Assembly (NCBI GenBank): GCA_963843145.1
Contig: CAWJJC010000027.1
Span: 128,001 to 192,000 of the forward strand
DNA from: an uncultured delta proteobacterium
GTDB taxonomy: Bacteria; Desulfobacterota; RBG-13-43-22
Direction: 5' to 3'
Length of the DNA: 64,000 bases
Made by a program: the position numbers and the translations under genes. Each line of letters starts with the position of its first letter. The stretch's first letter is position 1. Positions 1 to 64,000 of this stretch are shown here, in pieces. The notes beneath the pieces are model-generated. The model was not told where the DNA came from, did no database searches, and saw only the letters and a list, made by a program, of their open reading frames with translations.

Positions 1-616
1 CGATCAGCACCTGCACGGTCGGTGATGCCAACTTTGTCTACACGGCGTTATCGACCGGGCTCGGGAGTTTCACCTTGAGTGCGAGGCAGACGTATGGCAG
101 CTTCGGGCTGGGGAGACTACCCCGTCAGCGTAGATCTGATCGGCGACGTGAACGGCGACGGCCGCAGCGACCTGGTCTGGTCTTCTTCCTATCAATCGGT
201 CGCTAAGACCAACAATAATCAGGTGGTGGTGGGTTTCGCCAATCCCGACGGGAACCTTCCAGCTCGGGTCCGTTCAAAACTTCGGCAGCGCCTGGACGGG
301 CAGCCTGACCCTGGCCGACCTCAACCACGATGGCAAGGCCGATCTGATCTGGAATAACGCTCCCTTAGGTGACACGGATGTGGATACCTATGCGGCCGCC
401 ACGTCGAACGGCGATGGCACGTTCAAGGTCCTGGGACAGGGGGCCGTCTACACCGGCCAGGGGTATTTCCAAATTCCGGAGAGCTTCGACTTCAAAAAGC
501 CGGTCTCCGGCCTGACGCTCGTGTCCACCCGGCAAAATTCAATCAGCAATGCCCTGTTTGTTGTCCATGGCTTCTTGCCGGGAGGGAATGTTTACCTGCC
601 TTTAATACGAAAATAG
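1..616 (+). CDS. 3' part of secreted FG-GAP/VCBS-repeat protein, frameshifted, ends ...VYLPLIRK
   Basis: GDVNGDGRSDLVW and ADLNHDGKADLIW motifs in successive frames (shifts near 95 and 255); runs off window start. Confidence 0.75.
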
Positions 617-835
617 AATCGAGCACCACTTTTTAGGCGTTTTGTTTTTGCCGTCATCCCGGACTCGATCCGGGATCCAGGTGACTCAGGACCTTCACTG
701 CCCTGGATTCCGACCATTCGACAAAGCTCATGGCCCTGAGTAAGTCGAAGGGCGTTCGCCGGAATGACGACCTAATAAATTGAATAAACATAAATTTCCA
801 CGCCTCGGGGTACCCGCTCCGGGCTCCGGGTTACG
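603..835. repeat. Composite REP/MITE-like element family A, copy 1
   Basis: TACGAAAATAGAATCGA left end, GTCATCCCGGACTCGATCCGGGATCCAG...CTGGATTCCG...CGGAATGAC hairpins; similar copies at 29356-29560 and 30777-30975. Confidence 0.7.
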
Positions 836-1101
836 AACGAAAGTGAGCCCCCTTTGAGTCGAACTCTTTTAACCTCCAACTTTAAAGATCAATCCGCCCG
901 GATATACAGTCTTTTCTTTCCTAAAATACATCCTTTACCCCATTCATTTCTACCAGGTAATGATTTAAACTAATAATGACATTAAGTCTGCCCTTTTCAG
1001 AAGTGCGGACTTAACCTTACCCCCCCACTAAGTCATTTGGGGACGTCCCAAAATCTCGTGCTTGGGATTTCCCAATCACCATAAAGCCCACAGGTTTAGG
1101 A

Positions 1102-2349
1102 ATGAAAGGAGAAGAAATGGAAGCCAATCCGTTGATTAAACACCGGTTGTCCGCTAGCCGGCGAGTTCTCCTTTTGCTGGGGACGCTGCTGGCCGGTAAT
1201 TTTTATGTACTTCCTCTGCAGGCGGCCGGGGTGGTCGGCTGCGGCACGCCGGCGAGTTGCACCGAATCGGCCTTCGATACCGCCTTGACCGGCGGCGGCA
1301 GCGTTTCTTTTAATTGCGGCGGTTTGGCGACCATAGCCTTGACCTTTTACAAGCAGATTTCCGTTGACACCACCATTGATGGCGGCGGGAAGATTACCTT
1401 GAACGCCCCGAATACCTACTTCTTCCAGGTTTATGGCGCCAACTCCCTGACCTTGCAGAACATTATCCTGGCCAACGGTTCTTCCAGCATCGCCGGGGCC
1501 ATTGAAAACTTTGGAACGACCACGATTGAAAAGAGTCAATTAGTGAACAACCATTCAAGCAACCATGCCGGCGCCATTGTTAATTACGGCCACTTGGTAC
1601 TGACCGGCAGCACCTTAGCGAACAATCAAGCCGTCAACGGTGGGGGTGCCGTTTATAACGATAGCGGGACGGTGGAGGTGACCGACAGCCTGTTTACGGG
1701 CAACAAGGTCACCGGGCTAACCGGCAAAGGCGGGGCCATCGCGAACATTGGCGGCACCATCACTTTAAACCGGGTAGCCCTGACCGACAATTCGGCGGTC
1801 GACGCCGGGGGCGGGATTTACAGCCTCGATTCCCTCACCCTCACCAATGTGACCCTCAGCGGCAATCAATCCACCACGAATGGCGGCGGCGGGATTTACC
1901 AAGGAAACCACATCGGGTCGCTGAACTTTGTGACGGTGGTCGGCAATAGTGGTACTTTCGGGGCGGGGGTTTACAACGATGGGTCTCTGGGTTCGCTGTT
2001 CCTTCAAAACACGCTCCTTTCGAACAACGCCGGGGGGAACTGTGACGGTGTGATAAACTCGAGCGGGCATAACCTCTCCAGCGACAATAACTGTGGCTCC
2101 GCGTTTACCCAGTCGGGCGACAAGAACAATACCCCGGCCCTCTTGGGATCCCTGGCCGATAATGGCGGCCGGACGCTAACCTACATGCCCCTGCCCCCCA
2201 GCCCGGCCCGTGATGGCGGGCAATGTGTGGTCGGCGTGACCGTGGATCAACGCGGCGCTTTACGACCGGTCGGGGCGGCTTGTGATATAGGAGCGGCGGA
2301 ATACGGGGGCATATTACCGAGGTTGTATTTGCCCCTGATGAAACGCTAA
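1102..2349 (+). CDS. Secreted right-handed beta-helix (Pmp-like GGAI repeats) protein with choice-of-anchor-Q-like C-terminal domain
   Basis: Signal-peptide-like N-terminus ending LQA; GGAI/GAI repeats; C-terminal LADNGG..T...DQRG..R...CDIGAAE; ends LYLPLMKR; start may be 1117. Confidence 0.85.
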   Translation: MKGEEMEANPLIKHRLSASRRVLLLLGTLLAGNFYVLPLQAAGVVGCGTPASCTESAFDTALTGGGSVSFNCGGLATIALTFYKQISVDTTIDGGGKITLNAPNTYFFQVYGANSLTLQNIILANGSSSIAGAIENFGTTTIEKSQLVNNHSSNHAGAIVNYGHLVLTGSTLANNQAVNGGGAVYNDSGTVEVTDSLFTGNKVTGLTGKGGAIANIGGTITLNRVALTDNSAVDAGGGIYSLDSLTLTNVTLSGNQSTTNGGGGIYQGNHIGSLNFVTVVGNSGTFGAGVYNDGSLGSLFLQNTLLSNNAGGNCDGVINSSGHNLSSDNNCGSAFTQSGDKNNTPALLGSLADNGGRTLTYMPLPPSPARDGGQCVVGVTVDQRGALRPVGAACDIGAAEYGGILPRLYLPLMKR

Positions 2350-2369
2350 AGGGTTGTATTTGGTGCGTT

Positions 2370-2490
2370 TTCAAAAAGTTCAAAAAACCTGTCATTGCGA
2401 CCCCGGTCTAGTTCCGGGGGAAGCTTTTCTCTGCCATGGTATCTAGCTGATTCTTGGAGATCGCTTTGTCGCTTGACTCCTCGTAATTCA
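2370..2490. repeat. REP-like element family B (GTCATTGCGA type), degenerate
   Basis: GTCATTGCGA...GATCGCTTTGTCGCTTGACTCCTCGTAAT, similar to 8034-8179 and 33935-34082. Confidence 0.65.
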
Positions 2491-2534
2491 GCCAATATTA
2501 TTTTTAGACCATCAATAAGACTGGAGGGAAAAAG

Positions 2535-4178
2535 ATGGAAACCAGGGCCTTCAGATTCCAAGTGCTAATCATAGTTGGATTGATCGTGGCCACGCTTTGG
2601 TCCACCCCTTCCCTCCAGGCCGCCTCCAACGTCAAATTGAGCGGCGTCATGCCCTCCTTCGGGGACGTTAATTCATTCCAGATCAGTCCGGACGGCCGGT
2701 ATGCCGTCTATCTGGCAGATCAGGACACGGTTGGAGTAAATGAGCTTTACAGCGTCTTGTTAGGAGGGGGCTCCCCCATTCGATTGAATCCCCTTCTTCC
2801 CTCCGGTAGAACCGTTATTTCGTTTTCGATCAGCCCGGACAGCAGCCGGGTGGTATATGTGGCCAACCAAGATACGGCTATGGTCCCAGAACTTTACAGC
2901 GTCCCCATCGGGGGTCCGGCAGCGGCAGTGACCAAGCTTAACGGGGCCGTGGTGGCCGGCGGGAATGTGAGTGCCTACTTTCTGATCAGCCCGGACAGCA
3001 GTCGGGTGGTTTATCGGGCCAACCAACAGACGGCATCTGTCGCTGAATTATACAGCGCCCCCATCGGGGGTCCGGCGGGGTCCGAGGTCAAGCTCAACGG
3101 GGCCCTGGTGGCCGGCGGGAATGTGACTTTCTTTCAGGTCAGCCCGGACAGCAGCCGGGTGGTTTATCTGGCCGACCAACAGATGGATAATGTGGTTGAA
3201 TTGCACAGCGTCCCCATCGGGGGTCCGGCGGGGTCTGGAGTCAAGCTCAACGGGGCCCTGGTGGCCGGCGGGAATGTACTTACCTTTCAGCTCAGTCCGG
3301 ATAGCAGACGGGTGGTTTATGTGGCCAACCAAGATACGGCTACCGTCATTGAATTATACAGCGTCCCCATCGGGGGGCCGGCGGGGTCCGGGGTCAAGCT
3401 CAACGGGGCCCTGGTGGCCGGCGGGAATGTGAATGGCTTCTTTCAGATCAGCCCGGACAGCAGCCAGGTGGTTTATCGGGCCGACCAACAGACGGATAAT
3501 GTCACTGAATTGTACAGCGTCCCCATTGGAGGTCCGGCGGCGGCCGGGATCAAGCTCAACGGGGCCTTGGTGGCCCTCGGGAGTGTTTATAACTTTCAGA
3601 TCAGCCCGGATAGCAGCCGGGTGGTTTATCGGGCCAACCAACATACGGCTACTGTCTTTGAACTTTACAGCGTCCCGATCGGAGGTCCAGCGGCGGCCGG
3701 GATCAAGCTCAACGGGGCCTTGGTGGCCCTCGGGAGTGTTTATAACTTTCAGATCAGCCCGGATAGCAGCCGGGTGGTTTATCGGGCCAACCAAGATACG
3801 GCTACTGTCTTTGAACTTTACAGCGTCCCCATCGGGGGTCCGGCGGGGTCCGGGGTCAAGATCAACGGGGCCCTGGTGGCCCTCGGGAATGTTAATACCT
3901 TTCAGTTCAGTCCGGACAGCAGCCGGGTGGTTTATCAGGCCGACCAAGATACGGCTACTGTCTTTGAACTTTACAGCGTCCCGATCGGAGGTCCAGCGGC
4001 GGCCGGAATCAAGCTCAACGGGGCCCTGGTGGCCAGCGGAAATGTGGGTCTTTTTCAGATCAGTCCGGACAACGGTCGGGTACTTTATGTGGCCGACCAG
4101 GACACAAACGATGTCTTTGAACTCTATATGACGTCCAATTATTTACTCCACTTGCCTCTTATTCTGAGGCAGGGCTAA
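2535..4178 (+). CDS. Secreted TolB/PD40-like beta-propeller protein with ten ~51-aa repeats
   Basis: Signal peptide; 10 copies of FQISPDSSRVVY..Q....ELYSVPIGGP...KLNG; ends LLHLPLILRQG. Confidence 0.9.
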   Translation: METRAFRFQVLIIVGLIVATLWSTPSLQAASNVKLSGVMPSFGDVNSFQISPDGRYAVYLADQDTVGVNELYSVLLGGGSPIRLNPLLPSGRTVISFSISPDSSRVVYVANQDTAMVPELYSVPIGGPAAAVTKLNGAVVAGGNVSAYFLISPDSSRVVYRANQQTASVAELYSAPIGGPAGSEVKLNGALVAGGNVTFFQVSPDSSRVVYLADQQMDNVVELHSVPIGGPAGSGVKLNGALVAGGNVLTFQLSPDSRRVVYVANQDTATVIELYSVPIGGPAGSGVKLNGALVAGGNVNGFFQISPDSSQVVYRADQQTDNVTELYSVPIGGPAAAGIKLNGALVALGSVYNFQISPDSSRVVYRANQHTATVFELYSVPIGGPAAAGIKLNGALVALGSVYNFQISPDSSRVVYRANQDTATVFELYSVPIGGPAGSGVKINGALVALGNVNTFQFSPDSSRVVYQADQDTATVFELYSVPIGGPAAAGIKLNGALVASGNVGLFQISPDNGRVLYVADQDTNDVFELYMTSNYLLHLPLILRQG

Positions 4179-4265
4179 CAGGAGATAACCTGTTTGAAAA
4201 TATTAGTTTAATACTGGTCAATTCGGTTAAATCGGCAATCACCCAAATACCAGGAGGAGAAAGTA

Positions 4266-6043
4266 ATGGAAAAACAAGGAGCAAAAGGAAAAAAAGTTCT
4301 TCGATGGATTGCAGGGGGTCTTATTTTGATGTTGGGCAACTTCTTCCTGGATGGCAGACCTTCAGGCCGCCGGCACGGTCGGTACCGGGACTTCGGCCAG
4401 TTGCACCCAATTAGCGCTCACAACGGCCCTGACCGGGGGCGGCACGGTTACCTTCAACTGTGGAGGCGCCGGAGACAATTCTGGTTATCCCCAGCCGGAT
4501 GAACATTACAGCGGACACGGTTATTAAAGGCGGAGGGGTGATCACCCTCAGCGGCGGGTTAAACAACGGCCTGTTTTACGTGATGGCCCCGGCCTCCTTG
4601 ACGCTGAACGATATTACTCTCGATAGCGCTTATGCCGCCACGGATGGGGACGGCGGTGCCATTCGGGCCAGCGGCCCATTGACGCTGGATAATGTTACCA
4701 TTCAAAATAGCCAGACCACCGACGTTTATTGCGGAGGAGCGATCTGGTCCAATGGGGAGGTCAACATTTCCAACAGCCTCTTTAAGAACAATACAGGCGG
4801 AAATGGCGGGGCGATCTGCACCGGGCAATTTGACACAACCCGGTTGCAGGTCACCAACAGCGGTTTCAGCAATAACCAGGCCGTCTCAACCGTCAATGGC
4901 TTTGGCGGCGCGATCTTTGTAGCCGGTTCGGTGGCGGAGGTGACGATCGCTGACAGCGGTTTTACCGGCAACACTGCCCGCTTCGGCGGTGCGCTGGCCG
5001 TTTATACGGGTGGAACCGCGACTATCCGCGGGGCAAGCCCCCTGAATCCCGTCTCTTTCATCAGCAATTCGGCTACGCAGGAGGGCGGCGCGATCTGGAG
5101 TCAGGGTACGCTGAAGGTTTATAATGGTAACTTTTTAACGAACAAAGTTCCTTTAAACGTCGCGGGCTATGGCGGCGGTATCGCCAGTTACGGCGGCGTG
5201 ACACTTTGGGACAGTTCCTTCGTCTTCAACGAGGGTCGTTACGGCGCCGGGCTCTTTGTCGGCAATAAAGCGAGCGGCTCAGCGGCGGACGTGCGACGAA
5301 CGCTTTTCAATCTGGGTAATGCTTTGGAAGGCGGCGGTATCTATACTAACGACACCAACGCGTTCGTCACCGTCTCGGATAGCGTATTTAGTAGTAATAC
5401 CGCCGCCGAGGGCGGCGGACTGGCGCGCTTTAACTCGAGGGTGGACATATCGAATTCGTCGTTTACGGACAATGCATCTACAAATGATGGTGGTGGTCTA
5501 TGGATCACACACGGTCCCGCCAACACCCAAGACCCTAGCTTTGTGAGCCTGACTAGCGTGACCATCGGCCGGAACACGGCGAACCCCGGTCTTAAACACG
5601 GCGGTGGTTACTATAATCAGGGCATTAGCGTGTTGACAAACGTCACGATCAAAGACAACACGAATGGCATTTATAATACCGGGTTGTCTCAACTGAATAT
5701 TTACAACACCGTATTGGACAATCCGAATTCGCTCAATTGCGATGGCGGCACGCCTCTCACCTTGGGCGGTCACAATCTGTCTACGGACATGAGTTGCGGG
5801 GTTGAACAGAACAATGTAACTGTCCAGCTCTTCGGTCCACCGGCCCTCAATACCAATGGCATTAATCAAACCCTCTATTACCCGCCGCTGGCGGGCAGCC
5901 CGTTGATCAATGGGGCCGCCAATTCCCAAAATTGTCCAATGTTGGACCAGCGCGGGGCCGTCCGTCCTGATGCCTGCGACATCGGAGCGGTTGAATATGG
6001 CGGACTGGCCTGGAGCACCTTCCTCCCGCTTATCAAAAGATGA
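4266..6043 (+). CDS. Beta-helix/choice-of-anchor-Q-like secreted protein, paralog 2 (two apparent 5' frameshifts)
   Basis: RBS AGGAGGAG before ATG 4266; LQAAGTVGTGTSASC..FNCGG in an alternate frame; ORF 4460-6043 has GGAI repeats and DQRGAVRPDACDIGAVE; ends TFLPLIKR. Confidence 0.8.
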
Positions 6044-6132
6044 GGAAAAATCCAAAAAGGTTTAGATTATATGGTAACCATTTTGGTGAGAGTGGAAATG
6101 ACATAAAACCGACATCCAGGAGGGAAAGAACT

Positions 6133-7988
6133 ATGAAATTGCAATCATCATTAAATAAAAAGGTCTTTCGATGGGCAGTAGGGGGTCTGTTTTTAATGTT
6201 GGGCATCATCTTGGGCATCACGTCGCTTCAGGCCGCCGGTACGGTCGGTACCGGGACTTCGGCCAGTTGCAACCAAGCGGCGCTCACAACGGCCCTGACC
6301 GGGGGCGGGACGGTTACCTTCAACTGTGGAGGGACATTGGCCACCATTCCGTCATCAGCCAGATCCCCATCACCCAGGACACGGTCATTGAAGGAGGCAA
6401 CCTGGTCAAGATCGACGGTGGGCTGGTCACCCGTTTCTTTGATATCCCCGGTTCCCAGACGTCTCTGACCTTAAAAGACATTATCCTCGCCAGTGGCTAC
6501 AGCAGGGAAGCGGGGGCGGCAACGGCGGAGCCATCCGGAGCGCGGGGACGCTGACACTCAATAACGTCACCATTCAATTCTGCCAAACCAAGGGGTACGG
6601 GGGAGCGGTCTATTCCAGTGGCCCCATGATCGTCTCCAACAGCACCTTTAACGATAACACCTCGACCTCGTCCGGCGGGGCGATCTATTCCGAAGGGACT
6701 TTGACTGTCTCCCAAAGCACCTTTGACAAGAACACAGGAGTCATCGCCGGCGGGGCGATCTGCACCGGAGTGCCGCCTTCCAACCGATTGCAGGTCACCA
6801 ACAGCACCTTCACCAACAACAAGACCACCGATGCCACCTACGGCTATGGCGGTGCGATCTTTGTGAGCGGACCGATAGCGGAGGCGACCATCATTGACAG
6901 TTTTTTCCGACAGCAATTCTGCAAAGTTAGGTGGCGGGCTGACCGTTTGGACCGGTGGCACGGCCACGCTCCGCACCCAGAATCCCTCCATCCGAAATGC
7001 ATTTCTAGTCAACTCCGCCACCCAAGACGGCGGGGCGATTTATAATGTGGGGACACTGGACATTTACGGGGCGGATCTGAACAATAACACGGCGCCTCAA
7101 AACACCGGCGGGATAGGCCACGGCGGTGCGATCGCCAATACCGGCAATCTGAAGCTTTACGATAGTCAATTGACCTTCAACAAGGGGCGTTTTGGCGGTG
7201 CGCTTTTTGTCGGCATTATCCCAAGCGCCCAGGCGGATGTGCAGACGAACAATTTTCAGTGGCAACGATGCGAGTGAATTCGGCGGCGGTCTCTGTACTG
7301 GCGATGCCCTATTTAATACCGGTGCAACCGTTACCGTGACCGACAGTGTGTTTCGTAACAATACGGCGGTGGTCAACGGCGGGGGAGCGTATCGCTTCAA
7401 CGCGCTTCTGGAAATTTCTAATTCGTCATTCACGGACAACCAGGCTGGCAGGAGTCGGAGGCGGCTTATATAGCGGAGCCAGCGTTCCGGACCCCGCCCG
7501 GTAAACGCCACGAGCGTGACCTTTGGCGGGAACACGGCGGGCAGCGGTCATGGCGGCGGCATTTATACCTCGGGCTACAGCACCTTGAAAAACCTCACCA
7601 TCAAAGACAACACCAACGGTCTGTTCAATGCCGGCAACTTCGTGACGACCCATTTGGGAAACAGCATTCTGGAAAATCCGGGATTCCTCAATTGTGACGG
7701 CGGCGGCGTACCGATCAGCCTGGATGGGCACAATCTTTCCTCCGACAGCAGTTGCGCGGTGGAAACAAATGGGACGCCCGCTCAGCTCGGTCCCCGAGTG
7801 ATTAATGCCAATGGCATCAATGTAACCCGTTATTACCCGCCGCTGGCCGGCAGCCCCCTGATCAACCGGCGGCCGGTTGTCCCACCCTGGATCAACGCGG
7901 CGCCTCGCGGCCTGACGCCTGCGACATTGGCGCGGTTGAATACGGCGGGCTGGCTTGGAGCACATTCCTCCCTCTTATCAGAAAATGA
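6133..7988 (+). CDS. Beta-helix/choice-of-anchor-Q-like secreted protein, paralog 3 (multiply frameshifted; error or pseudogene)
   Basis: ORF pieces 6040-6468, 6171-6554, 6626-7045, 6894-7277, 7192-7473, 7516-8031 are collinear with paralog 2; final frame CDIGAVEYGGLAWSTFLPLIRK*, TGA 7986-7988. Confidence 0.75.
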
Positions 7989-8033
7989 TGAGCGGCCGAA
8001 AGCGTCCAAGCGGATACCATTCCATTATTGATG

Positions 8034-8179
8034 GATTCGCAAAAAGTCCCCAGCGCTGTCATTGCGAGGAGTGAAGCGACGAAGCAATCCCCAAGAATCA
8101 GCTAGTTACCATGGTGGGGATTGCTTCCCCCGGATCAAGTCCGGGGTCGCAATGACAGGTTTTTGGATTTTTTGCGAGG
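8034..8179. repeat. REP-like element family B
   Basis: TCGCAAAAAGTCC..GTCATTGCGAGGAGTGAAGCGACGAAGCAATCCCC...GGGGATTGCTTC...GCAATGAC..TTTTTGCGA; near reverse complement of 33935-34082. Confidence 0.85.
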
Positions 8180-8333
8180 TTGTCCATTATTAACGGTCTC
8201 ACAACTAAAACAACCTTCATGCCAGTACACAGATTAATCTTGGACCCCGGCCATTCGACAAAGCTCATGCCCCTTCGGCAGGGCTTCGGCGAGATCAGTC
8301 GAGTCGCTCAAGGCCATGAGCTTTGTCAAAAGT

Positions 8334-8461
8334 ATTTATGAATTGTATGGTGTTCCCCTGGGGGGACCGGCAGCGTCTGGATTCAAGTTGAACGGTATCC
8401 TGACCCCCGTATGACCTCCGAATATTTGCTCCACCTGCCTCTGATTCTGAGGCAGCAATAA
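8334..8461 (+). pseudogene. Collapsed remnant of the beta-propeller gene
   Basis: IYELYGVPLGGPAASGFKLNGIL followed in another frame by MTSEYLLHLPLILRQQ* (8411-8461), matching the C-terminus of 2535-4178. Confidence 0.75.
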
Positions 8462-8462
8462 A

Positions 8463-8642
8463 AGGAAGCGAAATAACCATGGGCCGTTTGATTTATTGAT
8501 CGTTTGCGGGATTATGCTGGCTACGCTGGCGCCGATAAACGTGGTGGCCAATACCTACGTCGTGAACAGCCCCGCCGATCCGGCTGTGACCCGGACATTC
8601 AACGTTTCAAGCAATTTGTTCCTGCCACTGATCCTTAAGTAG
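8463..8642 (+). pseudogene. Mini-gene/remnant: signal peptide + short N-terminal strand + LFLPLILK tail
   Basis: Open frame RKRNNHGPFDLLIVCGIMLATLAPINVVANTYVVNSPADPAVTRTFNVSSNLFLPLILK*; in-frame ATG 8514; TAG 8640-8642. Confidence 0.55.
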
Positions 8643-8662
8643 AAAGAAAGGATATTTCCATT

Positions 8663-8974
8663 ATGGAATTCGCCCTGCTGCTTCTGGTCTATGGATTGTG
8701 CATCGCGCTCACCAGTGTCCTCTGGGCGTACCCGGCGGCCTTGACGGGTTGCTACGTTCTCGTCAGCATCCTCACGCTGATCAAATGGCACACCAGGGCC
8801 GACGTGGTCTCCTTCGCCGCTGCTGCCATTCTTGGACCCTTGGGCGAGGCGGTTGCCGTTCACTCTGGGGCCTGGACCTATACGAAATCCAGCTTCTTGA
8901 TTCCCCTGTGGCTACCTCTGCTGTGGGGAGTTGCCGGCTTGTTTCTGAGAAGAATTGCCTGGATTATGAGTTGA
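8663..8974 (+). CDS. Small integral membrane protein, DUF2878/INSIG-like
   Basis: About 4 hydrophobic segments; GPLGE..V..GAWTY....IPLWLPLLWG pattern. Confidence 0.6.
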   Translation: MEFALLLLVYGLCIALTSVLWAYPAALTGCYVLVSILTLIKWHTRADVVSFAAAAILGPLGEAVAVHSGAWTYTKSSFLIPLWLPLLWGVAGLFLRRIAWIMS

Positions 8975-9046
8975 AAACCACTTTCGTAGCTCCCAACCAG
9001 ACAGCTCTGGAGCAGATCTTAGCTTCGAAGAGCGGCAGGAGGAAAA

Positions 9047-9496
9047 ATGCGTAAACCATTTATGAGGGAAATTTTATTGCTGATGCTGTTGGGCGGGTTG
9101 GTCCTGTTTGGGCAGCGGGTTTCCGCCACGATCACTTCGCTGCCCATGTCCAATCCCTTTTGTTTTCAGCCCGATCCTTCAGTCAACCAGTGTTTGATCA
9201 ATGTCCGTTCCTGGCAGGCGAACGATAACGGGGTGGGGAACATCTTGGCCTATGTCAATTTTTCGATCGACAATAAACTGCGTTACCGGTCAAACGCGTT
9301 TTTTGAGAATAATATCGCCTACAGCTTTGACATGATCCCCGGGGGAATCAAGGTGACCTGTGGGTTACCCAACGAAGGTGGGTTCGGATCGTTGTACGGC
9401 AAGGCCTATACCGTCGATGTCAAGGCCTATGATATCACCAACACTTGGGTCCTCGACGATCAATTGCAAGTAAAATGCCCCGCTTACAATCCTTAA
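9047..9496 (+). CDS. Secreted hypothetical protein with 4 conserved Cys, paralog A
   Basis: RBS AGGAGG; signal peptide; collinear similarity to 9445-9975. Confidence 0.75.
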   Translation: MRKPFMREILLLMLLGGLVLFGQRVSATITSLPMSNPFCFQPDPSVNQCLINVRSWQANDNGVGNILAYVNFSIDNKLRYRSNAFFENNIAYSFDMIPGGIKVTCGLPNEGGFGSLYGKAYTVDVKAYDITNTWVLDDQLQVKCPAYNP

Positions 9497-9975
9497 GCAT
9501 AAGCGCAGATCGCCAGCGGCTTCGGCGAACCTTTTTTCTATGGCTTGGCCTGATCACGGTCTTGCCGTTTCCCGGCGAGCTCGCCCAGGCCGCTTCGGTC
9601 ACCGTCCAGATGAGTAACCCGTCCTGTGTTCAGGTCCTCCCGGCGGACGGGACGTGTTCGATTCAGGTGGGCAACGTGATTGCCTCCGGCAGCGACCAAA
9701 CCTTTTCGCGGCTCGAAGTCCTGATGAACGGCAAGTTGCGAATTTACATGGGCGGCTTCTTTGAAGCGTCAGCCGATCTCACCCACTCTATGGTGCCGGG
9801 CGGCCTGTCCGTTGCCTGCGGCAGGCCAAACGATGGTGGGTTGGCCAACTACGGCAGGTCGTATTTATTAACGGCGAACGCCTATATGGGGGATGGTACT
9901 TCGGCTTCCTCTTCCACGACTGTTTTCTGCCCGGCTTACGATGGGAAGACCTTTCTTCCGTTAATTGAAAAATAG
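9445..9975 (+). CDS. Secreted hypothetical protein with 4 conserved Cys, paralog B, ends TFLPLIEK (true start uncertain)
   Basis: MSNP.C.Q..P....C.I.V...KLR...FFE...M.PGG..V.CG.PN.GG...YG..Y...CPAY shared with paralog A; RR + hydrophobic + AQA signal. Confidence 0.7.
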   Translation: MGPRRSIASKMPRLQSLSISADRQRLRRTFFLWLGLITVLPFPGELAQAASVTVQMSNPSCVQVLPADGTCSIQVGNVIASGSDQTFSRLEVLMNGKLRIYMGGFFEASADLTHSMVPGGLSVACGRPNDGGLANYGRSYLLTANAYMGDGTSASSSTTVFCPAYDGKTFLPLIEK

Positions 9976-10003
9976 AATAAAATTGGAAAGGGAGGGTTTT
10001 TTG

Positions 10004-10501
10004 ATGAATCCTGGAAGGAGTCTAATCGCCATTATCTTCGCCATCGTTATCGCCGGCGTGCCTGCAAACCTGACCTTTGCCGCCGACAACCAGGTCAAAG
10101 GCACACTGACTTACCGGACGTACTCGGTAACGCTCAAATACGCCTGGCTAGTGAAGGGTCCTAATGAGAGGGACCCGGGGAAGACGATTCGCCGCCTGAT
10201 CCTGTCCGCCGACGACATCGGCGCCAAATTGCAGGCCTGTGAGACCCTATCCTGCGCGAGCGGCCAGGTGACCGAGGGAATGACGGTGGACTTCGATGCT
10301 CCGCCACGTCTCGGCTACTGGTTGGCGCTGAACGGCCAAAAGGTCCAATATTCCTTCGGCGCTATGCCCGAGGCGTTCAAGGCGCGCGTAGACAAGGCCG
10401 AACATCTCGCCGGTAAACTGGCGTTCGACGACGTCGCGGCCGGCGGTCCGAAGGTAGACGTCGATTTCGACCTCACGCTATTCAAGGAATTCAAATTGTG
10501 A
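10004..10501 (+). CDS. Secreted hypothetical protein
   Basis: RBS GGAGGG before ATG 10004; signal peptide ending TFA; no family recognised. Confidence 0.65.
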   Translation: MNPGRSLIAIIFAIVIAGVPANLTFAADNQVKGTLTYRTYSVTLKYAWLVKGPNERDPGKTIRRLILSADDIGAKLQACETLSCASGQVTEGMTVDFDAPPRLGYWLALNGQKVQYSFGAMPEAFKARVDKAEHLAGKLAFDDVAAGGPKVDVDFDLTLFKEFKL

Positions 10502-10504
10502 TAT

Positions 10505-10650
10505 AGTCGTAGAAAGTCTCCAGACTTGTCATTGCGAAGAGTGAAGCGCTGAAGCAATCCCCAATAATTAGCTATTTACCAAGGTGGGGAGTACTTCCAC
10601 CGGATCAAGTCTGGGGTAGCAATGAAAGTTCTTGGACCTTTTCCGAAACC
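10505..10650. repeat. REP-like element family B, degenerate
   Basis: GTCATTGCGAAGAGTGAAGCGCTGAAGCAATCCCC...GCAATGA. Confidence 0.7.
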
Positions 10651-10677
10651 ATTAATCTTCAGAAAGGAGAAATCACC

Positions 10678-11088
10678 ATGCCGAAAATGACCAAGGAAAT
10701 GCAGGAGATGTTTAATCGGACCGGGATCAAACAACTGGCTACGGCTGACAAAAAGGGGGTCCCCAATGTAGTGCCGATCAGTTTCATGAAGATTTTGGAT
10801 GACGAAACCATCCTGGCCTCGGCGGTCTTCATGACCAAGACCTTCCAGAATCTGAAAGAGAATCCCGTTTGCGCCCTGTCGGTCTGGGAAGGCTTTACGG
10901 GGTATCAATTCAAGGGTGCGGTTACGGTTGCCACCAGCGGATCGGTTTTTGAGGAGACGCAGGCCTGGACCGAAGAAGAAGGCAAGAAACTGGGATTGCC
11001 GCTCAAATCCAAGGGGGCGGTGCTGATTAAGCTCACCGAAATTTACTCGATTTCTCCAGGCCCGGATGCGGGAAACAAAATCGCCTAG
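10678..11088 (+). CDS. Pyridoxamine 5'-phosphate oxidase-like FMN-binding protein
   Basis: LATADKKGVPNVVP, KTFQNLKENP, GYQFKG motifs. Confidence 0.85.
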   Translation: MPKMTKEMQEMFNRTGIKQLATADKKGVPNVVPISFMKILDDETILASAVFMTKTFQNLKENPVCALSVWEGFTGYQFKGAVTVATSGSVFEETQAWTEEEGKKLGLPLKSKGAVLIKLTEIYSISPGPDAGNKIA

Positions 11089-11169
11089 CAGGAAATTTTT
11101 CCTGCCATCGTTTCTAAATCCGTTTACCTTAAAGTAAGGAATATTATAGTAGTAATGAGAAAGAGGGAC

Positions 11170-11439
11170 ATGGCCACCCTGACCAGCAAGGGGCAGGTAA
11201 CCATCCCCAAAGTTGTACGGGATTCCCTGCAACTGCGGGCCGGCGACAAGGTAGAATTCGTCCTCTCCGACGAGAAAGAGGCCCTTTTCCGACCGATCAC
11301 CAAAAAAGTTGATGAGGTCTTCGGTCGACTATACCGCCAAGGCACAAATGCTGTTTCCGTTGAACAAATGGACGCCGGCCTTAAACGAAAGATGCGGGTT
11401 TTTCAGCCGGGTCCAATGAACAAGCGTCGACTATTTTAG
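11170..11439 (+). CDS. AbrB/MazE/SpoVT-family antitoxin-like DNA-binding protein (no cognate toxin downstream)
   Basis: ATLTSKGQVTIPKVVRDSLQLRAGDKVEF. Confidence 0.85.
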   Translation: MATLTSKGQVTIPKVVRDSLQLRAGDKVEFVLSDEKEALFRPITKKVDEVFGRLYRQGTNAVSVEQMDAGLKRKMRVFQPGPMNKRRLF

Positions 11440-11452
11440 TCCGGAAAATTTT

Positions 11453-11764
11453 TTATCTTTCAAATAGCGCTAAACTTAACAGACGGGCACTGTGTAGAAC
11501 GCGCAGGATAAGGACCCTGGAGCCATCGATTCTGAAAACAGTTCTGTACGGGCCATAGATAATATGACGATATTCCCTTCCTAATTCCGTTGATTCCGGT
11601 ATGACCGGGCATCGCAGAGGATATCGTTCCAGGGAATCGATTTGTCGTTCTAATTCACTCACCAATCTGTTGGCCGCCGCCTCGTTGTCCACCGCGATAT
11701 AGTGGAAGATTTCTCTCAGGTCAGATTCAGCGGTGGCAGTAATCTCAACGCGATACTTTGGCAT
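11453..11764 (-). CDS. RelE/ParE-family toxin
   Basis: YRVEITATAESDLREIFHYIA...YRTVFRI....LILRVLHSAR. Confidence 0.85.
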   Translation of the reverse strand: MPKYRVEITATAESDLREIFHYIAVDNEAAANRLVSELERQIDSLERYPLRCPVIPESTELGREYRHIIYGPYRTVFRIDGSRVLILRVLHSARLLSLALFER

Positions 11765-12030
11765 TCTTCCGGAACTCCTTCAGGAAATCCCGGGCCCCCC
11801 CGGGTACGACCTTCACGGATATCGACTTCCGCCTCAGCCAGCAAATTGCCCAGGTTTAGCGATTTCAATTTTCTTTCAAAAACTTCCACCTCCAATAAAA
11901 CGGCATCCGGCCGGCCATTCACGGTAACGATAATTGGACGGCCCGTCTGGTGCATTTGTCTAAAGATTTCATTGGTTTTCTTCTTAAGCTCGGAAACCGA
12001 CTTTATGTCTTCGGAAATACTCAAGGCCAT
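11716..12030 (-). CDS. Phd/YefM-family antitoxin (3' end probably frameshifted)
   Basis: DIKSVSELKKKTNEI...GRPIIVTVNGRPDAVLL; directly upstream of the toxin. Confidence 0.85.
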   Translation of the reverse strand: MALSISEDIKSVSELKKKTNEIFRQMHQTGRPIIVTVNGRPDAVLLEVEVFERKLKSLNLGNLLAEAEVDIREGRTRGGPGFPEGVPEECQSIALRLLPPLNLT

Positions 12031-12162
12031 GCCCCTTGGCCTCCTTTCTGATATTATATAAGATACTTAATATGATATCATTAGAAGGGCTAAAATAGAA
12101 GAAAAAAATCATCTAGGTCAGCTCATAAAAATGTATTATGATAAAGTCAGGAGGCTGGAACC

Positions 12163-13404
12163 ATGTCCAACGCCAAGCTGACCTTCTATGGGACCCATTG
12201 GTGTCCTGACTGCCGGCGCAGCCGACAGTTTCTGGGGGAGCAACAGATTCCCTATCAGTGGATCGATCTCGAGAAAAATCCGGAAGCCGAGCAACTGGTC
12301 ATCCAAATGAACCAGGGGAAACGCATTATCCCCACGATTGTCTTTAGCGACGGCTCCTTCCTGGCTGAGCCGAGCAATACGGAGCTGGCCGTCAAATTGG
12401 GGCTCAAGACCACGGCCAGCCGCCGCCACTACCAAGTCATCATTATCGGCGGCGGACCGGCTGGACTGACCGCGGCCTTGTACACGGCCCGGGAAGGGAT
12501 CGATACTCTGCTGATGGAATCGGCTTCCTTTGGCGGACAGATTGCCGCAACGGAACAACTGGACAACTTTCCGGGTTTCCCGGAGGGCATCATCGGTCTG
12601 GAACTGGCCGGACGCCTTCGTCAGCAGGCCCTCCGCTTCGGGGTGGAAATGCTGGAAACCCAGAAGGCGGTTGCCCTGCAACGCCGGGAGTTTTACCTGA
12701 CCATTCAAACCGGGGACGAACTGCTCTACACCGCGGAGGCTGTGCTGCTGGCCACCGGCGGTAACTACAAGCGGCTCAACGTCCCCGGAGAAGACCGGTA
12801 TCTGGGCGCCGGCGTCCATTTTTGTTCCACCTGCGACGGCCCTTTTTATAAGGGGAAAGCCGTCGCCGTGGTGGGAGGAGGAAACAGCGCCGCCCAGGAA
12901 AGTCTTTTCCTGACTCAGTTCGCCGATCGGGTGACGGTCCTGGTGCGGGGCGAGACCTTTAGGGCCAGCAAGATCCTTGAAGAAAAAGTGCTGAATCATC
13001 CCAAGATCGCCGTCCGCTGGCAAACCACGGTTCGGGAATTCGTCGGCCGGAAATCCAAACTGGAAAAGCTTAAGCTGATCAACACGGTCAGCGGGGTGGA
13101 GGAGGAAATGGCCGTGGACGGGGCCTTCATCTTCATCGGCCTGACGCCCCACACCGCCTTTCTACGGGATTCGGCCATCCGGCTCGATCCGGGCGGATTT
13201 GTGGTCACCGGTTACGATCTCCTGCACGGCGGCGACCGGCCCCCGGGCTATGAAAATCGGGATCCGCTGCTTCTGGAAACCAGCCTGCCCGGGGTCTTTG
13301 CTGCCGGCGATGTGCGCCGGGGCAGCACCAAGCAGGCCGCCAGCGCCGCCGGCGAAGGGGCCAGCGCCGCCCTGGAAATACGCGAACAACTCAAGATGAG
13401 GTAA
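12163..13404 (+). CDS. Thioredoxin reductase fused to N-terminal glutaredoxin/NrdH-like domain
   Basis: WCPDC domain; GGGPAGLTAA, CSTCDGPF, GGGNSA, GVFAAGDVR motifs. Confidence 0.9.
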   Translation: MSNAKLTFYGTHWCPDCRRSRQFLGEQQIPYQWIDLEKNPEAEQLVIQMNQGKRIIPTIVFSDGSFLAEPSNTELAVKLGLKTTASRRHYQVIIIGGGPAGLTAALYTAREGIDTLLMESASFGGQIAATEQLDNFPGFPEGIIGLELAGRLRQQALRFGVEMLETQKAVALQRREFYLTIQTGDELLYTAEAVLLATGGNYKRLNVPGEDRYLGAGVHFCSTCDGPFYKGKAVAVVGGGNSAAQESLFLTQFADRVTVLVRGETFRASKILEEKVLNHPKIAVRWQTTVREFVGRKSKLEKLKLINTVSGVEEEMAVDGAFIFIGLTPHTAFLRDSAIRLDPGGFVVTGYDLLHGGDRPPGYENRDPLLLETSLPGVFAAGDVRRGSTKQAASAAGEGASAALEIREQLKMR

Positions 13405-13413
13405 GGAAAACCC

Positions 13414-14085
13414 ATGACCGGAATCGCGGAAATAGTCCTTAGACTGCTCCTTGGAGCCATGTTGGGCGGAATTGTCGGCTTCGAACGCTATACCCACGGC
13501 CGGCCGGCCGGATTCAGGACGCATCTCATTGTCTGCCTGGCGTCCGTCCTGATTATGATTGTTTCGGTCGATTTTCAATACCTCACCAAACAAAATCCCA
13601 ACTATATACGAATCGATCCTTCTCGGATAGCCGCCGGGGCTATTACGGGAATAGGGTTTCTGGGCGCCGGCGTCATCATTAAGACGGGATTTATTGTCCA
13701 GGGCCTGACCACCGCCGCTTGCCTCTGGATCGTTTCCGCCATCGGCCTGTCCGTGGGCGTTGGCCTTTATCTCCCGGCTATTATTGCCACTTTTATTACG
13801 ATGGTGGCGCTCTATTTTCTGAGAGGAATTGAGCAGAAAATGGAAAAGAAAGTGTTTAAACAGGTCGGCATCACGACCGACAGCGACGATAAGGAGAAAA
13901 TAGTCGAAGCGACCTTAAAGGAGGCCAAGGCGGTGATCACCAATATTAATTATGAATACGCCCGCCCGGACGCAGTCTACAGTTACACTTTCACTATTTC
14001 AGTCGACGACCGGGAAGACCTCCGTGGATTACTTTCCAAACTTAGTTCAATTGCCGGGATCAGCCGGGTATCCATCAAGGGCTGA
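13414..14085 (+). CDS. mgtC: MgtC/SapB family membrane protein
   Basis: ER...GRPAGFRTH, DPSRIAA..TGIGFLGAGVI, GLTTAA. Confidence 0.85.
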   Translation: MTGIAEIVLRLLLGAMLGGIVGFERYTHGRPAGFRTHLIVCLASVLIMIVSVDFQYLTKQNPNYIRIDPSRIAAGAITGIGFLGAGVIIKTGFIVQGLTTAACLWIVSAIGLSVGVGLYLPAIIATFITMVALYFLRGIEQKMEKKVFKQVGITTDSDDKEKIVEATLKEAKAVITNINYEYARPDAVYSYTFTISVDDREDLRGLLSKLSSIAGISRVSIKG

Positions 14086-14124
14086 GTTTTAGGTGGACCA
14101 ATCGAGACCTCACCGCCGTGGAGG

Positions 14125-14518
14125 ATGACTATTATGCCATTCAAAGAGGGAACTGATGAAATTTTGGTTAAACCGGTGCCCGCGGATCCAGTCGAAGCCG
14201 CTTGCGGATCCATCGAAGGGGATTTCTCCCTAACCGCCGATCTGCTGGTTGAACGCCATAAGGATAAAAAAAGTGAATCCTTCGGTTATCCTCGACCGTT
14301 TCGCCCTGCTGGGTCAGTTCCCGATTAGTATTCTTCCGGTGGATGATCCCTTTGTCCGCGAAGCCGCCGAAATCAAGTCCGGACACCCCATCGCTTACGC
14401 CGACGCCTTCTGCACGGCCCTGGCCCAACGCCATCAGGGGCGGGTCTTGACCGGGGACCCGGAGTTCAAGACGGTAGAGAAATTAGTCGCCATCCAATGG
14501 CTGAAGGGCCGGAATTAA
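14125..14518 (+). pseudogene. Degraded AbrB-type antitoxin/VapC (PIN) toxin pair
   Basis: VKPVPADPVEAACG..DFSLTADLL (antitoxin C-term-like), then AAEIK....YADAF..ALA.....LTGDPEF (PIN C-terminal half); N-terminal parts missing. Confidence 0.65.
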
Positions 14519-14566
14519 GTTCAAAGGACTGATGGATATTTCAACCAATGCCGCGGCATTGATGCC

Positions 14567-15459
14567 GTTTCAATCCACGCCCCCGCGCGGGGGGCGACTG
14601 TTCTTGACAGGACGGTTTCAATCCACGCCCCCGCGCGGGGGGCGACCTACCGGATCCGGTGGCCTAGGCTGCCATTCAGTGTTTCAATCCACGCCCCCGC
14701 GCGGGGGGCGACTCAACTCGGCCGATCATAGCGCATGGCCGTATCACGGTGTTTCAATCCACGCCCCCGCGCGGGGGGCGACGTATCGGCCTGCATGTCC
14801 GGTATCGCTTGGCCGGTTGTTTCAATCCACGCCCCCGCGCGGGGGGCGACAGTCGGCAATCGGATCCGGTGACGTCTGGCTCGATAGTTTCAATCCACGC
14901 CCCCGCGCGGGGGGCGACCTGCAGCGTTGCTGAGCGTTGTGGCCATCAACTCTGACGTTTCAATCCACGCCCCCGCGCGGGGGGCGACATCTTGCAGCCG
15001 AGACAGTACCTCGGTTACGCTGAGGTTTCAATCCACGCCCCCGCGCGGGGGGCGACTTACATCAGCAGCGATGTAGACGTCTACATGATGTTTCAATCCA
15101 CGCCCCCGCGCGGGGGGCGACTGCAGCGCATTATCGCGTCCAGGCTCATGAGGTTTCAATCCACGCCCCCGCGCGGGGGGCGACTAGCGGCGCAGTACAG
15201 GCAGCAGATCAGCTACATGTTTCAATCCACGCCCCCGCGCGGGGGGCGACCCGCATGCCACGAGTGCGATCAATGCCGATGACGTGTTTCAATCCACGCC
15301 CCCGCGCGGGGGGCGACACCGGCGAGTATGAGTATCGCCGGCGCATGAGTTTGCAACGAAGTTTCAATCCACGCCCCCGCGCGGGGGGCGACCTCGATCT
15401 CATGCGGCCATCCCGTACGAGACTAGTGTTTCAATCCACGCCCCCGCGCGGGGGGCGAC
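14567..15459 (-). CRISPR. Type I-C CRISPR array, 14 identical 32-bp repeats, 13 spacers (16-43 nt)
   Basis: Repeat GTCGCCCCCCGCGCGGGGGCGTGGATTGAAAC on minus strand; + starts 14567,14615,14681,14751,14819,14887,14957,15025,15090,15153,15219,15286,15361,15428. Confidence 0.97.
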
Positions 15460-15691
15460 TGTTTACTTCCAACTTCTTTAAAACATTACATTTATCAACC
15501 CATTTTTGCGAACCCGTCTCCAGAACATCCTAATCGTATTAAATTTTCAAAGAGCCTTATTTGTAACTTACTGATATATAAAAACAAATCTCTTGCGCGA
15601 ACCGACTCTACGCAAACCATCCATAACTCATTGATAAATTTCCATAAGCTCCCATTCTCCTGGAACGGCAGCTTATGGTTCGCACTTGACT
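15460..15691 (-). promoter_or_regulatory. CRISPR leader with IHF-like sites
   Basis: AT-rich region between cas2 and first repeat; minus-strand TATCAATGAGTTA (15624-15636) and TATCAGTAAGTTA (15564-15576); GCGAACC motifs. Confidence 0.75.
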
Positions 15692-15982
15692 CTAAACCAC
15701 CAGCGGGTCTTCCAGATCATATCCTTTTTTGGCTCCCACGTGCTCCATCCGGCGTTTCCAGTTGGACCCCAGGAAATAGAATCGCAGGCTGTCCTGTTCC
15801 GGATTAATCTCTTTGATCAACCGGTCTCGAAAAAAGGCCCAGCGCGCGGGATCCACGGAGCATTCGAATACCGAATACTGCACCCGCTGGCCGTTATTTT
15901 TGCAGACCTTGGCCACCCGGGCCAACCGGCGCCGGCCTTCCGGCTCTATCGTGGAAACATCATAGCTGACAACGACCATCAT
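15692..15982 (-). CDS. cas2: CRISPR-associated endonuclease Cas2
   Basis: VVSYDV...RRLARVAKVC...GQRVQYSVFEC...DSLRFY. Confidence 0.95.
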   Translation of the reverse strand: MMVVVSYDVSTIEPEGRRRLARVAKVCKNNGQRVQYSVFECSVDPARWAFFRDRLIKEINPEQDSLRFYFLGSNWKRRMEHVGAKKGYDLEDPLVV

Positions 15983-16024
15983 AATCAGTCACCATTTCCG
16001 CTTGGGGCTGCGGCTATAGAGCTT

Positions 16025-16130
16025 TTTCACCGCCGAGTCGCTGAGTTCGCCGAGGAATTTTTTTCCTGAAATCGGGAGATACCGATTTCAGGAAACCTCA
16101 CGGCCTGCGGCACAGCCTTTATTTCTTTTG
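16025..16130. repeat. Palindromic intergenic element family C
   Basis: TTTCACCGCCGAG..GCCGAG + hairpin CTGAAATCGG..CCGATTTCAG + CCTGCGGC; related to 17228-17320 and 32578-32665. Confidence 0.6.
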
Positions 16131-16175
16131 CTTCCATCTCCCCTCTTCCCTCTTCCATCTTTTTATTGATTCCCT

Positions 16176-17208
16176 TTACTTCCATAAAAATGGCGGATAA
16201 CCATCCAGGTCACCGCGAATATGCCGCGCCAGGAGCATGGCCTGGAGATGAGGCAGCAGACCCATAGTAACCTTTTCTTCCAAGAAAGGATGGACGAGTT
16301 CATCCTGTTTCCTTTTCTGATAAGCCACCAGGACGGTTTTTCTGGTCTCGTCATCCATGAGCACCGCGCCATTTTCTTTAGTGGTGAAGCCTTTCTTCTG
16401 AACCTGGTTGAGATTAATCAAGGAAAGGGCCAGACGATCGGCAAAGACCGGCCGAAACTCCTCCATCAGGTCGAGGGCCAAACCCGGACGGCCCGGTCGA
16501 TCCCGGTGCAGAAACCCCACCGCCGGATCGAGCCCCACGCACTCCAGGGCGGAACGCACATCATGCATCAACAGAGTATAGAGAAACGACAACAGGCAAT
16601 TAACCCGGTCCAATGGCGGACGTCGGTTTCGCTCGGCAAAGGTAAAATCCCCCTTCTGGGAAAGGATCAGGTGATCGAAGACCCCAAAATAGGTATGGGC
16701 CGCCTCCCCCTCGATGCCGCGAAGCACATCGAGGGATGTGTCGCCTGATAACGCCTGAAGATTGTACTTTAAGCGCTCATAAGCCGACCGAACCTCATCC
16801 TCATTAACCTTCGCCGAATGATCCCGGAGCGTTCGGCCCAGGACCGATCGGCAATTGGCCACTTTACCGACGAGGATGGACCCGGCCATCCGGGCCGATT
16901 GAGCCTCATCGTCGGCCCAACGGTACTGCTGCCTCCTAAGGAGTACATTTCCGGAGACCGGCCCCTGAACCCGAGCCAAAAAACGGCCATGCTCTGAAAG
17001 GAAGCTGAGGCTCACCCCCTGCTCGGCGCAAAAACCCATCAGAAAAGGGCTGCAGGAAACCTGGCCGAAGCAGACGATCCCCCCGATGGTATGGATCGGG
17101 AGCTGCAGGAGGATCTCCTTCTCCGCTCTTGACCACCACAGTTTCCCCCTCCTTGGAGAGGTAGGCCCCCTGGGTGGTGACAAATAGGGTATTTAAGTGT
17201 TTTTTCAT
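16176..17208 (-). CDS. cas1: Type I-C Cas1 (frameshift near 17128)
   Basis: [26 protein letters not shown] then [46 protein letters not shown]. Confidence 0.93.
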
Positions 17209-17227
17209 GGCAACACCGTTTAAAAAC

Positions 17228-17320
17228 TTTTCACCGCAAAGGCGCGAAGGGCGCAAAGGGAATCATCTTCTGGAAAATCGAAGAAAGCCCGATTTTCCAG
17301 AAACCCCTCAACCTGCGGCG
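17228..17320. repeat. Palindromic intergenic element family C
   Basis: TTTCACCGCAAAGGCGCGAAGGGCGCAAAG + hairpin CTGGAAAATCG..CGATTTTCCAG + CCTGCGGC. Confidence 0.6.
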
Positions 17321-17361
17321 CTTCATTCGATTCAAATCTCATCACACGATGATTCGTCTTG

Positions 17362-18004
17362 TCAATCTTTCAGGTCCTTCAGCGCAGTCGAAAGATAACG
17401 TTTTATGTCCCTTTTCCGGCCTAAGGACTGGGGCAGGCAAACCTCGATCAGGGAACATTGTTTGCATTTTTTTCCATAAACGGCCGGCGGGGTTATTCCA
17501 GCATCCAGGAGTTTATGGACCCCGGCGGCCGTTTCTTCGGTTGTTTTCCTCAATTCCGGTGAAAAAACTACGTCATGGCGACGTCTGGTTTTTCCATAGA
17601 AAAGGGCGCCCTCCGGGACCTCGACGCCGATCATTTCCTCCAGGCACATGGCCTGGGCGCAAAGCTGGACCTCATCGCAATGGTCCGGCTTGGGCTTTCC
17701 CCGCTTGTACTCCACCGGAAAAGGCCTCCACCCGCCTCCAGGCTGCGGATGAAATTCCACCACGTCGGCCACCCCTACCAGCCCGAGCCGGAGAGAGCGC
17801 AACGAAAGGCCTCGCTCGATTCTCGCCCCGGCCCGGGTCTCCCCTTCCTGCTCGTGGACCCGCTCGTGCAGGATGCGGCCCTCAGCGGTCCAGCGATTTT
17901 CCTCCCACACCTGTTCGATATGAATCAAGGCGCACTGGCGCTCGCAGAAGGCAAAATGCTGCAAGGCCGAGAGCATGATCAGGTTGTCTTCGGTAGTAGC
18001 TCAT
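17362..18004 (-). CDS. cas4: Cas4 (in-frame from 17976; probable 5' frameshift)
   Basis: LSALQHFAFCERQCAL, ADVVEF, PVEYKRG, QLCAQAMCLEE, C..CSL..C Fe-S cysteines. Confidence 0.93.
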
Positions 18005-18597
18005 GGCCCCTTCCAGGGTCCCCGGGCCTGGGTCCGGGTCCGGTAAAGCCTTTCGGTAAAGCCGCCCTCCTTTAAAAAGGCTTTCTCCAGCGCCCGAAGC
18101 TGCTGGTCCAGCAGGTAGTTGGTCTGGTGGATCAGGCAGACCATGGTGTTGGCGGCCACTTCTGCCGAGCCCTCTTCAAGATAGGTCTTATAGGTCAAAT
18201 AGGACCTATCTTGAGCATAGCAGAGCTTTCTGACAGCTTTGGCTTGGGAATGATCCTTGCCCCAGAGGGGCAGGCCCTTTTGCCGCAAAAAATCCTTGAA
18301 ATCCACCAATAGTTCTTCCAGGCTGGCCCGGGCCACACCAACCAGCTTCAGCTCGGTCTTCTTGGAGGTGCCGGAGGCCTGGCTGCCTTCAGCTATATTC
18401 TGCTTGCCGCTGCGCGCCGCCTGGGCCATCTGATCGTGCGTGCGGGAACGGCGAGAGATGAAACGGTCGCAGAAAAATACGGCGCCGTCATAGACGATCT
18501 CGGCCATTTTGAAGGACTGGAGATCCTGGTAACCGCCGTGGGGAGGGATGAGGGCGGAAGGGGCGTTGGGAAGTTTGTTTCCGGAATGGGCTGCCAT
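18001..18597 (-). CDS. Four-helix-bundle (23S rRNA IVP-like) protein with suffix domain
   Basis: HGGYQDL...RTHDQMAQAARSGKQNIAEGSQASGTSKKTELKLVGVARASLEELL...EGGFTERLY. Confidence 0.88.
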   Translation of the reverse strand: MAAHSGNKLPNAPSALIPPHGGYQDLQSFKMAEIVYDGAVFFCDRFISRRSRTHDQMAQAARSGKQNIAEGSQASGTSKKTELKLVGVARASLEELLVDFKDFLRQKGLPLWGKDHSQAKAVRKLCYAQDRSYLTYKTYLEEGSAEVAANTMVCLIHQTNYLLDQQLRALEKAFLKEGGFTERLYRTRTQARGPWKGP

Positions 18598-18644
18598 TGG
18601 TTTACAGGGCCTCCTTGGTTTAGGGGAATTATCAGCTTTAATCC

Positions 18645-19205
18645 TCAGTAAATGCAAAACCTACACCAACTGCCCTTGGCTTTGGCGATCTCGGCGGTCA
18701 GGATGGCGTATTCTTTCTCCTGCCGGACCTCCCGATTTCTCCACTCTTCGGTCAATTCCTCCCGGATGGCGATCCCGCGCATCCGTTTTTCTATCCAGTC
18801 ATCGGAGTAGCCCTTGGCCTTATAAAGCGCCCGGGTCCTCTTCGTTCCCAACTCGGGATCTTCTATCTCTTGCACCCGCTCGTACCCCACCTTGGCCAGC
18901 CAACGCTTGAAGGGTTCCGCCTTAGGGGAAGGAATAGACTGAATAATGCGGAAAACGCCTTCGGTATTGGCGCAATCGGTTTCCCTCAGCTTCCCATCCG
19001 AGGCGGTCAACTTCAACCCGTGACAAAATGTCACGACTTCACTTCCTTCTTCATTGAGCCTTTGCTTTAATTTTCTCCAATAGGCCCCTGCATCGACGCT
19101 TCCCGTCAAAACGGCACAAACATCGACAATCGAAAACCACCATTCATTCTTATGGATCGTTTTTCGGATTTCCTTGCCTTTGAAAACAGCTATGTTTGTC
19201 TCCAT
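18645..19205 (-). CDS. BRO-N (phage antirepressor-like) domain protein, apparently C-terminally truncated
   Basis: FKGKEIRK...WWFSIVDVC...YWRKLKQRL...RIIQSIPSPKAEPFKRWLA. Confidence 0.85.
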   Translation of the reverse strand: METNIAVFKGKEIRKTIHKNEWWFSIVDVCAVLTGSVDAGAYWRKLKQRLNEEGSEVVTFCHGLKLTASDGKLRETDCANTEGVFRIIQSIPSPKAEPFKRWLAKVGYERVQEIEDPELGTKRTRALYKAKGYSDDWIEKRMRGIAIREELTEEWRNREVRQEKEYAILTAEIAKAKGSWCRFCIY

Positions 19206-19217
19206 TTACTGATATCC

Positions 19218-20106
19218 TCAGATTTTTTCCTCAATAGATACCCCTTGAGGAGGATTATCTTTTAGAACGTGGACTTGATAGTCAGAAAAAGCCCTTGCCG
19301 GGGTTGAAACATCAGTCGCTCGGTTGACCTTAACAAAATCAAATAGTTTATGCGCTGGGGCGTTCCCCAGGGCGGAGTCATGTTTAAAGACAATCAATTT
19401 CCGGGCGTTCATTTTTCCCCGGGCAGCCGAATGATCATGGTCAAACATGTTAATCAAGGCATCCCACAATATTGATAGGTCGTCTTCTGAAAAACCAGTT
19501 TGAGCGGCAAGATGGGCTGAGATATATCCCTCGGCACGGTAGAGGGCGTAGGGGACGATGTGTTTTCTGCCCATAGTTCGGTTGTCACCGCTTTGTTGTT
19601 CGGCTTCTTTTTCAGTGGCAACCGCCATTCGAGTAATGCTTATCTCCATAGGGACAATGGACTCTAAACTTCGTGCAAAATTCAATTGAACAGGACCACG
19701 GACTTGACCACAATTAACCCCCGTAGACATAACGGCTCCAAAGGTCCTTACATCATAAAAATTATCACACATCCACTTCTCGGGCATTTTCTACCTCATC
19801 GCCGGTTCCTTTGCGTTTCTTACCCTCCCCTTTATCTGCAACTCCGACAGCCTTATGTGCTCTCTCATGAGTCTGGTTGAGGATGGCCTTCTCCCGAATA
19901 TAAATTTCATAAGGGGATTGACCACCTTTCACGATCTCAACAAAATTCCTGATTTTTCTCTTTAAACAGACATCGGTCACTAACCCAAAACTTGTTTCCG
20001 GATCAATACGAGGCATATTGCCGGCATCAGGGTCACCATTAGGGTTTCCGTTTTCGACATCAAAGAGATAAACAAATTCGTAGCGACTTTTAATAGATTC
20101 GTTCAT
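19218..20106 (-). CDS. cas7: Type I-C Cas7/Csd2 (frameshift near 19785)
   Basis: [32 protein letters not shown]; [32 protein letters not shown]. Confidence 0.93.
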
Positions 20107-20110
20107 TTTA

Positions 20111-21817
20111 TTAGTCCTCCTTCTGTTGTTCCGTTTTAGTATAAAAAGCCTGTCGTTGATGATAGTATCCAATGGCAAACATCCCTTGATCGTCAAGGCT
20201 TAGATGTGCAGGGAATTTCTCGATGCCCCCCATTATCTCTTCGATCATTTTGTCCGTCCTAAATCCATATTCCGCCTTTTGGAGGTGATGCTGGGCCAAC
20301 CGGAGCAATTGGGGAAATACAACGCTCGGAGTCGCCGATGCCGATCCGTAAAAGCGATCCTTGATGGTTGTATTGGCACCGGGGATGGCGTCCTTCTGCG
20401 CTTTCTCCAAAACGGCGAACAGCCTCCCTAATCGGTAAGCGACGTTTGGGGATTCCTTATCCAAAGCCATACTGACCTCCTCTTTGTTTTGATGGATGCG
20501 ACTTTTTCGATTTAAAAAGGCCTTGATCATGGCGGCCCGCATATAGTTAATGTTTTGATCAGCCCTGATCCTTCCTATGAGGATCGAAAGCAAACTTTGT
20601 GGATAAGCGCTCCCGGTTATGATGGCCCGCATCAAAACGCCGCCGAGAAGCGGCGGGATATTATCTGTCTTTCTTTGAACTGCGGTCTCTTTTAAAAGCC
20701 ACCATATCCCTGGAAACTCAGGTTCTTTTTCACTTCGGACGATAGCCAAGTCCCGAAAATGTTGTCCAATCCTGTTGCTGATCTCTCCTACGGTGCTTAC
20801 ATGCCAGAAACGGACGGAAAGCCGTGAAGCATTCGGAGATAACCCCAGAATATAGAAGTTGAGATCAGGATCATCGATACCTGGGGGCTGCTTCCCGTCT
20901 CGAACCGCTTCTAAGAAAAGTCGCACATCGGCTAAATCCCCTGAATCATCTCTAGGGTCGAGGATCATTCCCATAAAACCTTCAATGGGGGACTCCCGCT
21001 CGGTCCAAAAGACCGTCGTGGCATCTCCGATACGAATTTTTTGACGACTCTCGAACCGGAGCAGATAATTAAGGGCCGTGGTATAGGCGAAGGCAGTATC
21101 TTCCCCTATAGGCGCATTGAAATTTTGAACTTTCTCGTACGACAAAAAGGCGTCTAAATTAAAAGATACAATGCCTGCCCCGGTAGATTGTGCACCCTGT
21201 ACACCTTTAATCGCCGGATGCAAGCGAGCTATCGGTGCCGGTTCCCCCTTGATCAGACAAGTGGAGATCGTCTTGGATGAATTTGCCGCACAGTATTTAA
21301 TCCAGGCATCCCTGACCAAAGGGCGATCATGGATATATTCTAATTCTCCATCCAGTTGAAAAACAAGATTTGCACCGGACATTTCACCCCAATGTTCAAG
21401 GAACTTTTCCTCCTCAGGATGCCATGATTCAAGAAAACAGATAACCGCCTTCAGACCGCGATCAGATATTCCTTTTCCTATTTCCTGGTGTAATTTCTTA
21501 AAAGCCGCAAAACATTTTTTAGTTCGGTCATTTTTTCCTTTGGTATCCCACCCTAAGACATATCCCGTATTGTCCCACATGAAATTGGGTGTAATATCCA
21601 CCGCACGTTTTTTCCCTATCATTGGAACGGTAAGAGAAGCGGGTATTGTTTCGTTGTTTGCCTTTTCCCGGAGATCCTTGACTTGAACAACTTCCCCATC
21701 ATCGTTAAGAACCACGACAAAATGTATCCTCTGGCTACCAAATCCAAAAAGAGGGATTTTGGTTTCTGGGTTATCCTTTAACCTCTCATAATACTGATTC
21801 AGCGCTTGTAGTATCAC
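20111..21817 (-). CDS. cas8c: Type I-C Cas8c/Csd1
   Basis: [58 protein letters not shown]. Confidence 0.95.
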
Positions 21818-22464
21818 CTCTTCACCTCCTCTCCATTTAAGGTGGGTATTTCAATTATTCCCTCCCTCATAACCGCTCTGAAGAACTTGGCCTCCATTTT
21901 ATTATCAAAATCAATGTCGTGCAGCATCCAACCCAAATCCTTCTCCCCCTGATGCACAGACGGCGGCACATCCTCCGCCGCCTCAAACTGGGCCGGGAAC
22001 TCCCGGCAGCCCAGATAAGGTCGATGGAAACACTGCCCCTTGGCGGCCCGGCGGTCGAACATCTCCTTATGCTTGGCCGGGTTGTTGTCTTCCGAACCGC
22101 TGAAATCGAAATGGGCGTCGATGACATAAGCAACATCTCGCAGGATCATGGCGGCCCGCTGCTGCCGATCTTCTTCAATGAAAACCTCAACGGGGGATCG
22201 GCCATCTTTCATCGCTTTTTTAACCGTTCCGACACCCAATTTACCAGCCAATTCATTCCGCCGAATGTTGTCGAAACGGATCGGATTAAGCACATGGATT
22301 CGATCAATCACCCATTGAATAGCCGGTTTCCAGTAAATGGCCTCCAGCACCCCCCGGGCCGCCGAAGGGGTCATCACATCATAACTGACTCGTTCCACTT
22401 TCATCTCGGGGCGGGTAAAACAAGCGTAATTACCCCATACCTTCAATTTAATTCCGTAAGCCAT
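21814..22464 (-). CDS. cas5: Type I-C Cas5c
   Basis: [38 protein letters not shown]. Confidence 0.96.
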
Positions 22465-22514
22465 CATCTCACCTCCCTTCTCTCGTCATTTTTGGATTAG
22501 ACTCCCTTAAGGAG

Positions 22515-24711
22515 CTAAACCATGAGTGATTCCACCTCATGAAAGGATGGATCCTCCGGGCATAGTCCCAGATCCTTCCGATAAATATCTTTGTTGGTCA
22601 ATATGTTGTATCGTTCGTGAATACGTTCAACCGCTCCCCCGTTTAATAAATCATAAAAAGTCCTCGGCGGAACCTGGATGGTGAACCGTTGTGCTTTACG
22701 AGCCGTTGCTCCAGGGTATTCCGTATATCGAATCTCCCTTATCAGGGAATCCGCCTCCTCATTCCAGGGAATGACAATGGATTCCATGTAATCCTGAATG
22801 ATTTTAAACTTCTGGGCGATTGTCCTAAACGGATAATCTCCAGTCCGGTTCCCGTCTAAAATCATTTTAAGAATCTGAAACTCATCTAAATATTCCCCCT
22901 TCTGCCAATAAAGAATCTGGAAATATTCTTCCACTGCCTTAAGACCTAGGGGATCTTGCTGATGCCGCATAACCTCCTGAGCGGTCTGAGCCGTTTGCCG
23001 GAAATATCCCGGCGGCAAACCGGACTCCGGGGTAAAAATGAAAACTTGTCCCATTCCCGGCAATAATCCTTCTCGATTACAGCGCCCGGCAGCCTGAGCT
23101 ATTGAATCGATGCCGGCAATGGCCCGGAATACAACCGGGAAGTCGATATCCACCCCGGCCTCAATCAACTGAGTACTGACTACCCGGCATGGCTCACCGA
23201 TTTTCAGGGTTTGGCGGATTTTTTTAAGGATTGCGGTTCGATGCGCCGGGCACATCAAGGCGCTCAAATGGAACACGCCCCCTTCCTGGCGAATCAACTC
23301 AAAGGTCTCCCGGGCCTGCCTTCGGGTATTGCAAATGGTGAGGACTTGCTTATATTCAAGAAGCATGTTGGCCAGGGCTTGATTACTCAATGTCGGCAGG
23401 TACTCCACTCTTCACCTTCTTAAAGGTTTGATAAAGGAAAACCGGATCGGGAATGATTTCCCGGATGCCCTCCAAGCCATCTCTAAATTCCGAAGACTTG
23501 CCCAAGGCCGGCTGAGTGGCTGTACACAAGACAATCGTTGTGCAATAAATAGTCGATAATTCCTTTATCGCTTCCAGGCATGGCTTTAAGAGCGGGACCG
23601 GAAGCATCTGGGCCTCATCCAGAATCACCACGCTTTGGGCGATATTATGCAATTTCCTGCACCGGGAAGAGCGCACAGAAAAAAGGGATTCGAAAAACTG
23701 GACGTTCGTAGTGACGATGACCGGGGCATCCCAATTTTCGGAAGCCAAACTTGACCAGCGGTCTTCTTCCGGAGGATCGAAGTTGGAGTGGTGCTCAATT
23801 ACGGCGTTTTCTCCAAGTGCTCTTCGAAAAATATCCGCGTTTTGTTCTATGATGCTGGTGTAAGGGATGACATAGATAACTCTTTTCAGATTATATTTAA
23901 TGGCATGCCTGAAAGCAAAGGCCAAGGAAGAAAGGGTTTTCCCTCCCCCGGTGGGTACAGTCAGGGAAAAAAGGCCGGGTTCCAATTCGGCTGCCTTCAG
24001 ACAGTTTTCGAATATACCCTTCCTCTCCTCGTTAACTTTGGTTGGGGAGGCCCGATTGACCAGGTCATCTATAAAGATCTGCAAATTCCTTTCCAAGACC
24101 TCCAGGGAAGGGTAACCTTGTCGCCAGGAGGATTTATCCGGTTCAAGAAATTTTTCGGTATCCAGGAAATCAGCATCGACCAGACAGGAGTAAACCATCC
24201 GGGTCAAGAATGAAAGCTGGAAAGAAAATCTTTTTTGGTCTGAGAGGGCAAACGGAGGCTTCAAGGCCAACTTCTTTTGAAGCAGCGCAATAGGGGCGCT
24301 GGAATAATCCGGGATCTTTTTCTGCAAACGGCTGTAGAGACAGGAGACATCATTCGTTTTCCCGTCCGGAAGTCCGGCATGATGGCCGGCTATGGCGTAG
24401 GAGATGAGTTTCCCCATTTCATTGAAAATGGATGAAGCATGTTGAGCCCCTGCCGTGGAGTGATCAGGTCGACCAGGCTTGGCTTCGATATGGGCCTCCG
24501 GATCGTTCATGGTAAGCAGACGGTTCTGAAACTCGCATGAATACTTCCCTAAGTCATGCCACAACCCCGCCAAATAAGCCCAATCGCCCCCCTTAAAAGG
24601 TTCAGCAAACTTCCGAGCCCTCTCGGCCACATTTTTTAGATGGTCCTCCAGCGGCTGCCACTCCTCCGGCGGCCGGCCGGGCAGGCTGTGGGCATAGATT
24701 TTTTGGGGCAT
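22515..24711 (-). CDS. cas3: Cas3 HD nuclease-helicase (frameshift near 23400)
   Basis: HDLGK HD domain, LVDADFLDT, PTGGGKT, DEAQ, TATQP; second frame STQLIEAGVDID, QAAGRCNR. Confidence 0.95.
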
Positions 24712-24789
24712 AGTTGGTCCCTTCACTTTTGAGGTTTCCCGGCCCAACGGTTCGCGGGACGTCTGGGCTACATACCCCCCCTACCCTCC

Positions 24790-24915
24790 CTCACCCGCCA
24801 TCCTGGATCCTCCCGATTTACTGCCTGCCGGGGCAGGCTTATCGAGTCCAGGAGGGAGAATAAAGGAGATGATTCCCCCTCACCCCAGCCCTCTCCCGCA
24901 GCGGGGAGAGGGAGG
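24790..24915. repeat. REP-like palindromes (family A core plus CCCCCTCACC-type hairpin)
   Basis: CTGGATCC...GCCGGGGCAGGCTTATCGAGTCC and CCCCCTCACCCCAGCCCTCTCCC..GGGGAGAGGG; similar at 25752-25862 and 26646-26690. Confidence 0.7.
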
Positions 24916-25069
24916 TTAGCAGTCGGGTGGTATCCAAGCCTACAAGAAAGCCATATATCATCGGGTTTTGTCAGATACGGACAAACCTCATTGAAAAAAT
25001 TCCCAGGTGGATTTATTTTTTGGCCTTTCTTCCGGAAAGGCCCAAGAAATCCGGGCCATCCTGTTAATC

Positions 25070-25630
25070 CTGTCAGACCGTTTTTTCTTCTTTTCCTCCT
25101 ATATCCCATCTGTTTTTCTCTCAAGCCGAACCCAATTTTCTTCCTGGGCTTCTCCGGCGGGGCCATCAGTGCCCGGATGGCGTCGAAAACCACTTTAAAA
25201 TTATCGTCGTATTTTCGTTCCATCTGGGCCAGCTTCTGTTTTAACTCCTCGTGGCTGTTCAGAATCTCCCTTAATCTGGTAAAGGTCCTCATGATTTGGA
25301 TGTTCACCATGATGGCCCGCTCGCTGTTAAGGACGCTGGATAGCATGGCCACCCCGTTTTCGGTGAACGCATAAGGTAAGTACTTGTAATGCTGACCTCT
25401 CTTTAAGGTCACAAATTGTGACCTTAAAAGTCCTTCCGCTTCTTCCTTGGTTAATGGAACATGAAATCTTCCGGAAACCGGTTTAAATTCCTTTTGACGG
25501 CCTGATTTAGAGCCTTGGTTTCCACCTGGTAAAGATCCGCCAAATTTGATCCAACATCACTTTTTTCCCCCGGATCAACAGAATTTTACTCTCGATCAAT
25601 TCCGGAGGCAGAATATCTAATTTTTTCCAA
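25070..25630 (-). CDS. ORF6N-domain DNA-binding protein, copy 1 (frameshifted; ends approximate)
   Basis: [26 protein letters not shown]; RSQFVTLK...[31 protein letters not shown]...KKIGF. Confidence 0.8.
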
Positions 25631-25645
25631 CTGGGGTTCTCCTTT

Positions 25646-25708
25646 CAAGGCTGCCATTCTCTCCGGCGGGCGGCCGGGGAGGCTGTGAACAAATAGTTTT
25701 TCAGGCAT
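25646..25708 (-). pseudogene. Duplicated 5' fragment of cas3
   Basis: MPEKLFVHSLPGRPPE versus cas3 MPQKIYAHSLPGRPPEEWQPL. Confidence 0.75.
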
Positions 25709-25939
25709 GGGCTGCTCCTTAGCCGGCAGGCGGGGTCGCCTGCCCTACGGGACTGGATCCCCCCGGCTTACAACCTGCCGGGGCAGGCTTATCGAGTCCG
25801 GGATGACGGAAAAAGACGGGTTCCCCCCCCCTGACCCTCTCCCCCGCAGGGAAGGGAGAAAAGGGAAGGATTTGGTCTTTCTTCCGGAAAGACCCAAAAT
25901 ATCCCGTCCATCCTGCAGATCCTGTCAGGCTTTCTTTTC

Positions 25940-26468
25940 CTCTCCCCTTCGTTTATACACGGCCTTAGGCTCCTTCAGGTTGAAACCGATTTTCTTTTTG
26001 GGCTTCTCCGGCGGCGGCCATCAGTGCCCGGATGGCTTCGAAAACCACCTTGAAGTTGTCGTCGTATTTCTTTTCCAGGGCATCCAGTTTGCGGGCCAGG
26101 TCTTTATGAGAAGCGACCATCTCCCTGAGTTTAACGAAGGCCCGCATGATCTGGATGTTGACCTCAATCGCCCGGTCGCTGTTAAGAACTGAGGAAAGCA
26201 TGGCAACCCCTTGTTCCGTGAACGCGAAAACGTTTTTGGAGTGTTTGATTTTTGAACTGATCGCAATTTGTGATATTTCCGAATCTCCTCCCGGGTCAAA
26301 TGAAACATAAAATCCTCTGGAAACCTCTTGCGATTCCGTTTCACTGCCTGATTTAAGACCGGGTTTCAACGGAATAAAGCTCGGCAAGGTCCCCGTCCAA
26401 TATCACTTTTTGACCGCGAATCATTAAAATTTTTTTTCCACTAATTCAACGGGTACCAAGGGTTCCAT
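25940..26468 (-). CDS. ORF6N-domain DNA-binding protein, copy 2 (frameshifted)
   Basis: [32 protein letters not shown]...; [30 protein letters not shown]; RBS AGGAG. Confidence 0.8.
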
Positions 26469-26506
26469 AATTTCTCCTTAGGGCCATAATCTCGACCACA
26501 TTTCTC

Positions 26507-26600
26507 AAATGCTCCTCCAGCGTTCCGTAAGAGCAAATGGCAAATACCTGCGGCTTCCATGTTGAATCTTTGAGGTCACAAATTGTGACCTTAAAAGTCC
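26507..26600 (-). pseudogene. Internal fragment of a third ORF6N gene
   Basis: [10 protein letters not shown]...RYLPFALTE; shares GGTCACAAATTGTGACCTTAAAAGTCC with copy 1. Confidence 0.65.
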
Positions 26601-26794
26601 TCCCGGGTAAGGTTTATCGAATCCGGGAGGACGGAAAAAGACGTTTCCCCCCTCACCCCGGCCCTCTCCCCCAGTGGGGAAGAGGGGGTATAATGGAAGT
26701 TTAATAACATACCATATTGCCACTACCCTGGCAGTCTGGTCATATTTTTTTAAGGGTGCCGGAAAAATAATCCGCTGGTTTTGACGGTTCAATT

Positions 26795-26937
26795 TTCAAG
26801 AAGTCTAAAAACCCGTCATTGCGACCCCGGGCTTGATCCGGGGGAAGCAATCCCCAATTAGGGAACTGGCTGATAGTTGGGGATTGCTTCGTCGCTTCAC
26901 TCCTCGCAATGACAGGTCGAAGGACTTTTTGCGAGTC
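26795..26937. repeat. REP-like element family B
   Basis: GTCATTGCGA...GAAGCAATCCCC...GGGGATTGCTTCGTCGCTTCACTCCTCGCAATGAC..GACTTTTTGCGA. Confidence 0.85.
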
Positions 26938-27324
26938 CGGCATATTTCTTTAAGGATGATATCGATTGGCTCTTTGGACTCGACGCCGGAAGGGAGCGGT
27001 TGGACGAAAGGAAACGGTTCATCCGGAGATTGACTCCTGGTCCTGGAAAACGCAAGAAATCGGATGGTTCACTTCTTTACTCCCAATGACAGGGGGTTGG
27101 TTAATTTAACCTGTTTCCAGAGGTTAAAACTTTAAGCGATCCGATTGTTTCTCGATTGAATATATGGGGGAGATTTCCCTTCCCATATCACGAACGAATG
27201 GGAATGGCAAGAAGTTCGATGGGCAGTAGGGCGCTTTTCCTACAAATTAGTTTGAGAACGACGGCGGAAGAGAACGTGTTGTTTTCAGTCGGCAGCGGGG
27301 GAATCGAATTAAACCGACAAATTA

Positions 27325-27440
27325 AAAACGCGGATGGTTCCGCCAAAAAAGAAGCAATCCCCACCTCTGGAGGTAGCTGATCAGGGGGGATTGCTTCGTC
27401 GTTTCACTCCTCGCAATGACAAACCGGGGACTTTTGGCGG
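27325..27440. repeat. REP-like element family B, partial
   Basis: GAAGCAATCCCC...GGGGATTGCTTCGTCGTTTCACTCCTCGCAATGAC. Confidence 0.75.
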
Positions 27441-27442
27441 AC

Positions 27443-29335
27443 TTATCTTTTTTCTTCCGGTCTCTCTAAAATCACCTGGTAATGGATGGTATAACGGGCC
27501 AGGATTTCGGCGACCCGCTTCTCCAGGGTTTCCCGATCCGTTCCGGGTGCCGGTTGAATCCGAATAGTCGCCGAGGTGCCGTGGATCTTATCTTCGGTCA
27601 CGGAGACTTCCAGGGAAACGGCCAAAGGCCCCAGGGCCTTTAATTCCCGGGCGTAGACCCGTCGGATGGCATCCCAACGCAGGGCCGGCTTGAAGACCTT
27701 GCCCACGGCGGTCAGGGGAATTTGATCGACAATGAAGATTTCCTTGGGTATGGCGGCCTTCTCCCCGATATGCGCCCGGGACCAGTCCATGATCTCTTCC
27801 GGAGTTAGAGAAGTCTGCTCCGAGAGTTCTACATAGGCCACCGGGACCTCCCCGGCATGGGGATCGGGCCGGCCGACGGCGGCCGCCAGTTTGACGCCCT
27901 TCAGCCGGAAGAGCGGTTCTTCGATGGCGCCGGGATCGATATTATGCCCGCCGCGAATAATCAGGTCCTTCTTCCTGCCGGTCAGCCAGAAATAGCCGTC
28001 CTCATCCTGCCGTCCCAGGTCCCCGGTATTGAACCAGCCTTCCTGAATCCAGATCCCTCGGTTATGGATCTCTTCCACGTAGCCCTTGAAAACGGTCGGT
28101 CCCTGGATGCAAACCGCTCCGATCTCTCCCGGGGCGGCATCCCGGAGATAGCGGCCTTCCGGATCTTGGAGGGCGATCTTCATCTGCTGGTAGGGCAAGC
28201 GCAGCCCAATGCTGCCGACCTTCCGCTCCCCGTCCTTGGGGTTGACGGCCGAGGCGCAGGTCGATTCGGTCAAGCCGTAACCCTCCAGGATCTTCATGCC
28301 CGAATGTTGCTCGAAGCGTCGGAAGAGCTCCACACTTAAGGGTGCGGCCCCGCAGATCACATAGCGCAGGGAGGAGATATCGGCGCCGGCCACCGGGGTA
28401 TCCAGGAGCACGGAGAGGACCGTGGGCACACAGGAGAAAAAGACCGGCCGGTAGCGCTCCACGATCCGGTAAAAGTTCTTCATGATCGCCGGGTCCCGGA
28501 AGCCGGCCGGCGAGAGCAGCACCACCTCGGCGCCGATGGAAAAAGGGGCCAGACCGGTGACGCAGGTCCCGTTGCAATGGAACAGGGGCAGCCCGCAGAG
28601 GGCCCCCTCGCCCGGCTGCAAGCCGTTGGCCGCCCGGAGGTCCCAAGCCAGCACCGCCTCGTTAAAGTGACTGCGACGGGCTAATTTCGGCCGGCCGGTG
28701 GTCCCTCCGGTATGATAAAGGGAAGCAATGTCTTCCGGGTCGATGACCCGCTTGAAGATCAACGATTCGCTGGGATAGGACTCCAGGCGTTCTTCATAGC
28801 CGATGATCCCTTCCGCTTCCCGGCCCGGTCCCATAACCTGGACCACCTGTTTCAGGGTGGGAATCTCCTTCCGGATGGCCTCGACCTTGGCCCAGATATC
28901 CGACCCCGGGACCGGTCCCAAGGCGACCAGAACCTTGGTGCCCGCGGCCTGGCAGATATCCCGGATGGTAGCCGCCTCCAGCAGCGGATTGACCGGGTTG
29001 GCGATGCCGACCGCCTCCCCGCCCCAGAGGACGAAATGGGTCTGGGGAAGGTTTGGCAGGAGGTAGGTGACCACCTCTTGCGGGCCGACGCCCAGATCGT
29101 GGAATAAATTGGCGGTCTGCCGGATCTTGCCCATGAAATCCCGGTAAGTGAAGCGGACCGGAGTCTCCCAGGCCTCGCCGCTTTTCAGAAAAGTCAGGGC
29201 CATAGCATTGGGATTGATATAGGCGCCCTTTTCCAAAAGGTCGTAAGTATTCTTTTCCCGGATTCGTTCCTCAAGGGGGACCTTTTCCAGGGCTTCAATA
29301 TCCGCCAGATTTTCGATTTTGTAGACTGTTTCCAT
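27443..29335 (-). CDS. Acyl-CoA synthetase (AMP-forming)
   Basis: YHTGGTTGRPK, EGYGLTE, NTGDLG, GRKKDLIIRGG, TAVGKVFK. Confidence 0.93.
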   Translation of the reverse strand: METVYKIENLADIEALEKVPLEERIREKNTYDLLEKGAYINPNAMALTFLKSGEAWETPVRFTYRDFMGKIRQTANLFHDLGVGPQEVVTYLLPNLPQTHFVLWGGEAVGIANPVNPLLEAATIRDICQAAGTKVLVALGPVPGSDIWAKVEAIRKEIPTLKQVVQVMGPGREAEGIIGYEERLESYPSESLIFKRVIDPEDIASLYHTGGTTGRPKLARRSHFNEAVLAWDLRAANGLQPGEGALCGLPLFHCNGTCVTGLAPFSIGAEVVLLSPAGFRDPAIMKNFYRIVERYRPVFFSCVPTVLSVLLDTPVAGADISSLRYVICGAAPLSVELFRRFEQHSGMKILEGYGLTESTCASAVNPKDGERKVGSIGLRLPYQQMKIALQDPEGRYLRDAAPGEIGAVCIQGPTVFKGYVEEIHNRGIWIQEGWFNTGDLGRQDEDGYFWLTGRKKDLIIRGGHNIDPGAIEEPLFRLKGVKLAAAVGRPDPHAGEVPVAYVELSEQTSLTPEEIMDWSRAHIGEKAAIPKEIFIVDQIPLTAVGKVFKPALRWDAIRRVYARELKALGPLAVSLEVSVTEDKIHGTSATIRIQPAPGTDRETLEKRVAEILARYTIHYQVILERPEEKR

Positions 29336-29355
29336 AAAGTTCACCTCAGGGATTG

Positions 29356-29615
29356 TATGAAAATAGAATCGACTGCCGCTTTTTATAGCCCTCATTTTTT
29401 TGCCGTCATGCCGGACTTGATAAGCCTGCCCCGGCGGGTAGTAAGCCGGGGGCATCCAGGCCCTTTGAGGCTTAGCCGAGGACTGGATTCCGGATCACGC
29501 TTCGCTTGTCCGGAATGACGAATCTTGATCAAGCCTTTTTTCATGCTACAGGGTGTCCACGCCGGGTGTGGAGGTCGCCTCCGCTGAGCCGGCCGGCGGG
29601 GTCGCCGGCCCTACG
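29356..29615. repeat. Composite REP/MITE-like element family A, copy 2
   Basis: TATGAAAATAGAATCGA...GTCATGCCGG...CTGGATTCCGG...CCGGAATGACGAATCTTG..CAAGCC..TTTCATGC; then CCGCTGAGCC..CCTACG. Confidence 0.75.
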
Positions 29616-29633
29616 AAAAACTCGAAAAAGGAA

Positions 29634-30764
29634 TCAATTCAAGGTTGTCAGATAAACAAAGGCCCCCTTTTTAACCGTCAGGATCACCGCGGACTTGACC
29701 GCGTTCCCATCAGTCCCCAGATCCATAACCCCGGAGACGGCCGGAAACCTTCGGGTTTGGGTCAGGGCCAGCCGGACCTTCTCTCCTTCCACGGACTTGG
29801 CCCGTTCCATGGCGTCCAGCAACACGAAGTAGGCATCGGCCCCCAGAGCGTGAAAGGCGGTGACGTCCTTTTCCCGCGGATATTTCTTGCTGAAGTTTTT
29901 AATGAACTCCTTGGCCAGAGGGGTGGCCGCCCCCTGGGTATGAAAATGGCCGATAAAGTGCATCCCTTCGACGGCCGAGCCGCCGATCTGGATCAACTCC
30001 GGGGTCTGAGCTCCGTCCGAGCCGAAGATCGGGACGTTCAACCCCAGTTCCTTGGCCTGGCGGGCGATCAAGGCGTCTTCGGTGTAGTAGTTGGGAATGA
30101 AGAGCACGTCCGGCTTGGCGTCCAGGATAGTGGACAATTGGGCCGAAAAGTCCTGGTCTCCCCCCTGACAAAAGCTTTCGGCCACGATCTTTCCGCCCAT
30201 TTTGATGAAGGCTTTTTTGAAAAACTCGGCCAGCCCCACACAGTAATCCTGGGATTTATCGGTCAGCACCGCGGCCCGACGGGCCTTGAGATTCGTGAAG
30301 GCAAATTTGGCCGCGGCCTCGCCCTGAAAGGTATCCAGAAAACAGACCCGAAAGACATATTTTTTCCCCTGGGTGACCAAGGGGTTGGTGGCCGTGGGAG
30401 AAACCATGGGGACCCGGGCTTTCTCGGCGATGGGCCCGCCGGCCAGGGTGTTGCCGCTGATGGCCTCACCGATGATGGCCGAAACCTTGTTTTTTTCGAC
30501 CAGTCGGCTGACCGCGTTGGCCGCCTCGATCCTGTCGCCCTTGGTATCGACCAAGAACAATTCCACTTTCTTGCCCAGGACTTTGGGCCTCATGGCATTG
30601 GCCGTCTGGATCCCGGCCCATTCCATCTGGCCGAAGGAGGCCACTCCGCCGGTCATGGGCAGATAGACCCCGATCCGAACGGAGTCCTGGGCAAAGGACA
30701 TGGAAGACGTCAGTCCCCAGAGAACCCCTATGGTCAAGATCAAGCCCATCCACTTTTTTATCAT
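29634..30764 (-). CDS. LivJ/K-type ABC substrate-binding protein (orphan)
   Basis: Signal peptide; IGVYLPMTG, SPTATNPLVT, FRVCF.D.FQG. Confidence 0.9.
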   Translation of the reverse strand: MIKKWMGLILTIGVLWGLTSSMSFAQDSVRIGVYLPMTGGVASFGQMEWAGIQTANAMRPKVLGKKVELFLVDTKGDRIEAANAVSRLVEKNKVSAIIGEAISGNTLAGGPIAEKARVPMVSPTATNPLVTQGKKYVFRVCFLDTFQGEAAAKFAFTNLKARRAAVLTDKSQDYCVGLAEFFKKAFIKMGGKIVAESFCQGGDQDFSAQLSTILDAKPDVLFIPNYYTEDALIARQAKELGLNVPIFGSDGAQTPELIQIGGSAVEGMHFIGHFHTQGAATPLAKEFIKNFSKKYPREKDVTAFHALGADAYFVLLDAMERAKSVEGEKVRLALTQTRRFPAVSGVMDLGTDGNAVKSAVILTVKKGAFVYLTTLN

Positions 30765-30776
30765 AGTCCGCCTCCT

Positions 30777-30975
30777 TAATACGAAAATAGAATCGAACAC
30801 CGCTTTTAAGGCCTTTCCCCTGAGTAGTCATACCGGACTCGATCCGGTATCCAGGATATCCGAAGCTTATCCGAGGCTGGATTCCGGATCGCGTCACGCC
30901 GGCGGCGTGACTTATCCGGAATGACGAATCTTGGTCAAGCCTTGTTTTCATGCCTTGGGGTGACCGCCCCGGGCA
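30777..30975. repeat. Composite REP/MITE-like element family A, copy 3
   Basis: TAATACGAAAATAGAATCGA...GTCATACCGGACTCGATCCGGTATCCAGG...CCGGAATGACGAATCTTGGTCAAGCC..TTTCATGCC. Confidence 0.75.
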
Positions 30976-31021
30976 TGGGGGTTTAGTATGTAAATAAGCC
31001 GTTATGGCCTGCAAAAAGGCC

Positions 31022-31074
31022 AATAATCAATAATCAATTGACAATTGACAATTGACAATTGATTATTGATTATT
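31022..31074. repeat. Palindromic 7-bp-period repeat
   Basis: AATAATCAATAATCAATT (GACAATT)n AATTGATTATTGATTATT; half copy at 59785-59811. Confidence 0.8.
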
Positions 31075-31204
31075 AATGTCAACCAGTTATGATTATGTCT
31101 GCCCCTTATTTTCATGCTTCGAGGTGCCCGTCCTCGGTGTGGGTGCCGCACCCGCTGAGCCAGAAGGCGGGGATGCCTGACCTACGGAAAATTTCATGAA
31201 CGGG

Positions 31205-32521
31205 TTATTCGTCCTTATCTCGTTTCCGGAAATACACCCGGATCGGGGTCAGGTCCATTCCGAAGGCTTTCCGCAATTGATTGGTTAAATACCGCTGATA
31301 AGAGAAATGGATCTTCTCCGGATAATTTGCAAAAAAGACAAAGGTCGGCGGTTTCACCCCCACCTGAGTCCCGTAAAAGATCTTAACCCGCTGCCCGCCC
31401 ATCAGGGGCAGCGAATGTCCGGCCAGAATCGTTTTCAGGGCCTGGTTGACCTGGCCGGTCCCCACCCGCTGCGTGTATTGAAGGTAAAGCTTGCGGGCGG
31501 TTTTCATCAGGTGCCCCAAACCATAGCCCGTTTGCGCGGAAACCGGAACGAAGGGGGCAAAGGCCAGATACTTGAGCTGATAACGAAGCTCTTCCAGATA
31601 CGCTTTCTTTTTGACGGTTTTGGCGATCAGGTCCCACTTGTTGATCCCCACCAGGCAGGCCCGCCCTTTTTCAAAAGCCAATCCGGCAATCCGAGCGTCC
31701 TGCTCGGTGACCTGATCCTGGGCGTCCAGCAGGATAACCGCCAGATCGCAACGATCCAGGGTCCTGATGGCTTCCAGGACGCAGTATTTTTCCAGCCGCT
31801 GCGAGACGCGGGCCTTGCGCCGAATTCCGGCCGTATCGATGAGCAGGTATTTCTGTCCCTGGAATTCAAAGGGGGTATCAATCGCGTCGCGGGTGGTCCC
31901 GGGAATGGGGCTGACCATCACCCGCTCCACCCCCAGGAGGGCATTGACCAGGGAGGACTTGCCCACATTGGGCCGACCGATGACCGCCAAGGACAGGAAC
32001 TCTTCCGACGGAACGACTTCTTCGATCTGGGGAATATGACGGGCGATTTGCTCTTCCAGTTCGCCGATTCCCACTCCGTGAAGCGCGGAGACCGGCAGCA
32101 GGCTTTCGATGCCCAAGCGGTAAAAGTCACCCAGAATGTCCTCCCGCCCGGTATGGTCGATTTTGTTGACAGTATAAATGATCGGTTTGGTCGTCCGGCG
32201 CAACCGCTCCATGACCATTTCGTCGGTGGGGGTTAGACCGACCTTTCCGTCTCCCACGAAAACAATCAGGTCGGCCTCTTCGAGGGCCACCTCGATCTGT
32301 TCCTGCATCCCTTCCCCCAGCGGGGAAGAATGATCCCATTCAAACCCGCCGGTATCGACCAGGGTCAGGGACTTTCCCTCCCAGGACAACTCCTGGTAGT
32401 TGCGGTCACGGGTGACCCCCGGCTGATCGTCCACTACGGCTTTCTTCCTCCGGCTCAAGCGATTGAAAAGGGTCGATTTGCCTACGTTCGGGGCCCCTAC
32501 CAGGGCAACGATGAATCCCAT
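31205..32521 (-). CDS. der: Ribosome biogenesis GTPase Der/EngA
   Basis: Two G domains (GAPNVGKS, GRPNVGKS, DTGG/DTAG, NKID/NKWD), KH-like C-term PPTF..F. Confidence 0.97.
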   Translation of the reverse strand: MGFIVALVGAPNVGKSTLFNRLSRRKKAVVDDQPGVTRDRNYQELSWEGKSLTLVDTGGFEWDHSSPLGEGMQEQIEVALEEADLIVFVGDGKVGLTPTDEMVMERLRRTTKPIIYTVNKIDHTGREDILGDFYRLGIESLLPVSALHGVGIGELEEQIARHIPQIEEVVPSEEFLSLAVIGRPNVGKSSLVNALLGVERVMVSPIPGTTRDAIDTPFEFQGQKYLLIDTAGIRRKARVSQRLEKYCVLEAIRTLDRCDLAVILLDAQDQVTEQDARIAGLAFEKGRACLVGINKWDLIAKTVKKKAYLEELRYQLKYLAFAPFVPVSAQTGYGLGHLMKTARKLYLQYTQRVGTGQVNQALKTILAGHSLPLMGGQRVKIFYGTQVGVKPPTFVFFANYPEKIHFSYQRYLTNQLRKAFGMDLTPIRVYFRKRDKDE

Positions 32522-32668
32522 ATCCTTGGCCTCATATTAACAGTCTCATAATAGTATTTGCACGGGCTGTTCTTTTCATCTCTCGCCCGCTTCGCTCGAG
32601 GACGCAGAGCAAGACGAATTATTTTTTTGAAAAATCGCTGAGAGGCCGATTTTTCAAAAGAACTCACA

Positions 32669-33667
32669 CTAAAGATCCGCCACAAATTTACGCAGCCGTC
32701 GATAGGGTTTAAACTCTGGAAAGCCGACCCAGCGTTTCAAATTTCGAACGGCCGGGGGAAGGGATCGGGCGAAATGAAGCTTCCCCTTGACCTGGCTCAG
32801 GAAACTGAAGGCCCCCAGGATCTGTAAATTACGCTGAAAACCGATGATCCGATAATGGGTCATGAAATCTGAAGCCTGGATCCCGGTTCTTTTTGAAAGT
32901 TTCTGTAAATAAAAAATAATCAATTTCTCCTGAACGGAACGGGAAAGCCGCACATAGGGGTCGATCAAGAGGGAGGCCAAGTCGTACTGGGGCGGACCCA
33001 GCCGGCCTCCCTGAAAATCGATAAATCCAAACCCTTTCGGCAAAACCATAATATTACGCGATTGGAAGTCCCGGTAAAGGAAAAAACGCAATTTTTCCTG
33101 ATCCACCCGCAGGGCGACCTCCTTGAATTCGGCCAGGGTCGCCGAATCGATTTTCTCCCGGCCCAGGTATCGCCGGACAAAGAAGCGGAGAAAATATTCG
33201 GTTTCCCGTTCCCAGGAAAAACGACCATCGTAAACCGGGGTATCGTAACACTGCCTGGGATCAAAGCCCCGGGAACCATCCACCTGGATCCTCACCAGAT
33301 GCGTTAGTATTCTCTTGTAAATCTCCATTAAATCAGTTTTATTCGAATTTATCCAATCTTCCAGGGTGACATCCCCGAAATCCTCCAGCAAGAAAATTCC
33401 CAAGCGGCGATTGAAGTCTTTGAGGGCCGGAGTATGGATTCCCCGGGAAGCTAAATGGTGACCGATATAATCAAAGGAATCGTTTTCCGAGGGGATCCCT
33501 CTTCTTCCACCGGGATTGTCCACCAGGACGGCGGTTTTTGAACCCATCTTTACTCGGTACACCTTGCGGTCCGACCCGTCTCCTTTCAGGCAGTGAATGG
33601 GTATTCGGCCGGTATAGCCAAAAGCGGCCGGAAGTGTGGACTTCAAGTAATGGGTTAGCTTTCTCAT
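32669..33667 (-). CDS. AmgK-like aminoglycoside-phosphotransferase-family sugar kinase
   Basis: GDGSDRKVYR, LEDFGD, YRDFQSRNIM, IDFQG...YDLASLL.DPY, QRNLQILG. Confidence 0.85.
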   Translation of the reverse strand: MRKLTHYLKSTLPAAFGYTGRIPIHCLKGDGSDRKVYRVKMGSKTAVLVDNPGGRRGIPSENDSFDYIGHHLASRGIHTPALKDFNRRLGIFLLEDFGDVTLEDWINSNKTDLMEIYKRILTHLVRIQVDGSRGFDPRQCYDTPVYDGRFSWERETEYFLRFFVRRYLGREKIDSATLAEFKEVALRVDQEKLRFFLYRDFQSRNIMVLPKGFGFIDFQGGRLGPPQYDLASLLIDPYVRLSRSVQEKLIIFYLQKLSKRTGIQASDFMTHYRIIGFQRNLQILGAFSFLSQVKGKLHFARSLPPAVRNLKRWVGFPEFKPYRRLRKFVADL

Positions 33668-33743
33668 TTCGGCTTTTCAACAGATTTTGTGGGCGCCGAA
33701 TCGGGGCAACTCAGACTCCCATGCCAATCCAGGAAAAGAGATC

Positions 33744-33897
33744 TGCGTGTACGAGTAGGTGTACGAGTACGACGCTAACATTTCTGCTCCGCTATTCTCC
33801 AGTCAGGCTTCGCTGCCAGGCATCCAAAACCACTACTCCCGATTAGACCGTTTGCCCCCTGCGAGTTTCCGCACTCGTACACGTACTCGTACACGCA
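33744..33897. repeat. Inverted repeats built of 12-bp units
   Basis: TGCGTGTACGAGTAGGTGTACGAGTACG ... CGCACTCGTACACGTACTCGTACACGCA. Confidence 0.75.
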
Positions 33898-33934
33898 AAT
33901 TCCGATTTTTCTTGATACCATCAAATAAGACCAC

Positions 33935-34082
33935 CTCGCAAAAAGTCCAAAAACCTGTCATTGCTTCCCCCGGACTTGATCCGGGGGAAGCTAATCCCTA
34001 CCATGGTAACTAGCTGATTCTTGGGGATTGCTTCGTCGCTTCACTCCTCGCAATGACAGCGCTGGGGACTTTTTGCGAAACC
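33935..34082. repeat. REP-like element family B
   Basis: Near-exact reverse complement of 8034-8179. Confidence 0.85.
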
Positions 34083-34083
34083 A

Positions 34084-35037
34084 TCAAATAATATCTCCCA
34101 CCAAATCACTAGTAATCACTTGCCCTTCCGAGACGATGGCCCCGTCGATTCGAACCTCTTCCCGCACGGTGACCTGGTCCCAGAGGATGGTATTTCGCAG
34201 TCGACAGCCCTGACCCAGTCGGCAGTTTTCTCCCACGGCGCCCCACCCTTCCAAGCGCACCCCTTTTTCGATTCGAGCCCGCGGATGAAGGCACCAGCCC
34301 GGAGGACTCAATCCGACCTTCCGGCCGGGGTCGAAAAGCGCCAGGGTTTTACCGGTCAGGAAGTCCTGGTGCAAAGCCCGGTAAGATTCGAGGGTCCCCA
34401 TATCGCGCCAGTACGGCCCCTTGGTCCGGTAAGCCCAGACCGGTATTCCCTGGCGAATCAGGGCCTGATAAACCGGGATGATATCATAATAAGCCGGCGG
34501 CGGAAGATATTTAAAGATTTCGCGATTTAAAATATGAATACCGGTAAAAGTCCAGCGGCCCCCGGAAGGGGTACGCAACTCCCGGATCCGTCCCTGCTCA
34601 TCCACTACGATGTTATTGAAGGAGGGGTAATCGTGGACCACCAGCGTAACCGGTCCCTGATTTTTCCGGTGGAATTCGATGGCCGGAGACCAATCGATAT
34701 CCGTGAGGATATCGCCGTTCAACACCAAAAAGGGATCGGAGCGCCAGAACCCTTCGGTATTCTTAATCCCTCCCCCGGTCCCCAGGAGCGCCGGCTCCCG
34801 GAGGAGTTGGAGATCGACGAATCGGTCCCGATGCGCGGGTGGGGCCAGAAAGGATTCCATCTCTCCGAAAAGGTGATGGGAATTCAGTATGAGCCGCTGA
34901 ACCTCAAAACGAGCCAGGGTGTCAAAAATCCAGGCCAGCAAGGGGCGGTTGAGCAGCGGGAAGAGCGGCTTGGGTTTGTGAAGCGTTAACGGAAGTAGGC
35001 GGGTTCCTTTCCCCGCCGCCAAAACCATAGCCTCCAC
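34084..35037 (-). CDS. Sugar-phosphate nucleotidyltransferase (MurU-like)
   Basis: AMVLAAGKGTRLLPLT..KPKPL, LGTGGG, NGDI, WRDMGT; adjacent to AmgK-like kinase. Confidence 0.88.
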   Translation of the reverse strand: MEAMVLAAGKGTRLLPLTLHKPKPLFPLLNRPLLAWIFDTLARFEVQRLILNSHHLFGEMESFLAPPAHRDRFVDLQLLREPALLGTGGGIKNTEGFWRSDPFLVLNGDILTDIDWSPAIEFHRKNQGPVTLVVHDYPSFNNIVVDEQGRIRELRTPSGGRWTFTGIHILNREIFKYLPPPAYYDIIPVYQALIRQGIPVWAYRTKGPYWRDMGTLESYRALHQDFLTGKTLALFDPGRKVGLSPPGWCLHPRARIEKGVRLEGWGAVGENCRLGQGCRLRNTILWDQVTVREEVRIDGAIVSEGQVITSDLVGDII

Positions 35038-35072
35038 TGGGCGCCCTTTCCTTGATTCGGTCTGGGACCGGG

Positions 35073-35777
35073 TTAGATGCCCAGATAGGCTTCCTTGACA
35101 TGGGGATTGTTGAGGAGGTCCCGGCCGGTACCCTCCAGCACGATGCGGCCGTTTTCCAACACGTAGGCCCGGTCGCAGAAGGCCAGAGTGTTCTTGACAT
35201 TCTGTTCCACCAGGAGGATGGTCACACCTTCCTCATTGATTCGTTGGGCAATGCGGAAGATTTCCTGGACCAGGATGGGGGCCAGACCCAGGGAGGGCTC
35301 ATCCAGGAGCAGAATCTCCGGAAGGGACATCAAGCCCCGGCCGATGGCGCACATCTGTTGTTCTCCGCCGCTCATGGTCCGGGACTGCTGTTTACGGCGC
35401 TCCTCCAGGCGGGGGAAAAGCCGGTAGACCTCCTTGAGGGACTCCTGGCGTTTGGCCTTGGCCTTGGAACTCAGGGAGCCCATAATCAAGTTTTCCTCCA
35501 CGGTCATCTCCGGGAAAAGCCGGCGTCCTTCGGGCACATGGGCCAATCCCAGATCGATCATCTTGTAGGCCGGGACCTTATTCAAGGATTGCCCTTTAAA
35601 TTCGATGGACCCCTTAGAAGGCCGCAGGAGTCCCGAGATGGTCCGCAGGGTGGTGGACTTCCCGGACCCGTTGGCCCCGATCAGGACCAGGATTTCCTTG
35701 TCCTGGACCTCAAAGGAAACATCCCAGAGGACCTGGACGTCCCCGTAGGAAACATCGATATGGTTGACTTTAAGCAT
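35073..35777 (-). CDS. livF: LIV-type ABC ATP-binding protein
   Basis: GANGSGKS, VPEGRRLF, MSGGEQQM, LDEPSLGLAP. Confidence 0.9.
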   Translation of the reverse strand: MLKVNHIDVSYGDVQVLWDVSFEVQDKEILVLIGANGSGKSTTLRTISGLLRPSKGSIEFKGQSLNKVPAYKMIDLGLAHVPEGRRLFPEMTVEENLIMGSLSSKAKAKRQESLKEVYRLFPRLEERRKQQSRTMSGGEQQMCAIGRGLMSLPEILLLDEPSLGLAPILVQEIFRIAQRINEEGVTILLVEQNVKNTLAFCDRAYVLENGRIVLEGTGRDLLNNPHVKEAYLGI

Positions 35778-36492
35778 GGTCTTCCTCCCCCAGGTAGGCC
35801 TCGATCACCTGCGGGTCCCGGGCGATCTCTTCCGGGGTCCCGGCGGCAATAGGCTGGCCGTAATTGATGGCCAGGATGCGCTGGGAGATGGTCATCATCA
35901 CCTTCATGATATGCTCGATAATGAGGATCGTTACACCCCGGCGGTTGATCTCCTTGATCAATTCAATGGCCAGATCCACTTCCTTGGGCGTCAGGCCGGC
36001 ACAGGTCTCATCCAGCAGCAGGATTTTCGGCTGAGTGGCCATGGCCCGGGTGATCTCCAGCCGTTTGCGCAGCCCGATGGGCAAGCCCTTGGCCTGCTGG
36101 TCTTTGTAGGCCATGAGCCCGCAAAAATCGATCATCTCCAGGGCCAGCTTTTGGGCCGCCTTGATCGAGTTCACCCGGCAGAAGGCCGAGGCGGTCACAT
36201 TCTCCAGCACGGTCAGGCGGGCCAGGGGTTTGACCACCTGAAAAGTCCGGGCGATGCCGAGATGGCATATTTTATGGGTCTTCAGGTTTTTGATGGACCG
36301 ATCGCCGAAGAGGACGTCGCCGGAGGTCAGGGGAAAATAGTTGTTGATTAAATTGAAGATGGTGGTCTTTCCTGAGCCGTTCGGCCCGATCAAGCCGAAG
36401 ATTTCCCCCTGCTCGATCCGGAAGCTGACCCCGTTCACGGCCGCCAGTCCTCCAAAGTACTTAACCAGATTCTTCGCTTCGAAAATGATCAT
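35770..36492 (-). CDS. livG: LIV-type ABC ATP-binding protein
   Basis: FGGLAAV, GPNGSGKTT, GIARTFQ, VIEAYLG. Confidence 0.9.
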   Translation of the reverse strand: MIIFEAKNLVKYFGGLAAVNGVSFRIEQGEIFGLIGPNGSGKTTIFNLINNYFPLTSGDVLFGDRSIKNLKTHKICHLGIARTFQVVKPLARLTVLENVTASAFCRVNSIKAAQKLALEMIDFCGLMAYKDQQAKGLPIGLRKRLEITRAMATQPKILLLDETCAGLTPKEVDLAIELIKEINRRGVTILIIEHIMKVMMTISQRILAINYGQPIAAGTPEEIARDPQVIEAYLGEEDHA

Positions 36493-37463
36493 GAAGCCGC
36501 CTCCGGAGATTTCCTGATGAAAAGCCGTTTGATCTTGGACCAGTCCCCCACCACCCCGTTGGACATGAACAGGATAGTCAGAACCACCAGGATGCCGAAG
36601 GCCATGGCATGACCCTGGCCGACCCATTTGGGCGCCAGACCGAAAATAGCGGTCCGAAAAAGTTCCTGAATCCCGACCATGATCAAGGCGCCGATAGCCG
36701 GCCCCCAGATGGTGGCCACCCCGCCGATAATGCCCACCAGGATAGCCTGGATCGAAATGTCATGGAGCGAAAAGACCACCGAGGGATCGATGAAGCCCAT
36801 GTAATTCAGATAAAAGGCCCCCACCGTCCCGGTGAAGAAGGAACTGATCAAAAAGGAGATATTTTTATACAGGGTGGTATTGATTCCCAGGGACTCGGCC
36901 GCATCCTGATCCTCCCGGATGGCGACGAAATAATAGCCCCATTTGGAATTCATGACCAGGGAAATGACCCCCAAACAGCAGGCCGCCAATCCCAGCACCA
37001 TATAGTAGTAGGGAAGTTTACTGGAAAAGGTCTGCATGATCAGGATCCCGACCATGCCTTCGGTAAAATTCACCCAATTGTTGGCGATGAGACGCAGGAT
37101 CTCCCCGGTGGCCAGAGTGGCCAGGGCGAAATAGGGCCCTCGCAGGCGGAAGCAGAGATAGCCGATAACCAGGGCCAGGACCATGGCCGTCCAACCGCCC
37201 AAGAGCAGGCCCCACCAGGGTGAAAGCTCCAGTTTGGTAAACAGGATCCCGGCCGTATAGGCCCCGATCCCGAAAAAAGCCGCCTGACCAAAGGAGACTT
37301 GCCCGGTATACCCGGCGATCAAATTCCAGCAGGAACCGATGATCACCCACATCAACACCAGGATCAGGAGGTGAATGTAATAGTCCTGCTTGATAAACAG
37401 GGGCAGGATCCCGGCGATCACCAGAACCACCAGCGCCTTGAGGAGACCCAACGACGATTTCAT
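36489..37463 (-). CDS. livM: LIV-type ABC permease
   Basis: GYTGQVSFGQAAFFGIGAY, RLRGPYFALATL, AIREDQDAA. Confidence 0.9.
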   Translation of the reverse strand: MKSSLGLLKALVVLVIAGILPLFIKQDYYIHLLILVLMWVIIGSCWNLIAGYTGQVSFGQAAFFGIGAYTAGILFTKLELSPWWGLLLGGWTAMVLALVIGYLCFRLRGPYFALATLATGEILRLIANNWVNFTEGMVGILIMQTFSSKLPYYYMVLGLAACCLGVISLVMNSKWGYYFVAIREDQDAAESLGINTTLYKNISFLISSFFTGTVGAFYLNYMGFIDPSVVFSLHDISIQAILVGIIGGVATIWGPAIGALIMVGIQELFRTAIFGLAPKWVGQGHAMAFGILVVLTILFMSNGVVGDWSKIKRLFIRKSPEAAS

Positions 37464-37475
37464 CTCTTTCTCCCC

Positions 37476-38351
37476 CTAAATCTTGGTGAAGCGTTTTAAT
37501 CCTCCGGGTATAAAAATCAGCACCAGGAGGAAAATGACCATGCCGACCGCGTCCTTGTAACCCATGGAAATATAGGTAGCCCCCAGAGACTCGGCGATTC
37601 CCAGGGTCAGCCCCCCCAGGATGGCCCCTACCGTACTCCCCATCCCTCCCAGGATTGTGATGACGAAGGCCTTCAAGGTGAAGGGCCCGCCCAGGTCCGG
37701 AAAAAGATAATAGATCGGCAGGAGAAGGGTCCCGGCGGCGGCCGTCAAGGCGGCCCCCAGACCGTAGGTGGCGTAGGTTATCTTTTGCTGATTGATGCCC
37801 ATCAGGACCGCGGCATCTTTATCCTGCGCCGTGGCCCGGATGGCCCGGCCGGTATCCGTTTTCATCAAAAAGAAAAAGAGGCCGATGGTGATGCCGATGG
37901 CAATCAGAAAGGCTATGGCCAGGGGGAAATTAAAGGAGAGCTGCCCCAGGTGAAAGGCCTTATTGGAATACCCGGTGCGGACCGACTGATAATTGGAGGA
38001 AAAAATAAAGCGCATCGCTTCAGTCAAACAGATACCGATTCCCACGGTCATCAGCACCTGGTTTTCGGGAAGGATGGAATCCCGCCCCATTAAGGGGACC
38101 AATAGATATTTGCCGATGTAAAAGGAGATAAAAAAAAGGACCGGCATGCTGACCACCAGGGACAGGTAAGGATCCATGCCAAAGTATTTGAAACAGACGA
38201 AGGTAACATACATGGCGACCATCATGATCTGTCCGTGAGCCAGGTTGATGATTCCCATGACCCCCATGATCAGGGTCATGCCGATCCCGATCAAGGCATA
38301 GAGGCCTCCGATCAAGATTCCCGCGACGATGGTTTGGGTGAAGACTAACAT
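37476..38351 (-). CDS. livH: LIV-type ABC permease
   Basis: YALIGIGMTLI.GV..IINLAHG, GRAIRATAQD, ILGGMGS. Confidence 0.9.
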   Translation of the reverse strand: MLVFTQTIVAGILIGGLYALIGIGMTLIMGVMGIINLAHGQIMMVAMYVTFVCFKYFGMDPYLSLVVSMPVLFFISFYIGKYLLVPLMGRDSILPENQVLMTVGIGICLTEAMRFIFSSNYQSVRTGYSNKAFHLGQLSFNFPLAIAFLIAIGITIGLFFFLMKTDTGRAIRATAQDKDAAVLMGINQQKITYATYGLGAALTAAAGTLLLPIYYLFPDLGGPFTLKAFVITILGGMGSTVGAILGGLTLGIAESLGATYISMGYKDAVGMVIFLLVLIFIPGGLKRFTKI

Positions 38352-38384
38352 GGCCGCTTCCTTATGCCAGGAAAGGATTCGGAA

Positions 38385-38410
38385 CGGGGCCGGCTGCCCA
38401 GCCGGCCCCG
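38385..38410. terminator. GC-rich hairpin after SBP gene (mRNA-stabilising/attenuating)
   Basis: CGGGGCCGGCT-gccc-AGCCGGCCCCG perfect 11-bp stem. Confidence 0.55.
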
Positions 38411-38426
38411 CGTTGAAAAGGAGAGA

Positions 38427-39632
38427 TTAACGATTTTTCCAGGGTTTGTGGGGGAAAATATAGGGAGTCTTGGCGACATTTTTCGGCCAAACACATTCCA
38501 GTTTTCCCTTAATCCATTGCACCAGGTAGGTAGGAACTTCGTTTTGATTGGTCATCTTGCCGTAGTTGGCGAATTTCACCTTGCCGAATACGGTCATCAG
38601 GTCGGTGGCGGACAGGGCCTGGCGGATATCTTCCGAGGAAAACGTCTTGGCCCTTTTCAGCACGTCGGCGATGACTTGCATGGCCGCATAGGCTTCGGCC
38701 CCGTGATATTCCGTGGTTTTCCCATAGGTTTTTTTGTAGTTATTGTAATAATCCATGGCTCCGGGGTAAGGGAGCGAAGGCACCCAGAGGTCGGCCGAAA
38801 AGACCCCTTCCGCGGCCTTACCGGCATTCTGATAAAATTCGGGCAGCGTGAATCCGGCCCCGCCGCCGACGAACAATTTTGGGTTAATATCCAGCTCCAT
38901 GGATTGGCGCATGATCAAAGAAGCGTCCATGACGTAGGAGATCATGTAGACCAAATCGGGGTTGCCGTTCTTGACTTTGATCAGCAGCGGCTTGAAATCG
39001 ACTGCTCCGTGCTCGTACCCTTCTTTCAGGAGCACCTGGATCCCTAAATTTTTCAGGGTTTTTTCGACTTCTTTGGAGCCGCTGGTTCCAAAAAGAGTAT
39101 TTTCAAATAAGATCACCGCGGTTTTGGGCTTGGCCACATCCTTAAAAAAGCTCTCGGCCGCCGAGGCATATTCACTGACCGGCGGATTGAGGCGGTAGAC
39201 GTAATTCCATCCCTGCTCGGTAATTTTATCCGCCGACCCGGTGTTAATTAAAAAGGGAACTTTCTTCTGTTGGGCTACCCCGGAAATGGCAAAGGTCTCC
39301 GAACTGCCGTAGCCTCCCCCCAACATGACCACGTTATCCTTGGACAGCAATTTCTCGGCCGCCGATCGGGCGATGTCCGGCTTACCGGTATCGTCTTCAA
39401 AGAGGAGTTCAATCTTCTTGCCCTTCACGCCACCCGCCTTGTTGATTTCATTCAGGGACATGACAAAAGAATTTTTTTCAATTTCTCCGAACTTGGCCTT
39501 TTCACCGGTCATGGGCAGGATGATGCCCACTTTGATGACGTTTTGGGCAGCCACCGGCCCTGCCCCAGCGATCAAAGTGATAGAGAACGTCACCACTAAC
39601 GACACCGCCAACCATAGCTTCCATTTGCTCAT
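38427..39632 (-). CDS. LIV-type ABC substrate-binding protein
   Basis: Signal peptide; KVGIILPMTG, EINKAGGVKGKKIEL; heads the liv operon. Confidence 0.92.
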   Translation of the reverse strand: MSKWKLWLAVSLVVTFSITLIAGAGPVAAQNVIKVGIILPMTGEKAKFGEIEKNSFVMSLNEINKAGGVKGKKIELLFEDDTGKPDIARSAAEKLLSKDNVVMLGGGYGSSETFAISGVAQQKKVPFLINTGSADKITEQGWNYVYRLNPPVSEYASAAESFFKDVAKPKTAVILFENTLFGTSGSKEVEKTLKNLGIQVLLKEGYEHGAVDFKPLLIKVKNGNPDLVYMISYVMDASLIMRQSMELDINPKLFVGGGAGFTLPEFYQNAGKAAEGVFSADLWVPSLPYPGAMDYYNNYKKTYGKTTEYHGAEAYAAMQVIADVLKRAKTFSSEDIRQALSATDLMTVFGKVKFANYGKMTNQNEVPTYLVQWIKGKLECVWPKNVAKTPYIFPHKPWKNR

Positions 39633-40158
39633 GATTTCTCTTCCTCCTTCTATTTGGAATTTTTATTCTTCTGCGGGTTTTCTGCCGGGAATCAACGGGA
39701 GTAATTTCAGGAACGACTTCACCCGAGAGCCGGACCCCTTCGGGTTTTTCGCTTTCCAACTTTCAAACAGGGGCGCGTGTTCTTCCGCCTTGTCTAGCCC
39801 TGCGTGACACCCCATCGGTTTTTATTTTATCAGAGCCCGTAATAAATGGCAAAAATTTTTTCGAGGATTATCCCGGATCGCTGGGCCTGACCAGAGGAAT
39901 CCCCTGGAACTGGAATATCCACCGAACCTTCTATTTGCATACTAACCCCTCGGATGACCGCCGGCCGAAAAAGTCGAACGACCCCCGGCTATTATGGTAC
40001 GCACAGGGATGAAAATTCGTCAAGAACTATGTTTTTCAAAAGGGGGGGCCGACCTGGCCCCCCTTGGCAAAACACTTGACGAAACGGCGGCCGGGCGTTT
40101 ACACTTAGCCGTTGTCTTGAAAGATCAAATCGAAAGGATTACGGCTTTTACCCGGACT

Positions 40159-42582
40159 ATGGCCACTCAGGATCTGGACTTTGAATTGGAAAAGACCATC
40201 GGGGAAAACCTGCAGGAGTTGACCATTCCCGAAATTCTTCCGCTGCTCCCGGTGCGGGATGTGGTGATTTTTTCCAATATGATCTTGCCGTTGATTGTTT
40301 CCCGGGAAGGGTCCATCCAGGCCGTGGAAAAGGCCCTGGTCCAGGACCGCCTGGTATTCCTGGTGGCCCAGAAAACCCAAACCCAGGAAGATCCGGAACC
40401 GGAAGACCTTTATGCCGTCGGCAGCGTAGCCTTGATCTTACGGATGATGAAACTCAACGATGGGCGGTTAAAGATTCTGGTTCAAGGTATTTCCCGGGCC
40501 GAGACCCTGGAGTTTATCGAGCAGCGCCCCTCCTTCCGGGTTCAGATCAAAGCCCTTCCCGACCTGGAAGTGACCCGGGAGCCGGTGGAAACCGAAGCCC
40601 TGATGCGCAATGTGCGGGAGCAAAGTGAAAAAATCCTCTCTCTCAAGGGTTTGCTCTCCCAGGATGTTATTGCCATATTGAACAGCGTGGAGGAGCCCGG
40701 CCTGCTGGCCGACCTGGTGGCCTCCAACCTGCGTCTAAAAATCGATGAATTCCAGCGGCTTCTGGAGTTGGTCGACCCTCTGGAGCGGCTGGAAAAGGTC
40801 TACGAGCACTTAGGCAAGGAATTGGAAGTTTCCACGGTCCAGGCCCGCATTCAATCCGAGGCCAAGGATGAAATGTCCAAAAGCCAGCGGGAATATTTTC
40901 TACGAGAACAAATGCAGGCCATTCGCCGGGAACTGGGGGAGTATGACGAACGCCAGCAGGAAGTAACCGAGTACCGGGCCAAGATCAAGAAACTGCACCT
41001 GTCTAAAGAAACCGAGGCCGAGGCCCTGAAACAATTGGCTCGGCTGGAGCAGATGCATTCCGAATCGGCCGAAATTTCCATCGTCCGCACCTACCTGGAC
41101 TGGATCGTCAGTCTGCCCTGGGATAAAAAGACTCGGGACAAAATCGATGTCCGTTCCGCCCAAAAAATATTGGATGAAGACCACTATGATCTGGAAAAGG
41201 TTAAAGACCGGATTCTGGAATATTTAAGCGTCCGGAAACTAAACCCCAAAATGAAGGGGCCCATCCTCTGCTTCGTGGGTCCGCCCGGGGTTGGGAAGAC
41301 GTCTCTGGGACGTTCCATCGCCCGAGCCCTGGGTCGAAAATTCATCCGTATTTCCCTGGGCGGAGTCCGGGACGAAGCCGAAATTCGAGGGCACCGCCGG
41401 ACGTATATCGGGGCCATGCCGGGACGCATTTTATACGGGTTGAAACAGGTAGGGGTGAACAACCCGGTTTTTATGATGGATGAAATTGATAAACTCGGGG
41501 CCGATTACCGGGGCAACCCGGCCGCCGCCCTGCTGGAAGTCCTGGATCCCGAACAAAACTTCGCCTTCAGCGATCATTACCTCAGCCTCCCTTTTGACTT
41601 GTCCTCGGTCATGTTCATTACCACGGCCAACATAACCGATCCGATCCCCTCGGCTTTGCGGGACCGGATGGAGATCATCGAGATTCCCGGCTATTCCGAT
41701 GACGAAAAACTTCATATCGCCCTTTCGTATCTCTGGCCGCGCCAGGTCCGGGAGCACGGTTTGAACCCGACACAGCCGACGATCCATAGCCAGTCCCTGC
41801 TGAAGATCATTAACGAGTACACGGAAGAAGCCGGACTTCGCAATCTGGAGAAAGAGCTGGGGGCCATTTGCCGGAAAATCGCCCGGAAGGTGGCCGAAGG
41901 GGAAACGAGTGCTTTCAAGGTCACTCCCAAGACGTTGCACCGCTATTTAGGCCCTCCCGTGTTTTTACCCGACGAGATCCGTAAGAATCATGAAGTGGGG
42001 GTAGCCACCGGCTTGGCTTGGACGCCCAGCGGGGGTGAAGTATTATACGTGGAAACGACGATCATGAAAGGCAAAGGCAATTTCCAGCTTACCGGACAAT
42101 TGGGAGAAGTGATGAAGGAATCGGCCCAGGCCGCCCTCAGTTATGCCCGCTCCCGCAGTCGTCAACTCCACTTGAACGAATCCGATTTCGACCTGCTGGA
42201 TATCCATATCCACGTTCCGGCCGGGGCCATTCCCAAGGACGGCCCGTCAGCCGGCATCACCCTGGCCGTCTCCCTGGTTTCCGCTTTGACCAAAATTCCG
42301 GTCAACAAAGATATCGCCATGACCGGTGAAATCACCTTGCGGGGAAAAGTGCTGCCGATCGGGGGTTTAAAGGAAAAAACCTTGGCCGCGATTCGGAACA
42401 AAATCAAAATCCTGATTATTCCCGAACAGAACCAGAAGGATTTGGCCGAGATTCCCCGGCCCATTCGACGCCGCCTGCAATTTGTTTTGGTCCGGAATAT
42501 GGACCAGGTCATCGAACAAGCCCTGATCAAAAAACCCGGCCCAAAAAAGAAAGCCGCGATTCGAAAGGGACCCCGGGCATGA
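40159..42582 (+). CDS. lon: ATP-dependent protease La
   Basis: LON N-domain, [28 protein letters not shown]. Confidence 0.97.
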
Positions 42583-43779
42583 AAATCGCCTACCTGGATT
42601 GCTTCTCCGGCATCAGCGGCGACATGGTCCTGGGGGCCTGGCTGGACCTGGGATTGCCGGCCCCCCTGTTGCGTCGGACGCTTAAAAAGCCTGGCCCTGC
42701 CCCCCTTCCGGCTCCTGATTCGTCGTGAGGAACGGGGCGGGATTTCCGGCTTCCGGGTCCTGATCCAGGAAGGGAAAAAGTCTCCCCCTCACCGTTCCTA
42801 TCGAGACCTGCGAAAACTGATTGACCAGAGTCCCCTGCCCCCGGAAATCAAACTGCCGGCCCTAAAGGTCCTGCGCCATCTGGCCCTGGTGGAGGGTCGA
42901 ATCCATGGGCGGGAAGTGGAGGACGTTCATTTTCATGAAATTGGGGCCTTGGACACGATCATCGACGCCATCGGGGCGGCCCTGGGGTTCCATCATTTTC
43001 AAGTGAATTCAGTCTGGGCCTCGCCGCTGCCCGCAGGACGGGGATGGGTCCAAAGTCAGCATGGTCCCCTGCCTCTTCCGGCTCCGGCCACCTTGGCCCT
43101 CCTGGAAGGGGCGGCCTTGGTCCCCTCCGGCCTGGAAAAAGAGCTGGTCACCCCTACCGGTGCGGCCATCGTCAAAACCTGGGTCCGGCACTTCGGTCCC
43201 CCGCCCGCCTGCACATTAACGAAAGCGGGCTACGGCTTGGGCCGGGAGGAACTTTCGGACCGTCCTAATGCCTTGCGGATCTGGTTGGGCGAGGGAAACC
43301 GCCCCGGGGATCAGGAAAAGGTAACGGTTCTCGAAACCAACATCGACGACATGAACCCTCAGTGGTATGACTATTTGTTCGACCGTCTCTTCCAAGCCGG
43401 AGCCCTGGATTGCCTGTTGCTCCCCTGCCAAATGAAAAAAAACCGTCCCGGGGCACTGGTCCAGGTCCTCTGCCGACCGGCCGACCGGGAGTTGCTCACG
43501 GGAATACTGCTGGCTGAAACCACCACGCTGGGCGTCCGCTATCATGAGGCGGAACGAGAAATCCTCTCCAGGAAAACAGAACGATTGCCTACACCTTGGG
43601 GAACCATCGGACTGAAATGGGTCAAGCGGCCCGGCCTCGCCAGTCGCCCGGCCGCGGATTTTACCATCGAGTACGATGACCTGAAAAGCCTGGCGGCCCG
43701 GGAACATAAATCTTTGAAAGAAATGGAAACCCTTTTGCGCTCCTTCTGTGCCCGCCACAAATCCGCTTGCACCCCGTAG
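42579..43779 (+). CDS. larC: Nickel pincer cofactor biosynthesis protein LarC (frameshift near 42690)
   Basis: [16 protein letters not shown]; [53 protein letters not shown]. Confidence 0.9.
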
Positions 43780-43854
43780 CCGCTTTTGTTAGAATAATGA
43801 TTCCCCCCGAAGCGCCGGTCTCCGGGGGAACTTATTTTGAAAGGGAGTTTTTTT

Positions 43855-44325
43855 ATGGACCGTACGCCTATTACCAAGGAGGGATTGGAACGTTTGCGGG
43901 AGGAATTGCGCCGATTGGAAACCGAAGGACGTCCCTCCGTGATCAAAGCCATTGCCGAAGCCCGAGCCCACGGGGACCTCTCGGAGAATGCCGAATACCA
44001 TGCCGCCAAAGAGCGGCAGGGCTTTATCGAAGGACGAATCGCCGAACTGCACTCAAAAATTGCCACTTCCGAAGTGATCGATTGTTCCAACCTGCCGAGC
44101 GACCGGGTGATCTTCGGCTGTACCGTTCATATCAACGACCTGGATACCGGGGAAGAGCTGAAATTGCGCTTAGTCGGTCCGGATGAATCCAACGCCGACC
44201 AGGGCGAAATTTCGGTTATCTCCCCTATGGGCCGGGCCTTGATCGGCAAGGAACCCGGGGACGAAATCCAGGTCAAGACCCCGGGGGGGGTGCGACAAAT
44301 GGAAATTTTAGATATCCTCGGCTGA
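43855..44325 (+). CDS. greA: Transcription elongation factor GreA
   Basis: ARAHGDLSENAEYHAAK, ISVISPMGRALIGK. Confidence 0.96.
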   Translation: MDRTPITKEGLERLREELRRLETEGRPSVIKAIAEARAHGDLSENAEYHAAKERQGFIEGRIAELHSKIATSEVIDCSNLPSDRVIFGCTVHINDLDTGEELKLRLVGPDESNADQGEISVISPMGRALIGKEPGDEIQVKTPGGVRQMEILDILG

Positions 44326-44426
44326 TCGGCGGCCCCCCTGCTCGAATTTTTCCAGATTCCCCCTTGGACTCCCATAAACGCTAAATTATTTTTGCGCTGT
44401 ATGGACTTTGAAAGGCGTAAAAAAAA

Positions 44427-44636
44427 ATGAACATCGAACATCGAACGTCCAACATCGAATGTTCAATGGAAAAAGATGAAGAAACAGGCCTATGCTCTGG
44501 AAGAAAGGTTGCTCGAATATTCGGTCAGAATCATAAAATTCGTTGGGCGGCTCCCCAATACCTGGACAATCAGCCATGTTGGATGCTTGTTTTTCATTCG
44601 ATGTTGAACGTTCGATGTTCGATGTTCGGCGTTCAT
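44427..44636 (+). mobile_element. MITE-like element: (AACATCG)n inverted arms enclosing a four-helix-bundle gene remnant
   Basis: Arms 44427-44461 and 44595-44636 are reverse complements; inner frame from 44476 MKKQAYALEERLLEYSVRIIKFVGRLPNT; mobility is inferred. Confidence 0.6.
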
Positions 44637-44667
44637 TCTTTACAACACCCTGGTCGGTAATCCCCGC

Positions 44668-45267
44668 GTGATGTCTTCATTGCTGAATTGGGACATTATC
44701 TTCTTTACCCGGATCAACCAGGGGCAGCAAAATGCCTTTTTTGACCGGGTGATGCCCTATATCACCGAATTTGATCACTGGAAATTCTGGTTTTTAGGCG
44801 CCTGGCTGATCTGGTTCGTCTGGGGAAGCAAGAAGACCCGGATCACCCTGGTCCTGCTGGTCCTGCTGGTGGGCCTCCTGGATTACAGCAACAGCTTTTT
44901 TTTCAAACCCCTCTTTGCCCGGTTGCGCCCCTGCAATGCCCTGTCGGAGGTCCGTATTTTTTGGCCCTGTCCGCGATCCTTTTCTTTCCCTTCCAATCAT
45001 GCCGCTAATGTCTTCGGGGGGGTTTTCTTCTTATCCTATATTTACCGCCGCTGGGCACCCGGATTAATTTTCATCGCCCTGCTGGTAGGGTACTCTCGCA
45101 TCTATGTGGGGGAACATTTTCCGTTGGATGTGGTCGGCGGGGCGGTTCTGGGCGCCGTCGGGGCCGGGGGGATGCTCTTCTTCCGTTTTCAGGTCTTGCG
45201 CTGGTGGAAAACCGAAGCGCTTTCAGCGGGAAAAACCGACCGGCCTATTGATCCCCGAAAGGGTTAG
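44668..45267 (+). CDS. PAP2-family phosphatase (undecaprenyl-PP phosphatase-like)
   Basis: K..FAR.RP, SFPSNHA, SRIYVGEHFPLDV. Confidence 0.92.
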   Translation: MMSSLLNWDIIFFTRINQGQQNAFFDRVMPYITEFDHWKFWFLGAWLIWFVWGSKKTRITLVLLVLLVGLLDYSNSFFFKPLFARLRPCNALSEVRIFWPCPRSFSFPSNHAANVFGGVFFLSYIYRRWAPGLIFIALLVGYSRIYVGEHFPLDVVGGAVLGAVGAGGMLFFRFQVLRWWKTEALSAGKTDRPIDPRKG

Positions 45268-45703
45268 GTTCTCGCGGGATCGGACTTTTCCCGACGGTGG
45301 TATCTTTCGCCAGGTCTTTCTTCGCCTCGCTGGTTTTGGCTTTTCCCGGCAGGTTATGGATTTGGCGCAGCAGACCGTCCAGATCCTCCTTCTGCCGGGC
45401 ATAAAGATCCTTGACCGTATATTCCAGGTAGGCAATCCGGTTTTCGAAAGTCTTCATTTTGGTCGCGAAAAGCTGATTCAGAATCCGGGCGGCCACCAAA
45501 ACCCCCAGCAACAAAAAGATCAAGAGGATGGCATTCAAGAGGGGATAATTAATCACCAGCCTCCCCCGGTAAGGAGGAGGCGACCCGGAAAGCCCCTGTC
45601 CCCAAACGCAACCCACATCCAGCGTCGAAGCCGCAAGAACCAGACAGCCGGCGGCGCCTCCCAGCAACCCCAGGGTCAGACCACTTTTTATGAAGGGTCC
45701 CAT
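45245..45703 (-). CDS. Hypothetical membrane protein
   Basis: RBS GGAGGG; two hydrophobic segments plus coiled-coil-like tail. Confidence 0.55.
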   Translation of the reverse strand: MGPFIKSGLTLGLLGGAAGCLVLAASTLDVGCVWGQGLSGSPPPYRGRLVINYPLLNAILLIFLLLGVLVAARILNQLFATKMKTFENRIAYLEYTVKDLYARQKEDLDGLLRQIHNLPGKAKTSEAKKDLAKDTTVGKSPIPREPNPFGDQ

Positions 45704-45738
45704 GGTTTTTCCCTCCGATCTATTTTGGTCACCTACTC

Positions 45739-45869
45739 CATCGACAGTTGAACGTCCAACATCGAATGAAATACAAACCGCCATGGCCGAACAGGAAATA
45801 CCTAATTTCTGTTTCTTCATCTTTTCCCATTGAACATTCGATGTTGGAGGTTCGATGTTCAATGTTCAT
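45739..45869 (-). mobile_element. Second, internally deleted copy of the (AACATCG)n element
   Basis: Minus strand ATGAACATTGAACATCGAACCTCCAACATCGAATGTTCAATGGGAAAAGATGAAGAAACAG matches 44427-44487. Confidence 0.6.
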
Positions 45870-45881
45870 CTTTGAGATTGG

Positions 45882-47546
45882 TTAAGTTTTGGTCTTCCCC
45901 TTTTCCAGTCGGCGTTTCTCCTCGTCTCGAATTTCGCGGCGCAGGAGTTTGCCCACCTTGGATTTGGGCAGCATATCCCGAAACTCGATGTACTGGGGTA
46001 TCTTGTAGGCGGCCAGTCGTTCCCGGCACCATTTGATCAATTCGGCACCGCCCACGCCTTTGGCGTCGCTTTTCAGGACCACGATGGCCTTAATACGTTC
46101 GCCGACCTTAGGGTCGGGGATCCCGACGGCGCAGGCACCGATGACCGTGGGGTGATCCTGCAAAACGGCCTCGATTTCCGAGGCGGAAACCCGATAGCCT
46201 TTAAATTTGATGATATCCGCCAATCGTTCCACATAGACCAGATCGCCCTGTTCAGTCCTTCGGACAAAATCACCCATCCGGTAATACTGCTTCCCGTTCA
46301 GGGGAATATAAGCCTTGGCCGTTTCCTCCGGCTTGTTCCAGTACTGCTTGAGGGTGAAATCGGAGGTCACCAGCAATTCCCCCACCTCCCCGGTCGGGAC
46401 CGGCGCCAGGGTTTCCGGGTCCACCACCAAACATTGCCGGGACTGGAGGGGGGTCCCGATCGACTGGGGATCCGGTTCGTGGTCCAGTCGGCTGTAGGTG
46501 ATATGGCCGACCTCGGTGGAACCATACACCTGGTAAATGGGTTGCCCGACGGTCTCTTTCCAGCGATGAGAGACTTCCAGGGGCAACATATCGCCGCCGC
46601 AATAGCAGTATTTTAAACTCCGCAGATCGTAACGCCCCAGGCGGTCGTTTTCCAGGATCATTCGGTAAAGCGTAGGCACTCCCAAAAACCAGCGAACTTG
46701 GAACCGCCGGATATCTTCCAGAATGGCGTCCACTTGGGGTACGGGCATCAGGATGGTGGTATTGCCCTGATTCAACCCCACGGCCATAAAGAACCCCAGG
46801 GCCATAATATGGAAAAGAGGGTTGACGGCAATATAAGTATCCCCGCCTTCCCGAACGTGGCCCTGAACCACGTCCTCCATGATATCCTGAATGTAGGAGG
46901 TCATGCCCTGGTGGTTTCCCGGCACTCCTTTGGGAAAGCCGGTCGTTCCGCCGGTATATAAAATATACGACAAATCGTGACGGGGATCAATTTTTACGGA
47001 GAGGGGAGCGGTGGAAATCTTCAGCAAATCCTTAAACGAATGGATCAGGCCGCCCCGTTCGACCTTGCCTCCGGGAATCTTATCGAAGAGGGTGCCGATG
47101 ACCCGCTTCCAGACCGGCAGGAGGTCCGCCAGGTTGGTGACGATCACCCGTTTCAGGGGCGACTTCGGCAGAATTTCCTTCACATAGCCAAAATTGGTAT
47201 CATGGCAGATGATGGTTTCGGCCCCGGCGTCCCGGATCATATATTCGATCTCATGAGAGGTATAAATGGGGGAAACCGGCATGACCACCGCCCCGATCTT
47301 TTGGATCCCCAAGAAGGCCACCACCCACTGGATGCAATTGGAAATATAAATAACCACTCGATCCCCCTGTTTCACACCCAGGTGGGATAATCCGGCGGCA
47401 AAACGGTTCGCCAGTTCATTCAGTTTCAGGTAGGAGAATTTTTCCCCTAAAAAAACCACGGCCGTGTTCCGGGGGTATTTTTCGGCCATGCGTTCAAATT
47501 GGGCAATAACGGGTTCTTCCAAATAAGGTCGGGAGGCCATGGTCAA
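45882..47546 (-). CDS. Acyl-CoA ligase (long-chain fatty acid/aromatic acid)
   Basis: YTGGTTGFPKG, YGSTE, YRMGD, PKSKVGKLLRR. Confidence 0.93.
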   Translation of the reverse strand: MTMASRPYLEEPVIAQFERMAEKYPRNTAVVFLGEKFSYLKLNELANRFAAGLSHLGVKQGDRVVIYISNCIQWVVAFLGIQKIGAVVMPVSPIYTSHEIEYMIRDAGAETIICHDTNFGYVKEILPKSPLKRVIVTNLADLLPVWKRVIGTLFDKIPGGKVERGGLIHSFKDLLKISTAPLSVKIDPRHDLSYILYTGGTTGFPKGVPGNHQGMTSYIQDIMEDVVQGHVREGGDTYIAVNPLFHIMALGFFMAVGLNQGNTTILMPVPQVDAILEDIRRFQVRWFLGVPTLYRMILENDRLGRYDLRSLKYCYCGGDMLPLEVSHRWKETVGQPIYQVYGSTEVGHITYSRLDHEPDPQSIGTPLQSRQCLVVDPETLAPVPTGEVGELLVTSDFTLKQYWNKPEETAKAYIPLNGKQYYRMGDFVRRTEQGDLVYVERLADIIKFKGYRVSASEIEAVLQDHPTVIGACAVGIPDPKVGERIKAIVVLKSDAKGVGGAELIKWCRERLAAYKIPQYIEFRDMLPKSKVGKLLRREIRDEEKRRLEKGKTKT

Positions 47547-48289
47547 ACTCCGAAATAGGCCGAGCGCACATCGGGGTTGTCCATAAGTTCCTGACGACTG
47601 CCTTCCATTACGGCCGCTCCGTTTTCCAAAATATAGGCGTGGTCGATGATCGGCAAAAGCGGTCGGGCATACTGTTCAGCCACGATAATGGCGATCCCCC
47701 TTTCCTTTCGGATCTCCCGGATCGATCGGACCAGCATGGCTTGAACCAGCGGACTCAGTCCCATAAGCGGCTCATCGAGCAAGAGGATTTTGGGTTGGGC
47801 CATGAGCGCCCGGCCGATAGCCAGCATCTGCTGCTCACCGCCGCTCAGGAAGCCGCCTTCCCGATTCTTCAAAGGAATCAGGGCCGGGAAAATCTTAAAA
47901 ACGTAGTCCAGGGTTTCCTTTTTTTGTCGGCGGGAGGCCAGGTAGCCGCCTATGGCTAAATTTTCCAAGACGGTGCTTTCCGGGAAGATTCGGCGCCGTT
48001 CAGGGCAGAGGATGATCCCCAAACGGGCCCGGCTGCTGGGTTTGAGGCCCATCAGGTCCTGCCCCTCAAGGGACACCTGTCCCAATACGGTGATCCGCTC
48101 GCCGCCGGCCATCTCCTCTTTTCGCTTGATGTCCAGAATGATCCCGGAAATCACGTACATCAAAGTGGATTTTCCGGCGCTGTTGGCCCCGAAAATACCG
48201 ACGATCTGGTCACGACCGCAACGCAAACCCACGTTGTTCAGGGCCAGCATGTTTTCATAAAAAACCATTAACTCCCGGGCTTCAAACAT
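47543..48289 (-). CDS. LivF-like ABC ATP-binding protein
   Basis: GANSAGKS, LSGGEQQM, LDEP. Confidence 0.9.
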   Translation of the reverse strand: MFEARELMVFYENMLALNNVGLRCGRDQIVGIFGANSAGKSTLMYVISGIILDIKRKEEMAGGERITVLGQVSLEGQDLMGLKPSSRARLGIILCPERRRIFPESTVLENLAIGGYLASRRQKKETLDYVFKIFPALIPLKNREGGFLSGGEQQMLAIGRALMAQPKILLLDEPLMGLSPLVQAMLVRSIREIRKERGIAIIVAEQYARPLLPIIDHAYILENGAAVMEGSRQELMDNPDVRSAYFGV

Positions 48290-49073
48290 AATCGGACAGG
48301 TCCTCCGAACCGAGATAGGCCTCCTTCACTTTTTCATCGGCCATCACGACCTCCGGCAGGCCTTCACACAATTTCTGGCCGAAATTCAAGACCATGACCC
48401 GGTTGGCCACCCGAAAAAGCTCCTTTAAGCGGTGTTCGATCATGATCAGGGTGATTCCCTCCATCTGCAGGCGTTCCAGCAAAGGGATCATACTGGCGAT
48501 CTCGCTCATGCTTAGACCGGAAAAGACTTCATCGCAGAGGATCAATTCCGGCCGCAGGGCCAGGCAGCGGGCCAGTTCCATCCGTTTTAAATACCCGGTC
48601 GGCAGAGTCGAAGCCATTTTATAGGGAACTTGGGAGTCGCGTTCGAAACCGATCTCCTCCAGAATATCAATCGCCACCGTGTCGCGGTCCCCCAGTTTCC
48701 CTCCACCCCGCCAGCCGCCGGTGCGCCGGGCCCGGGGTGAGAACAGGGGAATGATCAAATTTTTATAGGCCGGCAGGCTGTAATAGGGCCGCATGATCTG
48801 AAAGGTCCGGGTAACTCCCAGGTCGGCGATTTTATGGGGTGGGCGGTTGGTAATGTCCTGTCCTTTGAACAGGACGTGGCCGGAGTTGACCCGAACAAAG
48901 CCGGTGATGCTGTTGACCAGGGTGGTTTTACCCGAGCCGTTCGGTCCGATGATGCCGAAGATGTCCCCGGGAAAAATCTCGAAGCTGACACCGGCCAGGG
49001 CCTGAATACCCCCGAAGGATTTGCTGATATCCCTGACGGCCAACAAGGGTTCAGAATTCATACTTTGATCCAT
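48282..49073 (-). CDS. LivG-like ABC ATP-binding protein
   Basis: FGGIQAL, GPNGSGKTT, TRTFQ, EAYLG. Confidence 0.9.
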   Translation of the reverse strand: MDQSMNSEPLLAVRDISKSFGGIQALAGVSFEIFPGDIFGIIGPNGSGKTTLVNSITGFVRVNSGHVLFKGQDITNRPPHKIADLGVTRTFQIMRPYYSLPAYKNLIIPLFSPRARRTGGWRGGGKLGDRDTVAIDILEEIGFERDSQVPYKMASTLPTGYLKRMELARCLALRPELILCDEVFSGLSMSEIASMIPLLERLQMEGITLIMIEHRLKELFRVANRVMVLNFGQKLCEGLPEVVMADEKVKEAYLGSEDLSDYV

Positions 49074-50071
49074 TTTTCAAACTGGTGGTATTTCCGCTGG
49101 CCGTAGACCATGAGCCCCTCGCTGCGAAAGACGATAAAGGCCATCAGGATCAGGGAATAGAAGACGATGCGTAAGGTACCGAAGGCCCGCAGCAGTTCAG
49201 AGACGGGGACCAAAATTAAACTCCCCAGCACGGGGCCGACCAGGGTGCCGCCCCCCCCGATGACGGTGGCGGCGATGGGGATGATGGAGAAATCCAAAGC
49301 CAGGGTGGAGATGCCGGCCCACATGTAGATATGGACCAGATAGGCCCCGGCCAGGCAGGCCAATCCGGAGGAGATGAAGACGGCCAGGGTCTTATAAAAA
49401 GTGATGCTTATCCCGGAGGCCTTGACGGCCTGATCGTTGTCCTTGACGGCCCGGAAGACCAGGCCGATATCCATGTTGACGAAGCGGCGCAGCCCGAACA
49501 AGGCCAGCAGGATAATCACGATCAGGGAATATTGTTCCACCCAGCGGTTGGGAAAACTGGCGACGCCCAGGATCCCCTCCGTGCCTCCGAAGATATTCAG
49601 GGCCTCGATGATGCGGGCCGCCAACAAAGGATACATCAGGGTCACGATGGAGAAGTAAACCCCCCGGAGCGGCAGGCAGGGCATAATCGCCAGGGTGCAG
49701 AACACGGCCCCGCCGATGGTGGCCAGAGGGATGGAAAAGATCGGGGAAAGCCCGAAGTGGGTGTTCAACAGGGCCGCCAGATAGCCCCCGACCCCCACGA
49801 AAAAAGCCCCGCCCAAAGAAACCAGGCCGACAAAATGGGTCAGGAAATCAAAGCTCAGGGCCAGCAGGGCATAAATGGCGACAATGGAGATCACTCGCTG
49901 CCAGTAGAGGTTGGTAATGACCAGGGGCAGAAGCAGGAGCCCGACAATCAATACGAATCGGGGGATGACCAGGTAAGTGATCTCCTTCCAACCGGTAATG
50001 GCATAGATGCCGCTGGTGCGGACCTTGATTCCCCGATCCAGACGTTCCCGGCGGACAGAGGCGGAAGCCAC
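49058..50071 (-). CDS. LivM-like ABC permease
   Basis: GLVSLGGAFF.G.GGY, LRGVYFSIVTL, IGGGGTL.GP. Confidence 0.9.
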   Translation of the reverse strand: MASASVRRERLDRGIKVRTSGIYAITGWKEITYLVIPRFVLIVGLLLLPLVITNLYWQRVISIVAIYALLALSFDFLTHFVGLVSLGGAFFVGVGGYLAALLNTHFGLSPIFSIPLATIGGAVFCTLAIMPCLPLRGVYFSIVTLMYPLLAARIIEALNIFGGTEGILGVASFPNRWVEQYSLIVIILLALFGLRRFVNMDIGLVFRAVKDNDQAVKASGISITFYKTLAVFISSGLACLAGAYLVHIYMWAGISTLALDFSIIPIAATVIGGGGTLVGPVLGSLILVPVSELLRAFGTLRIVFYSLILMAFIVFRSEGLMVYGQRKYHQFEKWIKV

Positions 50072-50073
50072 GC

Positions 50074-50940
50074 TTAGACCCTCTCTTCCAATTCTTTTTG
50101 GCGGCCGAAAAGACCGGAAGGTTTAAGGATCAAGGTGACGATGATGGCCAGCAGGGCTACCACAATCCGAAAATGAGGCTCCAGATAAACCACGGTTAAC
50201 GTTTGGGCAAAACCGATGACAAAAGACGCCAGCACGGCCCCCACCCAACTACCCAGTCCGCCGACGATGCAAACGGCGATAGCCATAATCAGCACATTGT
50301 AGCCGGCTTCCACCACAATGTTCCCCAAGGGCAATAGGGCGATGGCCGCCAGACCGGCCAACATGGAACCTAAACTCATGGCCACCACCGCCATGCGGTC
50401 CGAGTCGATGCCCAGCATCATGGCCGCCCGTTCATCCTGGGCCATCCCCCGCAGGGCCAGGCCGATGCGGTTGAAATGGGTAAAGAGCCAAAGCAGGATC
50501 ATGACCAAGACCCCGATTACGACCACCAGGATCCGCTGATAATCGACCAGCACCCCGCCCACCTCCCAGCTTCCCTCGATAAAGACCGGCAACGTATAGG
50601 TCAGGCCCTTGAAGCCCCCCCAGCGCAGGCCCTCCAAAATCGCCAACCCGATGGCGTAGGAGGCGATAATCTCCGAAGTGGCCATGCCCCGGATGCGGAT
50701 CAGGATAAAATAATAGATGGCCGCCCCGATCAGTCCGATGGCCAGTAAGGCCAGGGGAATGGCCCAGAGGTAGGGCAGACCCAGGGTGCGCATCAGGCTC
50801 CAGACAATGAACCCGGTGACCACATAGAGGGCCCCATGGGCAAAATTGGGGAGACCGCTGATCCCATAGACCAAAGTAAACCCCAGGGCCATCAAGGCCA
50901 GGGAAACGCTGTTGACTGTGCCGTAGATGAGGATTTCCAT
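50074..50940 (-). CDS. LivH-like ABC permease
   Basis: ALGFTLVYG....NFAHG, GLALRGMAQD, VGGLGS. Confidence 0.9.
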   Translation of the reverse strand: MEILIYGTVNSVSLALMALGFTLVYGISGLPNFAHGALYVVTGFIVWSLMRTLGLPYLWAIPLALLAIGLIGAAIYYFILIRIRGMATSEIIASYAIGLAILEGLRWGGFKGLTYTLPVFIEGSWEVGGVLVDYQRILVVVIGVLVMILLWLFTHFNRIGLALRGMAQDERAAMMLGIDSDRMAVVAMSLGSMLAGLAAIALLPLGNIVVEAGYNVLIMAIAVCIVGGLGSWVGAVLASFVIGFAQTLTVVYLEPHFRIVVALLAIIVTLILKPSGLFGRQKELEERV

Positions 50941-50974
50941 AATTTCAATTACCGCTATACGCCCGGGGAATGTT

Positions 50975-51193
50975 AAATTCGAATTCCAAATTTCGAAATC
51001 CGAAACAAATTCTAATTTTCAAAACTCAAATGTTCAAAACGTGGGGAATCATGTTTGCTGGTTTCGCAAAAAGTCACCGAAAGACCGCGGTTTTCACCGG
51101 GGTGACGACTTTTTGCGAGTTTATCATGTTTTGAATTTTGAAATTTTGGTCATTTGAGTTTGTTTCGGATTTCGTGTTTCGGATTTCGAATTT
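50975..51193. repeat. Long inverted repeat with ~7-bp periodic arms, enclosing a family-B-like REP end
   Basis: AAATTCGAATTCCAAATTTCGAAATCCGAAACAAATTC..TTCAAAAC (50975-51040) vs GTTTTGAA..GTTTGTTTCGGATTTCGTGTTTCGGATTTCGAATTT (51128-51193). Confidence 0.75.
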
Positions 51194-51201
51194 GCCTTTT
51201 T

Positions 51202-52482
51202 TTATTTCTTCATCCAGGGCGGCAGTAGAATCTGACCGACGGCGATGGAGTCCGGAAAAACCACTACCCGCTTCCCCTTCTGCCATTGAAAGATGGTGCC
51301 TACCGCGCCCTCCTTGGGGTCCAGGCTGGGGATGACCTGGTGGGACTTGGGGTCAAAGCGGATCCGGCCGTAGACGCCCATCAAGTCGGTCTTTTCCAGG
51401 GCGGCGATCACCGCGTCGGTGTCCAGGGACCCGGCCCGTTCGATGGCGTCTTTCAGGGTATAGACGGCCATGTAGCTGCTGGAGGTCCCGTAGCCCTCCG
51501 GTTCGATCTTCCAACGTTTGGTGTAGGCATCATAAAATTTCATGGTCCAAGGCGTGGCCTTGGAGGGGGCGTTCCCGGCGTTGACCACATTGGCCAGGGT
51601 GTATTCCCCTTTTCCTTCGGTGGCCTTCCAGAATCCAGGCTGCTCCGCGGCGGCGATGATGGAGCCGAAGGGCAAGGCCGGAACCTTCAAGTCATACCAT
51701 TGTTTCAACAGGATGGCGCTTTCGGGCATGTCCATCCAGATCAGCAGGACTTGGGCCCCTTCCTTCTTGGCTTTGAGCAGACCCATGGAAAAATCCGTGG
51801 TCCCGGTCGGATAGATTTCCGGTTTGCCCAGCACCGTCCAGCCTTTTCCGGCCATGATCTTGGCAATCAGATCCCCGCCGGCCCGGCCGTGGGCCACATC
51901 CTGGACCATAATGAATAATTTATTGAGATTGTGTTTTTTGCCGATGTCCAGCAGGCAGGGGATGATCTCCCCGCCCACCATCCATTTGGCATCCCCGCTG
52001 ATCCGGAAGCAGTACTTGAACTTGTCATAATTTTCAGCCACCCGGGCACTATAGGCCGGGGTCAAGGCCCCGGTGGTCAGGATGGAGATTTTTTTGTATT
52101 TGGAGAGCAGGTCCATGGCGGCCAGGGCGGCTTCCGAGCGGACCGGACCCCCGATCAGGAAATCGGCTTTTTTCTCCAGAATAAGTTTTTCCACGGTCAG
52201 GAGGGCGTCGCTGACCGGCACCCCGGGTTCCAGATCACGGGTATCCATGACCGACACCTCAAAAGGCCGTTTGACCCCCCCGACCTTCACCCCGCCCTTG
52301 GCGTTGATTTCCTCCACGGCCAGGCGAATCCCCCGCTCCGCGTCCCAGCCATAGAGAAAGCCCGTGGCCAACGGGGCGCCGATAACGATAGGCTTTTCAG
52401 CGGCCGGGGCCGAAGCGCCGGCGAATAAAATTAAGCTAACAAAACAGACCAGGACCCAGGGAACCAATGATCTTGCCTTCAT
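51202..52482 (-). CDS. LIV-type ABC substrate-binding protein
   Basis: Signal peptide; LAVEEINAKGGV, DFSMGLLK; heads transporter-ligase operon. Confidence 0.92.
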   Translation of the reverse strand: MKARSLVPWVLVCFVSLILFAGASAPAAEKPIVIGAPLATGFLYGWDAERGIRLAVEEINAKGGVKVGGVKRPFEVSVMDTRDLEPGVPVSDALLTVEKLILEKKADFLIGGPVRSEAALAAMDLLSKYKKISILTTGALTPAYSARVAENYDKFKYCFRISGDAKWMVGGEIIPCLLDIGKKHNLNKLFIMVQDVAHGRAGGDLIAKIMAGKGWTVLGKPEIYPTGTTDFSMGLLKAKKEGAQVLLIWMDMPESAILLKQWYDLKVPALPFGSIIAAAEQPGFWKATEGKGEYTLANVVNAGNAPSKATPWTMKFYDAYTKRWKIEPEGYGTSSSYMAVYTLKDAIERAGSLDTDAVIAALEKTDLMGVYGRIRFDPKSHQVIPSLDPKEGAVGTIFQWQKGKRVVVFPDSIAVGQILLPPWMKK

Positions 52483-52566
52483 CTTGCTCCTCCTTCTTTT
52501 TGGATATTGGATATTGATTGTTATCCTTCAACTTAAGAGGGAATCACTCGGTATCCCCTCAACGCC

Positions 52567-52582
52567 TGCAAGAGATTTGCCA
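52567..52582 (-). promoter_or_regulatory. Sigma-54 (-24/-12) promoter of the ABC/CoA-ligase operon
   Basis: Minus strand TGGCAAATCTCTTGCA = GG-N10-GC; imperfect palindrome ATCTTACAATTTGTGAAAGAT (52666-52686) upstream as candidate activator site. Confidence 0.75.
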
Positions 52583-52745
52583 GCGGCCTTAAAAAAAATT
52601 ATCGATGCGATTGCAGGGAGTTGGGGAAAATGCCGGGCGTCTCGATCCTCTGTCTATTTGAACTGATCTTACAATTTGTGAAAGATTTTTTCAATGGCTT
52701 TGTTGACGCTTCCCCCTCTTGAAAGGGTGAACTACCAAAAAAAAT

Positions 52746-54119
52746 TCAGGCGGCCTTGAATGCACTGGTCAGTCCATAGGTTTTAAGCTTCTGACGAAGT
52801 GTCGGACGGGAGATACCCAGTAGCTCACAGGTCTTCCCCAGGTGCCAGTGGGTACGCTGCAAGGTTCCGATAATATATTCTTTCTCCATATCTTTGAGGC
52901 TTTGTTCCTTGGGGACGGTCTCTTTCGGATGGGGATAGACCGGCACGATCCGGCCCAGTAACGGTTCGATATGTTCTTCGAGGATTACTTCCCCTTGGCT
53001 GTTGATCGCCACGTGAGTAAGGACGTTCGTCAGTTCCCGGACATTTCCCCGCCAATCGTATTCCATCATCTTCCTCAGGGCGCCTTCCTCAACTTTCCTC
53101 AATCGTTTTTCGAGCTCGTGGTTGATTTTTCCCAGGATATATCCCACCAAGAGCGGGATATCCGCCTTACGTTCCCGGAGGGGGGGGACTTGAATGCTCG
53201 CCACATTGAGCCGGTAGTAAAGATCTTCCCTGAAAGTTCCCTGGGAGACCATCTCCCGGAGGTCTCTGTTGGTAGCGGCGATTACTCGGGCATCCGATTT
53301 GATCTTCCTTTCACCACCGAGACGCTCGAATTCCTTTTCCTGCAAAAAACGCAAGAGCTTCGACTGCAGTTCAACCGGAATTTCCCCGATCTCATCTAAA
53401 AAAATGGTCCCCTGACCGGCCAGTTCGAACTTTCCCCTCTTCGAACCGGAGGCTCCGGTAAAGGCGCCCTTCTCATGGCCGAAAAGTTCGCTTTCCAACA
53501 GGGTCCCCACCAGCGTGGAACAATCGATCGCCCGGAAGGGATGCTCCCGGAAAGGACTGTTATAATGAATAGCCCGGGCGATCAGCTCCTTTCCCGTGCC
53601 GGTCTCCCCTTCTATCAGCACCGTGACCCTGTTTTCGGAAAGCACGCCAATGGTTTTAAAAATCTCTTTCATTCCCCGGCATCGGCCGATCACTTTACCG
53701 GGCACGTAGACTGATGAGGGATCGATCAAGAGCGACTTACCGGTTGGGGTGGCGTTTAGGGACTTAATGGCCTTATCGATAGCCCTCTCCAGATCTTCCA
53801 CATCGATGGGTTTAGGAATATACTCGAAGGCTCCGTATTTCACCGCCTTAATGGTGATTTCCATATCATGAAAGGCCGTGATAATGATGATATGCTTTCG
53901 GCCGTCGCGAATCAGTTGTTGAAGCACCTCCAGACCATCCCGGTCCGGGAGGCGAATATCCAGGATGATCACCTGAGGATCAAAGGTCCGACAGAGCTTC
54001 AACCCTTCCAGCGCCGACTGAGCACAGGCCACCGTGTAACCCTTCTCGGTGAGGAACATCTCCAGAGACTCCAGGAGCGACCGTTCGTCATCAATGATCA
54101 ATATCTTTTTATTTTTCAA
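52746..54119 (-). CDS. Sigma-54-dependent response regulator (NtrC/AtoC family)
   Basis: Receiver (IIDDE, LDIRLPD), [21 protein letters not shown], Fis HTH. Confidence 0.95.
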
Positions 54120-55633
54120 GCCTTTTCCCTTAAGGGCAGCCTAAGACTGACCCTTGTCCCCTGGGGTTTGCGCAGCGCCAATTCCCCGGTCCCGCCATGG
54201 GCCTCGACAATCTTCTTCACATTGGACAGACCGAGGCCGGTGCCCTTCTTCTTGTTGCTGAAAAATGGATCAAAGACATAAGGAAGGTCCTCGGGATTAA
54301 TTCCCGGACCATCATCAATAATCTCGACCTGCCAGTCCCGACCGCCCTTCCTCAACACTCGGGTGACGATCTCGATAGACCCGCCTTGGGGCAACGCTTC
54401 CAGGGCGTTCAAAAGCACATTGATCAGGGCCTGTTCGATTTTTTCATGATCCACCGGGATGGGAGGCAGTCGGCGAGCGTATCGTTTTCTAACGGCAACC
54501 CCCTTCTCCTTGATCCGGGCCTCCAGGATCTCCAGACAGGAATCCAGGATGCCATTGATCGAGGCCGGCTGCAGATTCAGCCTGACCGGGCGGGCGAAAT
54601 CCAACATCTCTTCCAGGATCCGCTCCAGACGGGATATTTCCTGAATAATGATTTCCATACGCCGCCGATCATTGCCCCTGAATCCCGCATTTTTCAAGAT
54701 AATCTGGCTGTTCATCTTAACGGAGGAGAGGGGATTTCGAATCTCATGGGCCAGGGAGGTGGTGAGCTTGCCGATATGGGCCAAACGCTCGGATTCCCGG
54801 ATCCGTCGCTCTGTTTCGGTCCGCTCCGTAATGTCCCGGCAAATGCCGGCCACCGCATATTCCCCCTGGTAGAGGATACGTTTCACCTTGTTTTCCGTTG
54901 GCAGGGTCAAGCCATTTTTGTGACGGCGGAGGAAGACATAGAGGTCCTCCGTATCTTCACCGGACATTCGTTTTTCATAGAGTCTTTGCACCGCAGAGAG
55001 TGATCTAGGCGCAATAAAATCCATGTAGGATTTACCGAACATCTCCGCGGGGGAATAGCCATGGAGGTCGCAAAAGGCTTGATTGGCAAAGACGATCAAG
55101 CCTCGCTGGTTAACGAAGTAGCCGTCATTGATCTCCTCGACCAGGACTCGATATTTTCCTTCGGATTCGGAAAGCTCACGGGTCCGCTTTTCCACCTCCC
55201 GTTCCAGATTCCCGGCGTGTTTCCGGATTTCCTTTTCATGAAGGGACTGAAAATATTGGCTGAACCGCTTGATCGTATACAAAAGACAGGTATCCATCCG
55301 TTGCAGGGCCGGAAGAAGCCCCCGGGAGTTAAGTTCCTTCACCAGAATAGGGACGAGCACCTTCCGGTAAAGATCATAGGCATGTTGGACGTCCGAGAGG
55401 GAAAACCCGCCTTCGAGCCGGAGTCGGGTGATCCACTTAATATGGGCGTCAATCAGGGAATAATCGTCGTGGAGAATTACGGCGAAGTTGGCGTCATACA
55501 CCCGGGAAACGGTTACCAACAGCTCCTTCAGCGGCCTTTCACTGTACCGCGGGCTGACCTCCGTTTGCAGCCGGCGAACCCACTCGTCGATGAGCGGTTC
55601 CCGGTGTACCTTCAGGATAGTTGCCAGATCCAT
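54116..55633 (-). CDS. Cytoplasmic PAS sensor histidine kinase with helical (RsbRD-N-like) N-terminus
   Basis: PAS (FANQAFC.LHGY), LAHEIRNPL, N/G boxes DDGPGI, GTGLGL; no TM segment. Confidence 0.92.
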   Translation of the reverse strand: MDLATILKVHREPLIDEWVRRLQTEVSPRYSERPLKELLVTVSRVYDANFAVILHDDYSLIDAHIKWITRLRLEGGFSLSDVQHAYDLYRKVLVPILVKELNSRGLLPALQRMDTCLLYTIKRFSQYFQSLHEKEIRKHAGNLEREVEKRTRELSESEGKYRVLVEEINDGYFVNQRGLIVFANQAFCDLHGYSPAEMFGKSYMDFIAPRSLSAVQRLYEKRMSGEDTEDLYVFLRRHKNGLTLPTENKVKRILYQGEYAVAGICRDITERTETERRIRESERLAHIGKLTTSLAHEIRNPLSSVKMNSQIILKNAGFRGNDRRRMEIIIQEISRLERILEEMLDFARPVRLNLQPASINGILDSCLEILEARIKEKGVAVRKRYARRLPPIPVDHEKIEQALINVLLNALEALPQGGSIEIVTRVLRKGGRDWQVEIIDDGPGINPEDLPYVFDPFFSNKKKGTGLGLSNVKKIVEAHGGTGELALRKPQGTRVSLRLPLREKA

Positions 55634-55647
55634 GCGAAACGCCTTCG

Positions 55648-56718
55648 TTATAACACGGCCCAAGGTTTGGGAAGAAAGACCTTCTCATAAAGGTTCAAGG
55701 CATAACGGTCGGTCATCCCGGCGATGAAATCCGAGGCTCGTTGGGGGTCGAAAGGCAAGGGGCCCAGTTCCAACCCGGTCTCGCTGGCTATCATTTCCGG
55801 AGATTCCATCAGGACACCATACAATTCCTGGATCACCTTCCGGGCCTTGATGAAGTCATAATGCACGCGACCGATTTCGTAGACCCGCTCGTAGAGAAAG
55901 TCCCGCAAGGCCGTCATGGCCTGCTGGACCGATGACCCCAGGGACAACTCCCGGGGCAGGGTTTCCCGGCTGTGTTCGACCAGGTCCGTCACCATGGTGT
56001 TGATTCGCTGGGAACTGCGGTCGCCCAACACGCGACGGCAATAGGAGGGAATCTCCTGATCGGTGATCAAGCCACCCCGCAGGGCGTCGTCCAGGTCGTG
56101 GCTGATATAGGCGATGATATCGGCAATGCGCACCACCTGCCCCTCCAGGGTCGCCGACCTTTCCCCCGATTCCTGGGGCAATATTTCCCCTTTGCCCTTG
56201 GAATGCTTGAGGATGCCGTCCCGTACTTCCCAGGAAAGGTTGAGGCCCAGCCCTCCCTTTTCCAGTTCATCCACCACCCGCAGACTTTGCTGATTGTGAT
56301 AAAAACCACCGGGAACGATATCATTCAACACCTCCTCCCCGGCATGCCCGAAAGGGGTGTGTCCCAGATCGTGTCCCAGCGCGCTGGCTTCCGTGAGATC
56401 TTCGTTTAATCCCAGGCAGCGGGCCACGGTGCGGGCGATCTGGGAGACTTCCAGGGTATGGGTCAGACGAGTCCGGTAGTGGTCACCGGTAGGAGAAAGG
56501 AAAACCTGGGTTTTATGTTTCAGGCGGCGAAAGGCCTTGCAGTGGATAATCCGATCCCGATCCCGCTGAAAAGCCGTCCGCAGGGCGCATTCGGCTTCCG
56601 GGCGCATTCGCCCCCGGCTCTCAGCACTTCGGGCAGCCCAAGGGGATAGAGACAGCCTTTCCCGTTCTTCACTGGCCTCGCGGATAGTCATAGCCTGTCG
56701 ATTAGTTAAGTCGGACAA
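55648..56718 (-). CDS. dgt: dGTP triphosphohydrolase-like HD protein
   Basis: FQRDRDRIIH..AFRRLKHKTQV, RTRLTHTLEV, GHDLGHTPFGHAGE, IAGMTDRYA. Confidence 0.93.
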   Translation of the reverse strand: MSDLTNRQAMTIREASEERERLSLSPWAARSAESRGRMRPEAECALRTAFQRDRDRIIHCKAFRRLKHKTQVFLSPTGDHYRTRLTHTLEVSQIARTVARCLGLNEDLTEASALGHDLGHTPFGHAGEEVLNDIVPGGFYHNQQSLRVVDELEKGGLGLNLSWEVRDGILKHSKGKGEILPQESGERSATLEGQVVRIADIIAYISHDLDDALRGGLITDQEIPSYCRRVLGDRSSQRINTMVTDLVEHSRETLPRELSLGSSVQQAMTALRDFLYERVYEIGRVHYDFIKARKVIQELYGVLMESPEMIASETGLELGPLPFDPQRASDFIAGMTDRYALNLYEKVFLPKPWAVL

Positions 56719-56904
56719 TGGGGCCTCCGATTGGAAACAATACTAATTTTTCACAAAAAAACAAGGGGCTATTTTTTTTGCTTCTTCGGCGGTTTTGGTT
56801 GAGTTTTGCTAGAACAGGCGCTCCCTATAGGTCTAGCATCCTAAAATACCGGAAGGGCCTTATTTTTATTTACAAAAAGTACTCCCTTGGTTAGTATTTC
56901 GTCC

Positions 56905-57978
56905 ATGCGGATCATTTCCCACTACATCGCCAAAGAATTTCTGAAGATGACCCTGTTCTGTCTGGGCACCTTTGTGATGATTTATTTACTGGTGGAAGTG
57001 ATGGAAAAATTGGACGATTTCAACACGGCCGGGGTACCGCCTCGTCAGATAATGAATTATTTTATTTATATTATTCCGGCCATCGTCAAACAAATGATCC
57101 CGGTAGCCATTCTGATGGGCACGCAATTGACTTTCGGCTCTTTTTCCAAGAACAACCAGCTCATCGCTTTCAAGTCCAGCGGGATCAGCATGATCCGACT
57201 CTCTTCACCCATCATCCTGCTCGCTATCGTGACCAGTCTGCTGATCTTTGTCTTGGGGGAAAGTTTAATTCCGGCCGCCAATGCCCGGGCCCTGGAAATC
57301 TGGAATGTCCAGGTAAAAAAAATGGAAGCGCGGGCTGTTCTGATCAACGAGCGGATCTGGTATAAAGGGGATCGCTCGATTTATACCTTTGATCGCTTCA
57401 ACTTTAAAGAACAATCGGCCCAAAAGGTCACCCTCTATTTTCTTGATCCCCAATTTCAGTTGCAATCGCGTCTGGATGCCGAACGGGGATTTTGGGCCGA
57501 CGACGTGTGGACTTTCGAAGACGGCCTCTACCAAATCTATCAACCCACGAGTTCCGTCCAAATCTTTAAAACCCTTAAGCTGCCCTTGACGGAAACCCCG
57601 GAAGATTTTCGCTACCGGGAAAAAAGCAGCGAGGAAATGACCTATTCCGAGTTAAGAAGGTTTATCGGGAAAATCGAGCAGGAGGGCTATGAGGCCCAAG
57701 CCTACCGGGTGGAACAGCAAATGCGCCTATCCTTCCCCGGGGTTTCAATCATTATGGCCCTGATCGGGATTTCCATGGCCCTGCGCCGAGAAAAAGGAAT
57801 CGGCATCGCTCAGGGCATCGTGGGCAGCCTGGCGGTGACCTTTGTCTACTGGATCTTTTTCGGCTTTTCACGGTCATTAGGTCTTTCCGGTGTCTTTCCG
57901 GCTTTTTGGGCCGCCTGGGCGTCCAATATCCTCTTTCTGTTAATCGGGGGCTACCTGCTCCTCCATATCCGGCAATGA
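56905..57978 (+). CDS. lptG: LPS export ABC permease LptG (YjgP/YjgQ family)
   Basis: YIAKEF, NQLIAFKSSGIS..RL, periplasmic beta domain, three C-terminal TMs (AAWASN). Confidence 0.85.
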   Translation: MRIISHYIAKEFLKMTLFCLGTFVMIYLLVEVMEKLDDFNTAGVPPRQIMNYFIYIIPAIVKQMIPVAILMGTQLTFGSFSKNNQLIAFKSSGISMIRLSSPIILLAIVTSLLIFVLGESLIPAANARALEIWNVQVKKMEARAVLINERIWYKGDRSIYTFDRFNFKEQSAQKVTLYFLDPQFQLQSRLDAERGFWADDVWTFEDGLYQIYQPTSSVQIFKTLKLPLTETPEDFRYREKSSEEMTYSELRRFIGKIEQEGYEAQAYRVEQQMRLSFPGVSIIMALIGISMALRREKGIGIAQGIVGSLAVTFVYWIFFGFSRSLGLSGVFPAFWAAWASNILFLLIGGYLLLHIRQ

Positions 57979-59777
57979 AGCCCGCCACCTTTGCCGCGCT
58001 TTTAAAAAAATCGCTGCCTTTTCTATATATTCTGGCAGTGGCTATGACCGTCCTGATCGCCTGGGTCGGCTATTCCACTTCCAGACAAATTCAAGAGACT
58101 ATTACCGAGCAATTCAACCAGCAGCAGCTCACGCTGGCCCGGCAAATATCGAACCATATTCAAAATCAAATCGCCTATCTTCAGCGTACGCTGTTGGGGC
58201 TTCGGGAAATCCGGGAGTTGATCGACCCGGCCGTGGTCGGGGAACGGAAAATTTTCTGGAATTATCAACAAATTCTGGCCGGAGACGTCTTGTCCCTCAT
58301 GGTCCTCGACCCGCAGGGGCGACCCATCCTGAAAGCGCAAGACCCGTCCTGGAAACCCGGAGAGATCCCGCTCCCTTCGCCCGACTCGCTGAGCGCCTAC
58401 CTGCCGTCGGCGCTGACTCCTGACCGGGTCTGGGTCGGACGAACGTTTTCACTGGCCGGGAAGTGGGTGTTGCCGATGATGGCCCCCTTCGGGCCGAAAG
58501 GGCCCTCTGCTCCGGAGGTCCGGGGGGCGGTCGTCCTGATTTTGGATGCCATTCACATTGCCAAGAAAGCGACTGCCGGCGTGGTCAGCGGCGCCACCGG
58601 CTACGCCTGGGTGATCAACCCCCAGGGGATCCTGCTGGATCACTACGAAAGCTCTTTTGTGGGCCGAAGTATTTTCGATGTCCGCAAGGCCCGGAACCCC
58701 ACTATCTCCTACCGGGACATCGATGATTTGACTCGCCGGGAACTACTGAAGCGAAAGGAAGGAACTTCCAAATACGTCAGCGGTTGGCATCGCCAAAAAT
58801 TAGCCCGGACCGAAAAGCTGATTGCCTACACGGCCATTCCTTTTTACGAAACACCGGATCGGAACCTGAGGGCCCAACCGCTGCCGGCCGATGAATTCTG
58901 GTCCGTAGCACTGGTCGCCCCGATCGAAGAAGTATCCGGCCTGATCCGGAGCCTCAACTACCAGCAATTTCTGTTGATCGGAATTTTTCAACTGCTCATT
59001 ATCGTCGGAACCGGGATGTTTGTGTTCATTTCCAGCCGCTGGTCCAGGTATTTGACCATCGAGGTGGACCGGAAAACCGAGGAACTGAAAAAATCCCAGG
59101 AAAAGCTGGTCCACTCCGAACGGTTGGCGGCGGTGGGTTCCATGGCCAGCCACGTGTCCCACGAAATCAAAAATCCTTTGATCGCCATCGGCGGGATGGC
59201 CCACCAGTTGAAGCGTTCCCCCAACCTGTCGGACAAGGAAAAAGAGAAGCTGGACCTGGTCATTAACGAGATCGGCCGCCTGGAAAACATGTTGATTGAA
59301 GTGCGCGATTTCACCCGGCCGACCACACCTCGAAAAATCAAGGGGTCCCTCCACCGGCTGATCGAAGAAATCACCGCCCTGCTGGCCGACCTGATCAAGG
59401 AACAACAGATCGAGGTCCTGACCGACCTGGATCCCCGGGTACCGGAGTTTTCCTTCGACCCGGACCAGATGAAACAGGTGCTGCTGAACTTGATCAAGAA
59501 TGCGGTGGAGGCCATGCCGGAAGGAGGCCGGCTGTCCGTGAAGACCCGTCGGGAAGGCGACCAGGCGGTCGTGGAAATTACCGATAACGGCAAGGGCTTT
59601 GAGAAAGACCACCAGGCCAACCTCTTCCGCCCCTTTTACACTACGAAAAAAAAGGGGACCGGTCTGGGACTGGCCGTTTCCTATAAAATCGTCCAGGACC
59701 ACAATGGCGATATCCGGGTGGATTCCCAGACCGGACGGGGAACCCGGGTGGTGGTCCTATTACCGATAACTGATTGA
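57975..59777 (+). CDS. Membrane sensor histidine kinase with Cache-like periplasmic domain
   Basis: Two TMs, GATGYAWVINPQG, VSHEIKNPL, DNGKG, GTGLGL. Confidence 0.92.
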   Translation: MKPATFAALLKKSLPFLYILAVAMTVLIAWVGYSTSRQIQETITEQFNQQQLTLARQISNHIQNQIAYLQRTLLGLREIRELIDPAVVGERKIFWNYQQILAGDVLSLMVLDPQGRPILKAQDPSWKPGEIPLPSPDSLSAYLPSALTPDRVWVGRTFSLAGKWVLPMMAPFGPKGPSAPEVRGAVVLILDAIHIAKKATAGVVSGATGYAWVINPQGILLDHYESSFVGRSIFDVRKARNPTISYRDIDDLTRRELLKRKEGTSKYVSGWHRQKLARTEKLIAYTAIPFYETPDRNLRAQPLPADEFWSVALVAPIEEVSGLIRSLNYQQFLLIGIFQLLIIVGTGMFVFISSRWSRYLTIEVDRKTEELKKSQEKLVHSERLAAVGSMASHVSHEIKNPLIAIGGMAHQLKRSPNLSDKEKEKLDLVINEIGRLENMLIEVRDFTRPTTPRKIKGSLHRLIEEITALLADLIKEQQIEVLTDLDPRVPEFSFDPDQMKQVLLNLIKNAVEAMPEGGRLSVKTRREGDQAVVEITDNGKGFEKDHQANLFRPFYTTKKKGTGLGLAVSYKIVQDHNGDIRVDSQTGRGTRVVVLLPITD

Positions 59778-59837
59778 CGAATAACAATTGACCATTGATT
59801 ATTGATTATTGGGATATTGACGAAAGGAAAAGTCACC

Positions 59838-61776
59838 ATGGGTTTGAATGTCTTTCAGAAAATAATTTCCCGTCACCGAGTTTCCTCCACCCAGGCGGTG
59901 GACGGTGTTGTTCCCTTAAAGGTGGATCAGGTGTTGACCCAGGACGCTACGGGGACCATGGTGTATCTGCAGTTCGAAGCTATTGGACTTTCCCGGATCC
60001 GGGTCCCCCTGGCCGTATCTTATGTGGATCACAACACCTTGCAGGTGGATTCCCGAAACCCTGACGATCACCGCTACCTGCAAACCGCAGCGGCCCGCTT
60101 CGGCGCCTATTTTTCACCTCCGGGCAACGGCATCTGCCATCAGCTTCATTTGGAGAACTTCGCGCGACCCGGCCAGGTGCTGCTGGGTTCGGACAGCCAT
60201 ACCCCGACCTGCGGCGGACTGGGAATGCTGGCCATCGGTTGCGGCGGGCTGGACATTGCGGCCGCCATGGCCGGGTTTCCCTATGAACTGCCGCTCCCCA
60301 AAATCCGAAAGGTCCGGCTCAAGGGCAAACTTCGCCGGCCCTGGGTAACGGCCATGGACCTCAGCCTGGAACTGCTGCGGCGTCTGACCGTTCGGGGCGG
60401 TGTGGGCTGGGTCCTGGAGTACGGCGGCTCGGCCCTGGCGCACCTCTCCCTGACCGAACGAGCCACCATCTGCAACCTGGGGGCCGAACTGGGGGCCACA
60501 GCCTCCGTGTTCCCCAGTGATCAAATTACCCGGGACTTTCTTCGGGCCCGAGGTCGCGAAAAGGACTGGCAGGAACTGCTGCCTGACCGGGATGCCTCCT
60601 ATGATGAAACGATCGAAGTGGATCTCGGCCGGTTGGAGCCGCTGACCGCCCAGCCCTTCAGTCCGGACAACGTGGTCCCCTTAAAGGACCTGGCCGGTCT
60701 GCGGGTGGACCAGGTGTGCATCGGCAGTTGCTCCAATTCCTCTTACGAGGTCCTACGCGCCGTGGCCTGCATCGTGAAAGGAAAAACCATCGCCCCCCAC
60801 CTGAATCTGCTGGTCAATCCCGGGTCGCGGCAGGTGGTCGGGAACCTGGCCGCCGACGGGTCTTTGGGCGCTTTGATCGCCGCCGGCGCCCGGATCCTGG
60901 AAGCGGCCTGCGGGCCCTGCATCGGCATGGGCGGGGCCCCGCCGGATCAGGGGATTTCTTTCCGTTCCTATAACCGGAACTTCAAGGGTCGCAGCGGAAC
61001 GGCCAATGCCCGGGTCTTCCTGGTCAATCCCTTGGCCGCGGCGCTCCTGGCCCTCCAGGGAGAAGTGGTCGATCCCCTGCGCTTCCCTTTGCGCCTCCCC
61101 ACCTCGGCCCCGGTTCCTGCTTTCCAGGGTTCGGAGAGGACGATTCAACCTCCGCCCCGAAAAACGGCCGCCTTGGAAATCACCCGCGGCCCTAACATCC
61201 GGCCGATTCCCCGAAAAAAACCACTCCCGGATACCTTCTCGGCCGCGGTCCTGATTAAACTGGGGGATCACGTCACTACCGATGACATTCTGCCCGGCGG
61301 GTCCGAGGTCCTCCCCTTCCGGTCGAACATCCCGGCGATTTCCCGCTACACCTTTTCCCGGGTGGACCCCGGTTTTGCCGAGCGGGCGCTGAAAAATCCA
61401 GGTGGGATCATCATCGGCGGTGAAAACTATGGCCAGGGTTCCTCCCGGGAGCACGCCGCCCTGGCTCCCATGTTTCTCGGCATCCAGGCCGTGCTGGCCA
61501 AATCCTTTGCCCGGATTCATCTGAACAACCTGATCAACTACGGGATCCTGCCGCTGGTATTTGAAAACCCGGAGGACTACTTGGCGATGGAACAGGGAGA
61601 CCGTTGACCTTTCAAGGGGTGAGAACATCGGTCAGGGAACTCGCCAGCCATGGAAGTCCGGTGCGGAGCGAACAGAAAACATGTCCGCCTGCTGCCACAG
61701 ATAACCGCCAACAAAGTTGGTGGTGCTTTTATCCGGCGGTCTCCTGCCATACCTTAGAAAGAAGTTTAAAAAATAA
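59838..61776 (+). CDS. Aconitate hydratase family protein (3' end frameshifted; ORF stops at 61607, C-terminus LLSGGLLPYLRKKFKK* ends 61776)
   Basis: QDATGTM, GNGICH, GSDSHT, IGSCSN, ACGPCIGMG, NRNFKGR, TTDDI.P, NYGQGSSREHA. Confidence 0.9.
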
Positions 61777-61802
61777 TGCAGGATCCAAAATCAGGATGCA
61801 GG

Positions 61803-62787
61803 ATGGATAAAAAGTCATACGAGGATTTAGAAATATTCACCATTCAATTTCCTAACGTTCTGATCGGCCACGCTTCCTATCCGGACGGACCTACCGGTTG
61901 CACCGTGATCCTATGCCCGGAGGGGGCGGTGGCCGGGATGGATGTTCGGGGTTCGGCCTCCGGAACCCGGCAGACTGACTCCCTCGCCGCCCTCCACCGG
62001 GTACCCCACATTCATGGGATCTTATTGGCCGGGGGAAGTTCCTTCGGTCTGGATGCCAGCGGCGGGGTGCTGCAATATCTGGAAGAGACGGCGCATCGGG
62101 TTTGACGTAACGGTAACCCGGGTGCCCATCGTGCCTTCCGCGATTCTTTTCGACCTGGCCTTCGGCAATCCGGCCGTTCGGCCGGACAAGGCCCTGGGGT
62201 ATCAGGCTTGCCTGAACGCCTCGGCCGGTACAGTAGAGGAAGGGAGTGTCGGGGCTGGGACCGGGGCTACCATCGGGAAGCTGTTCAGCGTCCTCCAGGC
62301 CACCAAAGGCGGCCTGGGCTATGCCTCCACCACCCTGGAAAACGGGCTGACGATCGCCGCCCTGGTGGTGGTCAACGCCTTCGGCGATGTGCGGGATCTC
62401 GAGGGAAACATCCTGGCTGGGGCTCGCACCGGCCCCCAGGACACCACCTTTGCCGACACCTGGGCCTGCATGAAACAGGGAATCCAGCCCAAACAATTCG
62501 TGGTTCAGAACACCACCCTGGGCGTGATCCTGACCAACGCCCGCCTGGATAAGGCCGATGCCCGCAAACTGGCCCAGTTGGGCCAGAACGCCCTGGCCCG
62601 GGTGATCGCCCCCGTACATACCCTCTACGACGGGGACATCGTCTTCGCCCTATCCGTGGGGCCGGTCGAAGCCGGTCTGATGCAGGTGGCCATCGTGGCC
62701 CAGGAGATGCTCCAGGAAGCGATCATCCGGGCGGTTAAAGCCGCCGACGGCCTGGGTCGCCTCCCGGCCTGGCGGGATTTGCAGTAA
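61803..62787 (+). CDS. P1/S58 (DmpA-like) peptidase (frameshift near 62090)
   Basis: IGHA...TGCTVIL, DVRG.A.GTR.TD, GGSSFGL; VPIVPSAILFDL, GSVGAGTGA, NTTLG, HT.YDGD.VFAL. Confidence 0.88.
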
Positions 62788-62906
62788 TCCACCCTTTTGT
62801 GCTCCTCAGGGCTTTGACAATACCTCCTGCACCTTAACCAGCCAATAATCCATCTCCGCCTCTCGGAGAGGGAGTCAGAGGCGTGATCACCCATTCCGTT
62901 GCAGAA

Positions 62907-64000
62907 TCACTGAAGGTCTGTAAACGATTGGGGATGGAGTTCCAGGTACCGGGATAACAATTCACGCATCATAGCCGAAGAATCAGGTTCGGGAGCAAAT
63001 ACCTCCCGTGCCCCATCCAAAGGATTCATCTTGCCACCATACATTGCTCGGGCTAATCGGGTACATTTGGATATATGCCGACCCACTTGATGGGACTGTA
63101 TCCTTTGGGTGTAATCACGAAAAGAAAAATCACTGGTTTGAAATGAATCGATAATCGCTTGGGCGGCCACCTCCCCATAAGATAGCGATAGATGGATTCC
63201 TCCTCCAAAGGCAGGCTCAATTCCTGCAGCGTCTCCCACCAGGATCACATTGGGCTTTGACAGGATGTCATCTTCCGAATGCCAGGGAATGGGGTGACTG
63301 GACCAGGTTTCGGGACCCCGATGAATATTCAGTCTTTCTAATTCACGGCCGAATATCTTCTTCATGTCTGCCCTAGGTCTATGGGGCCATACCCGGAAAT
63401 CAACAATGCCATGGGCGATGGAAGGGGCCTTACCCTTTAAGCAAGGCACGTGCCAAACATAGCCTTGCAGGCCCTCATCTATAGGCGAGAGATCAACAAC
63501 CGCCTTCTTTCCATTGAATTCGTCATCATAACGGGAATCGACCGCAGCGAATATCTGAAGTGTAGGCGCAAGATGGTGTTTCCGAGATGAGATCATCTTC
63601 TTGCGAACTGCGCTGAAAGCTCCATCCGCACCAACGAGGGCTTGGACGGCATATTTCCCCTTATTGGTTGTTACAATCAGCTTTTTCCGGGTCCGAAGAA
63701 TATCGATAAGCATTTCGTCTTCATGTAACTCAAGACCTCGATTCACCGCTGCTCTTGCCAGGGCATGATCAAAGTCCACACGCTGCACGATTCGAAAATA
63801 ATTGTTGTGGTGAAGACGATCAATCTCTTGCCCAAATCTGAACTCGAGACCAGAAACATACAGGGATGGAACATTGAGGTCCACCCTCAGGTTAGCCAGC
63901 ACATCTGCAGCCCAAATACACACGCCTCCCCCACACAACTTGTCGCGTGGGAAAACGGCTTTTTCTAAAACAATTGAACGGCGAGCCAATTGCGGGACCA
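62907..64000 (-). CDS. Geranylgeranyl-reductase-family FAD-dependent oxidoreductase (5' end outside window)
   Basis: LEKAVFPRDKLCGGG, R.DFDHAL, VGADGAFS.VR, LVGDAAG..P..GGGI. Confidence 0.88.
   Translation of the reverse strand, partial: VPQLARRSIVLEKAVFPRDKLCGGGVCIWAADVLANLRVDLNVPSLYVSGLEFRFGQEIDRLHHNNYFRIVQRVDFDHALARAAVNRGLELHEDEMLIDILRTRKKLIVTTNKGKYAVQALVGADGAFSAVRKKMISSRKHHLAPTLQIFAAVDSRYDDEFNGKKAVVDLSPIDEGLQGYVWHVPCLKGKAPSIAHGIVDFRVWPHRPRADMKKIFGRELERLNIHRGPETWSSHPIPWHSEDDILSKPNVILVGDAAGIEPAFGGGIHLSLSYGEVAAQAIIDSFQTSDFSFRDYTQRIQSHQVGRHISKCTRLARAMYGGKMNPLDGAREVFAPEPDSSAMMRELLSRYLELHPQSFTDLQ

Follow-up and report, generated by a model that had tools for sequence, protein, structure and literature searches.

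YLP-box motifs at the free ends of exported proteins in a diderm deltaproteobacterial lineage

Eight genes in a 64,000-nucleotide stretch of deltaproteobacterial DNA (the window) end in the same short peptide, which is very probably the YLP-box. The motif is already known, since NCBI lists it as a putative sorting motif. What appears to be new is its diderm host and its occurrence at the N-terminus of mature proteins. The explanation that we favor, and that we regard as on balance probable, is a YLP-box tag on Sec-exported proteins that was acquired laterally and may act as a free terminal docking peptide.

RESULTS

Eight tails and their carriers

The first-pass annotation had reported eight co-oriented frames with a common tail. 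An open reading frame list, a six-frame scan and a codon listing locate all eight exactly there. They lie on the + strand, as do all genes described in this section.

The first carrier (1..616) is the 3' part of an FG-GAP repeat gene (PF01839, E 6e-7), which extends past the window start and is spread over two frames (79-357 and 152-616). Its tail, VYLPLIRK, occupies 593-613 and is followed by the stop codon (614-616). The next two genes are intact. An exported beta-helix protein of 415 aa (1102..2349) consists of PMP repeats and a choice-of-anchor Q domain (NF041518, E 2.5e-18, residues 347-401), and the tail LYLPLMKR follows this domain, as had been claimed. An exported PD40 beta-propeller protein of 547 aa (2535..4178; PF07676, E 4e-19) ends in LHLPLILRQG. 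Its gene is made of tandem 153-nt units; we counted eight copies of a 153-159-nt unit.

A beta-helix / choice-of-anchor Q gene (4266..6043, tail TFLPLIKR) runs through three frames: 4266-4502, which holds the signal peptide, then 4351-4527 and 4460-6043. One 180-nt environmental contig, which differs from the window in seven other letters, lacks the base at 4468. By frame arithmetic this deletion would fuse the last two frames, so that an assembly error or a strain-specific change may account for the break. The paralog of this gene (6133..7988, tail TFLPLIRK) is also divided among several frames (at least five pieces). NF041518 matches its last 60 aa, the direct repeats D3, D4 and D7 link it with 4360-5910, and one environmental contig has an extra A behind 7499.

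Two remnants come next. One is a PD40 3' end of 39 residues (8342..8461, tail LHLPLILRQQ), where repeat D8 is 79% identical to 4118-4183. The other is an open reading frame of 48 residues (8496..8642, tail LFLPLILK), whose end resembles that of a 785-aa PMP protein in a duplicate island on contig C28. The duplicate island also holds an 85% identical copy of a multi-helix membrane protein of 103 aa without a family, which lies inside the island in the window (8663..8974). The last carrier is an intact, exported Cys-rich protein of 176 aa with no known family (9445..9975, tail TFLPLIEK); a copy in the same genus ends in TFLPLIQR (locus L019). An exported paralog of 149 aa (9047..9496, 32-34% identity) ends in CPAYNP and thus provides a natural comparison without the tail.

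Of the "at least four folds" proposed earlier, three have names (FG-GAP, PD40 propeller, and PMP beta-helix with choice-of-anchor Q); the fourth is the Cys-rich protein, which has no family. Our own hydrophobicity rule, used in place of SignalP, finds signal-peptide-like N-termini in 1102-2349, 2535-4178 and 9445-9975, and by eye they are also present in the frame-broken 4266-6043 and 6133-7988. Only three of the eight carriers are unbroken genes: the one ending at 616 begins outside the window and shifts frame, those ending at 6043 and 7988 are frame-broken, and those ending at 8461 and 8642 are remnants. As many look frame-broken, some carriers may be dead genes. Housekeeping genes such as fdhD are split too, however, so that many of these breaks may be assembly errors.

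The tails match the YLP-box

The window tails share their consensus, aromatic-L-P-hydrophobic-hydrophobic-x-K/R, with two NCBIfam models, NF053834 (ultrashort_CTERM, 10 positions) and NF050076 (sort_motif_YLP, 11 positions), both of which bear the name "YLP-box putative sorting motif". Above its cut-off of 10 bits, NF053834 reports the tails at 616 (13.0 bits) and 7988 (12.3 bits). NF050076 has a cut-off of 15 bits, which the tail at 616 does not reach (11.3 bits). The six remaining tails fall under HMMER filters or thresholds, the models being very short. The first-pass annotation had called the signal undescribed. Matches to an existing HMM had been set beforehand as grounds for dropping that description, and we therefore drop it. 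We found no paper on the YLP-box in the literature.

Conservation at the protein level across the genome

The strict pattern [YFH]LP[LM][IVLM].[KR] occurs 66 times when all stop-to-stop frames of 30 aa or more in the genome are searched (103,316 frames, 7,796,170 residues). In 46 cases it lies 0-3 residues from the stop, in 33 of them directly at it, whereas about one occurrence would be expected in these four terminal positions from the internal rate of 20 per 7.8 M residues. When the tail and its stop are written as a degenerate DNA pattern, the genome has 37 matches, compared to one for a reversed control pattern. With about 50 C-terminal tails scattered over 13 contigs, the island in the window is not special.

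Of the 31 tail genes called, 18 begin with a signal-peptide-like stretch by our own rule, and most of the remaining tail genes are N-truncated. The corresponding figure for the complete gene set is 1234 of 5010. This bears out the idea of a C-terminal tag on unrelated Sec-exported proteins. Carriers genome-wide belong to the PD40, PMP/beta-helix, FG-GAP, Laminin_G_3, DUF7948+SBBP, fn3 and NosD families.

All six leucine and all four proline codons are used in the tails, and only recent paralogs resemble one another in the DNA 3' of the stop. Hence the tail is conserved at the level of the protein, as the first-pass annotation had concluded. Paralog tails differ mostly by synonymous changes. 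An alignment of 25 carriers, 30-49% identical to its first sequence, shows no variation at the L and the P, and the motif has an interfacial aromatic residue on one side and a basic residue on the other.

A tail that begins just 5-10 residues beyond the last domain could simply form the final beta-strand of the respective fold, or these genes could owe their 3' ends to a repeated cassette of DNA. We consider both hardly credible. The cassette is contradicted by the differing codons and unrelated flanks, and the intergenic repeats in the window fall outside the tails. A structural strand would not be expected on unrelated folds, and it is at odds with the AlphaFold2 model of the 1102-2349 protein (pLDDT 89.8, pTM 0.85). 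In this model the carrier is a soluble beta-helix, while residues 405-415 have a pLDDT below 50 and no secondary structure. The model thus suggests that the tag is an unstructured, free linear peptide.

The motif also occurs at the mature N-terminus

The tag is mainly but not strictly C-terminal, as a minority of occurrences lies at the N-terminus of the mature protein. A relaxed motif occurs nine times in the 21,640 residues that lie up to 35 aa past a signal-peptide core and ten times in 132,573 residues elsewhere (binomial p 5e-4, with few counts and our own crude signal-peptide rule). In GDSL esterases it stands 2-10 residues after the signal peptide. Among homologs at 34-92% identity it is present in 26 of 28, the remaining two being N-truncated; it is absent from all seven more distant homologs. 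With NF053834 these N-terminal copies reach 11.5-12.5 bits, a range that the tails share.

Among the GDSL homologs, those of genera g1 and g201 have the motif. In the sister genus g2 (G316) and in another family (G026) the signal peptide runs straight into the catalytic block. Judged by these sequences, the tag follows the lineage and not the protein family. Since g2 lacks the tag on homologous proteins, g1 and g201 versus g2 form a natural gain/loss experiment.

Expansins have WLP[LMVI][VMIL] some 8 aa downstream of the signal peptide; it is present in 115 of the best 120 homologs. Neither NF053834 nor NF050076 reports this variant, so that its equivalence with the YLP-box rests on our own regular expression.

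Distribution and lateral transfer

The host is diderm: LptG is encoded in the window, and full-length BamA is present in five of five genomes of the family. Its genome (G000) has 37 strict tails, the highest number in about 455 genomes scanned, and is the only one of 301 sampled genomes of its phylum with at least ten pattern matches (37 versus one for the control). Nine of 151 sampled Chloroflexota genomes reach ten matches (maximum 22), which agrees with the earlier statement that such tails are frequent in this phylum.

In a tree from which the tail columns were left out, 4460-6043 and its G306 copy join three Chloroflexota YLP proteins (SH-aLRT 99), and a Chloroflexota protein is also the partner of one G169 copy (SH-aLRT 100). 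Neither the copies of the sister genus g2 nor those of the same phylum belong to these groups. The grouping of the tagged beta-helix genes indicates lateral transfer. Its direction is read from the distribution alone, because identity to the Chloroflexota proteins is just 30-42% and the tree is unrooted. Most likely, the host genus took YLP-tagged surface-protein genes from Chloroflexota-like donors. The imported genes would then have multiplied in islands rich in mobile elements. The idea of an import into a diderm host, raised in the first-pass annotation, fits the envelope genes, the phylum distribution and the tree.

Imported tails could also be relics, functional only in Chloroflexota and inert leftovers on decaying genes in the deltaproteobacterium. 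Five of the eight window carriers are broken or fragmentary, the islands are full of mobile elements (flanked by IS200-, IS110-, ISL3- and ISAzo13-type transposases, integrases and a group II intron), and no reader was found. Yet all four genomes of the host genus, and genus g201, have retained the tails, and the GDSL-esterase tag persists across the identity range given above in a housekeeping gene neighborhood. The chiefly synonymous differences between paralog tails, the near-identical environmental contig without the break at 4468 and the split housekeeping genes also speak against decay. Relics are thus quite improbable.

The search for a reader

No processing enzyme is recognizable in the window, as noted before. 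Sortase (PF04203) was found in none of five genomes, three of them tail-using (the control search was positive in three known genomes), and PrsW in none of the same number, again with three tail-using. C13 was not found in the tail-using genus. Exosortase (PF09721) is present in G000, G306 and G316 and absent from the tail-using G169 and from G138. It hence does not track the tag. G169, which is 94% complete, also lacks a caspase-like C14 gene. The search for a PorU-type C25 peptidase, which belongs with type IX secretion, matched nothing in five genomes, and its control matched nowhere either. Clustering the neighbors of 78 loci yielded no envelope protein and no conserved enzyme gene beside tagged genes. 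It gave only regulators of the SARP or XRE-NB-ARC-TPR type (8/28 YLP loci, 1/50 loci without the tag).

These results bear on covalent sorting, in which a transpeptidase or protease would cut in or just after the motif and attach proteins with a C-terminal tag to a lipid or wall acceptor. Where the tag is N-terminal, such a cut would take off a short propeptide. The invariant L and P would suit a specific enzyme pocket, as in LPXTG and PEP-CTERM, and at locus L033 the YLP tail and PEP-CTERM share the slot after the choice-of-anchor Q domain. That just 0-3 residues follow the motif is in keeping with such a cut, and asparaginyl-endopeptidase ligases need a leaving group of just 2-3 residues. 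We nevertheless find covalent sorting unlikely: the candidate enzymes are missing as described, no transmembrane helix would keep the substrate at the membrane, and at an N-terminal tag sortase logic would anchor a few residues and free the enzyme.

Alternatively, there may be no reader at all. The peptide would then be an intrinsically sticky end that partitions into a membrane leaflet, a sheath or another hydrophobic surface, and tagged genes would function at once after transfer between phyla. Such an end could sit at either end of the chain, its aromatic and basic residues at opposite ends would suit an interface, no machinery would be found, and tagged genes could cross the border between monoderm and diderm phyla, as they apparently did. 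Seven residues, however, are very short for stable membrane binding, and the L-P core is more specific than hydrophobicity needs. Tag use is also all-or-none by lineage, a pattern to be expected from a lineage-specific reader more than from generic physics. A readerless tag is therefore improbable.

DISCUSSION

A proposed docking peptide and its putative receptor

In the explanation that we favor, the tag would be an unstructured linear peptide at the free end of an exported chain, usually at the extreme C-terminus and in some enzymes at the mature N-terminus. A putative receptor or scaffold in the envelope would read it non-covalently once Sec export is complete, and binding would hold otherwise soluble proteins at the cell surface. 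No sortase-type enzyme would serve as the reader. The proposal starts after Sec export, and the crossing of the outer membrane in the diderm host lies outside it. We put forward non-covalent docking tentatively, on the grounds that the tag lies at a chain end, is disordered and has no known sorting enzyme to go with it.

A broader version is more speculative, and we hold it to be rather doubtful. Here, the YLP-box would be a position-independent terminal docking peptide whose reader is common to monoderm Chloroflexota and to one diderm deltaproteobacterial lineage (g1, g201). Lateral transfer would have brought this lineage the complete system, with the reader as well as the tagged adhesin-like proteins and exoenzymes. 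If this is true, the reader can be found by subtraction between lineages with and without the tag.

Comparison with known systems

The first-pass annotation rightly set the tails apart from established signals. The YLP-box has in common with LPXTG that it is short, contains a proline and lies close to the C-terminal end of adhesin-like proteins exported by Sec; both occupy the slot after choice-of-anchor domains. LPXTG is rejected, as the tails have neither a transmembrane helix nor a basic cytoplasmic tail, and stop 0-3 residues past the motif, and no sortase was found in the five genomes searched. PEP-CTERM is likewise a sorting signal for surface proteins of diderms, and is rejected because the tails lack the PEP motif, the transmembrane helix and the Arg cluster, and G169 uses tails without an exosortase. 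The terminal-aromatic BAM beta-signal does not apply to tails that end in K, R, G or Q, with a soluble beta-helix as the modeled carrier. As for type IX secretion, its C-terminal domain is folded and about 70-100 residues long, whereas the YLP tag has 8-10 disordered residues and as a signal does not fit.

Ultrashort terminal targeting peptides with known receptors exist in eukaryotes (PTS1, -SKL, and KDEL), and the TonB box is a beta-strand docking motif of a periplasmic system. The proposed mode of the YLP-box resembles these in logic only: a very short peptide at a free terminus, unrelated cargo, non-covalent reading and transplantability. They differ in having their own known receptors and in being eukaryotic or periplasmic, while the YLP-box has no known receptor.

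The closest match remains the YLP-box of NCBIfam itself, compared here by entry name and profile matches. Common to both are the extreme C-terminus (8/8 in the window), proteins with signal peptides, many unrelated families and many carriers per genome. What differs is the host, a diderm deltaproteobacterial genus instead of Chloroflexota, and the additional use of the mature N-terminus.

A curated motif in an unexpected host

The first-pass annotation described eight co-oriented reading frames that share a short C-terminal tail, [YFH]LPL[IM]x[KR], and took this tail for an undescribed signal. The tails themselves were borne out. An ORF list, a six-frame genome scan and a codon listing place all eight on the + strand of the window (contig C27, positions 128001-192000 of the host genome, G000), with ends at 616, 2349, 4178, 6043, 7988, 8461, 8642 and 9975. 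The novelty was not: an existing HMM is what the annotation itself had named as speaking against its claim, and two NCBIfam models match tails in the window. A short-model search (maximum E 10) gave the tails at 616 and 7988 scores of 13.0 and 12.3 bits, respectively, with NF053834 ('ultrashort_CTERM'), whose cut-off is 10 bits; NF050076 ('sort_motif_YLP') reaches 11.3 bits, below its own cut-off of 15 bits. The two models carry the same description, 'YLP-box putative sorting motif-containing protein'. Neither model reported the other six window tails, which is expected because models of 10 positions fall under HMMER's filters. At the level of titles and abstracts we found no paper on the YLP-box or its mechanism. 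The observation is real and the motif already curated, so there is no new signal; the host genome is a new, unusually rich carrier of the YLP-box in an unexpected diderm lineage.

The tails are far more frequent than chance predicts. Read from stop to stop, the whole host genome yields 103,316 frames of 30 aa or longer, in which [YFH]LP[LM][IVLM].[KR] occurs 66 times; 46 of these lie at most three residues from the stop, and 33 exactly at it. The internal motif rate predicts about one case at ORF ends, against the 46 observed. A slightly wider expression yields 61 tail-bearing frames; they are spread over 13 contigs, and the largest island has 10 tails. Because a few of these frames resemble chance, we estimate about 50 real tails.

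Could a DNA-level cassette have supplied the tails? All six Leu and four Pro codons are in use, and the 3' flanks of tail genes are unrelated, recent paralogs excepted. Therefore conservation acts at the protein level, and we reject the cassette.

The window carriers contain choice-of-anchor Q, PMP-repeat, PD40 and FG-GAP domains (NCBIfam and Pfam scans, in which the tail itself had no match at first pass). The PD40 gene (2814-4197) consists of eight head-to-tail units of 153-159 nt with 77-86% DNA identity, which points to recent internal expansion or homogenisation. For the 1102-2349 product, AlphaFold2 with an alignment of 25 tail-bearing homologs returns a beta-helix (pLDDT 89.8, pTM 0.85) in which residues 405-415 have pLDDT <50 and no secondary structure. 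The tail is thus modelled as a free peptide outside the fold. A role as the structural last strand was rejected, since the prediction leaves the tail unstructured.

Frame breaks and the relic explanation

One rival explanation holds that the tails are inert relics in the host lineage. Just three of the eight window carriers are intact genes (1102-2349, 2535-4178 and 9445-9975); each of the remaining five is truncated at the window edge, shifts frame or is reduced to a short remnant. Housekeeping genes elsewhere in the genome are split too, such as fdhD, which falls into two ORFs (L004:14342-15183). Further housekeeping or defence genes are split into adjacent ORFs at L002:10269-12071 and at 22515-24747 of the window.

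We compared positions 4200-8700 with contigs from a single soil-metagenome study, whose four runs contain only 7-17% of the sampled words. One soil contig of 180 nt, in which seven other letters differ, lacks one base at 4468; by frame arithmetic this loss would make one frame of those starting at 4351 and 4460. A second soil contig has an extra A behind 7499. Together with the split housekeeping genes, these indels indicate that some breaks are assembly errors or strain-specific. The assembly probably carries indel errors, and hence its frame breaks should not be called pseudogenes without reads.

Distribution of the tails

To count tails across genomes we used a degenerate DNA pattern (aromatic-L-P-L-[IVM]-x-basic-stop), with the reversed pattern as control. 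The host genome has 37 matches versus 1 in the control. Among 301 genomes taken evenly from its phylum, it is the only one with at least 10 matches. In this sample a genome of the same genus, G169, has 6 versus 1; apart from it and G078, match counts in the rest of the 301 genomes resemble the controls. A further genome of the genus, G306, counted separately, has 23 versus 0. G078, of another family in the phylum, has 5 matches versus 1 (contigs C83 and C90), two of which read FLPLVKR-stop and FLPLIRK-stop; it may be another, minor occurrence of YLP tails in the phylum. A sample of 151 genomes from the phylum to which an Anaerolineae record belongs includes 9 with at least 10 matches (maximum 22), each with at most 2 in its control.

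When named genomes were scanned with aligned sequences of seven host paralogs, 78 loci were returned. YLP-type tails occur in 28 of them, by record title 24 from Chloroflexota, one unlabelled and three from 'uncultured delta proteobacterium' (L017, L019, L035). The 20 loci in this set titled as other phyla have none. For the genomes of the three deltaproteobacterial loci, match counts and coordinates coincide with those of G169 and G306.

Within the family, tails occur in all four genomes of the host genus and in a second genus (G308). In a sister genus the beta-helix family has a homolog in only one of 14 genomes (G031: L099 and L115). These two proteins end in Leu-rich tails without Pro, …NLFLLLL and …VYLLLLSSD, which could be a degenerate tag, a different terminal tag or chance.

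The host is no artefact of binning. BamA is full-length in all five family genomes tested, LptG, Lon, GreA and Liv transporters follow further along the window, and a TolC-like gene shares a contig with tail genes. Hence the tails belong to a genuine diderm genome and not to mis-binned contigs. Behind the outer membrane of such a cell the tag functions or is at any rate kept.

Origin and mobile surroundings

The tree comprises 96 rows of up to 238 residues ending at the CDIGAxEY block, without the tail columns and after four duplicate or overlapping rows were dropped (IQ-TREE quick search, SH-aLRT support only, unrooted). The protein at 4460-6043 shares a clade with its copy in G306 and with three YLP proteins of Chloroflexota (SH-aLRT 99). 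One G169 copy pairs with a Chloroflexota protein (SH-aLRT 100), beside five host paralogs (SH-aLRT 92). Copies from the sister genus and from the same phylum fall outside these groups. On this tree the tail label changes 15 times versus 29.5 times with shuffled labels. Identity to the Chloroflexota proteins is only 30-42%. As the tree is unrooted, we infer a direction of transfer, from Chloroflexota to the deltaproteobacterium, from distribution alone.

On either side of the host islands lie transposases, integrases, a group II intron, toxin-antitoxin pairs and CRISPR-Cas. Contig C28 begins with a rearranged duplicate of the window island. A 103-aa membrane protein (8663-8974) occurs only in these two duplicate islands and belongs to no family.

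REP/MITE-like repeats lie in gaps after tail genes (2374-2487, 8019-8173, 10489-10598) and also at 704-748 and 8241-8330. Between 2374-2487 and 8061-8173, arms 51-54 nt long show 88-89% complementarity, and a 110-nt direct copy lies at 10489. Soil contigs over 8055-8093 show very high depth and many loose ends, which indicates that the element is widespread. Directly past the island (11155-12030 and 14249-14518) lie a MazE-like antitoxin gene, a pair of overlapping genes for a ParE toxin and a Phd antitoxin, and a fragment with a PIN domain. On the - strand, 15692-24747 is a type I-C CRISPR-Cas locus (cas2, cas1, cas4, cas7, cas8c, cas5c, cas3); its cas3 is two ORFs, its cas7 is truncated, and a BRO-N protein and a 23S-IVS-like protein are encoded between cas4 and cas7. 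Elsewhere, a gene for an Lcl_C (DUF1566-type) protein is twice followed by one for an exported YLP-tailed protein of about 180 aa (L005:2018-3532 and L009:8828-10587), with the tails FLPLILKSS and YLPLVLRPS, respectively.

The tag also occurs at the N-terminus

In called host genes the strict motif has 10 internal matches, four of which immediately follow a signal peptide. When the motif is relaxed and our own signal-peptide rule is applied to 633 proteins, we count 9 matches in the 21,640 residues at most 35 aa after the hydrophobic core, versus 10 in the remaining 132,573 (binomial p 5e-4). The N-terminally tagged carriers include L123 (C2:91019-91843), L124 (C20:224370-225182) and L126 (C10:257497-260148), with further loci L125, L127, L128 and L129, all in the host genome. 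Besides unknowns, they comprise two GDSL esterases, an EXLX1-type expansin and a TIGR03768 metallophosphoesterase. In all of them a YLP-box or WLP variant begins 2-10 residues past the signal-peptide cleavage site, and it is kept in database homologs. The N-terminal YLP copies score in the range of the C-terminal tails (11.5-12.5 bits with NF053834, up to 14.6 bits with NF050076).

In the GDSL esterase the signal peptide is followed by 2-5 residues, then by [YH][LFI]P-hydrophobic-hydrophobic-x-K/R/N, then by the catalytic block. This motif precedes the catalytic block in 26 of 28 database homologs (34-92% identity), the two exceptions being N-truncated, and is missing in 7 of 7 more distant homologs. 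GDSL homologs in the host genus and the second tail-using genus have it; in those of the sister genus (G316) and another family (G026) the signal peptide runs straight into the GDSL block. Hence the tag follows lineage, not protein family. The gene sits among housekeeping genes, by our reading of the sequences.

In the expansin, WLP[LMVI][VMIL] occurs in 115 of the 120 best homologs, about 8 residues past the signal peptide; its median distance ahead of the domain is 15 residues. One WLP homolog is labelled Desulfobacterota and one Chloroflexi, and none has a C-terminal tail. Neither NF053834 nor NF050076 reports the W variant; in our judgement it would be equivalent to the YLP-box. Among 61 relatives, the expansin occurs only in the host genus (G000, G307, G169) and the second tail-using genus (G308).

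The search for a reader

In one rival reading, a putative transpeptidase or protease would act on the tag. The N-terminal placements argue against mechanisms that require a free carboxylate or a C-terminal leaving group. Clustering the ORFs of the 78 loci with 10-kb flanks, together with 663 host proteins near tails, revealed no envelope or processing enzyme near tagged genes. Only SARP- or XRE-NB-ARC-TPR regulators are enriched, beside 8 of 28 YLP loci versus 1 of the other 50; the loci are not independent of one another. Neither Pfam, on 133 proteins around the host islands, nor NCBIfam, on the rest of the window, revealed a sortase, an exosortase, a rhomboid or any further sorting enzyme.

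Candidate families were also tested in three tail users of the family (G000, G169, G306) and two non-users (G138, G316). Sortase and PrsW were found in none of the five genomes, and C13 is absent from the three users. C25 gave no match in the five genomes, nor did its control anywhere. Four syntenic Chloroflexota loci share a PrsW-like membrane protein, but the host itself gave no PrsW match. Exosortase (only in G000, G306 and G316) and caspase C14 (only in G000 and G306) do not track the tag. T2SS/T4P ATPases show no excess in users (5-6 versus 7 in non-users), and a second Omp85 protein is an ordinary TamA adjoining TamB. Provided that the tails are functional in the host, the absence of sortase and PrsW from a tail-using genus excludes both as general readers.

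Alternatively, the tag could be an intrinsic hydrophobic anchor, sticky by itself. The invariant L-P core argues for a specific protein reader over mere stickiness. We propose that the YLP peptide of an exported protein is bound non-covalently by a receptor or scaffold in the envelope, which would thereby retain the cargo.

The YLP-box and its known carriers

The YLP-box is a short, conserved, unstructured peptide at a free end of Sec-exported proteins of many folds, and its use is all-or-none by lineage. The closely related users and non-users in this family offer a clean contrast for locating the reader; together with the N-terminal placement, it makes the search tractable. Both the placement and the contrast may be new, and the text of the NCBIfam curators may already cover either. 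If a reader is found, surface-proteome prediction for these groups and a very short display tag could follow. Its known carriers are filamentous Chloroflexota, abundant and for the most part uncultured, in which large sets of surface proteins and secreted proteins bear the motif.
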